This document shows, in pieces, positions 1 through 64,000 of a stretch of DNA of 64,000 nt (position 1 is its first letter; each line of letters opens with the position of its first letter). A program made the position numbers and the translations under genes. Origin of the DNA: Takakia lepidozioides (taxonomy: Eukaryota; Plantae; Bryophyta); NCBI GenBank assembly GCA_030704615.1, contig CM060732.1, forward strand, positions 70,928,001 through 70,992,000. The letters run 5' to 3'. The notes under the pieces were generated by a model that searched no databases, had not been told where the DNA came from, and saw nothing but the letters and a program-made list of their open reading frames with translations.

Positions 1-3000
1 TCTTGAAGAGTAATGTTTCACAAAACTTACAGAACACAAAAAGGTCCATTGCATACAATCATAAGATACACAAGATCTGTAATCCTTAATCACCACCAGA
101 GAGTGTGAAAGAGAGCCAGACCTCTGATTTGAAGAGCTTGTCAAACGACCGAACCTCCACCTTCAATGGCTCCACGTCAGGTGACGGCTCAGCCACCCAG
201 TGTATCACACCCTGCAAGAGGCCACAAATAAGGATGTCGGCAGACATACTAATTAATGAATGAGCATACAAAGTGCCTTCCAGCATGGCCCACCATTGAA
301 GCTTAGGCCGTGGTGGATAGTGGATACCTTTGGCTTGCTGCTCTTGGCACGGTCATACTCTACATGGAGCTCCACAACGGTCTCATTGTCCTCTGCCAAC
401 ATAACATTTGTACACTTCATGGGATACGCGTATCTGCATATAAATGCCCATCAACCACCACACAAAGGCACACAATTTCCCCAGAATGCATACAATTCAG
501 CATCTCTCTGATAGAACTAATGAGAAGATGTGCACAGCACTTGGGTAGAGTATCTAATAATTGACAATCCAGATTTAGTCAGGATGGCACCTTTTGCTTT
601 AATATGGGATGTGTGAGCATACAAGCTAAATACATACTTAAATATGAAGAGGAGAATTGGGAGACGAACCTTAGTAAAACACTTTTCCCTGGTGCAAGGC
701 CATAGTAGTCTTTGGAGTCTTTCAACCGAAAATCTGACGATTCTATGTACAACACCCTTGAAAACGGTACCTGCAGGAAGAAAGTAGTTTCCCAAAAAAT
801 TTCAGATGATAACATCAAGGTTCAAACAAAAAAATTGCCACTACTGATCACTTCACCGAGATGCATTTAGTCCCATCTCAGTGTTCCCTTGTTGAGATCA
901 ACTCTAGCATTGGGAAATTTGTAGTTATCTACCAAAACTTCACTCCTACACATAGCCCATTACCAGGCACTGGCTCACAGACAATTTACCATCAAGCTTC
1001 CTTTCTTTGGAGAATTAAAATGTCTATATAACTGGTATTTAGCAAATAACCTTGCAGTCTATGGTACAAGGATTTCTCTTGAGAGGAATCCTCCCCTTTA
1101 CGGAGCATCTTCCATTAACTGGTGACGAAAGACAGACAAATTAAGACCAGAAACAAATCCAGATAGAAGCTGATGTTGCATATCCAACCCAATCAGCCAG
1201 GTCCAAGCTATTCCAACTAGAGCTGTGACATCAGAGTACAAATGCAAAACGCAAAATTTGACGATTAGGGTGTAGCCTAAAATAGACTACCTACCTTGTA
1301 AGTGCCTGCTGGGTCTCCATCCCTGGCATCCGGCCAGATTTTGGCCTCCAGCTCTTCCACCATGCCCTCTTTAAGATTCATGATTACCACCTGCAAGCCT
1401 CTCCCATTCATTCACTGCACGTGCCTAGCAGAACAGAAACATTTCACACCATTTCAACAGAGCAGAAAGAAAAGAACTTTACAACATCCACGCAGAGCAA
1501 GAGAATGTACTCATAAGACGTTGTTTGCCGTAGCCTTGTGGCCATTGCAGAGCAAGAGAGAGAAAGAGAGGAATGAGAGAAGAAATCTATTACCTCAATG
1601 CCAGGCCAAGATGGAGGCAGTTGAACAAGAAGATACATAAATAATGGACCTCTTAGGCAGACGACAAACAAACATAGGCAAATAACGTGCAACTACAAAC
1701 ATTGACACACCTTTAGAGGATTGAGGACGACCATGGTTCGGGCTGCATTTTTGTTCAAATCATCCCTCACGTAGTGCTCTAGCAGCTCCATTCGAATTAA
1801 GTTATCACTGTTTCTCAGAAGCATTTGTAGAAGATCCAAATAAACAGCCAATTCAAAGTAAGCACTTTCAACCTAGTTGGAATTCTTCATTTACTGGTGG
1901 ACTTGACTACTGGGACATTATTGCATTGAATGTAAGAGGAAAACCAAATTAGGATGCATCTGAATGCAAGCACATCCACCAGACCAATCAAATGACTTCC
2001 TCGCACTTTGTGGAAGGGCCACTCCAATTTCCTGAATAGCAGCAGTGACTTTCTGAGATATTTACAACAGCATGGCTGCCAATATCTCCACAGATAAAAC
2101 ATTGTTCAAGCTATTACACAGTTCAACATTTCAACCCACTAAATTCCTTGCAGACACATGCTACTTTATTTTGACTGCTGATTCCTTGCTACAATTGGCC
2201 CCCACAGCATACATGTCGATGGAGCTTGACTATACAACCATCACACATAAATACCAATCCTTTATAATGCAGAAACATTTATGGCTCAATGCATCAGCAT
2301 TTTCTCAGAAACTACATACCTGCGCGTGATACCAATGCCTCGACAAAAGGCATTGATGGCTTCAGGAGTGAAACCCCTTCTTCGGAGACCAGCGAGTGTA
2401 GGAAGGCGAGGATCGTCCCACCCATCGACATAACTCTCCGTGACAAGCAGATTCAGCTGATTCCAGAATAGAATTTAGACTTTACTAAGAACAGGTAAAT
2501 CATTTCTAACACAGGGCCCATCAACAAAAGAGCCAGTTACGAGACTCTTTGAATTCTTCTAACTAACGTGCAAATGGTCGAGGATGGGGCCTCCTAGGAG
2601 GCAGTTGCTAGAAAGAAGCCATGGCATTGATTTGGTAGATCTAGCACAAACATCCAGAACAACCTCACCTTTCGTTTCGACATAACTGTGTTTGACATGC
2701 CCAGACGGGAATACTCCCACACATATGGAAGGTACAAATCCAGTGCCTCCAGTAACCAGTAGTATGATGCTCGCCGTGACTCAAACTCAAGAGTACAAAG
2801 CTGCACAGATGACGACAAAAGTGCCATTTCTTTCAGTAATTGCTAGCACAGGGTACAATGAAGCTGCAAAGAAGTCAAAGATCATGCCACTTTTCCAGCT
2901 GTACCTCACATTGCTCCTCTTGTCAACTTCCACCGCTTGGCAGAAACTAAAAAGACAATAATGTCCAGGGCAGTACATATGGCAACTTGCATATCAAACG

Positions 3001-6000
3001 AGCAACATGAATCTTCCAACATACAGAAGGTAGAAGCACAGTACATGGTGTACATGACAGAGGATGGAAGTTAAGCAAATAACTCATGAGATTGAAACTC
3101 AACATCAAAAGGGTACTGTAGTTCCAGATGTCCTCATGTCACCTGGCATGGCAGGACCCTCATAGTGATGGATTTGTGGGTTGATTTTCAGATGAGACAG
3201 ATATGATTGGCATGCTTAAGTTCTTACGCATGTACCCATGGACAAGAGAAAGGGACTCACAGAGTGGGTGATGTTCTCAAGACAATCCACAATACAATGC
3301 GTATAGTCGTAGCTGGGGTATATGCACCATTTGTCACCTGCATGTGGGTGTGGGGCGAACTGGACATGGAGTATGCACAGAGAAAATGTCACTTGCTTTT
3401 AGTAGTTTATGTTCACCGAGGATCACTCAGACATGTGGAATTGCTGGATGCAAGCATAAATGCCCATGTTGAAGTATCAACTAAGAGCTCTTAATTCTAC
3501 CTGCAAATGCCTTTCGTACACTAACTCATTGAGGAGACTGTACCTTGGAAATGTGAAATATGAATAAAGTGTCACCCTCAAGCTGGCTACTCTGCAGGGT
3601 GAGCCTGAACTAGCCTGGCCAACCAGTCATCTGATCGGCTTTGATTGAGATCCCACTTCTCTTACCTTTCTGTCATGGTTGCCATAATAATTCATTTCTC
3701 TTCCCCCAGGAAACATGTAGTCAACAGCAATCTACCATGATTCAGAGAGAACAGAGAATCTTTTACCTTGATTCTGTACGCAATGAGATCATACATGTTG
3801 AAATTGTCATTTTTCATGTCCTGTTTCATGCGCAATGTGGCATTGCCTTCATCTATCAGACCACACCGCATGTCGCAAAAAAGCTGAAGTGATTCTTCTA
3901 TTGGGCGGTCTCTCCAAGGACTATCCAACTTCTGTTCTCGATATGATTTGATCTCATCAGCTGTCTGAAACCATAAAACCAATGTGGCCAATTGGTCAGG
4001 TAGCAAACTTAGAACCCTAAATCTCTGGAAACAGAGCAAGCAAGAAAGGAAGAATGAAAGAATGACAAACAGAGATGAAGGGAAAATAAATAGAAGTTTA
4101 CCTGATGATCCACATAGGCACAGCCTTTCTTGATCAACTCAACAGCCAGATCGTAGAGCTTCTGAAAGTAGTCACTACTGTAGGTCACCTGCCCATCACA
4201 CAGGGGAGAAAGTTCACTAAACACCCCAAAAAAAAACCCTGAGGTACGGAGGTTTCCACCCAATTACATAAGCAACCCCATAAGCTCCAGGGCCAAGTGC
4301 ACTCAAGAACACTGGAATATTGATGAGGGAGCCCTAAATGCCAGAACACCCTCTATGCCACAACCAATCACACCCTAAAAGGGACCAACACTCTGATCCA
4401 AAACCTTGAATCACAGTCCATCCAAAATTCCACCAATAGATCCTCAACTCTCAGTCAGTAAGTGAGGAAGCACTGTAAGTTACCCAAACCACCTTACATC
4501 AGATGGAAGAAATGAAATGGTACTTTATAACGTCCGTGGAAAGCTCAAAGAGCTTATGGGACAAAATGGAAAAAACATGAGAGAGGAAACAAAACCAGAG
4601 CCAAAAAAACTACTGCTCGAGGGATTGTCTAAGGGTGAAGGCCCGTGCAGGTAGGCTGCCAAGCATTTCTGATCCTCATAGTGGAAGACTTCAGTGAGAG
4701 ATTGAATTCCGCGGAATAGACAGTGGAATCTCACGGATCTCGTAATATAGAAAGAAAGAATTAAATACATCCTCAGCAGTGCCAGAAATAAATGTGCCAA
4801 GTTATTTCAAGCACCAGGATGAAGGTAAAGTGTCACCTTGAAAGGCTTCCATCCCAGCCAGTTGACAATTTCCTGGATATGGTCAATGTACTCCTGCTTC
4901 TCTGCCTCGGGGTTGGTGTCGTCAAATCTGCACCAAGAGTTTGACCATCAGCTAGAAAATGAATCGAATGTATCATAAAGCTGCATCATGTTGCCAAGAA
5001 CTTCATGTTGTCACCTTAAGTAGCAGTCTCCATCATTTTCTTTGGCAAGTCCAAAATCCACAAACATGGCCTGCACGATATCCCCCCCATACAAGCCAAA
5101 TTCCCAAGGGCATGAACAAGTTATAAAACAGCCCAAAGTCTATTGGCAGAGGCTCACACACAGGAAGGAGGCAAGCATGTAGGAAAGTAAATAGCTTTAA
5201 AGCAACTCAGTGTGTCTATGAGGTACAGGAACGAGGTAAAATGATGTGAGACTGTCAGTCATCTGGAGGATGGGTTACCTTGGCATGGCCAATATGCAAG
5301 TAGCCATTGGGCTCTGGAGGGAACCTCGTGAGGACCCTGCCACCAGTTTCCTTCAGATGCTTGTCTAGTTTTTCGCGTGAGTTATGTGGTCTCCAAATGG
5401 TGCCATCACTGAAGAAAATTTCAGTATGTACCTACTCAAATAACACCAGAACAATGAGAGCCTTACACAGAAGTTGAACAGAGGTAAAACAGATCATGGA
5501 ACAATGGGATGTGAGAAAATCTGTTTTGCTTCACTTCACAAACCAAAACTCTCCAATAATTATTACACTGATTTCCAAGACAAAAGCCTTACCAAAATGT
5601 TGTCCTGTGGCTTGGGGAAGATGGCATAAGGATTGCTCTCCTCTGGAGCTGGTGCCGATGAAGGTGCCTGGTCAAAACCTACTCCAGAACTCACTTCCTG
5701 CAATTACCACAAGACAGCATCAAACTTAACCAGCCAACGTCATGGGTCTGCTCGCCTGTGTGACAGAATCATAGCCTAAACTGTACTGTGGAATAATTTA
5801 AGATATCATCATCTTGGCCACATCTATACCCTCTCTTTCTCACTGGTAGTCATTGCCTTGAGCTCTAGTATTGTCCTCCATCCACTACCCACAAATGATG
5901 CAAGCTTTTGCAAACTTTCACAGCCTACTCTGAGCAAGTAATGTAAGTGACACCTCACCAGGCAGGACATCAAGCTGAGATTCAAACTAAGACTTAGGTT

Positions 6001-9000
6001 GCTAATATCTGTAGAGTAGGATAACTCAGTTTTGAATGACGGAGCCCATAACCATGGGACCCATCTCCACTTGGGGGTATTATTATGAGGATACTGAATA
6101 ATTTTTCTTTATAATTGTTCTGGATGAGATGCCCTCTATGAAAAAACATCAAATTTGCTTCATCCAAGAAGTTGAGATGACACTGCCAGCTGTAGCCCTC
6201 ATTCTCGAACAAAAACTCACAAAGAGCTCTTGAAACTTACTTAAGGCATCACATAGGGCAAACTGACAACAAACCTATAGGTATGACAACCAAGCATCTC
6301 ATCTTCTTTCTATCCCCTCTGCACTTCAATGTTTTCATCAATCAACTCCTCGAGGATGTGGAAAGTGAGGGAATTGGGTTAAGGGTGGGTGATACCACCA
6401 TACCAGCCCTTATGTTTGCGGATGACTTTGCAGGCATAGGGGAGACTCCAACCAATCTCCAGGAGTTGATTGATTGCGCGAAGAGATACTTTGATCTTTG
6501 GGGGCTAGAGGCTAACGTCAGCAAATGTGCAGTGGTAGCATTCAACGACGGAGGAGAGGGAGGAAGTGATCTTAAGTGGCAGTGGGGTAGCCAAGAGATC
6601 CCGGTCCTTTCCTACACTTACCTGGGCGTTGAGTTTTCCTCCAATTGTAATTGGGATGCACATATCCGGAAAGTTGTTCAAACTGGCAAGGGCAAAGCTC
6701 TGGGGCTCACTAAATTTTTCCACTGCAGAGGGGTCAACTCTGAGGTTAAGAAAACCATGCTTTGTCGCGTTATTAGACCTGCCTTGGAGTACGGATCTGC
6801 AATATGGGTTGATAACTCCAACCAGGCTAAGTCTCTAGAATCCATTCAAGTGGGGGTGCTTAAGGAGTGTATGTCAGCATGCTCCAAAACAGCCAATGTG
6901 GCTGTTCGGGGTGAGTTTGGCATTCCGTCCTTAAGCTCCCGACGAGATGAATTCAAGGTCAGATGGTGGGGTCAGCTGCAACATATGTCCAACACCAGAT
7001 ATCCTAAGTTAATCGACTCTATATCTTGGAAACAGGACTGCCCTGTCAAACAGGCTAAGTCCTGGCAGAAGAGAGTACAAGAGATTCTCAAGGACCTGGA
7101 TCTGGATCCACAAGTCTTGACCCTGCTGGATAAATCTGACTTAGAGGCTGTAGTGGCCAAAGCCATGTCTGTTGCTGTGACATGGCTACAGACATGGCTA
7201 CAGCCATGTTGCAAAGACATGTCTGTTGCCCTCAATTGCCCGTTGTGTGGGCAACCTGAAGACAGTATTCATTTTCTGATACACTGTCCGGGGTTCTCTC
7301 ACCAAAGAGATGCTCTCTTCAAATCTATCAAGGGAATTGTGCCTGTACCTCTGTTTACCAACTTTGAAAGTCGCGAGGCTGAGCCAAAAGCCCAGGCCCT
7401 TCTGAGGCCTAGTTTTTGGGCACATCACACACAGCAGACTGATGCTTGTGTGAAGGGATTTCTAGAGGATATCTGGAAAACCCGGATCAATTCTATGTAT
7501 CAAGGTAAGTCTTACTACCAACGTCAGCCCCTGACAGGGGTAGGTTCTGTCCCTTTGGTTTCCGCTCAAACTGGGCGCGGGGTCAATGGCCACAAGGCTA
7601 CGGCAAATAACGCTTATGAGTACATTCTATCTAACGAAAAAACTTAAACCTTAGAGAGGAAAGGAGAAAGCACCTCAACTTTCATTTTCTTCTCTTTTTT
7701 CTTCTTCACAAGCTTTTCTTCATCTGCAGCTGTCTTCTCCCCCAATAAATCGTTTATCTGCTTGTCCAATTCTTCCTGTCAATCCATCCCTTGAAGTGTA
7801 AATCACCTGTTGTGAGTGAGATACTCTCTCATCATCAACCTGAGCTTGCCTTAGCCTTAATCCGTAGAGCCATGTGCAACTGAAACTCAAGGAAGACAGA
7901 TACACAGAGGTGACAGAAGTAGGAGGGAATGAACTACCTTTGAAAGCTTCCCATCTGCCCATGGCAGCAGCATACGCACCTGGGCGAGCAGGATACCAAC
8001 TACAACCAAGACAGCGCACAAAGAGCCCCCTTAGGCATGCACTACTAAGCTAGAATGTGATAGATAATCGTAATGGGAGAAGTCAGGCAAGGGGGCAAGG
8101 AGAGGCAGCTTACACCCCATTGGTAAGGGTGAGTACTCACTATTGATACGGTAACGTTCAGCCAGTAGGAGATCCCGATTTCTACTGACAACATCCCTGA
8201 CAGCTGCCTTGATATCTGCTGGGGACACATCCACACCTGTCTCGACCACAAACCACTTGTTGCTAAGTAGCATTACTTGTAAATTCTCCAACACAACTGT
8301 CGATTGAGGATGCTAGATTGTGTTTACTAGATAACAGTCCTTGAAGTATTGACCTGGTCCAGAAAGCTCAGGATGGGCCAAGTGCTAACACCACAAAACC
8401 TACGACACTGGCAGGTAGTGACAAACGTAGAACTGCAAACATGGCATGGGTGGAGCTCATAACAACCCTTGAAGGCATCGCACATCTCCCAAAGTGTGGC
8501 TGACACAGCCTCTTTACAGACGAGCAGTGATTCATCAGCAGAGACTTGGTGACCCACATTGACATTATAAAGTCTCTCTCACCCCATTTCCCACACTTCA
8601 GGAAGAAGTCAAGACCACATACCAACACCACACTTCTTCTCAAATTCAGTGACATCATATGAGTCAGGCCCAATAGTAGCCAGATAGCCAAAAGACGCTT
8701 CCAACTGAGGGATGGTTTTTATCTGTATCACAGATAGCCAAAATATTAGAGCTAAGAACTCTGAAATGGCTTTAGGTGCAATCATACAGGATTTGCCAAT
8801 GAGAAATATGCCCAAGTGGACGAAAATGACGGCCGAAAGCAAAAGATGTCAGGGGGCTAAGCAACCCCAAGTTGCCTTGTCCTCTACAATGAGGAGACTG
8901 GCAGGTTTGTTCTCCAAAGAAAAGAATTTCAATCCCATACAGTATTGGAAGGTCTGTAATCAAGTTCTGCCTACTGGAGAACCTTGTTGTTGGTAATGTA

Positions 9001-12000
9001 CATGCACAGGGACGGTCGATGCTTCAGAGCATTGGCTGGGTACTTCGTGGCTACCTGCATGCAACAGCCCAGCCATCTTGTATTCTGCATGTCTTCTCTC
9101 CAATTAAGCAGCTTGGTGCAACAGTGAAAAAGCAATGAAACAGTCTAGGAGAAAACCGCATCTATGTAGTAACAGTGCTGATGTAGAGCCACTCACTGCT
9201 TAAATTTTGTGAGCCATCCAGCAAAAGCACACAGTAAGAAAGATAAACTATCTGTCATTCAATTATACATGAACGACTTATGTTCAACTATACACAATGC
9301 AAGAAAGAGATATTAAGAAAAAACCTCTTACTGTGTAAAGCAGGTTGCCTATAGACTTTTCACAACCATGTTCCACTCCAGCCTGTGGACATGCTCCCCA
9401 ACAATACTCACAGAACATGAACACAGGAAACTTTCCACAATCAAGTGCAGTAGTTATGGCAAGTAAAGCTAAATTTCCCATATTTGAAGTACAGATTACA
9501 TTGAACCCCTCTGCCACATTTACATCTCTCTCTCTCTCTCTCTCTAATCAAGTTTTTGGGCAAATCACACACAGCAGATTGATGCTTGTGTGAAGGGATT
9601 TCTAGAGGATATCTGGAAAACCCGGATTAATTCTATATATGATGGTAAGTCACACTACCAACGTCAGCCCCTGACAGAGGTAGGTTCTGTCCCTTTTGTT
9701 CCCGCTCAAACTGGGCGCGGGGTCAATGGCCACAAGGCTACGGCAAACAACGTCTTATGAGTACAATCTCTCTAATCTTGGGTAGAATATTTCAGGTGGA
9801 AAAAAAGTGAATTTTCCTATGGATGCCCTGAAAATGACAAGTAGACACTTGCTGCAAAACTCATTCCCTGGCCAGGGCCTTGTGGGATATATTGAATGCC
9901 CATGTGCGGGTTTGAATTTAGGGTTTCCGAACCCTTACCCTACAATTTAGTACTCATGTACGAAAGTTGTTTGAGTACGAATGGCGGCTACCTGAAACTA
10001 CAGGCAAAGTGTCGGGCCGACGGCTCACCGAGCTTTGCCTTCAAGATATTTTCAATAGGGCTGCGGCCAGCAAGGTTTAAGCGCAACCTTTCCTTCGTTG
10101 TGTTGGTCAAGCTCCCTATGCAGTTATAGGGAAGCCATGGCTCATTTGCAGACACAAACAGGAAGTTACACTCAGTCTTGCATGTGCTTTGCAATTACTT
10201 GTTGTTGCGTGAATGGATATGCGCAACGTTGTACACTGGTCTGCCTCCGACTTTCAAGAATCTGTGCAATGTCACACCTTTCCTATTACTCTTGCAATCT
10301 TTCACTTGCTTAGATCTGCATGTGGGGCAGCGATAGCAAGCGTGAAGACCTGCTACTCACCTCGTGCACCCTCACTAACACGTATTCTGTTGGATATGGT
10401 GGTTTTTGGGATGGGCAAAGGTGAGGGTCCTTCACCTTTCATGGGTCTCTAAGCTATATGTGTAAGTCTTGCTACAGAGTACATAGGGTAGATGATGGAA
10501 ATCACCTATTGCATGAGGTGCCACTGCCTTAGGACGAATGGCACAATGCTTGATGACAGCCTCATCTTTCTGTGTGGGAAGTATTTCACGGAAGTAATCT
10601 ACCCTTGGATCAGAGGGTTCTGAAGACCCATCTTGACTTCGATCAATCTCAGTTTACAGCCCAGCTGAGTGGTTTCATTTTGAATACTGTGTTTGTTTTG
10701 TTTTAAGACATGGCAGTACACCCCATTCGGGCTATGGTGGAAGACTTGGATTTGTCTCAATTTTGACATGTGATTTTCAGGGAAGTATGTGTTGACACTA
10801 CTTTGATGAAACCGAATTATCCTCATAGAGAAGTACTATGCTCAGACATTTACTGTGGGCAGAGATCTCTATGGTTTTAAGCAAGCACTGGTTTGCTTAA
10901 GTAAAGGCTAAGGCTGACTTGGAGGTCACTGACCTACAGGCCACATGCTAAAAAGCATGAACATTGGTTTTCCGGAAATCCCAGTCTGACAGTACAGTGA
11001 ATATGAGTATTGTTCAGTACGATGTCTGTCACTATGGAGAAAGGTGGTTTTTTGAAGGGTTTCTAACAAACCCCACCACCCACCCCAATCACCCAGAAGT
11101 GTGAAACAAATCAGGAACAAGACTGTGGTTTAGGAGAAGGGTGATGGTGCCTTGGTAACAATGCTGTATTTTGTCTTTGTTTTGGGAAGAAACAAAAATG
11201 GTCTGGTCTAGCAACCTTTCTTGTCAAGACAAGCCCTATCTCTCTCTCTGTTCCAGGGGTTGATTACTCCAACCAGGCTAAGTCTCTAGAATACGTCCAC
11301 AAGTGGGGCTGCTCAAGGATTGCATGTCAGCATGCTCCAAAACAGCTAATGTGGCTGTTCCGGGTGAGTTTAGCATTCCTCCCTTAAGCTCCCGACGAGA
11401 TGAATTCAAGGTCAGATGGGGTCAGCTGCAATGTATGAATAATATCAGATATCCTAAGTTAATCGACTCTATATCCTGGAAGCAAAATCGAGGGTAGAAG
11501 AGGGTAGAAGAGAGGGTAGACGAGATTTTCAAGGATCTGAAGCCAAGTCTGCAAGTCTTGACCCTGCTGGATAAATCTGACTTAGAGGCTGTAGTGTCCA
11601 ACGCCATGTCTGTTGCCGAGAAATTGTCTGATGAAAATGACGTTACGCAGAAAACTTCCCTGAACTTGTTCCCGGTCTGTGATATGGGGGAGGCAATCAT
11701 GCATGATCTCAACAGTTTACCCACTCTTGGCGCTAGACTGAAATTTAAACTCGGGGCGGGAAGCCTACCTTTGAGCAGCCAAAAGATGCAGAGAGGAAAG
11801 GGGGATTGCAAATGCCCGTTGTGTGGGCAACCTGAAGACAATATCCACTCTCTGATTCATTGTCCTGGGTACTCTTGACCAGAGAGACACCATCTTCAAA
11901 TCTATCAAGGGATTTGTTCCTGTACCAACTTTGAAAATCTGGAGGCTGAGCCGAAAGCCCAGGCACCTTTGGGGTCTAGTTATTGGGCAAATCATCCACA

Positions 12001-13140
12001 GCAGATTGATGCTTGTGTGAAGGGATTTCTAGAGGATATCACTCGGATCAGTTGTCTGTTCCAAGGTTAGTCATACTATCGGCGTCAGCCCCTGCCAAAG
12101 GTAGTTTCCGTCCCTTTGTGTTCTGCTCAAACTGGGCGCGGATCAATGGCCACAAGGCTACGGCAAACAACGTCTTATGAGTACATTCTCTCCCTCTCTC
12201 ACCAACTTTCAAAATCTTGAGAAGAGCCTAAAGCCCTGACCCTCTTGGGGTCTAATTGCTAGGCACCTCTCACACAGCAAGTTGATGCTTGTGTGAAGGG
12301 CTTTCTAGATGATATCTGGAAAACCCAAACTAATTGTCCATCAAGGTAAGTCACACTACCAGAGTGAGCCAAAGATAGTATATGTTCCCTTCTCTTCCAC
12401 CCAAACTGGGCCCGGTGTCTATGGCAACAAGGCTACGGCAAACAACATCTTATGGGTACATTCTCTCCCTTTGCTGGATTTGGTTTTCTAGTTTATTGCT
12501 GGGACTCTCTCTCTCTCTATCTAATACTATTGAAAAGAACATGGTTCCTGCACCTCTGTTTACCAACTTTCAAATCTCGAGGCTCAGCCTAAAGCCCTGG
12601 CCCTGGTGGGATTGATGCCTCTGTGAAGGGCTTTCAAAAGGATATCTTGAAAACCTGAACTAATTGTCTATACCAAGGTAAGCCCCACGCCCCTCACAAA
12701 GGCAGTTTCTGTTCCCTTTCGTTCCGCCCAAACTGGGGGCGGGGTGTATGGCCACAGGGCTCCGGCCCACACACACAAGCAATGCTCGCTCGGAAGCTCT
12801 AAGTGAGCCAGTATTATGGACTGTCCCATCAGTGGCAGCCCTACTTTGTGAGAAGATAGTGTCCATAACCACCAGAAAATGTGAACCAACGTCATAGACA
12901 GATGTGCATGGATTGTTCCTTCTGGGCACGGACACCATAAAATGAAACATGGCCTTCCTTCCAGCATCTCAAAGACGGAGATAGAGAGCAGCAAACCTCA
13001 TGAGCAACATCTTTTAAATTAGTTGTTACTTTGGCATTTGCAACAGCATTTTCCGCGGTCTTGGTATCCAATCCAAGCTTCTTGAACAGCTCGAGCGCCG
13101 CCTTATCCCGCACCTCCTTGCCCTCTTTATCAGCCGGCAT
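1..13140 (-). CDS. GlnRS: Glutaminyl-tRNA synthetase (glutamine--tRNA ligase), multi-exon; 3' end lies outside the window
   Basis: GT-AG exons read on the minus strand (approximate): 13140-12997 MPADKEG..DVAHE; 9382-9332; 9054-8983; 8722-8623; 8236-8141; 7999-7938; 7776-7675; 5697-5593; 5431-5279 ([17 protein letters not shown], class I HIGH motif); 5071-5015; 4927-4838 ([10 protein letters not shown]); 4188-4102; 3965-3767; 3362-3260; 2802-2669 (LCTLEF..VMSKRK, KMSKS-equivalent); 2456-2321 ([11 protein letters not shown]); 1809-1710; 1391-1296; 771-670; 431-330; 212-122 (GVIHWV). Confidence 0.97.
1505..1546 (-). mobile_element. Ultra-short 5'-truncated LINE 3' tail (~42 bp) in a GlnRS intron
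   Basis: Reverse complement of the family tail AATGGCCACAAGGCTACGGCAAACAACGTCTTATGAGTACAT, flanked by a 13 bp direct repeat GCAGAGCAAGAGA (1492-1504, 1547-1559). Confidence 0.85.
6310..7630 (+). mobile_element. 5'-truncated non-LTR retrotransposon (RTE/RTEX-like LINE) in a GlnRS intron, antisense to the host gene
   Basis: ORF 6283-7647 has RT motifs [18 protein letters not shown] and YTYLG, a C-terminal CPLC..HFLIHC zinc knuckle, and ends in the family tail ..TATGAGTACATTCT. Confidence 0.9.
9548..9766 (+). mobile_element. 5'-truncated LINE 3' end inserted in a (TC)n tract
   Basis: Near-identical to 7410-7625; flanked by TCTCTCTAATC on both sides; (TC)n run at 9524-9545. Confidence 0.88.
11258..12775 (+). 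mobile_element. Three stacked 5'-truncated copies of the same LINE in GlnRS intron 1 (~11258-12190, ~12200-12465, ~12535-12770)
   Basis: ORF fragments [19 protein letters not shown] and [23 protein letters not shown] match the 6283 and 15603 ORFs; each copy ends in a variant of the family tail and is bordered by TC-rich runs. Confidence 0.85.
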
Positions 13141-14727
13141 GTTTGCACCTTCTAAATCCCCAACGACTGTGAATGAATGATGAGATCAACTACGGAAAAA
13201 GAGACAAAGAGAGCGTATGAACAGTCCACTTATAACCCCTAGCAACTCCGGGACAAGGAGATTGTGCTCTGCGAAATGAAATTCAAAGCGTATGGAGTGT
13301 ATAAATTAAATTGTTTTGTGTTTCTCGTCATCAAGACTTACGCTGACAAGAGTGATGTGGGTCCTGCACCTCACTGACTCACCGTTAGAGGGAGGGCGCT
13401 ACCTTCATCAAAGGCAAAGTCTAGATCGCAGCCGTCGGGATGGCACCCTGCTCCCGTGTTCTCTTGGAGAGCGCAAGGAGAAGGGACTACACCGAAGGCC
13501 TTGTCGTCTTTTTGCGGTGAACGGGCGGCCTCATCCAGCAGACTAACGGGCCAGGCTGCTATGGAGCTCAAGCTGATATCCCCAATGGCAACGCCGAGCT
13601 CGAGACCCTCTCAATTGATGGCTTTGACGCTTTCCCGGTCCCAACAGATCGAAGGTACGCACAACTCTACATATGTCTGAACTGAGTGTCTCAGAGTGAT
13701 CCGGGCTCCATGTTATCCTTGCCCCATCCCAGCAGAAACTACAACCTTGTTAATCGGGAAAATTTCACTTCATTGTCGAACAAAGGCTGTAGAGGAACCT
13801 GGGTGTAAGCAACCTTGTCCTCCTTTCATTCAGCTCCTTCAGTATGGCTTGCTAGCGGCCAAAGGACCTGTGTGACACCCTATTTTGAGGGGAATACCTC
13901 TCAGTGTGAGAGTTAGGACAAGGCTCACACATAGCCCACGAGAATCTCATGGCAAGTTCCAAGAGGTGCAAGCATTATGAGCTCCCTCATCAATGTAGAG
14001 GGCTAGTTACCACAGATGTGATACGCAGTGATGTGGGCTTGCGGCAGTGCAGGGCCACACATTGCCGGAAGATTTGAGCTGGGAAAAGACACATGTATTC
14101 ATTGACCATCCCCTGCGAGTTTTGGCATAGTCCCCACAGGGTGTCGACCCCATTGGAGCCGTTTGTGGGATTTTTAGCTACCAGGATCTGGAATTGCAGC
14201 CCGCCAAAGATATGGTGCTCGCACATCCAACAATGATCGGGATCCAGGGATTTAGAACTAAGGTGAAAGGCCAATAGACATGATGTTGATTCCAGGGCAG
14301 GGAAGAGCAGAGAGAGATAGCTCAACTGTAGACTTGATGGGAGGATTCAACCCAGCATCCAGACCCAGGAGGGCCACAGCTTTCAGCATTGTCTCCAGCT
14401 TATTTAGTGAAGAAGTGTGTCGATGTTTGATTCTTTCAAAGACAACCTCTCCTTGAGCAGAGAACCAATTCCAATACCTCAGAGCATATTTACTCCCCAA
14501 AGACCAGACCTGAGGCTCTTTTTCTCTGCTGGGGTAACTTGGGTGGCCTATTCCAAGGTACAGCAGCCCACACAGTAAGGTCATTTACGGAGCCTTTCAG
14601 TCCCACTTGCTCATGAAAGGTAAGTGTAAAAATTGTGCTGTGCTTGAGCCTGTCTTGGTTGGAGCAACATTTCCTCCGTGGCCTGGTCTCTGTCTCATCT
14701 GACTTATCACGGGGGTGAATTCTAAGA

Positions 14728-14880
14728 GAATGTACTCATAAGACGTTGTTTTCCATAGCCTTGTGGCCATTGACCCCCGCCCAGTTTGAGCGGAAATTCT
14801 GAGAGAGATTGTACTCATAAGACAATGTTTGCCGTAGCCTTGTGGCCATTGACCCCATGCCCAGTTTGAGCGGAAAACTT

Positions 14881-14924
<44 letters not shown>
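14728..14924 (-). repeat. Two tandem ~70 bp LINE 3' tails next to a (GA)n microsatellite of about 20 units
   Basis: ATGTACTCATAAGACG..GCCCAGTTTGAGCGGAAA occurs twice (14730-14797, 14808-14877), separated by TTCTGAGAGAG and followed by (GA)n at 14883-14924. Confidence 0.85.
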
Positions 14925-14927
<3 letters not shown>

Positions 14928-15332
14928 TAATTTTCTGGAATCTTTCACTAGCGTTCTTCATTAAGATAGAGGTCAATTAGGATCTGTTAAAGATCTAGGC
15001 TGAAGTTTTGTACAAGACTGAGGCAATCAGGGAAAGTTCTCATGCCTTGCAGTTCTTGCTTGCAGGTCAAACGATGAGCATAGAACGGCCTCCGAGATCC
15101 TTCTCAGGGGTGGGACACCCGTGTCAACAATGAGGCTATATCTGAAAAACTTTTTCAAGGACTGAAGCTGGCAGGATGATGTTTTGTGGATGGAGTGTAT
15201 CTCCAGTTGCTTAAATTAATGACAATTTTGTCAATGCGAAATACAGTAAAACGTGTTCTAACTATTGATATTAGTCGGTTGTTTGAAAGATGATTGGAAC
15301 TTTGGTGGCTGTAGACTGTTGGATGGGAGGCC

Positions 15333-17908
15333 ATGGTAGAAGCCATGGCTGCTCAGCTATGCCCATCAACGGTTTTCACAGATTGTACTCATAAGACGTT
15401 GTTTGCCGTAGCCTTGTGGCCATTGACCCCGCGCCCAGTTTGAGCGGGAACAAAAGGGACAGAACCTACCTCTGTCAGGGGCTGACGTTGGTAGTAAGAC
15501 TTCCTCCATATATAGAATTAATCCGGGTTTTCCAGATATCCTCTAGAAATCCCTTCACACAAGCATCAATCTGCTGTGTGTGATTTGCCCAAAAACTAGG
15601 CCTCAGGAGGGCCTGGGCTTTTGGCTCAGCCTCGAGACTTTCAAAGTTGGTAAACAGGGGTACAGGCACAATACCCTTGATAGATTTGAAGAGAGCGTCT
15701 CTTTGGTGAGAGAACCCCGGACAGTGTTCAGAAAATGAATATTGTCTTCAGATTGCCCACACAACGGGCAATTGCACTCTCCCTTTCCTCTCTGCTTCTG
15801 TTTGCTGTTCAAAGGTAGGCTTCCTGCCCTGAGTTTAAATTTCAGTCTAGTGCCGAGAGTGGGTAGACCCTTGAGGTCATCCAAGATGTCCTCCCCCATG
15901 TCACAGACTGGAAACAAGTTCAGGGAAGTTTTCTGCCTAACTTCATTTTCATCAGACAATCTCATGGCAACAGACATGGCTGAGGACACTACAGCCTCTA
16001 AGTCAGATTTATCCAGCAGGGTCAAGACTTGCGGATCCAGGTCCAGGTCCTTGAGGATCTCTTCTACTCTCTTCTGCCAGGACTTGGCCTGTTTGACAGG
16101 GCGGTCCTGTTTAAAAAATATAGAGTCGATTAACTTAGGATATCTGGTGTTGGGCATATGTTGCAGCTGACCCCACCATCTGACCTTGAATTCATCTCGT
16201 CGGGAGCTTAAGGACGGAATGCCAAACTCACCCCGAACAGCCACATTGGCTGTTTTGGAGCATACTGACATACACTCCTTAAGCACCCCCACTTGAATGG
16301 ATTCTAGAGACTTAGCCTGGTTGGAGTTATCAACCCATATAGCAGATCCGTACTCCAAGGCAGGTCTAATAACGCGACAAAGCATGGTTTTCTTAACCTC
16401 AGAGTTGACCCCTCTGCAGTGGAAAAAATTAGTGAGCCCCAGAGCTTTGCCCTTGCCAGTTTGAACAACTTTCCGGATATGTGCATCCCAATTACAATTG
16501 GAGGAGAACTCAACGCCCAGGTAAGTGTAGGAAGGGAGGACCGGGATCTCTTGACTACCCCACTGCCACTTAAGATCACTTCCTCCCTCTCCTCTGTCGT
16601 TCAATGCTACCACTGCACATTTGCTGACATTAGCCTCTAGCCCCCAAAGATCAACGTATCTCTTCGCGCAATCAATCAACTCCTGGAGATTGGTTGGAGT
16701 CTCCCCTATGCCTGCGAAGTCAAGGGCTGGTATGGTGGTATCACCCACCCTTAACCCAAATCCCTCACTTTCCACATCCTCGAGGAGTTGATTGATGAAA
16801 ACTACACCTTGGTCTATGTCAAAGAAGTTGGACTTCTGTCCGTTAACAGTGACACAGCTTTTGGTGTGAGCATACAAGTTGTGGACAACTCTCCACATCT
16901 TTCCCTTGATCCCACAAGACCAGAGGCGGAACCATAGGCCATCTCTCCACACTGTGTAATAAGCCTTTTTGACATCCAGGAAAAAGACATAAATGGGTTT
17001 CCCTTCTTTTTTCCTTCCCTGGATAATCTGGCTTAGAGTGAAAATATGATCCACACAGCCCCTGTTTCGCCGAAAGCCAGCTTGGCCTTCGTGGAAACAA
17101 CCTCTAGACTCCAGATCAACCTCGAGACGAGTACTTATAACTCTGCAGAATGTCTTGCCAACAGCATTGAGGAGCCTGATGCCACGGTTTTCACAGAGAA
17201 GTCCAAGATCACACAGTCTTGAATCATGCAGGGTGGCGGGGTTGAATCAGGCACAGTTGATTGTTGGACATGAGACTAGCAGCATTGATCACACCTCCGC
17301 CATCACCACTGGTTTTAAAAGAGAGACAGCGAACTCGTCCTCCACACCAACAAGACTTCTGGTGGCACTTGCGGGGATGTGAGGACACTGTGTGAGGCAG
17401 GACAAATGAAAGAGGCATTGCATGTTTTAAATCAACAAAGCATCCGGGTTGACTCCAGTACTTATGTCTGTCTCTTGCATGAGTGCATCAACCTGAAAGG
17501 CCTACCACAGGGAAAGCAGGTGCATGCCCATGTTGTGCAAAGTGGATTCAAGCCAAGCATCTTTCTACCCAACACCCTTGTCAAAATGTATACCAAGTGT
17601 GGGAGCATAGTGGATGCTCGGCAAGTGTTTGACAAAATGCCTGAAAGAGATCCTTTACAGGGAATATAATGATTGGAGGATATGCCAATCATGAGTGTGG
17701 GAGGGAGGCTCTGAAGATCTATGAGCAAATGCAACAGGAAGGAGTGATGCCCAATAGGGTCACATTCATTTGTGTTCTGAATGTGTGTGCCAGCCTAGGA
17801 TCCTTGGAAAAGGGCAAAGAGATCTATGCTGATATTATTAAAGCTGGAATTCCATCATATATTAATCTGGAGAATACGCTCATCAACATGTATGCCAAAT
17901 GTAGATGA
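15333..17908 (+). pseudogene. PLS-class PPR gene relic, interrupted by a LINE and frameshifted
   Basis: PPR motifs in ORFs 17379-17669 (TYVCLLHEC..NTLVKMYTKCGSIVDARQVFDKMPERD) and 17669-17908 (EALKIYEQMQQEGVMPNRVTFICVLNVC..NTLINMYAKC). The putative N-terminus (ATG 15333) is separated from them by the LINE at 15383-17183. Confidence 0.8.
15383..17183 (-). mobile_element. Longest copy of the RTE/RTEX-like LINE, 5'-truncated, with a 14 bp TSD
   Basis: 483 aa ORF with RT motif FLDVKKAY and a CPLC zinc knuckle; TSD ACGGTTTTCACAGA at 15369-15382 and 17184-17197; family tail at the 15383 end. Confidence 0.93.
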
Positions 17909-18974
17909 TAGAATATTGCGGCCCAATTAGCTTTCGGCATCTCTATCTCCTTTTCTCCTCAGGGCATTGGGGCAGTTCAGGGCGGGCTCCCACAACCTAC
18001 GGATAGAGACTGGCAGACGGGAAACGTGCAGCGAGAGGACAGCCTATGTCCAGCATGCACAGGGCGCAACCAGGAAATTGAAACTGAAGAGCACTTCTTC
18101 CATTGCCCAGTTCAAATTGAGTTGCCCTAATCTGTTGTGATTGTATGTACACACTAGGAGACCCAGTGAGGGAAACAACCTTGCCATTTCCCCACACCTA
18201 AATAGCTTCATGTTTTGGAATTCTCACCCTCGGCAAAGTGGCTCTTAGTTATGCCAGCCTCAGCCCAAGTCATCTCTCTCTCTCTATGCCAACCCAAATC
18301 CCTATAATGGACGGGTATGGGTCTATATGTCATGTAAAAACAAATTTAAACATCAGAAGGAGCTTGAAAGGGAGAAACCTTATTAAAAAGAAAAAATAAT
18401 AAGAACCCAATTTTGCTGGCAAAAATCCAAGTTTCGCAAGCGAAACCCATTTTTGGGGTGGTTCTTGGGAATGTTCTACACACAATGTTTTACCAAATGC
18501 CACATTGTTTACATTCGCTGATCTTTGAGTCCTGGCAGATATATTTGTCAAGCTTTGTTTTGTAAGTTTTATTGCATGAGCACATTTTGGTTTCACTATC
18601 GCATATTCTCCGAATTCTTGGGAAATATGTGGAATATGCCTTTGTGTTCGCCTCAGCCTTTCTCACAAGCTACCGCAACCTCTCTTGAATGTGTAAAGAA
18701 ACCAAACAAAAATGATTAAAGTAATATTAGATCACATTCGCAAAAACAATGATATGAATACAATCTGTTTTTTCCCTTCCTGGGCAACTTAAGAAATGAC
18801 CACGATGACATGGTGACGGTGAGGGTTTTCAAGAATCAATTTTTCTTTTTTGCAGTCCGGGCAGCTTATTTTAGCATGAAGTAGAATTGCTTATCTTCTG
18901 TGTATTCGTAGGTGACGATGTACTCTCCCAATACTTATTGTAACTTTGTATGGATTCAACGGTTTTTGAGTAAT

Positions 18975-19400
18975 GTTACTACTCCCTATATATACTTCCG
19001 TGACTGTCCGCGAGGGTTTCACAAACAACACAGTCATTTTATGGCGAACCACCACGAAGACCCTTGATTCCCAGTGATGAGTCGCGATGAGTCTTGGCCC
19101 ACCCACCACGGCCCCAATGGACAAGACTCCCCACGATTCTCACCACAAGGTCTTCGCCCCATGGTGAGTCTTATGTCACCCCCACTAAGACCCACTAAGC
19201 TACCACAACCCCTCGTGGAACCACCCCCACCGCAACCCAGTGTGTGGGGCTCCACCTAGTGAGTGTTTCCGCCTCCTTGAGTGCCTTGGGCACTCAAGGG
19301 TGCTTCCCCCCCCCCCTACCTATTGTTGCCACTACCCCCACCACAGGGGCAGACCCTCTTGTGTCCCGACCCCCTGCCCTCAAGGCAAAGGGCCGCGACA
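18975..19400 (-). mobile_element. 5' half of a split solo LTR (same family as 20127-20852)
   Basis: Reverse complement matches 20127-20565 from TGTCGCGGCCC to GGGAGTAGTAAC; followed by ACAAT at 19401-19405. Confidence 0.85.
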
Positions 19401-20003
19401 ACAATAATCTAAATACAATTTGTTTTTTCCCTTCCTGGGCAGCTTAAGAAATGACCACGATGACATGGCGACGGTGAGGGTTTTCAAGAATCAGTTTTTC
19501 TTTTGTGCAGTCCGGGCAGCTTTAAAAAAAATTGATGACGATGTGGCATATGAAACGTGGTGACCATGATGTGACAACCAAATGTGACGACCATAACATG
19601 GCACCGGCGCCCCGCGAATTTACGGTAGCCACGTCGTAATGACTGGGGCTCCCTGGTCCCCAGTAGCGCACCTCCCGAGGCTTCACACGCCTGGCCACAC
19701 ATGTGGACCCGCCCCCTGCATATTCGTCAAAATTGGCTCGCCCATTGCCCTAAAATTTTGTTTTTCCCTCTTTGCCTTTCCCTGCCTGGACCTCGCATGC
19801 TCGGACCTTGCACATTATGCAATTTGGGGAATGGTAAGAACAACATTCCAGAGGGTACTCTAACATTATTTGGATTAAGCAATTTTAAACTTGACATGAA
19901 CAGCCTTCCGAAAGGTATCCATCACGCATGACCTAATTGGTAGGAACAACTGTCCGTAAGGTATTTTAAAAAAATTGTTTGGATTTTTATGCAAGTTAAA
20001 AAA

Positions 20004-21397
20004 GCCTCTCATTTTATGATATTAGGGTAATGAATGCAAGCGTGCGAGAAGGATGGTGGGCCCGTCGTCCGGACGAGGGGCGCTCCCCCACCCGGGCCAC
20101 CCCGCCCACGCTGCCAACGCTCGTGCTGTCGCGGCCCTTTGCCTTGAGGGCAGGGGGTCGGGACACATGAGGGGCTACCCCTGTGGTGGGGGCAGCGGCA
20201 GCGATAGGTATGAGGGGCTGAAGCACCCGTGAGTGCCCAAGGCACTCAAGGAGGCGGAGGCGCTCACTAGGTGGAGCCCCGCACACCGGGTTGCGGTGGG
20301 GGTGGCTCCACAAGGGGTGGTGGTAGCTTAGCGGGACTTAGTGGGGGTGGCATAGGACTCACCATGGGGGCGGAGACCTCGTGGTGGGAGTCGTGGGGAG
20401 TCTTGGGACTCATCACGGTCCATAGGGGCCGTGGTGAGTGGGCCAAGACTCACCGCGACTCATCACCGGGAGTCGAGGGTTTTTGTGGTGGTTCGCCATA
20501 AAATGGCATGGCTGGTTGTGAAACCCCCGCGGACAGCTACAGAAGTATATATAGGGAGTAGTAACCCCGAGAACGGTGCAAGCCCGTTGGTGACCAAAAA
20601 CTAGTGAGTAAGCGAGCGAGCCGGAAAGCGACCAAAGAGTGGGGAGCTGTTCCGGACTGCCAACTACCAAAGGGAATTCCCGCTGGTTCCAAATCGGTGG
20701 AGGGTTCTTTGGGAAATCAAGGGGGGACCATTATGCCCCGGTGAGCAGCCGAAGCTCCAAGTTGGTCCGGCAGCCAGGTTGGGAGTTAGGCGCGCGCATC
20801 AAGCTAACAACTATGACTTGAAGGGGAGCTTACCGAATTGAGGTGCGCGACACGTGTGGTCACCCACGCCCGCTTGTGCCGCGGCCGCTACCTCCGCGGT
20901 TGCACCAGCCGCGGCCCAAAAGCCTCCGCGGTTGCTCCGCCTAGGGTCCGTCGCCCACGGGTCCGTTGGGGCTAGTCCGCTGCGGCAATTGGCTCTGCTA
21001 CGCGGTCCGCTCTGCCATCCGGTCCGCTCCCGCCGCAAGATCTGGACCGTCCAGGAGGAAACCCATCGACCCAACCCTCCAATTTAGGGCACCATGCCAC
21101 GCCTTATCTCTGCCGCCTGCGGTATCGCTCTCTTTGTTAATGTACGAAACTGCGTTGCGTTCCTGCGGAACGCGTTGCCTCGCACAGTGTTCGTCACTTC
21201 GTGTTATCGTGACATTATAATGATTTGGAAGGGCAGGAGAGGAGTCGCAGCCCTACAACCACCATCGTGCATATGTTTCCACTATTTTCGTCATTTTTTT
21301 GTTGGCGACGGGCCCTTGTTTGGCGATTAAATTGTACATGTAATGCGTTTTGCCCACATGGTTTGTGTGCCCGCTCATTTTGAATGGCCAATGTGTC
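20004..21397. mobile_element. Terminal fragment of a MULE related to the 48816-60993 element, interrupted by a solo LTR
   Basis: Starts GCCTCTCATTTTATGATATTAGGGT (cf. TIR GCCTCTCATTTTAAGATAATAGGGT). 21070-21300 matches the reverse complement of 60380-60610 (shared ALQPPSCICFHYF in the ORF track). Confidence 0.75.
20127..20852 (+). mobile_element. Complete solo LTR (~726 bp)
   Basis: TGTCGCG...CGCGACA termini, TATA-like TATATATA at ~20547, near-perfect 5 bp TSD CGTGC/CGTGT; further copies at 18975-19400 + 21398-21675 and at 63706-64000. Confidence 0.88.
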
Positions 21398-21675
21398 CCC
21401 GAGAACGGTGCAAGCCCGTTGGTGACCAAAAACTAGCGAGTAAACATGCGAGCCGGAAAGCGACCAAGGTGTGGGGAGCTGTTCCGGACTGCCAACACCA
21501 AAGGGAATTTTCCTCTAGGCCCGAAGTGGGCGAGGGTCTCGTGGAGGAGCAAAGGGGGACCGTTATGCCCTGGTGAGCAGCCGAAGCTCCGAGTTGGCCC
21601 GGCGGCCAATTTGGGAGTTAGGCGCGTGCATCAAAGCAAATAACTATGACTTGAACTGCAGTGAGGTGCGCGACA
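21398..21675 (+). mobile_element. 3' half of the split solo LTR
   Basis: Matches 20566-20852 from CCCGAGAACGGTGC to GTGCGCGACA; followed by ATTGT. Confidence 0.85.
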
Positions 21676-22276
21676 ATTGTTTTTGCGAATGTGATCTAAT
21701 ATCACTTTAATCATTTTTTTTTGTTCCTTCACACATTCAAGAGAGGTTGGGGTAGCGTGTGAGCAGGGCTCAAGCGAGCACAAAGGCATATTCCACATAT
21801 TCCCCAAGAATTCGGAGAATATGTGATAGCAAAACCAAATGTGCTCATGCGACAAAACTTACAAAACAAAGCTTAACTCACGTGAGCACAAAGACCCACA
21901 AATATATCTGCCAGGACTCAAAGATTAGCGAATGTAAACAATGTGGCATTTGGTAAAACATTGTGTGTAGAACATTCCCAAGAACCTCCCCAAAAATGGG
22001 TTTCGCTTGTGAAACTTGGATTTTGCCAATGAAATTGGGTTTTTATTATTTTTTTCTTTTAATAAGGTTTCTCCCTTTCAAGCTCCTTCTGATGTTTAAA
22101 TTTGTTTTTACATGACATATAGACCCATATCTGTCCATTATAGGGATTTGGGCTGGCATAGAGAGAGAGATGACTTCGGCTGAGGCTGGCATAACTAAGA
22201 GCCACTTTGCCGAGGGTGAGAATTCCAAAACATGAAGCTATTTAGGTGTGGGGAAATGGCAAGGTTGTTTCCCTTA

Positions 22277-22475
22277 CTGGGTCTCCTAGTGTGTACATAC
22301 AATCACAATAGATTAGGACAACTCAATTTGAACTGTAAACTAACCAGAATTCTTGCTTGGTGTGGGCAGGGCCCTCACTGGGTCTCCTAGTGTGTACATA
22401 CAATCACAACAGATTAGGACAACTCAATTTGAATTGTAAACTATCTAGAATTCTTGCTTGGTGTGGCCAGGGTCA
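22277..22475. repeat. 101 bp tandem duplication
   Basis: CTGGGTCTCCTAGTGTGTACATAC..TTGGTGTGG(G/C)CAGGG starts at both 22277 and 22378. Confidence 0.85.
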
Positions 22476-22852
22476 CTTTCATAATTGGACTTATGTTGTT
22501 TCTGGCCGGGGCGGGCCTGAATCAACAGATAGATGCCTCTTGGTATGGGAACACGTGTCCAGTGGCAGGACCCATGGTCTTTCCTGGGGCTGACTTGTTG
22601 GCACTTGCCACGGTATTGTTTGTAGGCATTTATTACGTTGCTACCATCAGTGAAAGAAATGCAGCTTGGTCAGCTCCACAGCTTCCTCAGTATGGCCAGC
22701 ACGGTATTGCCATGGGGCAGCCAGCATATGGAGTCCCAAGAGGGTTCCCCTATGGACCTCAGCCAACACCTTCACAGACATATCCAGTGCCTGCACACCC
22801 AATCTATGGACAAGATGGCCAAATGAAGGGAGTGAAGTGCCTGTTGCAATGA
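22471..22852 (+). pseudogene. Orphan last exon of a DUF1218 (MWL/VCC-like) small membrane protein gene
   Basis: After the acceptor GGCCAG: VTFIIGLMLFLAGAGLN..C......VF.GA.LLALATV..GIYYV..GIAMGQP, the pattern of DUF1218 C-terminal exons. No upstream exons are recognisable because the region 5' of it is rearranged. Confidence 0.65.
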
Positions 22853-25800
22853 TGAGTCAAACTGGCCTTGGGATTGATGTATCACATTAGTCATGATCCT
22901 TACTAACTGGCCTTGATGGCCAGCTCACATACAGACTTTCCGGGACCATGAGGAATTACTTGGTTCAATCCTTAACTGCCTATACACATGCTGATTTCAC
23001 AAGGATATTCCACCACCTCATTGCAGATTTTTGAAGCTACAAAATCTACGACAAATTAAGCAAATCAACCTAACAGGTTATATGTCCCACTTCTGTCACC
23101 ATACCAAAAACCTAGAACATTATACAGTTGATTTGAGAAACATGTGTTTCAGAGGACCAAATGTCATGTTGATAATGCCACCTTCAGTCCAAGTCCCAAG
23201 GCAGTACATTCCACATGCTCCTTTGTAATGTCCTTTAGGGAGCTCATCGCCATCAAAATTTTGAATTCCTCTGGTCAGCATGTGCATAACACGAAGCTAC
23301 ATTTTCACAGACCATTGCTTTTTAGTTCGCATCGGTTGCACCTTGCCTTGGTCTCGCATCTACTCAAAGTTCTCAACCTAGTATGATGATTTCCTTATGA
23401 TCTCTCCAATTTCACAAAACACAAAAAAGAAGAAGTACATGTACACGGAACAACAAATGGAGTGTGGAGTCTAGCCCTTAAAGGACAAGACCTCTTTTGG
23501 CGGGCCACCCCCAAAAGCGTACATATCTGCCTCTCTTGGGCTCTATCTTGCTACCCTCAATCATCCATAAATTTGAACCTTACAAATACATTCCTGACTA
23601 CCACATTCATCTACCCCCAGAAAATCAGGACGATCCACCGTTGGAATGGGTAGATTGTAACTAATACTATTGTGAATTTCTTAACCCACTCAAAAATTGC
23701 ACAACAAAAATGGTTTGACCAAATGTTAAATTCAAGTGTCCAGTTTTTGAGGCAGATGCCCTCCATAATCTGATTACATGGTACCCAAGGGACTCTCTCC
23801 CCCAAAAAGTAGAACCAAATTCCAAAAATACAGATAGGCTGCTTTGTAATAGATAATGGCCATGGGGCGGACCCAGCGGGCCGCGAGCAGGGTCAACCGG
23901 TGGCCATTATCGAATGTAATTGGAATGGGGGACCCTAGATGTCGCTATCAAAGCTACGATAGCAAAGAAAATCTTACCACGTGCTGCAATTTGGCAAACT
24001 CCCTTGACAAGTGAAGGGCCAAACCTTGCAAAACATTGGGTGGAACCTGTAATACGACCCGGCCCATGTCCAATTACGTATGTGAAATCTGGGGGGCTAA
24101 ATTATCGTAGTTTGGCTAGAACCCAAGTACACTCATGAGATGATGATTGCTTTCTAATTCCTGTGGTAAGTAACAATGATTTTTTTCTTAAATTTGAAAA
24201 ATAGCACGAGTGGCTACAAGAAATAGCTATATATTTTGTTCATCCATTGAAAATTTGGATAGAATCATCCTCCTATGTACTTTCATCCATTTATATCATC
24301 CATATTTGGCAAATTCATCCATTATTATTTTTTTCCTTATAGAAGTTTGGCGATTTCATCCATGAAAAATTGGGAATTTACGACAGAATATTTTGGTAAG
24401 TAAGTGCCCATTAACATTGCATTTGTCAAAAAAATTGGCATTTTGATAAAATCTGAGCCCTAGATGTTGATTCATCATTTGGCTTGCCATGGAAGCAAGT
24501 GAACGCTAAATTTTCGCTTTGAAAAATTCTAGGAAGCAGAGCTCTTAATATTTCATAGTCCTAATCCACTTCCATCCACTCACATCAAGCGATGGATCGT
24601 GGCAAACGACTGAAGCCCCGAATCGCTTAGTCGTTTAGGGGCTGGACTTGTGTTGGACCGAAACTAAGACCGCTAACCAAACTTTGAAGGGCAAGGTCCA
24701 GTGTCCAGTGCAGTAGATATTGCCTTATCTAAGAGGACAAACATGGACATACACATAGACAACCTCAACGACAACAGCTCCCTTGCCCAGACCGTCCAAG
24801 AGACCCAGCAGCCTGTTCTGCGCTCTAGGCACACCGAAGATTTCGGACCTCAAAAGACCCCACAGAAGACTGAGGAACCATTTTGTCCGGGAACATTGCA
24901 CCTACTTCCGTTTGGGGTTCTCTCCTAGGTCTGCCCGCCAGAAGACGATCCGCATTTCTTCCTTTTTTTCCACAGATATGTGCAGTCCAATCTGATGGCC
25001 TCAACTATTCACTAATCTGAACAGAATTGATTGAATGTCATGCGTGATGACGATGCGCATGACATACTTGAGGAGGTAACGTTTTCGCTCTGCCTGAACC
25101 ATTCGGACTGCATTTTTTGGAGACTTTTCATTACAACAAGAAGTGGGTTTTTGGACTCTGTGGTTGACTATTTCTTGAGTCAAAAGTGACACTTTGACTG
25201 TCGCAAAATACTGTGACAAGCAGTGACAATGGTCGAGTCGTTTTCAGTTCAGTTGACCAAATCAAGGTGTCAGGTTTCTGACAGCATCTGACAGTCAAAT
25301 GTGACAATAAAACAGAGGGGATGACGTGTAGTAAAGTGATTTAACTACAGTATGACATGGATGCGACGTGTACATGGCGTAGCTATGATGTGGCTATGGT
25401 GTGTAGTAAAGTGGTTCAACTACATTATGACGTGAATGCATGACGTGTAGTAAAAAGGTTCTGCTGTAGTATGACATGGACGTATGACGTGACGTATATA
25501 TATATATATATATATATAAATTCCCGGTTTACCAAGAGAAATATCGATACGGATATTTAAGAATTTTCCTTCCAATGAGACAGAGTTAGTTCGAATAGAA
25601 AGTGGGAAAAGTCTGGAGAAATGGATTATCAATTTTATATAAACATCGTCAATTGGGACGTAAATGGATTAGTATGTGGTGTTGTCTGATAGATGGATAT
25701 CCAGAGTTCATGAAAGAGCAGATTAAGGAAATGAAGATAGAAAGTCTCCAATTGGATTTATGGGAGAAGTATAACAGCGAAGTAAAAATCATTTGCATAG

Positions 25801-27956
25801 TAGAGAACAACGATGAGGGAAAATCCCTGGAGCAATTGAAGAAATAGGATTGGTGATAAACAGTGATCGATAATGATGTGTGAAAAAAAACGGATAGCGT
25901 ATCCTGTAGAATTAATTACTAGACTGCCTAATAGTCCGTCGTTAGATATTTTTAAAAGACTGCAATGTAGTGATAGAGGGATAATCAATTTATGGCTGGT
26001 GAGTAAAGGATGGCGTCGAGAGCTATTGACCTTGTGTCAAAGACGAGAACATGACTGAACACAAACAAGAGATCAGACTAGAGGTACAAGACTAGACAAG
26101 AAGCCAAGGTCGGCGTGGCCGAGTGCATGGTGGATAAACATGAATCAAGATCATTTTTATAACAATGGACAAGAGTACAAGATACTGGAACTCGACTCGA
26201 ATACTGGAATGCTAGAAACTGGACTGGAGTAAATCATCCCTCACGTAGTGCTCTAGCAGCTCCATTCGAATTAAGTTATCACTGTTTTTCAGAAGCATTT
26301 GTAGAAGATCCAAATAAACAGCCAATTCAAAGTAAGCACTTTCAACCTAGTTGGAGTTCTTCATTTACTGGTGGACTTGACTACTGGGACATTATTGCAT
26401 TGAATGTAAGATGAAACCAAATTAGGATGCAACTGAATACAAACACATCACCAGACCAATCAAATGACTTCCTGGCACTTTATTGATGGGTCAGGGTTCT
26501 GAAGACCCATCTTGACTTGGATCAATCTCACTTTACAACCCAGCTGAGTGGTTTCATTTGGAACACTGTGTTCATTTTGTTTTAAGACATAGAAGTACAC
26601 CCCATTCGGGCTATGGTGGAAGACTTGGATTTGTCTCAATTTCGACATGTGATTTTCAGGGAAGTATGTGCTGACACTACTACTTCGATGAAACCTATTA
26701 TTCTCATAGAGAAGTACTATGCTCAGACATTTACTGTGGGCAGAGATCTCTATGGTTTTAAGCAAGCAATGGTTTGCTTAAGTAAAGGCTAAGGCTGACT
26801 TGGAGGTCACTGACCTACAGTCCACATGCTAGAAAACATGAACTTCAGTTTTCTGGAAATCCCACTCTGACAGTACAGTGAATATGAGTATTAGCCCAAA
26901 CCATGGTCGTCCTCAATCCTCTAAAGGTGTGTCAATGTTTGTAGTTCCACGTTATTTGCCTATGTTTGTTTGTCATTTGCCTAAGAGGTCCATTATTTAT
27001 GTATCTTCTTGTTCAACTGCCTTCCTGGCATTGAGGTAATAGATTTCGTCTCTTTTTCGTCTCTCTTTCTCTCTCTAGCTCTGCAATGGCCACAAGGCTA
27101 CGCAAACAACGTCTTATGAGTACATTCTCTTGCTCTGCATGAATGTTGTAAAGTTCATTTCTTTCTGCTTTGTTGAAATGGTGTGAAATGTTTCTCTTTT
27201 GCTAGGCACGTGCAGTGAATGAATGGGAAAGGCTTTGAGGTGGTAATCACGAATCTTAAAGAGGGCATGGTGGAAGAGCTGGAGGCCAAAATCTGGCCGG
27301 ATGCTAGGGATGTAGACCCAACAGGCACTTACAAGGTAGGTAATCTATTTAGGCTACACCTTAATCGTCGAATTTTTGCGTCGTGCATTTGTACTCTGAT
27401 GTCACAACTCTAGTTGGCATAGCTTGGACGTGGCTGATTGGGTTGGATATAGTCTGCCTTGGATAAATGTTAACAGTCGGGAGTAGGGAAAAAATAACAT
27501 TTAGACAAGGTTAACACATTAACAGTTATGAAGGTTTAGGGTTAACACATTAACATTTACAGAAAGAAACATTTAACAAATATAAGATTTATGAAATTAA
27601 CACTTATAACACTTCATAAGGATTGTTAAGATCAAACTCAACCTCATAATTGACAAATTCTCGGGCATCCATATTCGGTAAATTAGGGAAGTAGTGTTTT
27701 CAGAGACCAAGAAAAGTTGCCTCAACAGGGTAGTGACCTCATCGAGATCTTCATCATGTGACCTAGGCCCCATCTCATTCAAATCTGGGATTATCAAAAG
27801 CCATGTGTGCCTCCAACAATGCATGATAGTATGCCTTTATGCCTGAATATATGGCTGATTATATGCCTTTATCGTGCATTTAACATTTATTGAGGGCAGA
27901 TTTACTACGAGGGGAGTACACAATTGTTAACAAATAACAATTAACATTTGCTAGTA

Positions 27957-30000
27957 CCGTACTTACCTAGCTTATTAGGCAATAATTAATTCAAAATCAG
28001 GTGCCTAACTAAATTTAGAACTTTTTTGGAAATGTGCCTAAAACTTAGAAAAACCTCCTGAGAACTGCTCAAAAATTGGGGAAAATACCAAAATGTCCAA
28101 ATATGTGAAAAATGCCTAAATTATATTATTTAAAGTCCAAAAAATGGCAAAAATGCCTACAATTTAAATTTTCATGTCCACACAATTTCCATAGGGCCCT
28201 GCATTGATGCAACTACATCTTCATAAGCCTCATCCCCTATCTCATATGAATCTTCAAATTATGAGAGAAGGTTAAGGTTAGGAACATCATCATCCTTGAT
28301 ATGCATGTTTGCAAGACATCGGCTCATGCTCTCAATGACACTTCCATCAAGGTAGACATCAGGAACATCCTCCATGGCAAGATCTCCTTCCACTTGGGTG
28401 TTTGGGTTTGAAAACAAAGAAGATGTAAAATTGGCTCTCATTGCCTCACCTTGAAAGGCATTTTCAAATGCTCGTAAAATTCCACAAAGTCTCCAACCTG
28501 ACAAAATCATCTCCCGTTGGCATTTCACCTCCACCCAAGACTCATACAACCAACAAACCACAAGTTTGCGCATAATTGGCAACTCTGTCTTCAACAATAT
28601 TTGATCTGCAGGCACACCAGCCCTTATCTGTTCTTGAATCTCTCTTGCAGACCAATTCTTGAATCAAGCTGAAAATGCACATTTGAGTGGTCTCTGTAAT
28701 ATAACATCAGCAGGTTGCAACTTTGATGTGCAATTTGTAGGAATGTATAAAAGACAAATATAAGGATGATTCTCCTTCATGTATGCCCTGAATTCTTCAA
28801 ACCGATGGACGCTCCAACAATCAATTAACCAGATTATTTTCTGGTCACTAGGCAACTGCAACCGGATCCTCTCAGACTGGAAATAAGGTAATATAATATT
28901 CTCCACAAATTCTTTGCAAGTGCTCAGGTTGGACCAATGGTTATGGGAGATAGTCAAATGAAAACCATGTTTTTGCAATACGACATATCTCTGGACTCTT
29001 GGGTAATAATCTCTTTGTCTTACCCTTGAAAACAATCTGAAGAGGCAACATCTCACCATCCGCACAAGAAGAAACGCAAGCAGTTACAGCTCTCTTGTCC
29101 TCCACTCCAATTTGTGCCACATCTTTTTTATCCTGTCTTTCCCATGTTCTCTCCCATGCCATTGGTACCAAATAAATGCCTATCTGATCGGTGTTCACAA
29201 TGAGACTCGGTGGGATGTTATATATCTTGACCAAATAGGCAATCCGATGAGCCATAGTGGTGCCTTGGGCCTCCCAATCATTTGGAGACTTCCCATGCAT
29301 AGTTGTTGGTCATCTATAACTCCAATTTAGTGAGTCATGCATGAACCTCCTAGTCCAATTCAAGCTGACACAAAATTGCCCCTGCAAGACATGAGGCACC
29401 TTCTCCCAGAAATAACCCAATATGATAGACTGCACAATGCTTGTATGAAATGATTAACTAGCTGCCCGCATAGAAAATAAGAGATTGACCAAGTCCTATA
29501 TAATTACTGGATCCAAACCTGCTAAGGCCTTTGAATTGGGCCACTTAGAACCCCAAAAATGATTCTTTGATCACATATCAAACATTATGTGTTTTTTAAA
29601 TAAAATAACCTCAACAATAGTTTTTGAGGGAGGTCAAAAACTATTGCTCATCATTATCCAGCCTAAATAAAATAACCTCAACAATAGTTTTTGAGGGAGG
29701 TCAAAAACTATTGTTCATCATTATCCAACCTAAATATATTAACCTCAACAATAGATTTTGAGGGAGGTCAAAAACTATTGTTCATCATTATCCAGCCTAA
29801 ATAAAATAACCTCAACAATAGTTTTTGAGGGAGGTCAAAAACTATTGTTCATCATTATCCAGGGTCGACTGAAATACATGCCTAATATTTGGAAATTACC
29901 TAGTTGAGGTGCCTAAATAATAAAAACGAATCTGCCTAATAATATTCCATTTTTATTAATTATTAGGCGCGGAAGTGCCTAATAAGCTAGGTAAGTACGG
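27957..30000 (-). mobile_element. pogo-like DNA transposon with degraded DDE_1 transposase
   Basis: Perfect TIR CCGTACTTACCTAGCTTATTAGGC(A) / GCCTAATAAGCTAGGTAAGTACGG with TA on both sides. Frameshifted ORFs 28259-29300 contain LIVNTDQIG, LPLQIVFKGKT, WLIDCWSVH and YIPTNCTSKLQPADV. Confidence 0.9.
29597..29862. repeat. Four tandem 67 bp units, each with a 15 bp-stem hairpin
   Basis: CCTCAACAATAG recurs at 29609, 29676, 29743 and 29810; core AACAATAGTTTTTGA-GGGAGG-TCAAAAACTATTGTT. Confidence 0.93.
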
Positions 30001-30452
30001 TATGCACAAGCAGGGGAGTAAAATTTTCTTAATATTTATGGTAGTTTAACGTTTATAGAGGTAACATTTATCCAGGGCAGACTGTATATGCAACATTAGC
30101 TTCTATCTGGATTTGTTTCCGGTCTTAATTTGTCTGTCTTTCATCCCCAGTTAATGGAAGATGCTCCGTAAAGGGGAGGATTGCTCTCAAGAGAAATCAT
30201 TGTACCATAGACTGCAAGGTTATTTGCTAAATACCAGGTTATTTGCTAAATTACGTAGTTGGTCTGGGGCGAGGGGCCACGGGATTCACAACCAAGGATA
30301 GGTTGCTCAAGATGGAAACTGCAAAGTATGGGGATTCAAACCCTACAATCACATAACAGTTTGTGGATTTGAAGAGGAAGCTCGTCTCTCTATCTGCTTC
30401 TAAGTTGGAGAGCATTCCTGAAGTCGGTGATCACTCTCTTAGGAACAAGAAG

Positions 30453-33093
30453 TGTTGGAAGTCAATTCTAACATTCATCAAGTCATATGATGAATCTTGT
30501 AGGGACACAACTGTTAGACAAAGAGTTGTGATCTGTGTGAGTTAGACCTATTGGTTGTATCAATAGTCACAACTATTCATATGTCTTAAAGTGAGCACAC
30601 GCTCACTGTTGTAACATCTTCTTCATTATCAATTACAAGTCACTCTCTCTCTCCATAAATTTAACATGGTATCAGGCCTCTATAGATAATATAGAACGAT
30701 CCGATGGGATGGGACTCCTTGTTTCAAATTGACCTTAACATTCTATGAGTTTTTTGAACCATAGAAAATGTATAATGTCTTCAGAAAACATAGGGTCCTA
30801 AAATTATATAGGAAGAGTAAATCCTAATCAACGCCACAATGGCATCCTCCTCATCTAATCAAAGAACCGTCGAGAAATTAGATGGTTCTAACTATCAAAC
30901 CTAGAAGATTAGATTATCCTATCTTTAAAAAAAAAAAAAAACTCTGGGATTTAGTAATAGGTACTGAAATAAAACCTAGCTCAAGTACTTCCCCAGGTGG
31001 AACAATAACAAATCCACCAAGGACTGGTGTAGGTTCCATCGTCCATTTAAGAGATATGACAGCCCAATTGATAATCATAGATAGTGTTAAAAACACTTGT
31101 CTCGGTCATGCGACCTCTTTATTTACAGCAAATGGGAATTGGGTAGCTTTACAAAGAGTCTATCACACAAATGACATGATAAATAAGCCTTCGTGGGAGC
31201 AAAGTCCGTCAGCTCATGTGGCATGAGATTTTCCCTTCACACATGCGGCTTTTTATTCAGAAGTCCAAGACTGATCAGTATAGAGTAGGCACTTGGGTAT
31301 TTATTGCCCGCATGAGCGGTGATTGTTGTCATGTAGCATTGATGGAACGTCTACTTATACTAGGGAACTATACAACCATAGATGCTTCTCAAGGTGGCCT
31401 CTTGCTACGAGGAATTATTGGTAGTAACCAAGAGAAATCTATGTGTTTACGACGTTGTGGCATCTCTTATTCAACACTTCGGAATTGGTTCAGGTTTTTT
31501 CATCTTAGAAAGCAATATGTCAATTACAGTTTGAGAGAAGGGAGTGACATTAAAATTCATATTCATGAACTTAGACTCCTCTTATAACAACTAGGGTCAG
31601 TGGGGGTCACATATTCAAATGAAGACAACGTAGAGACACTCTTAAGTAGTCTTCCTGAATCATACGAGCCCATAACTATGACCTTAAGTAATCAACTTGG
31701 ATTATCCCTTCAAGATGTTGCAGTCAAATTATTGACTGACGACATTCGTAGAATGAAGAATGGTGACTTATCTGCAACAGATGGAGTCACGACATTCTGG
31801 GCTGGCAGGAAGCCAAACCAGAAGAGGCAGATAACTGGATCTCCAAGAGGATCAAATAGTTATCCTGTCAACCAAGGAAACCTAGGGAGTAGCATTCAGG
31901 TTAACTCTAGAATGTGACTCACTATCTAAGTGGGAGTGTTAAAGGGTTTGTAGATTAGTAAGTCAAGTAGTAAGTAACCTTTCATATCTCGTAGACTAGA
32001 GACACTTCTCAAGAGATGTAAAGGTATGTTCAGAGACTGTAATACAACGCCTCTATTCTGTCTCAACTCTCTTTCTCACTTGTATGTTTACTCATATATA
32101 GAATATAGATATTTATATGGTATCAGAGCTAATGTTCAACCGATCCATAGAGATCTAATGAGAGTCGACTTAAGATTGTCATACTAGTACTGTAATACTA
32201 GTAGATATAATAGTCAAACAACTATCAAATGAGAGCTATGTTCATGATCTAAAACATGTTAATATTGATATGTTAATGTTGATCTTTGCATCAATATAGT
32301 TACTATAAGCACCTAAGTATGGTGAACAAATTATTCCTAGGCAAAGAAGCCAACAATGAAATATTCATGGTGAAAAAAATTGCAGAGAAGTCATGGAGAC
32401 AATTGAGTATAATGGTCATTTCAAACATTTTAAAATGTTATTCAAGCATGTAACAATTTAGATTGTTAATGATGGTTCGAGTTCCAACAAACTTGTTTAA
32501 GAACCTTCATAGAGTTATGTCATGCGACATTAACTTAAAGAAGAGATCTAAGGTGTTATCCCAACAACATCACTATTGGTGCATTATTTGAACTTCAAAT
32601 GAGCAATTTCTCCAACGAGAAGTTCTATTTGAAAATCAAGCTATCTCTGACTAATTGATAGCAAGCTGATCACAATTACGACTTCCATTTTGATGTGAAC
32701 GAAGTCTTAGTTCGACCACGGGAAAGGGAGCACATGTGAGAGGACGTTGGCCAACGCCGACAACTCTATAGATATTATTTAATCAAAGATTACAATTATG
32801 TGAATATGCTTTAATAGCATTGTTGGACAAAAACAGGGCCCTCAGAATTTAGACTCTTGAATGTTTTCATTGAGGGAGGGTGTTGGAAGTCAATTCTAGC
32901 ATTCATCAAGTCATATGATAAATCTTGAAGGGACACAACTGTTAGACAAAAAGTTGTGATCTGTGTGAGTTAGACCTTTTGGCTGTATCAATAGTCACAA
33001 CTATTCATATGCTTAAAGTGAGCACACACTCACTATTGTAACATCTTCTTCATTATCAATTACAAGTCAATCTCTCTTTTCGTAAATTTTACA
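30453..33093 (+). mobile_element. Non-autonomous Ty1/Copia LTR retrotransposon (2.6 kb)
   Basis: LTRs 30453-30666 and 32881-33093 (TG..CA); PBS TGGTATCAG at 30667 (tRNA-iMet type); PPT TTGAGGGAGGG; TSD AGAAG. Degraded Copia gag (KKLWDLVIG..; LLSSLPESYE) at 30838-31917. Confidence 0.92.
31187..31495 (+). mobile_element. Tyrosine recombinase fragment (DIRS/Ngaro-like) inserted in the Copia gag
   Basis: HMRLFIQKSKTDQYRVGTWVFIAR..CHVALMERLL..LLRGI..ISYSTLR carries the SKTDQ motif typical of DIRS/Cre-like recombinases. The gag reads ..DMINK before it and FHLRKQ after it. Confidence 0.7.
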
Positions 33094-34384
33094 AGAAGAA
33101 GCAGTTTCAAGAGGGCTACATCCATGATCCCCGTGCCCGACCTAGTGAGAGACTTAACAGAAGGTGAGGGCAGACGCAGAGACCTGGAGTTGACACTAGA
33201 CCGTCTTTCTGCTCATGTTAGTGGGTTGACTGTGGTGGACCGCAAGAGTTATCTCACAGATCTGTAGAGCATGAATTTCAATGATTCAGATCAGATCCAA
33301 GCTATAAGAAACACCCGTTTGATGCTGAAGTCCGTCATCCGGACCAATCGTAAGTATGGCCGAGCCTGGATTGCCGCAACCCGACTGGATGAGGTGGCTG
33401 GTAAGAAAAGTTCAGCGAGATCTGTAATGGAGGAAGGGTGTCAAGCATGTTCGAGAAACGAGGATGTGTGGGTGGAAGCCTGCAGGTTGGCTACTCCCGA
33501 CACTACAAAGCCGTGGTCGCCAAATCTTTGAAGGCTATGCCAAAGTCGGCGAAATCTCAATATTATGAAGCAATGAATCAAGAATTAGTTTTCAAGTGAA
33601 TGTGCATGACTCCAAATTCCTTAAACGTCGACATCAAAGTCGAATGACATACATTAGACAATGCAAATGATATATATTAATAACACAATTTGCATGACTC
33701 CAAATTCATTAAACGTCGACATCAAAATCGAACGATATACAAATTTAGCCAATGCAAAGGATATATACTAATTAACACAAGTATCCATGAGACATCGTAA
33801 CCTAGTACATGTTGTCAATTAGTCTGCTATCCCCAATAGTATTGGGCCAATACAAAGGCACTATATATAGTCCATAAACACCCTAGCCCTGAAACTATAA
33901 CATCTACACATAAGGCTGACATTGAGAAGTCTGGGTGTGCGTCGCACGAAGATATGTTTTTGCAAATGCCTCCGCGTAGATAGGTAGTTTGTAAAAATGA
34001 AAACTCGAACTTAGACAAAATACTTTGTTTTGTAAAAAAAATGAATGTCGGTCTCGAATCAAAATTGACTCCTGCAAAAGAGTAAACCACGGATAAAAAA
34101 AATATGAATATTAACACATGAATACAAGGCCCGAAGGCGAACTAAAAGGTATTCAAAATCAAAACGGTACACCGAAATAAAAAAAAGTCTTATTCATATG
34201 AGAAATCCGAATCAACATTAATAAAATAGGTACATTGAACCTATGGAACTACTAGACATTTTTAATCGAAATAATTTTTCCAAACCAATGTATCAATGTA
34301 CTCCAAAGTTGAAGCTATGTACATTTATTTTTTCAATGACTCACTTCGGGATATGAGGTTTCGAGGTATTGTAGGGTTTAGGAA

Positions 34385-36340
34385 CGAACCTATAGAACCT
34401 ATAGAACTTTCAATCAAATATCTCAACCTTGAATACATTGTACCCCAAAGTAAGAATGTGTTTTTTTAACGAGCTTCCAACATAGAGATAAGGTTTTAGG
34501 AGCATAAAGTTTTAGAATAATTATAAGTATGAATCACACAAATATGCAGGATAGTTTATGACCTATAAAAACGTTCAATCAAGTAATATTTTAACCATAA
34601 TTGTATTATACCCAAAGCTGGAAAAATGATTTGAATGAACTTCAAATATTTGAATGAGGTTTAGGATACATGGGTTTGGAGAAGTAAAAATAATATCACG
34701 TACAAAATAAAATTGGACAAGTGTGTAGAACATATAAGAAATTTCGAGAAAATATCCTGATGACTCTATCATACATATAAGCTAGAATAAAATGAATCAA
34801 TGAGCTTCAAATGTAGAAACTACGTTTTAGGATATACTAGGGTTTAGAACAAGCAAAAGTGTGATTGATACAAATAATGGGATACTATTTAGGACCAATA
34901 CAAAATTTCATTAAATATTCCAACAACTCTTAGTAGTATGCAACCCCAAAGTTAGAAAATAAATTTTTGAGTGAGCTTCAAACATTACAAAGATATTTTT
35001 GGGGTACTGGGCTTAGGCTATTAAGCTAAAGTATAGGTAAGAACAAATATGAAAGAATGGAACTTAGGATCTACAAAAATATCAATAAAAATCCAGACCA
35101 CTTTATCTTATTAGGGTGAGTCAATGGGGGAAAAAGAATAATGAGCTTCAAACAATCAAAAAAGTTTTTTAGGGTGACATACTAGGATTTAGGGTAAGCA
35201 AATTTAGTACTATTCAATGACAAACAAATTTACAAGAGTAATTAAGACATATAAAATCTCTCAATTAAATATCAAAAATTCTATAGACTAAGTCCCCAAA
35301 GCTTAGTACTAGCCAAAAAAAAAAAAAAAACAATCTATTCAATCTAACAAAGGGTTGAAAAGTGCTTATAAGGAAATTCCATACAAAATTGCTACCAAGT
35401 AAAACTAAGCAATTGTTTTAATGAGCTAATTCAATCTTATACATGTTGGGATTAAATTTGTTCCGACCACGAACAGCCAAACAAAAAAACAAAAACGGGA
35501 CTTGGGCTTCAAACATGGATATGAGGTGGACAAAATTATCAATAAGAAACTAATATGGAAGAGACAGTTTGTGTACAAGGTCCTATAAAAACTTTCAAAA
35601 AACAACAACAGTGTATGGAACCTATAAAAACTTTAATCAAATATCCCAACCTTGAATGCATTGTATTCCAAAGTAGGAATTTGCTTTCTTAAGAAGCTTC
35701 AAACATGGATATAATGTTTTAGGGGCATAAAGTTTATAAGAAATAAAAGTATGAACCACATAAAAATATGCATGAATGTTTAGGACCTATAATTTTTAAA
35801 ACATTCAACAATCAAGTCATCTAACCATTGTAATTTGTATTATACCCAAAGCTCAAAAATTGATTTGAATGAACTTCAAACATTTGAATGAGGTTTTGCA
35901 GTATAAGGTTTCGGATAAATAAAATTACTTCAAGTAAAAAAAACATATGGAAGAGTAAGAATTTTCAAGTAAATATCTCGATGACTCTGTTATACATGTA
36001 AGCTGGAAAATACAATTAATTGAGCTTCAAATATAACAACTACGTTTTAGGCTATAGGATTAAGACTATAGGGTTAAGTCTCCGGCAAAAGTATGAATGA
36101 TAGGGGTGATGGGAGAGTGTTTAGGACATTTACAAATTTTCAATTAAATATTCCAACCACTCTAGTATGCAACCTCAAAGTTAGAAAAACAATTAATTCC
36201 GAGTGTCAGGCTTTAAACATTCCAAAGATATTTTTGTGGTATTGGGCTTAGGTTAAGCTAAAGTATATTAGATAATAAACAAATATTATGAAATAGTAAC
36301 ATTTAGGACCTATAAAAATGTCATTAAAAAATCCAAACCA
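34385..36340. repeat. Diverged AT-rich direct duplication, period ~1.2 kb
   Basis: ~34395-35100 aligns by eye with ~35618-36340 (e.g. AATCAAATATC(T/C)CAACCTTGAAT, TTTGAATGAACTTCAAA, AACTACGTTTTAGG, AAAAATCCA). Confidence 0.75.
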
Positions 36341-36611
36341 ATCCCAAAAAAAAAAGTGGAAAAGTGTTTAGGAGGTTATATGAAAACTTGCAAGTATTAC
36401 TAAGCAAAAGGTTTTTTTTTAAAATCCCAACCACTCTAACAAAATTTATTCATACAAAATTTATTGAAAGTGGTCCAAATCTGGCTAGAAGAATGAACAA
36501 CATTATAATTGAATAGAACAATTATTTTATATCCATCATTCAAAGTCATTGAGATTTAAAACATTACAATAAAACAAGAAAGTTGGAGAGTTGTCTGCAT
36601 TCATACCATTT

Positions 36612-37570
36612 TAGTTTTCATTATCTTGACGATTTGCTGATTCCAAATTTGTTCTAGCATTGTCCGCCTCTCGAGCAGTTATTTTTTTTGTGCTTGCTTT
36701 TGTCGTATTTTTTCTCGGTGACATTTTCCACACTACATTGTCAACATGAATCCAATGAGCGAGATCCATTGGGTTGAACTCCCAATTTTTGGACCAACAA
36801 TCTTAGTATCTATCCGCATCCGTAGGATTGCCCCCTTTCTTCGGTCTCCACCACGCCACAAGAAACTTCTTGTAATTGCGATCTTCTCTATCTCGTACAA
36901 CATCCGATATTGTCATTCCCATCCAAACAGGAAAAATCTCCGTATCATTTGGACGAACAAAGACAAAGAATCCATTCTCAATATCCTTGAATGGATTCAA
37001 CGGTGTTTTCAGACGGTCACATCTCGGCCCACAATACGGTTCCACAATATCTTCATTATCGGACAATGCGTCTTGAGACTGTCTATGAACAACGTCTCTC
37101 CTGTGGTACTCGACCCATTTTGTTGTTGATCAAAATCCTTTGATAAGTTCGTCATTTGGATCCTCCAACGGAATGTCAAGTTCTTCAAGAATATCTGCCC
37201 AATATTGATCATATTGTTTCATGATATTTCCATATAGATCATCTAAGAGCGTCCATTTTTTCCAAAAATCCATGTATTTTTTAATACCAGACTTGATGCA
37301 AGATTGTTTCTCCGATGCGTCCTCACCATCTCCCCAAATAGGTCTCTTACGGAGCGGTTTCAGCTGTCCAACTAGAAGCATTGGAGAACCATCATCTTTT
37401 GTTTTCCACATTTTGACATTGCCATTTTTTGGAAGTCAATCCGAATCTGTTGCAGATTTTTTGTATTGCATTAGAGGCCAACCATCCGAATCAATAAAAT
37501 ATGCCCTCAAACATGAGGGCATGTTCTGTTTTGGAATGGGCCCACCAAAAACCGGCTCGTCCATTAGGGG
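36612..37570 (-). pseudogene. Degraded ~320-codon ORF, probably the C-terminal part of a DNA-transposon protein
   Basis: One reading frame broken by 3 stops: ..YFIDSDGWPLMQYKKSATDSD*LPK..YWADIL..KGF*..EPYCGP..GFFVFVRP..PVWMG..FLVAWWRP. Intronless and AT-rich, unlike the host genes; family not firmly recognised. Confidence 0.5.
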
Positions 37571-38342
37571 TTAAGTAGGGACTAAATCGTATCATCTCAT
37601 CGTAGCCGTCAATCAGCCATCAAGATCGGCCGTCCAATTGGAAAAAAACGCTGAAAGAAAAAAACCGCGGTCACGGGCTTTACGCAGTGGGAGTCCCCAC
37701 CCCTCGGGTATACCTTGGTATTCGGGTCGTACGCCCTAGGGCTACGAACCCTCACACCGTGGAACACCCTCGTGGCGGGGACTCCCCCTATACGTACAAT
37801 TAGTTGGTTGAGTCCGTCTAAGTATACTATTGCGTGCACAAAAGGTAGAAACTTCGATAAAAACTCTCTCATCTTTCTCGTCAATTGCCAGCATTTCCAG
37901 TATTGTCCCTTGTTCCACCACGTTTCATAACCCTATACTTCAAACTGAGATTCCTCAAACAAGAAATGGAAGGAAAGGGAGGGACTTGGGGCGCATATTA
38001 GAACTTAAGATTGAGTGATTTGGGGAGAGACCAAGTTTTTGGAAAGTTATGTCACCTTTGGATACAAAGGGAAAAAAAAAAAAAAGAAAGATACAAAGAC
38101 AAGAAAATGGGTAAGTAATTCTGTTGCTTTCCATCCAACGTCCGAGATCCTCAAACCATGTCCTAAACCTCTTGGGATGTGGATGAAAGCCACCTCCCAC
38201 AATTGTGTGTGGGAATTCTGGGCTCGTGTGGGGAGTGATTTCTTGGAGTAGAATCGGGGGTGCTGTAGGTAGGCTTCGGAGATTAGCAGAGATTTTTGGT
38301 AAGAGAATTGTGAGGGTGTGGGCTCCTTAGTAGGAAATCGGG

Positions 38343-41300
38343 ATGAGCAACGTCGGAGAGACAGGTAACACCCGTCCCTTTGCGACGGCGGATCTTGGGG
38401 CGACTCTCCCACCAGGCTCTGGAGGTAAATATATCGCCTTTACCGTTCTGTTATTGCAGCTGTTTCATTATGTTTCGTGTGCGTCGTTTTCTTTCTGTCT
38501 TGGTTCCATGTTTATTTGGGAGGGGAAGGAGGACGAGTCTCTGAAACAATCGCCCTAAGACCTTTGCAATATGTGCGTTGCTCCTAGTGACAACACAGAT
38601 TGTGTTATTATTGGTACGTTCGTATAAGTAGTGGTAGGCTGTACAAGAGCTCAGCAATCAAAGGTACCAAAGTCTTTTTCATTTCGTTATACCTGATTTT
38701 GTTGTTGTAATATTCCATAAATCTCCACATAGATCCAATGGGAAAATTTAGGTCCCAATAAAACCCTTTTTATCGCACTACAGAGCATGCACGGAGGAAG
38801 GTTTGTTGTGGTAAGTATGTGCCCTTGTTCTCGTCTTTCTCTATGGTTGGAAAGTCCAGGGATTGCTGCTCTTGGAGGCTGCCAATCTTGGCAAGAGGAA
38901 TTAGGCAATAAAAAAATAGCTTCATACTTTCTTCTCCCTTCTCGAAGTATATAGCTGGACAGTCGAGAATCAAAGGTCTCCCCTTATCACACAAGACCTT
39001 ATGTACTTAGACAGCTCGAAGGCTAATCTCGTGTTGTTCTGCCTTCCTGAGCTATAGCAGACTCAATTTGTAGCCGAGAAGTAGGGCTTTTCACAGTCCA
39101 AAAGTGCCTTATGGTGGTTGACAGGCATGGTCCAAACTAGTGAATTTGGAAAGGATAGTGAGGACACAGGCACTAGTCTAAACTCTCCCAGCACATCATC
39201 AGCCTGCCTGTCTTTCTGGGGAAAAGGGTCAGTGAATGTAATGCTCAAGCAACAATATATAACTAGTGATCATATTGGTATATTGTGGTCAAGCCTTTTC
39301 TCCAAATCCCTTTTTCTGATCTGTTTCCAATGATCAGGAACAAACATACCATGAACTATGTAGTAATAACTAGATTTGAGAGTTTGCAATGACTAGACTG
39401 ACACAGGAATGGGGAAATGGAAATGAAGCGGAAGCTGTTCTTACTTGAGTATGCGGCGTATTTGTGCAGTGCTCAGTGTAGAAGATCATGCTGGTTTGGT
39501 CACTGTCCTCAAGGTGGTTCCCTTCTTGTCAGTCTCTTTGGCTGATGTTTTTAGGTTATGACTTGTATCTCTCATGTTTTTAATCTCGTACCTTTGACTA
39601 TTATGTGTTGTATTGTGAAATAATTTTTTGTGATCATTGCAGGATAAGTTACAGGTCCTTGCTGGACAGACATCTGAGTACATTGCGTCACTTCCAAAGA
39701 AAGTGAGGCGACGAGTGATTGTTCTTCAAGAACTCCAGGTGTGCAGCACCTCCTAAAGAAAGACTCTCCTTAACACAATGTCAATTCTTAAAGTGATCTG
39801 CAGGCATCAATGTTTCAACTAGAAATTCTAACTTTGAACATAAAGTTCAAGTCAGTGGCTCACGTTCAATTACAGTATCCAGGTATTTTGTAGATTACTG
39901 CCAAGAATGTAACTAAACTACTGGAAGGTCTATTTTTTTATGACTTCATGTATTGCGATGCCATCCCTTTTGTGAACTTTGTTGCTTTGTATAGTAGCTG
40001 ACCATCATGAAAGTATTGAAACTAACCTAATATTGGAAGACCTTCGCTTAGCATAGTCAGCAGAAGGGGGTTAGCAAGGCGTTGGCTTATCAAAACTGAT
40101 ATTGATTCTCATGGTGCTTACAGAGTGAACATGACATTATTGAGGCAAAGTTTAAGGAGGAGAGAGCAGCTCTAGAAGCCAAGTATCTGAAGCTGTATGA
40201 ACCCCACTACACAAAGGTATGAGCATAGGTTTGGCTGGTGGATACATGGCTTAAATAGACTGTCTACGCCTGTGAATGAACTAGATAAGGAGGTCTCATT
40301 ACTTCGTGGTTATGTGATTACTGCCTGGAGCCATATCGCGACACATACAAGACACACTTACTAGGTATGGGGACAATGGTTCTCTCTAGAATCGTAATTT
40401 CCATCGTCTCAGCCTGGTCTCCTTAAACCTCACAGTGATGATATCTGGATAGCCAGGTACTCTCCCTTGGGTTCTCATCTATGAAGTTTCACAGGGCTAT
40501 GGCAAACAGTCTTATGAGTACATCTCATCTATGATGTTCACTTTTTCAAAGGTTCTTAAACTAGTGTGACACAACATCCTGCTGTGAAAATGTTCTGATC
40601 TTGCAGTGGTTTCCTTGAGAGCTTACGAAAGAATCCTTATCTATTTTACTGTTGCCCTCAGCCTCAACTAGTTTGAGGTAAAAGTTGAGATATATTACAC
40701 CTTCTAGTCATGTTTAGCCCTACGTTACAATAGATCAGGTTCTGACTCTTGACTATTTCTCTTTTCATGGGCTTCAGAGGGCAGAGATTGTGAATGGGGT
40801 TGTGGAAGTTGAGCCCACCAAGGAGGAAGCCCCTGAAACAGAAGAGGAGTCTAATGCTGAAGAAGGTAACTCACAACCAGTTTGGTTTGTTAAGGTGCAT
40901 TTGTTAGAAGCTGTTTTTGGATGTTCGTTTCTAGGTTCAGGACTATGTATGTATTTCATACAGCTCAGTGCAAAGTATTCATGATTTTTGCTGATGAGGT
41001 TCTATGGTTAAACGTTCATTGCAAATGTTAGTTGACAATCTCTGTGCTCAGAATATTTGCTGTGACTGCATATTACTATCTTGGGGTCACTGCTCCTTGT
41101 ACTCGCCCTTTGTATTGAGGTAGATGTTTCAGCTTGCATGATTCTTTTTGTCACGATTTGCATGGTGGCTTATGTTTCACTGGTACATGTGTCACAGAGA
41201 AGGGGGTTCCAGAGTTCTGGCTCACATCCATGAAGACAAATGAGATATTGGGCATGCAGGTAAGCTTGTAAGGTGGACAATGACTGTTACAGAAAGTGAG

Positions 41301-44300
41301 TGGTGGTGGATGAAACAAGTCTTCTGTTCATGATTTTTCAGTCATGTCTGTGGATCGCATTGGGAGAAGACAAAAATTCTGTTCCTCAACTTGTGTTCCA
41401 CAGGATCTCGTGTTGCTCTATGATAAACTTATGTACCTAGAAAGTCCTAGCACAAACATTCTACTAGTGGCAGGAGCCTTCTTACCAGCCAACAGTTTGT
41501 GTAATGCTGACTAACACTTGTTTCATTTAGCCGTTTCTCGTTCTTTTTGCACTTGTGAGCCACACATTCATGATCTTCTTCCACCCAAACTAAATGTTAC
41601 TTTACTGAGCTCAGAATCTACTTGCCATATTCCTGGTGCAACTAGTCATGTGGCTCATTGGTGCTGAGGGTTCAATGTGGTAATGCTACATCTGACATGC
41701 ACTTGCAGATCACAGAGCGTGATGAAGGTGCTTTGAAATTTTTGGAGGATATTAAGTGGAGCAATTTGGCAGATAATAAGGGCTTTAAGCTTGACTTCTA
41801 CTTTGACAGCAACCCTTACTTCAAGAACACTCTGGTATGTCTTCCAGCCTCTCGCCTTAAAGTCAGGTATATTTGACTTGCTTTAATCCCATGTATTCAG
41901 ATAACATTGTAGTCCCCTTTCCTGTCTTTTTCTAAAGTCATACAGTTGGAGATATGGCTTCTGCAATCAGTACTGGAAATTCTAGCTACATGGGCCTTTA
42001 CAATTTCTTTTTATGGCAGGAGAATTTACTTATAAAGCTTACAAAATTTTAACTGCATGTCAATTCAGTTATTGTGTGTGCACTGCATCTTGCCACGTTT
42101 CTCCCACATGCTTCACCCCTCAAACTGATTTGCAGTTGGCCATATTCACCAATCTTGTTGTGGTCTACTTCTTTAATCAACTTGGTGTGCAGCTCAAAGA
42201 ACTCTAAAAACTGTGTAGAGGTTTGGCTAAGAGCTTGGGGTTCCTGGCAGTTGAGTAAGACTTACCACATGATTGACGATGATGAGCCTATTTTGGAGCG
42301 CGCTGTCGGGTAGGTTTTCTCCGTTGGCAGCTGGCTACAAGGTTAAGCGACTTTGTAGGATAACTCGCTTGAATGCCTGTCCTATTTGTCTCTTTCGCTC
42401 ATGTCCTAGTTCTTTGTAGTGTGACGTCAATCACAACTGAAAGTATATCTTAGGGAGCAGACTGCGGTTGGGAATCTGGAGGTTCCTCATCTCAATGTCA
42501 TAGGCAAGTCTCTCCTTTGAGAACTGCGGTGATGTAATCCACTGGAGCACATGTTCCAGCCAGCCTAACGTTGACATTGTTTATATGTGGCATCCACTTA
42601 ATGGATTAGAAGAAACTGTATTGAGTGCAAGACTCAATTTTCTGTTATGAATCACTGACATTAGTCAGGTTGAGAATCAAAACTGTCACTGCCAGTCTTT
42701 GGTGTACTTCATGGATGTACTAGAAACAACATGTAACTATATCCAATTCTGCCATGTACTCAGTGGTGGACTGTTGTTTACCCGGTGCTTGTGTAGGACG
42801 GAGATTGAGTGGAACATGGGAAAGAACATGACACAGAAGGTGTTAAAAAAGAAGCCCAAGAAAGGAGCCAAGAATGCAAAACCTGTGACAAAGACAGAAC
42901 AATGTGACAGTTTCTTCAACTTTTTTAACCCCCCTCAAGTACCTGACAATGATGATATGGACCAGGATACGGTATTGTCAACTATTCCCAGTTCTGGAGT
43001 CTGGCATTGTAATTTCACCTTCGAGTGTGGTGGTATAGTCTGTTTCTTTGTGCCCTAGACTATGTGCAGAATCATTTATTCAACTGTTTTCAACCAGCTC
43101 CTTAATTCTATTTGTTCACTTCAAATTGGTTAATACTGAGGAAGCATGTATCATACGGCTCTAGGCAGATCCGTTGTCACAGCTGGTCACAGCAGCATTG
43201 TCACACTTTACTAAGTGGTCTCAAGGTTAGCACTTACATACAAGCTAGCTTCAGACCGCTGTAGATTCTACAGTGTATAGAAAATAATGTAGGCATCTTC
43301 ACTACGTGTAGGTTGGTCTGCCTAAGGCTTTCGTGGCAATGCAGGCTGAGCAGCTACAAGATCTGATGGAGCAAGACTACGATATTGGGTGTGTAATCTC
43401 TCTGTCCCCTTCCATCTGTTGTAGCTTGGGATTGACTTTTATTAGTCCTCAGTGGTTGCAGGAATGGATTTGAACAAATGTTATTAGTATATGCACTTGG
43501 AGTGTTGATAGTGCCATCTTGTATTTTACAAAGAAAATTGGACCTTGGAAGATAGCAAGCCGACAAGATAGATTGAAGCTCTATGTTTGAGCAAGACTAG
43601 GAATGATTTTGATATCCAGTGGTGAGAATCTTTCTGATCTCAAGATGCATTTGATCCATTTTGAGCTTCTCCTCACTGTGCAGGTCAACAATAAGGGACA
43701 AGATCATCCCGCATGCAGTGTCATGGTTCACAGGCGAAGCCCTACAAGGAGAAGAATTTGAGGATGAGGATGAGGAAGGTGATGGTGATGGTGATGGTGA
43801 CGATGAGGATGAAGACGAGGATGATGAGGAGGAAGATGAGGAGGAAGAAGATGACGATGAGGAGCAAGTTCGCGGTCGAAAGGTCTCATCTAATTTCCCG
43901 TCTCTCTCTACTCTAAACCCGCTTGTAGAATATTGCCAGAAGTGCCTTACTTCTGTCTTCTTTTCTTTTTTCATATTTGTTCTTGTGTGCTTCTCTGAAA
44001 CATTGGTGGGACAGGGCACAGGTACTATGGGCCATGGCTCCCTAGCTGGTCTAGTATCTGGACATGCAAAACAATTTTTTTCACAGTATCGCATCAAGAG
44101 GGATTTCCTGGGATTTGGTTGTGTGGTCTTCAGTTGGGACAACTATTCAGCAGATTCTCACAACTGACTGGGCACGCTGCTTATTACTGAGTGGATGTGC
44201 TATTGCCCATTTGCATATCTGATGCATGTTTGATCCACAGCTGTTCTATGGCCAAGGGTTGGCTGGATAGTTGCAAAAAAACTCTCTTTTAAGTTGCAGC

Positions 44301-44729
44301 ACTGCTGACATGCCCTCTTGTTTTGATTTGATGCAGCGCAGGAGCTCTCCGATAAAGGTGATAGTACTATCTTACATTGAGGCTTCATCTCTTTGCCCCC
44401 ACAGTTTTGCTGTTATGAACTGATAGCTCTTATGCTTGCATAACACATTAACCTACCTTACTTGAATTCAAATGAACTGGAGTCTCTTGGTTAAGTCAGT
44501 AGGACTGTACATGCCATGTTACCGAAACCAACACAGGATTCGTGCTTTTTACAGTCATTCATAGCAATTCGTCATACATCAATCACAAATTGAGGATGAT
44601 TCGAGAGTTCAGTAACACACATAGGCTCTGCATTTCGGTCTGATTATTTTGCAGGCTGTACCTGAGAAGACTGCTTCTGGGAGGCAGCAGCAAGCTGGGG
44701 AACAGCCTCCTGAGTGCAAGCAGCAATAA
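38343..44729 (+). CDS. NAP1: Nucleosome assembly protein 1 (NAP1), 12 coding exons
   Basis: Exons (approximate): 38343-38424, 39470-39513, 39643-39738, 40124-40216, 40778-40865, 41198-41259 (KGVPEFWL), 41709-41834 ([18 protein letters not shown]), 42251-42309, 42797-42971 (TEIEW..DSFFNFF), 43344-43388, 43684-43881 ([17 protein letters not shown] + acidic tail), 44655-44729 ending PPECKQQ*, the CaaX farnesylation motif of plant NAP1. Confidence 0.97.
40488..40521 (+). mobile_element. ~35 bp LINE 3' tail in a NAP1 intron
   Basis: CACAGGGCTATGGCAAACAGTCTTATGAGTACA between direct repeats TCTCATCTATGA(A/T)GTT. Confidence 0.75.
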
Positions 44730-45266
44730 AGTGATATTGAGCTGGAGACTTCAAATCATTCTGTGAGGTCAGCCCAGCACAGGAAGTGCCGGATTGGGCA
44801 TTTCCAGTTGATTAGTAAATGTAGTGTGCAGTTGTAAAGACTGGAGATCTTCCACCATTTTTCACTGAAAAGGTTACAGAGGCCAGCATACCACAGAGAG
44901 CAAAATGAGGAATCGGGAATCATGAAAGAGGCAGCAATGTGGAAAGGAACTGACAGCAACCATATTGCTATTAGGTTTGGGATGCCCAGTTTTAGAGTCT
45001 CTGTAGATAACAATGGTAAAGGGCACCCAGTATATCAGTTTGTTGTTGCTCATGGAGATTAAGATCTCGTGTATATTCCTGTACAAGGTTTTCAGAGAAT
45101 TATTTGACCCTTTTCCTGACCTGTCAAGGGCTTTTTCCTGAAAGCATTACATTCTCTGTGATACTTTTCCCTGTTTTTAGTACCTCCCCTTCAAGCCAAA
45201 GTGAAGAATGGAATACCTCCACACAGACATTGATAACTTAAAAGTTTGGGCTAGACAAAAGCTCTC

Positions 45267-47222
45267 CTAACTATCTGGCCTTGGCTCTGATTTGTGGAGA
45301 AGCTTGAGGAGGGAGCTTGCTTTGCGCTTGGCACGGGGGGTACCCATGGTTAGTAGTGTGTACAGATAAGGAACAGCTGTGTTGACCTGGAGCAAGTCTT
45401 CCCCATTCCTACACAAAGCCAGTAACAGAGTGATGATGTTTTCCTTTCCCCTGGGTGATGCAGCCCTCAACAGGTTCATGAGGATGGGGATGGCACTTGC
45501 TGCCCTGATGGCCCTAAGGCCCTCAGCAGATCCAGCAACAAGAGCAAGCACTGCCAAAGCATCATCAATGATGCCTGCTTCCTCATCGGTGAGGAGAGCC
45601 ACAAGCAGTGGGATAGCCCCTGCATCCACAATTCTGGCCTTGTTCCCATGATAGACAGCTACATTGAACAAGGCATTAGCTGCATCTTTCTTACCTCTCC
45701 TTGGTGTGCCCTCGCGGAGAAGTGTGACCAAGGCAGGAATTGCGATGCTTCCGATCAAGCTCTTGTACTCATCGACCACTGACAAACTGAAGAGAGTCGC
45801 AGCAGCATTTTCTCTAGCCTCCCCGCTGCTGCCGCTTCTCAAAACCTCAAGAATGGGGTCCAGAGCCCCAGCAGCTACAATCAAAGACTTGTTATTGTCA
45901 TAGATGGATAAATTCAGAAGAGCAGTCACTGCATTCTCTTGAGTTTTGGAATCACAAGAAGAAAGAAGGGAGACGAGAAACGGAATGGCTCCAGCCTCTG
46001 CAATGCACCTGCGATTTTCCATGCCACACTTAGCAAGTAACCTCAACTCACAGGCAACCTGCTTCTTCACCTCAGGATTTTCAGTATTAGCAACCTTCCT
46101 TAGAAGAAACGAAGCTGTCATCTTGGTCGCCTCCAGAGCTGCACGGGTTGTGGCCATATGATCAACCCCACTTCCCTTCTTGCTAACCTTGTCTGGTTTC
46201 TCAAAGGGCATCTCGTTATCTTCGCACCACTGGCTGATGAGGCTCCGAAGGGCATTGTTAGGGATCAAGCTCTTGTGTAGGAGCTTTTGCCCACTCTTCG
46301 GACACGTAGAATGTCCTGCCTCCAGCCATCTTGAAATGGATGCACGGTCGTAGGTTTGCCCACTGGTAACGATCACAGGATCACGTATAAGGTCGAGACT
46401 GATGGGACAGCGGAATTCATCGGGGGGGGTAATGGCCCCTGTGATTTCCCTGCTAGTTTTTGACACCTTCCCTGACATCATCGAATCACGAGATAAGTCC
46501 TCAGAATCTGCCATCTCGCTCACCCCGTAGAGCACGCATTTGCCATAGCGTACAAAGCTAATTAAGCTGGTTATGATCATTCTGTTGCTGCCTGAGTCAT
46601 TGCTCAGCTCATCGTCCAACCTCTCCAGCTCTTTCTGGCAATCCCTGCCACTGAAGAGATGAAGTTGAGCAAATAACCTCTGCAATTGAGCAGAGTCTGG
46701 GGTCTCCTTCCTCTCGACTTCCTTCAGCAGTGTAAGCACCTCTTCACGCAGGTCTAGCTCTACGGGATCCAGAAAACACTTTGCCCTCGTCGCTTGCATT
46801 CTCACTAGCTCCACCTGTTCCCTGACCTCATCTGAAAGCTCCAATAACTCCAACGGAAGGCGGTTTAGTGCTACAGCCATGCTCTGCGTGAGCTGGTGGA
46901 ACTGCTGGGCCACGAACTCACTCTCCATAAGCAGCCAGAAACCACTACCCTCTCTGCAATCATCAAGCAACACCTTTGCTCTATGCATTATTCCATGCAT
47001 CTCCCGAAAGGATAGAACAGCAGATGGTGGCAGAGGAGGGCGTGAGTCTCCAATCTCTTCAAACAAGGAAGAAAGAAGCTTAATCCTGCAAGCAATGCTG
47101 GCCCCATTTCGCTTTTGACACACATCCGTCCTCTGGCATACAGCAACTTGTTGAGACAAGCTAAACAACGCTTTCACCAGGGACAAGACTGAAGGGGTGG
47201 GAGTTGGATCCATTCCCGTCAT
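45267..47222 (-). CDS. Plant U-box E3 ubiquitin ligase, UND-U-box-ARM (PUB16/17-like), single coding exon, 651 aa
   Basis: U-box PPDEFRCPISLDLIRDPVIVTSGQTYDRASISRW..TCPKSGQ..LIPNNALRSLI; ARM repeats (ELRLLAK, QENAVTALLNLS, ARENAAATLFSLS, GKKDAANALFN); ends GTPRAKRKASSLL. Confidence 0.96.
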   Translation of the reverse strand: MTGMDPTPTPSVLSLVKALFSLSQQVAVCQRTDVCQKRNGASIACRIKLLSSLFEEIGDSRPPLPPSAVLSFREMHGIMHRAKVLLDDCREGSGFWLLMESEFVAQQFHQLTQSMAVALNRLPLELLELSDEVREQVELVRMQATRAKCFLDPVELDLREEVLTLLKEVERKETPDSAQLQRLFAQLHLFSGRDCQKELERLDDELSNDSGSNRMIITSLISFVRYGKCVLYGVSEMADSEDLSRDSMMSGKVSKTSREITGAITPPDEFRCPISLDLIRDPVIVTSGQTYDRASISRWLEAGHSTCPKSGQKLLHKSLIPNNALRSLISQWCEDNEMPFEKPDKVSKKGSGVDHMATTRAALEATKMTASFLLRKVANTENPEVKKQVACELRLLAKCGMENRRCIAEAGAIPFLVSLLSSCDSKTQENAVTALLNLSIYDNNKSLIVAAGALDPILEVLRSGSSGEARENAAATLFSLSVVDEYKSLIGSIAIPALVTLLREGTPRRGKKDAANALFNVAVYHGNKARIVDAGAIPLLVALLTDEEAGIIDDALAVLALVAGSAEGLRAIRAASAIPILMNLLRAASPRGKENIITLLLALCRNGEDLLQVNTAVPYLYTLLTMGTPRAKRKASSLLKLLHKSEPRPDS

Positions 47223-47789
47223 CGCCTCCTACTTGTTGTCAATGACATAATCTGCAGAAAGATCAGTATCTCTCTCTCAATTCCCCCTATTTCACGCACC
47301 GCTCAATCTTCATCCCGTCTTCTTCTCCTCCACATTCTCCAACGAGGAAATCTTTCGTCTCAGTGACCCAATGTGTAGAAAAGATGTACCTTTCCCTCAA
47401 TTCCCTCTTCTTGGATGCCGAGCTTCCATCCCGGACCTCAGCATTATAAAGTACCATTTCATTTCATTTCATTCAATCTTCGGAATTCGTCCTTCACAGT
47501 AAATCATCTCCTCCCTAGAGCATCAACGCAATGAAAAACCCAGATTTCAGATTTCGCTGAAAGTGCAGCCTCGCATCGATCTGCGTCATCGCTCCAGCAA
47601 TGCTCGTCTCTACAAACTCGCCATCGCTGCTTCTTCTTCGCCCTCCCTCTTACGTTACTTCATACCAGTATACCTCGACGTATACATTAGGTGGCACCGT
47701 ATAGATATCCGTAATACGGTTCCGGGTTGAGTTGGGAATAAAGCCGCCCTTCAACAGTTACGGGACCACCTAATGTTCGCTTTTCTTTA

Positions 47790-48002
47790 CTTTATATATT
47801 TCCGTGACCAAGTGGGTTTGAGCCCGAAACTAGTGCGATGTGGCCACACCAAGTGATGACGTGTGGATAGTTGACCTCCCTTTAATAGCTTCGGACAAGT
47901 AATCTTATCACACGTGGCGTGGATATTAGACAGTTTTTAAATACTGGCATTCAAGTGGTTGAGGTCAGCGGCTGTGTCGTGCAGTATTATAGCGCCACGT
48001 AT
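47790..48002 (-). promoter_or_regulatory. Putative PUB promoter with an ACGT-core cluster
   Basis: TATA-like TTTATATATT at 47791; TGACGTG ~47857; CACGTGGC 47911 (G-box/ABRE); GCCACGT ~47994. Confidence 0.4.
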
Positions 48003-48333
48003 GGATAAGATGCGGCGCCGAACGGCAATTTATGGTATGTGATATCGTTTTATAAGAGACTCTACCGTGGGTGTGTGTTTATTTAGGGCTCGCGTGGGCG
48101 TACAGAATATGTAGCTCATGTACATATTTATCATCTTTGGATGATGTGGCAAAGTGCCATTGCTTGTGAGGATGAGCGCTAGGTATATCCACCTGCATAG
48201 GGTACGAAATTTGGATGATAATTTGGGAAAACTTGGATGAACATCAAAGCCCGGTTATGTATTCGCCTGCCTCCTACCGACTGGCCGCTCCCGTGATTTT
48301 TCTTTAAAATTTGAAAAATAGCACAAGTGGCTA

Positions 48334-48532
48334 CCTTAGTACCTTGGCGACTTCCACACAAATTTTAATATTTCAAAGATTGTTGAAATTTTTGGAAATT
48401 GATTTTGTGAAATTAAGGAACTTTGTGAATGATAATAAAGCATATTTAGGAATATTCCATATATTGAAATGAAATTCTCAAAATAAAATAAACATTCGAC
48501 ATATGATTGTTGATCTTGCCAAGGTACTACGG
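48334..48532. mobile_element. ~200 bp Tc1/mariner-type MITE
   Basis: TIR CC(G/T)TAGTACCTTGGC / GCCAAGGTACTACGG with TA flanks. Second copy at 61540-61738; an empty-site paralogue of the host repeat lies at 24177-24395. Confidence 0.85.
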
Positions 48533-49324
48533 TATTAAGTTTTACAGGAAATAGCTATATAATCTGTTCATCCATTTGAAAATTTGGATAGAATCATCTT
48601 TTTATGTACGTTGATCCATTTATATAATCCATATTTGGTGAATTCATCCATTATTATTTTTTCCTTGTGGAAGTTTGGCGATTTCATCCATAAAAAAATG
48701 GGGAATTCACGACAGAATATTCCATTTTAATGGTTTGAGGTCGCCATTTGGCGTTTTTTCGCCAAAAAAGAAAAACATTGCCGGTTTGCTAGGCTAGCCA
48801 GGCTCATCTTGGTGGGCCTCTCATTTTAAGATAATAGGGTCTTCAATGGGCATGTGCGATGTGGCCGGTGGGCCCCGCGCACGGACGCTCAGCTCCCCAG
48901 CACCCCGCCCGCCCCGCCCGCCGCTGCGCGCGGTCGCCCAGCCACGGGCGCGGCTGCAGCAACCGCGCCCGCGCCCCCCGTCCACCGCGCGGCCAGTCCC
49001 CCGCCCATGAGTCCGCTGCCCTCCAGTCTGCCAATCCGCTGCTGCCCAGCAGTCTGCCAATCCGCCAGTCCGGTGCTGGCCAGTCCGCTGGCCAATCCCC
49101 TACCATCCAGTCCGCTGACGGCGCAGGATCGCCACCGTCCATTCCCATAACCCATCCGAGCCCTCCATTTTTAGGGCTGCAATTCAAACCTTTATCCCTG
49201 TCACCTGCCACTTGCCAGCAGCCGCGAACGTGCGCACTGTTCTTCTGGCACGTTGTCGATCGTGTCCTGTACTGCGGCGCGTTTCTTGCATGTTCAGAAG
49301 CATGTCATTTGTACTGTATAGGGC

Positions 49325-52265
49325 ATGGACGTGGAAACAAAACCCGATGATATGCTGATCACGGAAAGCCCGCTTATACGGCCTCTTCGACAATGTTTGC
49401 AAACAGCAAAACCAGGACCCTTCAACAGGAAGGATCTCCATTGGAAGAGTGAGACGCAATATGGGTTTATGGGTATGCGAGTGAATGTTGAAAAGGCCTG
49501 CATACCTTGGGATAGAGTTGATGACTTTGTCTTGGGAGATGAGAGTTTGGAGGATTACCCCACTCAATTTTGGGTGAATGTCCATTCTAAAGTGGAACCC
49601 GGCTCGTGAAAAGCACCCAGAGCCAACACATTTCTGTCCAGTATTATGTGTGCACCATCCTCAGTCCTTTTGACGTTTCATTGCATGTCTGTTGTCATTT
49701 TTTGTTTCACGAGTTCTCTGATTTTATGCTTCCTCAAGTCGTTGGATATCGATTTTAGAACTTTCAGTCCAGGTATCAATGCTGCTACGGTCCTGATGAC
49801 AAGCGCACCAACAAGGCAATAGTGGAGGATCCAAAACAGAAGCGTGGAGGACCTTTTGTGGGTGCTGGAACATCTTGCCCTCATAAAGGCCCAAGGAGAA
49901 AGAAGTCGGAGTATGGAGAGTCTTACAAGCGTGGTTGCCAATGTTGTTTCAAGGTCCAGCAATGCTATCTCGCCCCTGACATCTGTGTCCTCACGTACTA
50001 CAACAACATGGAGCATACAGATGCGCAAGGGAAACCCTCGCATGGGAAGTCCGCAGAGTTCAGGAACACCCGCCACGCCTATGCACCACACATTAGCGAG
50101 GAATTGAAAGCCTGGGTCGTCGAGTGTTTGTGCCGAGGCCTGTCGGTCGCCCAAATCATGATGGAGCATAAAGAGCACGTGATGAACAACACCGGCTTGG
50201 GCGATGCATGGACCCGCGATGATTTCTTCTTGGAGCAAGATGTTCGCAACCTTGCCGAGAAACGTGCGTGACAAACCTTCAAAAAGCACGCCGATGATGC
50301 GGAGAGTGTGCGCATGTGGAGAGACCAGAATCCTGCGTCCGTTTTTTTCTATCAAGAGGAGAAATTAGAGCCAACATTCGAGCATTTTGATGGAGATTTG
50401 ACATTCACTATTGGCATACAGACTCCGTGGCAGAAACGACGAATGCTGGAACTAGGATATGACCGTATCGTTGCATGTGATGCAACCTTTGGGACAAATC
50501 ATGACAAGGTACTATTCGAACGATTCCATGGACTTGTACGAGCATGATAGCATAGTACCATGCAACATTCACATAAAATTTGGTGTGCTGACTCTTTCTG
50601 TATGTTTTCATATGTACGTTGTGGAAGACCGAGGGGCAGACCCATTGTGAACCGCTGCAGACCTTATCACTCTTATGAAGCCTTCTCGTGCATAATTGAG
50701 CGGAATTTGCTTTCTTTGACCATCTTACATTGTGCATTCCAACATATTGTACACGTTGACCGCTGTGGCAGTCCAATGGGGCAGTCCGCTGCCCCAGTCC
50801 TAGCTAGGGGAAGTCCAATGGGGAAGTCCAATGGGGAAGTCCACTGGGTAGTCCAATGGGGTTATTCCTGCACATCAACGTCATGGCATTGTACTGTCCA
50901 CTGGGCGAGTCAAGTGGCTCTGCCCACTGATACAGATCGCTGTTACAGTCCACTCCGGCAGTCCACCATTGCAATCCGATCCCAAGACTCTAATGTGTAC
51001 CATGTGTGTTGTGCAGAATTGTTTTTGAAGGAGTACTCATTTTCCTCTGCCTTTGGCATGTCCACAAGGCATGGGTGAAGCAATCATGCAAGAAAACGAA
51101 GGATCCGGTGACCGCTGTAAACTTGTTGAAGGATATGGGAGACCTCATGTACTATAGAGGGGGACCACACAACGAGAAAAGAGCGCTTCAGTGGGTTGCA
51201 AGGAGAATCCGTCGTATGAGGTCAAAATACCCGAAAGGACATGAATTTCTTGACTATATCGAACAGTACTGGAAGCCCAAAATAGCAATGTGGTGTACAG
51301 CAGCCCACCATGTCCCTCATGCGAGCCAAGACACAAACGCAAGCATTGAGGCATACCATGGAAATCTGAAGGCAAGAATTGCCATAGGGAAAGGCAAGAT
51401 GAGTGGTCGTAGAGTGGACTGGCTTATATGGGAACTCACTGGCCGTGTGCTAACACAGTACTGGTACGCAATCCATTTGAAGACCCACGGGTTCATAAGA
51501 AATGACAAACACGAAAAGTATATATCCAGTTCTATACTTGCGGCATGAGACATTCATGCTGAGAGTGTTACTTTTCCCTTGGGTCCTGGTGAACCAGCCT
51601 TCGTTCTCAGCAGCACCCCGGCACAACATACATTGTTTACAATCCTAATTGTGATTGGGCTTGTTGCACGTGCCCATGGGCAATGAAGCAAGCATCAGGT
51701 CCGTGTCCTGAAGATGCTTCACCCTGACCTGCAGGATGGCCTCCTTGTGCGCGCTTGTGGCACGGCGCTGGGAACCATTCATGGAGGATTACCTAACTTG
51801 CTCTTGGGCAATGGTGCCAGCGGCAACAACGAATCCAACCAGTTCATGGAAAGACATCCTCCGGACGACTTCCCCTACGACGAGGCACCTCTGGAGGTCT
51901 CAGCCTCAATGGAACAAGAATTCGCGGATATACTTCGCATTGTAGGTGATGACAAATACCTGGAGGCACATGCCCGATCTACTATTTGTATGTGCAGATG
52001 GCAGCTCGTTGATATCCTGACGAAAAGTGCGGCTACAATGTTGCACCCTGCGGCAGCGAAGGCTTTCCGTTCTCTGAACAACAACAACAACAACAACAAC
52101 ATGTCTCTGAAAAGGAGACGAGATTTCATGGAGGCCTGGAAAACCCGGCCTAGGGTTTTGCGGAGAACCAGCAAGAGGGTGTCTGCACCTGCACCTGCAG
52201 CACATATATACTCGAAAATTCGCAAGGTTTCAGGTCGTGTAGGTGTCACGAAGAAGACAATATAA
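49325..52265 (+). pseudogene. MULE/SWIM-type transposase, spliced, inactivated by point mutations
   Basis: Motifs IPWDRVDDFV.G, YQCCYGPDD, KRGCQCCF..H (WRKY/GCM1-like), FTIGIQTPWQ..IVACDATFGTN (first D), LCLWHVHKAW (CxxH), DTNASIEAYHGNLK (E) and a SWIM-like ACCTCPW. Introns at ~49648-49772 and ~50509-51017; in-frame TGA stops at 49607, 50269 and 51546. Confidence 0.88.
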
Positions 52266-53010
52266 GTCTGCAATTCCTCTAGTAGCATTGTCCTTTTCTG
52301 AAATACAAGTCCGCAATGGACTCATGCACAGTCTCCCAACAGACTCCTCCAGTCTCCACAATCCCAGCACACTCCGGCACAAACTCCCGGTTGCAGAGTC
52401 CCACAATGGACTCCTGCACAGTCTCCCAACTGACTCCCACACAGTCTCCCAAGCATAGTTTCCCAACGGACTCACGCACAGTCTCCCAACAGAGTCACAG
52501 TCAACAGACTGCGAACGCCAATAAGCCAGTCTGCTGGTCAGTCTGCTGCCCACTCCAAAAGTCTGCTCACCACACTTCCACCTCATCCCTGCAACTCTTC
52601 CAGCAGACTGCTAGACAGACTAAGTCTCAAGCAGACTCATCCACAACAGTAGACTCAAAATGGACAGGCTCCAGTGGACTACCTCCCTAACGACTCATGC
52701 CAATCCAGCGTCCCAGCAGACTCATGGACATGGTGCCTACCAGACTAGGTACCAGACCCACCAGTCCTAGCCTCGGCAGCGTACTGCTTGCACATTCAAG
52801 CTTAGCAGACTCGGGTGCACAGTGCATGGAAAAATTGACACCATTGTGTCCATTGAGTTTAGTGACAACATTACAAAACATGCCAGCACCCACAGTACAC
52901 AAAAGTGCTCATCACCACTGGAATAGTAAGCGAAAAGACTCGCATGTTTTATTTCGGTACATAGACACAGGACAAGTACATCATACTCATGAGAGCAATT
53001 TCTCTATATA

Positions 53011-54610
53011 CTAGGCACACTGCATTCGCTGCCCAAGTGCAAACTTGAAAGTAAACCAGTCCTTTGTGAAAGGTGTTCCTCTCTCTGGCTTTGCAGTCTT
53101 GGAGACATTTCCTCTAACTTTTACCCACTCATAAAACACTTGAATGAATGACATGATGTAAAAGCCACACTCCCAGCTGAATGGTTGCTGGGGTAGATCA
53201 GGCGCGTGGAACTGAAATGCTTGGACAATCTCATGCCACTCCGGTGAGTCCATCGAGTACCCTAAGCACTCAGCATGAAGCTTCCGAATCCACCCTAGAA
53301 CAAAAGGACAACTATGCAAGTCCCTAATAGAGTTCAGGTGAGTGTAACAGCCCTTGCGGAGGTCGATGATACAAACACTCCAGTGCCCCCTGCAATGGTA
53401 TCAAACAACATGGCGTCATTGCACAATCATGATGGGCAGACTCAGCAGACTGACACTTAGCAGACCGACCACTCAGTAGACTCAGCACTCAACAGACTCA
53501 ATCTTCAAACCCAGTCCACTGCACAAACACAGAGGTCAACTTAATTGCTCAGAGTCAAGACGACACTGCGAAACCAGACTATGACTCAGGAGACAGTCTC
53601 AGCAGACTCGGAAGAGTTCTCACTCGTCCCCAATTGGCACCAAAATGAAATCGCACTCTTTCAAGTCCTTGCCTAGTCGTTCAGTGCTAAGGCAACATTT
53701 CAAGACCTCCAGAAGGCTTTCACGTTGCCCCACCCCCAATGACTTCAACACTGTCCACGTCGACGTTGGAAGAACAGCAATAGTGTTGGTGAACCGACTT
53801 CTCATAGAATCGACACCACAGCTCCATGAGTCTATCTGTGCACTCCGACTCAACCTTCTAGAGCGCCTTTATGTCATCCGGCGACAGTCCGCATTCAAAC
53901 CGTGGGTCCCCTTCAAAAAACATCAGCATGGAATTACCCGCCTTGACGTGCAGAGCATGTGCTTTGCCAAACCGAGCACCCATCCTGTACAAAGCAGACC
54001 ATCCTTCGGGAAGCCTCATGTACTGAACAGACTGACGTCAACATGGTACCAAACACTCTACAGGCTAAACAGTTCATCAGACTGACAAGACTAACCACAA
54101 CAGACAATGATGAAACCAACAGCAGACTGACTAGCGAGCAGACTGACCACAACAGAGCGCAAAGCACTTAATGACAAAGACAGACGAGGAGACTGAGCAC
54201 AGTACTCACCTATGCTGCTCCAGGAAACGACCCACATCTTTGTCCATGTCCACGGCCAGCTTGCAGTTCTTGTTCATAAAGACGCCAGACTTTTTCTTCA
54301 TCGGTCTCTTGGTACTCGGTCCCTCCTCGACCTCCTCAGCATGGTCCACGACAGTCCGCTTCTTGGCTTTGCCTCTCCCCTGGAAAGCAGGGACAGCTGT
54401 AGGCGGGCTGGATAGAGCAGACAAACGCAGCGCTGCCGCCCTACTTCGCAACAGAGGCTGGTCAGCAGGTTTGTTTACACTTGCTGGACCTGTCTTTGCA
54501 GCTTCGTGGGTCGCATGTGTACAACTGACCCGCGCATCGGGGGGCGTGCTCACCCCCACACCTTTCTTGGTTGTCGATCCCACGTTTGCAGCATAGGCAG
54601 AAGATGTCAT
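53011..54610 (-). pseudogene. Ulp1-like (peptidase C48, SUMO-protease fold) cargo gene of the MULE
   Basis: Spliced reading ..DFILVPIGDE|GHWSVCIIDLRKGCYTHLNS..LPQQPFSWECGFYIMSFI gives the His, Asp/Asn, Gln and Cys catalytic pattern. Intron ~53390-53622; upstream exon 54210-54610 is basic and NLS-like. Confidence 0.82.
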
Positions 54611-54779
54611 ATCCTTAGAAGTAGACAGTCTGCCGACGGAGGGACGAACATCCTGTGAGGATACCGAGCAAAATGGCGAATTAGCCCAATTTCACAATGT
54701 GCTAAAACATAAACAATAGTGCTGAAAGATGAAATGGCACAACCTGCCCAAGGGGTGAGGGAGCAAACTCCATGTAATC

Positions 54780-57700
54780 CAGCGCTATACCAGACATTGT
54801 CTGCGCCGCATGTGGTTCCTTGTCAGTGTGCCTGCCAGCATGTTCAGTCTGTTGCTCAATGTGGGCAGTCTGCTCGGCCACCGGTTCTTCGTCAGTCCTT
54901 TCGTCTGTGAACTGTGCAGTCTGCTGGCAACTCTGCGGTTCAGTCTCGTCCTCAATGTGGGCAGTGTGCTCGGTGGCAGGTTGGTTGTCAGTCCTTCCCT
55001 CTGTGAAGTGTGCAGTGTGCTGGTCAGGCCGTGCAGTCTGAACTGTGCAGTCAGAGCTGAGCTGTGCAGTCTGCCGCTCCGAGCCATCCTAGTCAGTCGT
55101 TCCATCTGTGACCTGTGCAGTCTGTTAATTAGTCTGCGGTTCAGTCTGCTCATCAATGAAGACAGTATGCTGCCCCGCCACAGGTTGCTCGGCAGTCCTT
55201 CCATGTGTCGACTGTTCAGTGTGTTGGTCAGTCTGGTGGACAGCCGGCTGGGTGTTCGGATCTCCATGGGCTTGGGAAACATCAAGAACATGTATGGAAG
55301 ACCCACCGGCAATTGCTTCCTCAGACTCTTCTGTAAGATCTATGATACGGTTTTGCGTTCCCAGATTGAGTTCGGTCATCACGTAAGACTCATCTATGGC
55401 TTTCGCCACTGAGCGCACGAAAACGGGACTAAGTTGGAAGGTCATAGAAGGCAGGCCACGGGGAGCTGGATAAAAATGCTTTATCGGTGACCTAATGACG
55501 TCGTCAGTGAATGTGCCTGGGAGAAAAGTGGACTCGATCAAAACACTCATACTGGCAGATCCAAAAACATGTTGTTGGGAACTCAGCAGAAATTCGTCCA
55601 CAGGGTCCCGGTGAGGCCAGTGCATCCGAGTCTGTTGCACAATCCAGGGAACAGACTGGCTGTTAGTCTCCTGGATAGTCTGCTCGGCCATCTGCTGAGT
55701 GGGTTCGCCAGTGTGCTGCACAGTCTGCTGAGGGGTAATCTGCTGGCTGGATTCGTCGGTCTGCTGCACAGTCTGCTGAGGGGCAGTCTGGTGGCCATGT
55801 TTGCTGGTCTGCTGCATAGTCGACTAAGGGGCAGTCTATTGGCCGGTCTGTTCTCCGGTCTGCTGCAAAGTCTGCAAAGTTTGCTGCCCGCTCAGTATTG
55901 TTTGCACATACTGAGTATGTGTGTGCGGGGTAGTCTGCTGGGAGTGATCCGGCCTATTACCCAGGACGGTCTGGTGCACATGCTCGGTTTCCAGCACTTG
56001 GGCAGTCTGCCCACATGTATCGTGGGGAATATGTTGTTGGACATTCTTGTGGCCAGTCTGCTGGATAGTCTCCCGAACTCCTTGTAAAGCCAGGACAAGG
56101 TCCCTTGCACCTTTGGCAAAAGAGTCGAAAGCAGCCTGCACTTGCTTGTCTCTCAGATCAACTCGCCCTGCAACACATGTTTATGCAAATGTGAACTTCT
56201 AAAAAAGTTGGCAAAAGAAATTGAGTTGAAACACGAAAGTTGCCCATAACATTTTACCTTCCAAGAGATTTCCAACGAGGCCAATGTCCTTGATTTGCCG
56301 GCACAGGCATGCTCCATCGAGATGAGCAATGGCGCCGATGCGGTCTTCAGTTGGGATCCCACACCACAGGACTTTGAAGACATTGGGATTCTGCAAAACA
56401 ATGTCGAATACTACTCACTCCATCACCAATGCAAACCAGTGCAATGCGTCATCCACCACAAACTTCTGTGAATGGTGTGTTCCATGGAGTAAGTCCATCC
56501 TCAAACTATGCAGATCCTTCATCAACTTGTTGTATGAGCGGAAATTGCCAAATTGCATCCAACTGTGTTGTAGGAAGGAAGCTGCCATGCGCTCAAAGTC
56601 CTCCTCAGTCAATCCAAACAAGTGCTTTCTTCGCACCCCAAAGGTTGGATGTGTCATAGGCATATGTCTGAGGTCTTCAGGTCGTGGGTCATCCATGAGA
56701 ATCAGCTGCACAAGTAGAGGCGACACATTTTGGACGCTTGTGGCTTCAATGGCAACAGCAGAGGCGGCTTCCAGAACATGGTTGGCTTCCTCAATAGAAA
56801 ACTCCATGGAATAATGAAAGGGTACAAATGACCACCGGCGGTCCGCAACAATCCAGTGGAGCTCATTATGCCAATCCAAATGGGGATTGATTTCTCCCAC
56901 CCTAAGCCGGGGAAGTGTGAGGTCTTCAGCTCCGGGTCGAATTACCGGTGATGGCGATCGCCAAACTGCAAAAAGCGCCATGCTATATGAGAGAAAGGCA
57001 GTCTGCTGGTCCGCAGTCTGTTGGATGACAAGACTTCCCATTGGCATGGGCTGCATGATGGGCTCCTGGAGAGGAGTCTGCAGGATAACAGGCTGCTCGT
57101 TGGGAGTCTGCTCCATTGGAGTCTGCTGGATGACAGGCTACTGGATGACGGCCTGCTGAATGGGAGTCTGTTGGATGGCAGACTCGACTGTCCCAGACGT
57201 ATTCCCTCCCGACGCGTTTTGAATATGTAATGCCGCTATAGCAGCAGATGACCCAGGATACTTCAATAATATGTACTCTCGCACGCGGTCCACTTCTGCA
57301 CGCACTACAGTCGCTTGTAAATGAACATCATTGCTAGGTATCCGCCAAGCCTGAATGGCCCTACGAATAGAAACACGTTCATCCTGGTACACGGCAGAGA
57401 TATTGGACGTCAGGAACATAGACGTGAACTCTATATTCACCTCATGCAGCGGACTGGACTCACAGACCAGCAGACTAACAGACGTAACGTGCGTACGTAG
57501 GGTGGAGGTAACTAGTAGACTGTACCAGTGGACTGGACCAGCGGACTGACAAACGGACTCAGTAAGTAATGCAGCGATATAAAACAGACTAACTGACGAG
57601 CGGAGTGAGCCAGCGGACCGAGGAGAGAACGCAGCGGATTGACTAGACTGAATAGGCAACGTGACCCCGATGATGGACTCAAACAGCACAGAGAACAGAC

Positions 57701-58719
57701 TGGGCGGTCAGACTGACCATTACCTCCTCTACTTCATCATCGTCATCTTCATCTTCAAAGCTATTCAACCAGTTCTGTTCCGCCTGTCGGATGAATGTGC
57801 GTAGCAGACCTGACTGGGCAACTCTGTAGAAATAACGGAAGAAATCTGGATCCCCAATTGGTGGGCACTCTGATGGGAAAAGCCCAAAGTCAACGAGGCG
57901 CAATGTGCCAAGGCAGACTGGTCCTTCAGTGCTCTGTTGAGTTTTTGGTTTTGACCCTAAACCTCTGGCATGGGTCGCGATATTTGTGTGAGTCTGCTGC
58001 CGAGTCTGGTCAGGCAAGTCAATGTCCACTGGACTTGTCACCCCTTCCAGGCCTTCGAAGTCATCATTCCGGATAATGGTTTGCCCGCCCTGAGCAGATT
58101 CACTTTCAGTATCAGTACTGATGGTGTGGGTCTGCCGCCCAGGACGGGGTTCAGTCTATTGCGTGGATTTTGCCCTTGCCTCGCGAGCAGACCTTGCAGC
58201 CTTCTCCTTTTCTTGCCTCTCCTTTTTTTGGGCCCCATCACTCAGTTTACGTTTTCTGGCAGCGTCCGTCGTTCCCTGCACTTGCAAATCCTCCATTGAC
58301 GGGCCACCAGAATGGACGCCATACCGTGCGCGCACTTCGTCTAATTCCAAAGTGCGGGGGTCAAGCACTGATCCGCGCAAGCGCATTGTGGCCTCTTTGA
58401 CAATCGACATTTCTTTCAGTATCGGCCAAGGCTTGAAATCCCGTGGAATCATTGCAACAATCTCCTTGCAACCCATGTCAACACAATGCCAATTTAGTTG
58501 GATTTTGTCCTTGATAACCTCTTCACAGAAGGGACAGAAGAGCTTGTCCTTCTGCCAATTCGAGTTTTTGGGCTTCCGGGCGCAGAGGTCTACAAATGCT
58601 TCCACTATTTTATGATCAAACTCGTCTGGTGAGTACCAGTACCTTCGCTCCTTCTTCAGTCTGGTTTGGTGCACAAAATCCACCCAGTCCGCTCCACCCT
58701 TTTCACAAGCATCCTCCAT
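54780..58719 (-). pseudogene. Additional MULE cargo ORFs of unknown function (zinc-finger-like N-terminal ORF, globular segments, Gln/Thr-rich repeats)
   Basis: Co-directional ORFs 58156-58719 (FCPFC..WHC), 57679-58041, 57138-57689, 56415-57116, 55836-56141 and 55125-55817 (QQT repeats). Several are joined across single TAG/TAA stops or splice-like junctions; no family recognised. Confidence 0.6.
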
Positions 58720-61539
58720 CGCTGCAGAATGAAGCGAGGGTGCAAGGACAATGAGCGACAGATAGAAGTCCTATGAAAAGACTCACCCTCAGCAAAAAGA
58801 GGACACAGAATGGAATGGAAACACCATAGCAAGTGAGAACCTCACCGAGCCGATGAACTTCGAGTTGTTACGAAGGCGAGCATGTTTGCGACGCTTTGCG
58901 GCTCACCGCGACTCTCCACACCTGGGGAAGAACGGCCGTCTTTTGTTACGGTGATGGAAACGCAAAGAGGAAAACAAAACAGTGCGAAGAAACAAGCGCG
59001 AAGAGAATGGAGTCGATCACACAGGGAACATGAGAAGAAAGTAGAAGTAGAAGGGGGAAAACGGGCATGGCACTGCCAACGTGGCGCGATTTCACAGGCG
59101 CCAACTATCCGTCGTCATCGCATTGAATACATCCACCGAACGAACACATCGTACTAAATTCATCCACGGTCCTCGCACGTGCAACAGACTCATTTCCCAT
59201 CGGGCCGAGAGTCCACCGGACCGCCAGTCCAGCGGACTATTCGCTTTGCTGAGGCGAAGCGGCTTCATATTGGAGGCACTTCCCTGCCAGCGGACACACT
59301 GAAAAGAGACTGGCAGCAGAACAGACTGACAAAGTACCAGACGAACAGACTGATATCTATCAAGGAACGATTGTCGAGCATACCTCTAGTTCAGCAGACT
59401 GGTTTGCAAAGAAGCGGGTGGAATGAAGACAAAAGAGAGTAAGGGGAGAACAGAAAAGTCGAACACACCCATTGCGAATAGACTCGCGGCACAACAGACT
59501 GATGCATGCACAGTCCAACAGACTGATATCCATAGAGGAGAACTGTCCAGCAGACGGATGTTTCGCCAGACTGGCGGGAGAACAAGCCAAAAGACTGACC
59601 AGAGGGAAAATAAGAAGTCAAACAGACTTAGTGCAACAGACTTCCAACACAACAGACTGACAAATTCACAAGTGCAACAGACTGATATCCCAACAGACGG
59701 ACTTCCAGCAGACCGCCTCCAAACTGATTGTTATGCACGCGGGGAATATCCGGAGCACTGACGGGCCAGCGGACCCACTGTGAACAGACTCGCGACACAA
59801 CGGACCTCAAACATCCACGCGCATTTGCAGATGCAATTGTCTCAGCCTGGTCCGTCTCCTGGCAAATGCGACAATGTACCGATTCTGCACCTACTCCCGT
59901 CGTGGCTCAGATATCTGCATTCAGCAGGTGCGTGTGGATGTTTGATGACCTTAGGACTGGATGGTGTTCCGTGACGACTCGAATTGCTTTTTTGTGCTGC
60001 CATCCCTTATATAATACCATGTGGATCCATCACAAAGCTGGGTTTCTTCAGAACCTCCACCCTTTTCCACAACTTATGCACGACGGATGCAAGCCGCTAT
60101 ACTTGGTCACATAAACAGTCCCATCGTCCGATACGAAATCTGCAATACACGCCCCCATGTGCATACGCTTCCGCCATTTTCGCGCCCATGTTACCCATGG
60201 GTTCCTTTAACGAACTAAACTTGTGAAGGCTCTCATGAGGGATGCAGTACGAAGGGGCTAAACGTATCATAATGGATCACAAGCAGAGGACGTTATCGAC
60301 GACAAATGTCCGCATTTTCCATATTTATGACATAGAACCAAACCATAAAACGAAGGTTCCCGAAAGCACAACAAGAAGGCAAAAATAGTGGAAGCATATG
60401 CACGATGGTGGCTGTAGTGCTGAGACAGTCCTCTCATGTTTAAGCACACGCTTCATCATCATCATGAACATCGCGCGCAAAAGAGGAACAGTCGCGTGCA
60501 TGGAAACGCCTACCGCAACATCGGACAACAAACAGCCGTCAAAAGAGAGCGGCCGGGATTTGGTGGCAAGATCATTGCCATTTTCGCAGCCCTAAAAATG
60601 GAGGGCTCGGATGGGTTATGGGAATGGACGGTGGCGATCCTGCGCCGTCAGCGGACTGGATGGCAGGGGACTGGCCAGCGGACTAGTGGGCAGACTAGCG
60701 GACTGGCAGACTGCTCGGCACCGGACTGGCCAGCACCGGACTGGCGGGCAGACTGGCGGACTGGCAGACTACTGGGCAATAGACTGGCTAGCAGCGGCCA
60801 GCAGCGGACTGGCAGATTGGAGGGCAGCGGACTCATGGGCGGGGGACTGGCCGCGCCTGCAGCTGGGCAACCGCGCGCAGCAGCGGCGGGGCGGGGCGGG
60901 CGGGGTGCTGGGGAGCCGGGCGTCCGTGCGCGGGGCCCACCGGCCACATCGCACGTGGCCATTGAAGACCCTATTATCTTTAAAATGAGAGGCTCTTGGT
61001 GGATACTGGATACCTAATCCATAATACATATAGAATAATAATCTCTCAGAAATCACACTTAAAGCCTAAGGAGCACTTACACAGAGCTTAAAAACCGGAT
61101 TTTAACCCCAAAAAAATAAAATAAAATTGAATGATCTCCATGTTAAACAAGCAGCTAGTATGGCTCCTCTTTGTGAATAATTTCATAATAAGCTTGAAAA
61201 TTCACCATTTATTTCTTATAAGTTGTTCAATATCATAGATATATAACTTGAGAGAGGTGTTACCTGGAGAAGGCACATTAGGAACCAGTTTTCAACAAAG
61301 GAGAGGAGGTGACACCTGGGCACAACAGGGTCTTAGCGGTTTTTGACATGGATGCATAGTCTCCGCTTTAGAATATAGAGGAGCCAATAAAGAGCTGACA
61401 GATTTAATTGATATATGTGATGACCCTTTTAGACGAAGTTCTCTTGCTATACATATGTACATGTGTGCGTTTGAAGAAAATTAACACTTATTAAGGGTCA
61501 GTTAGTAAAGAAAGGAGTAAGAAAACATCATAACACATA

Positions 61540-61738
61540 CCGTAGTACCTTGGCAATTTCGACACAAATTTTAATATTTCAAAGATTGTTGAAAATTTTG
61601 AAAATTGATTTTGTGAAATTAAATAACTTTGTGAATGATAATGAAGAATCTTTGGGAATGTTCCATATGTTGAAATGAAATTCTCAAAATAAAATAAATA
61701 TTCGACCAATGATTGTTGAACTTGCCAAGGTACTACAA
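61540..61738. mobile_element. Second copy of the ~200 bp MITE
   Basis: TA-CCGTAGTACCTTGGCAA...TTGCCAAGGTACTAC; body near-identical to 48334-48532. Confidence 0.85.
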
Positions 61739-62784
61739 TAATACTTAACACTTGCTTTGTAATATCTTGGGGAACAGGAATCAGACATTCAATCATTTTT
61801 AATAAAGTTCTCAAGGGCTACCTCCCCTTTCTCTAAATTGTTTTTAAAAAAAAATTCAGACAAAATTTCAGGTCGGAAGGCGCCCATGATTGGACCGTTC
61901 ATTGTGGTCAGTTTAGAAAAGCTGCTAAAAAAAGTGGTACTTGAGCATTCACAGACATACTCGAGCATTCTGCTACCTACTATTTTGGCCTCCTTCTAAT
62001 AGGAGAACAAAGTATTTGGAGTTTATAAAAAAAGAAAAAAAAAGAATGTAAGTATTTAATGGAAGCATGCAATTTGACGGTATTTTTGCGGGTCTTCACG
62101 GGCCCCGTCAAATCCTCCCACTCCCTCTTACACCCGACTCACTATTAAAGATTTTAGATTGCCATTGGTTGTTTTGTAGCTACAGGTAGTCTGCTACTAA
62201 GGCAATGGTGATAGAAGTTATGAGGTGCAGGCTTTTATTCTTGTCGGATTGCTATGTTACCCCGGTCCGTGTAACTCCGGTTTAGGGTTCACTTTAATTT
62301 GTGATATAGCAATTGGTAAATTTTGCGACACCATGTGACACCCCCTTCCATGTTGCTCCAGTATCACTCCAACTACTAGTATTACTCTGGTGATGGCACC
62401 TCGTTCTGTCTCACTTTGGTGTCACCCCTAATTTGTGCCACTCTCAAGAGGGGGTGGGGAAGATTTGACAGGGAGAAAACCATCGTCTGGGCGTTAGTTG
62501 GGGGCAAACGTGGTAGCGACTCTTTACATTGCTGGTTGTTAATCAGCTCCAACACCATCATCACTGAACCGAAGAATTTGGAGTTGATGGAGAGTCCAAT
62601 TGCTCACAATTGGAAATTGATTCTAGGGGAAAACCATTAAAGAGCGCAAGTATACTAAATCATATCGTACCATAGACGAAAAGCGCTGAAACGACTACCT
62701 TTGAATCGAATATGTCAAGGATCAATTAACCATTCGATGGTATTGTTCTGCAACGGTCGAAGCAACCCAACATGAGATCCTCCA

Positions 62785-63705
62785 TGTCGTGCGCACACAT
62801 ATCGTTACACAACTACATCGCTGTCCAAAACTACACAACACATGTGCACGCCACACACTAGTATATCACTAGTCCACCACTAGTCCGGCCACTAGTCCAA
62901 CCACTAGGCTACAACTGGTCAGTCACTAGGCTGCCACTATGCTGCCCACTATGGCAGTCACTAGTCCACACAATCGCCCCCCTAGCTGGTGCTTAGGTCT
63001 CTCTAAGTCCAGGTAGCCACAAGATGTGATAGTGACCATAGCCTCACTAAGTGCTCTACCACTATCCCTACTACACTCAAACTCGATAGATCAAGAGGCC
63101 GGGTGCAAGAGTTGCCCCATCGTTAGTCGCCGTCTTGCAACCTGTGAACTTGAGCTTGGGATCTCATGTATTGACTCCTATGAGCTTGGCCTCCCATGTC
63201 TTGTTAGCTGCCTCCAGTCATGTCCACTACCACTATCCCAAGCAGTGTGGACACAACCAATCTCCGTCAGGAACCTTCTCAAGAGGTGGTGTCAAGCATC
63301 CCATATGCCAACCCCTTGAGCATCGATCACACACCAGCATGGTGGCTGCCCCTTTGGCAGACCCACAGAGCATGCACCTCAAACCTGCAGGTACCACTGC
63401 CAAGTTTGGGTCAACTCTGCCATCGACATTGGGAAGGTGACATGGCACACAATTACGCACATGGTCCTTCCAAGTCATGCCATCCCGACCCTCCAATATC
63501 AGGACCCCTGAGGGCGACACCTCTCGAACCCTCAGAATAACATGCCCTGCAGTAACATCCAGAAGTCGTAAGAGTAGTCTGCTACAAATAAACATAGTCA
63601 CCAGGGCTAAACCTCTGAACCCTAGGACGATATCCTCCACCACGTATAGTGGCATACCTCAACGTATCACGGTGCTGTGCAATGGCAAGGTTCTCAAAAA
63701 CCATG
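62785..63705 (-). mobile_element. 3' end of a Ty3/Gypsy-like element: integrase C-terminus with a PHD finger, possible PPT and short LTR
   Basis: NLAIAQHRDTLRYATIRGGGY..FSPGDYVYL, then (frameshift) ..CMLC......MLVCDRCSRGWHMGCLTPPLEKVPDGDWLCPHC (C4HC3 PHD). Purine run AGGGGGCGAT precedes TG at 62972; LTR limits are tentative. Confidence 0.75.
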
Positions 63706-64000
63706 TGTCGCGGCCCTTTGCCTTGAGGGCAGGGGGTCGGGACACATGAGGGGCTGCCCCTGTGGTGGGGGCAGCGGCAGCGATAGGTATGGGGGGGCTG
63801 AAGCACCCTTGAGTGCCCAAGGCACTCAAGGAGGCGGAGGCGCTCACTAGGTGGAGCCCCGCACACCGGGTTGCGGTGGAGGTGGCTCCACAAGGGGTGG
63901 TGGTAGCTTAGTGGGACTTAGTGGGGGTGGCATAGGACTCACCATGGGGTGGAGACCTCGAGGTGGGAGTCGTGGGGAGTCTTGGGACTCATCACGGTCC
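63706..64000 (+). mobile_element. LTR (family of 20127-20852) inserted into the PHD-Gypsy integrase; runs off the window
   Basis: TGTCGCGGCCCTTTGCCTTGAGGG.. is near-identical to 20127-20421. Confidence 0.9.

Follow-up and report, generated by a model that had tools for sequence, protein, structure and literature searches.

A decayed Mutator-type element of the moss Takakia lepidozioides with a convergent C48 gene and an element-wide DNA word

Mutator-like elements (MULEs) that carry genes for Ulp1-like (ULP, C48) proteases have been described with as well as without terminal inverted repeats (TIRs). They belong to MuDR-like as well as Jittery-like lineages, and the ULP gene may point either way (PMC2528002); Ulp1 has also been reported from Mutator elements of hydra and lancelet (PMC2836005). 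The ULP-like genes borne by Arabidopsis MULEs are thought unlikely to act on SUMO (PMC6117577). A first-pass annotation of the locus described here had set it apart from KAONASHI and VANDAL, MULEs with Ulp1-like proteases but without TIRs and with MuDRA-type transposases, and had suggested an independently assembled system of transposase, deSUMOylase and accessory factor in a different MULE lineage, possibly acting against host silencing. The contrast does not hold, ULP being present in several MULE lineages and TIR-MULEs with a ULP gene in reverse orientation being already published (PMC2528002).

Concerning the silencing of such elements, VANC21 binds a 9-base motif that lies in introns, intergenic and terminal DNA and has been spread by tandem repeats, and it demethylates its own element, VANC changing faster than the transposase (PMC5735166). 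VANC has been described as dicot-specific and as MAIN-derived/PMD-derived (PMC13547354). The AtMu1 transposase alone binds its cognate TIRs, where its binding peaks, and demethylates them (bioRxiv 10.64898/2026.08.24.746577). In the literature surveyed, motif-guided anti-silencing was not found outside the Arabidopsis VANDALs.

Structure of the element and its transposase

A 12-kb Mutator-type element with TIRs and a target site duplication (TSD) occupies positions 48816-60993 of the window, i.e. the whole stretch of 64,000 nucleotides of Takakia lepidozioides DNA that was analysed, and is a genuine but dead MULE copy. The sequence TCTTGGTGG forms a perfect direct repeat at both ends of the element, for which the chance expectation at a fixed junction is ~4e-6, and its 9 bp fall within the 8-11 bp range of Mutator TSDs. 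The long TIRs (365 and 408 bp) are also those of a MULE, and their arms align with 11 mismatches in 326 columns, plus indels of motif units. The TIRs of ~0.4 kb and the identical 9-bp duplications (48807-48815 and 60994-61002) reported in the first-pass annotation are both confirmed. Coordinates of all features are collected in Table 1.

Table 1. Features of the Takakia element, in window coordinates; AGTCYG is the core of the element-wide word.
Feature	Coordinates	Strand	Description
Left TSD	48807..48815	+	9 bp
Left TIR	48816..49180	+	365 bp, GC-rich, six AGTCYG words directed inward
Transposase exon 1	49325..49647	+	in-frame stop 49607
Transposase exon 2	49773..50508	+	GCM/WRKY-like Cys/His DNA-binding region, first catalytic Asp (DATF); stop 50269
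Transposase intron region	50509..51016	+	AGTCCA-variant tandem array at 50770-50861
Transposase last exon	51017..52265	+	CLWH, catalytic Glu, SWIM finger (frameshifted ~51600-51690), C-terminal tail; stop 51546
Convergent intergenic region	52266..53010	.	17 AGTCYG/kb in both orientations
Cargo exon 6	53011..53389	-	C48 catalytic half; stop 53011
Cargo exon 5	53624..54022	-	small pre-protease region, N-terminal half of C48; one stop, one frameshift
Cargo exon 4	54210..54652	-	open, disordered, basic
Cargo exon 3	54744..56167	-	end of orphan domain, then 48-nt and 96-nt Q/T arrays (flipped word); four stops
Cargo exon 2	56258..57383	-	small helical region, 45-nt Q/T repeat, ~250-aa orphan alpha/beta domain; stops 57140, 56417
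Cargo exon 1	57724..58719	-	ATG, zinc finger (58468-58536), K/E/R-rich stretch, acidic end; stop 58158
Cargo leader	58720..60585	-	5' introns and word fields (14 sense, 0 antisense AGTCYG)
Right TIR	60586..60993	-	408 bp, twelve AGTCYG words directed inward
Right TSD	60994..61002	+	9 bp

The transposase was expected to be of the SWIM type and to read inward from the left TIR, which order and motifs bear out, but in the window copy it is broken by stops and its second-Asp exon is missing, so that the DDE, CxxH and SWIM signature of MULE transposases is present save for that exon. Its pieces are collinear with, and 35-39% identical to, those of a distant family found on six JGI metagenome contigs (L001-L006), which are presumably Sphagnum-associated. 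The features matched include the Cys/His region, the Asp of DATF, CLWH, the Glu of IEAYH and the SWIM finger, here split by frameshifts. By its spacing, the Cys/His region appears to be of the GCM/WRKY type. Pfam gave a weak match to the RNaseH-like domain of ZSWIM1-3 (PF21056, E 0.08), and the protein may resemble the host SWIM genes of the At4g13970 type. No counterpart was found in any part of the element for a ~65-codon exon that supplies the second catalytic Asp in L001; this exon was probably lost by deletion in the intron region. The window copy is unable to move by itself.

The distant family provides a full element of 10.2 kb (L001/L002), AT-rich, with TIRs of ~130 bp and a 9-10-bp TSD, whose related transposase (38% identity) faces a convergent multi-exon gene ending in C48, and in which no obvious element-wide word is seen. 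Only the C48 part of the window cargo was detectably shared (z 13.8 and 5.5). Homology of the remaining cargo looked plausible by eye and was rejected, since it lay within the shuffle range of a frameshift-aware alignment and hhalign, in a local pairwise comparison with L001 and L005 pieces joined by X, was negative. The pairing of transposase and C48 is either old or repeatedly acquired. Between transposase and C48 gene, L004 (6467-7511) and L005 (1992-3148) show a 25-bp-period array within a 2.6-kb insertion.

The element is set in AT-rich repeat DNA and flanked by a 206-bp repeat (90% identical; 48332-48537 and 61538-61743) with a third, partial copy near 24200. It is situated ~1.6 kb upstream of a U-box/ARM (PUB) gene that is intact and consists of one exon (45270-47228, -). 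Elsewhere, the window contains a piece of a nucleosome assembly protein (NAP) gene that encodes the acidic C-terminal part (43655-44164, +), two oppositely oriented reverse-transcriptase (LINE-like) ORFs (6196-7644, +, and 15606-17246, -) with short 3'-end repeats scattered over the stretch from 7.3 to 15.5 kb, a retroelement-like ORF ending in a PHD finger (63236-63658, -) and a DDE_1 (pogo/Tc1-like) transposase remnant (28262-29083, -). Also present are an ORF resembling a tyrosine-recombinase fragment (DIRS-like; 31183-31584, +), with no Pfam match at E 0.01, and a tandem array of four 67-bp copies that are 95% identical (29597-29862).

The cargo gene and its decay

Reading inward from the right TIR, the cargo contains all the parts previously noticed, i.e. 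a zinc-finger-like ORF, orphan globular regions, Q/T repeats and a C48 protease. The separate ORFs of what had been called a cassette are instead exons and stop-broken pieces of probably one gene. Database searches were made exon by exon, and the exons were joined for counting codons, stops and frames. Exons 1-4, bordered by GT-AG, join in phase to a single frame of 1,329 codons with seven stops (TAG, TGA or TAA). The cargo is most likely a single six-exon gene, modelled at ~1,590 codons. The exon 5-6 junction restores a conserved stretch ahead of the catalytic His. From exon 4 to exon 5 the reading phase does not resolve in the window copy, so C48 may alternatively be a separate short protease gene. 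The finger of exon 1, as read from the sequence, has the classical spacing CxxC-x12-H-x5-C with a final Cys. Within the leader, 59860-60160 (-) may be a decayed exon with a CxxC pair, belonging to a third gene or to the 5' end, and shows no family match.

The C48 domain on the minus strand is recognized by Pfam (PF02902, E 2.6e-11) and has yeast Ulp1 as best PDB match, which substantiates the proposed Ulp1-type protease gene convergent with the transposase. The catalytic His (53385), Gln and Cys (~53169) are present, and the Asp position (53334) is occupied by Asn in the decayed window copy, the same position being Asp in L001. Compared with the L001 family, the N-terminal part of the cargo changes fast, whereas its C48 end is conserved.

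Apart from C48, Pfam yielded no significant globular-domain match in the cargo exons, nor any match to VANC, DUF1985, DUF287 or PMD; the Q/T repeat matched the extensin model below the model cut-off. Two single-sequence folds of cargo domains reached pLDDT 50 and 40, too low to be informative, and the fold search returned only generic helical matches. ESM Atlas matches were < 0.9, and a HEPN-like hint was not supported. Exact look-ups of ten window ORFs, length-filtered word-based protein searches with a transposase piece and a finger piece, and searches of viral and prokaryotic collections gave no match, and intact exon 1 matched only itself in a protein search. A HMMER scan of 1.84 billion representative proteins with the central domain of the cargo recovered one protein (P0001, 95% identical) and two repeat artefacts, i.e. 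no relative outside the family in that collection. No host source gene for the cargo was found in protein searches.

P0001 is encoded on a Logan contig of run SRR15431198, a Takakia lepidozioides metagenome (PMC9021317). On this sister copy (L007), exons 1 and 2 of the cargo are open, and the window stops at 58158, 57140 and 56417 are sense codons for Gln or Arg (Gln at 58158). There are 67 differences between both copies, in 47 of which the window copy has T for C or A for G, a decay pattern that reads as the methylation-driven type. The window cargo has at least eight stops, and pN/pS between the copies is 0.6-0.9. In the L001 family, dN/dS was < 1 in frame-shifted control frames as well, could not be distinguished from them and was discarded. 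A passenger captured by a Pack-MULE would match a host gene and be specific to one copy; the cargo showed no outside relative in the protein searches and is common to L007. The suspicion that it might be present in this copy only is countered by the open exons 1-2 of L007 and by the recurrence of the C48 layout at 38% transposase identity, and the comparison of sequences supports the cargo as a maintained family gene.

An intron of ~120 bp lies ahead of the cargo ATG, and the L007 contig (1-210) begins right after an AG acceptor-like site (window 58921), though it comes from a DNA run.

An element-wide DNA word

The 9-mer AGTCYGYTG occurs 42 times in 48816-60993, against a shuffle mean of 0.57, and three times in the remaining 52 kb; its core AGTCYG has 101 copies in the element, where shuffles gave a mean of 12.7 and a maximum of 20. 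The density of the core is 8.3/kb inside and 0.6/kb outside, with a sharp drop at the element ends. Values of 16-29/kb are reached in the intergenic region, in both TIRs and in the three long introns of the cargo, and transposase and protease exons stay at background level. Most cores (83/101) lie in the interior, at distances of up to 6 kb from the ends, also within introns and exons of the cargo gene. The first 100 bp of the TIR, common to a sister family, are without the word. The word itself, as read from the sequence, contains one or two CHG sites, and its CCG form prevails in the TIRs (12:6) as compared with internal non-coding DNA (8:36).

Orientation follows the cargo gene. On its sense strand the core is found 42:0 in TIR, leader and introns, and reversed, 5:31, in exons. 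Unlike the exons, introns and leader are rich in T, and this could account for the flip provided that the word acts as double-stranded DNA irrespective of its direction. Of the flipped exonic words, 28 of 31 lie in one frame, reading Gln-Thr, or Arg-Thr in the rare CCG form. The word-spelling codon pair is used by 26 of 37 Gln-Thr pairs, where 25% would be expected from the other Gln and Thr codons of the gene (p 1e-8), although words inside tandem units are not independent, so that p-values are overstated and the statistics describe enrichment and not selection. The word is found in each of the three differing repeat units (45, 48 and 96 nt), and the Q/T-rich regions are accordingly the DNA word spelled out in coding linkers. 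Throughout the element, many of the words belong to tandem arrays with units of 13-96 nt, and the 9-mer stays constant while flanking bases and periods vary. C-to-T decay amounts to 3.8% near words and 2.9% elsewhere, i.e. no protection, at low power.

At 20004-21390 the window holds a right-end fragment of a sister MULE family. It is broken by other insertions, resembles the element at 72-83% in the cargo leader and at the start and end of the TIR, and has a variant word, GGTCCGYT, in place of AGTCYGYT.

Candidate readers of the word and comparison with known systems

The element is best explained as a decayed member of a Mutator family that had two genes and was once autonomous. As for the word, our leading interpretation, to which we assign a probability of about 0.45, is a VANDAL/VANC-like system, separately evolved, with the zinc-finger/C48 protein as putative word reader. 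The word would be bound as double-stranded DNA, its effect depending on how many copies there are and not on how they point. In introns and leaders it would accordingly lie with its T-rich side up, and in flexible coding linkers in frame and in the opposite orientation. The accessory protein would bind the word, probably through the N-terminal finger, bringing the protease to the element chromatin, where its targets would be silencing factors or the transposase, to be freed of SUMO or a related tag. In this way the element would stay expressed and mobile, like VANDAL/VANC but from unrelated parts.

This interpretation is favoured above all by the enrichment of the word in the same compartments where VANC21 binds (PMC5735166). 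Also in its favour are the strand flip, the in-frame words, the Gln-Thr codon-pair excess, the three repeat units and the CHG sites, together with an accessory gene open in L007, a central domain confined to the family in the protein collection scanned, the contrast between fast N-terminal part and conserved C48, and the variant word of the sister family. It is weakened by the lack of VANC, DUF1985, DUF287 or PMD matches in Pfam, by the single finger, by the Asn at the catalytic Asp, by a word-free L001 family of the same layout and by the missing C-to-T protection near words. A single zinc finger rarely reads 9 bp alone. The judgement on the Arabidopsis ULP-like genes as unlikely to act on SUMO counts against it too (PMC6117577). 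A broader proposition, which we regard as doubtful, is that early-diverging mosses have an anti-silencing system independent of Brassicaceae VANC, in which one protein would read a CHG-containing word by its zinc finger and remove SUMO from the chromatin there by its own protease, selection on site number having rewritten part of its own coding sequence.

The transposase itself could be the reader, its TIR and subterminal sites having spread inward and aiding synapsis or self-activation, with the C48 gene as a separate KAONASHI-type accessory. The word is indeed densest in both TIRs, where it points inward and keeps its CCG form, the transposase has a Cys/His DNA-binding region of its own, and AtMu1 offers a precedent for TIR binding and demethylation, but the binding of AtMu1 peaks at the TIRs (bioRxiv 10.64898/2026.08.24.746577) whereas most cores are internal here, and the first 100 bp of the TIR lack the word, which makes this reading unlikely. 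Improbable in our estimation is likewise that nothing reads the word, a slippage-prone TIR seed having been spread by local duplication or conversion and the flip resulting from splicing (T-rich introns) and coding constraints. The many tandem units, the motif-unit indels between the TIR arms and the word-free L001 family are all compatible with it, and base composition of introns and leader versus exons could alone set the orientation; against it stand a 9-mer that is fixed while flanks and repeat periods differ, and an enrichment that ends sharply at the element borders. Spread by tandem repeats does not argue for lack of function, given that the bound motifs of VANDALs spread in the same way (PMC5735166). 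Without a reader of the word, this would be an ordinary MULE with a ULP gene, in a genome that is under-annotated. Finally, captured host gene fragments decaying neutrally as a Pack-MULE passenger, in this copy or in the family, would fit the cargo stops, the pN/pS values and a dN/dS no different from control frames, but this reading is largely refuted and very improbable in view of both long exons being open in L007, the three covered stops being C-to-T changes from Gln or Arg codons, the C-to-T/G-to-A excess toward the window copy, the host source gene not found, the convergent C48 gene recurring in the distant family and a cargo partly built from the element's own word.

Ulp1-like proteases are found in many transposons, and the broader anti-silencing system considered above for early-diverging mosses would, if true, give them a testable role. 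In the Takakia element, candidate reader, protease and a precisely defined DNA word come together in one unit. With its flipped, in-frame words the cargo also offers a clear example of low-complexity protein sequence that spells out a cis-element.

The ULP1-carrying MULEs (KAONASHI of Arabidopsis and TIR- and Jittery-like elements of melon, rice and grapevine) likewise have a reverse-oriented C48/ULP gene downstream of the transposase and a 9-bp TSD, and the available parts of their descriptions mention no element-wide word. The present host, in contrast, is a bryophyte, and in its element C48 is preceded by a zinc finger, by orphan domains and by Q/T linkers derived from the word. KAONASHI, moreover, is non-TIR (PMC2528002), whereas the Takakia element has long TIRs. 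With VANDAL21 and VANDAL6, which encode VANC and have a family-specific motif of 8-9 bases, it shares a motif accumulated through tandem repeats and located in non-coding DNA, and the fast N-terminal change of its cargo parallels that of VANC relative to the transposase (PMC5735166). It differs from them in having neither absent nor degenerate TIRs, in a cargo in which Pfam finds no DUF1985/DUF287 (PMD-like) accessory domain, and in a word that also enters coding linkers, flipped. Hence, the element is a member of neither VANDAL nor KAONASHI, and a VANDAL-like way of working is hypothetical. AtMu1 resembles it as a TIR-MULE with a sequence-specific motif in the TIRs, but has no accessory gene and is bound terminally, while most sites are internal in Takakia. 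What is distinctive, and new, is the saturation with a word that invades coding sequence, together with a zinc-finger/orphan/C48 protein in a moss.
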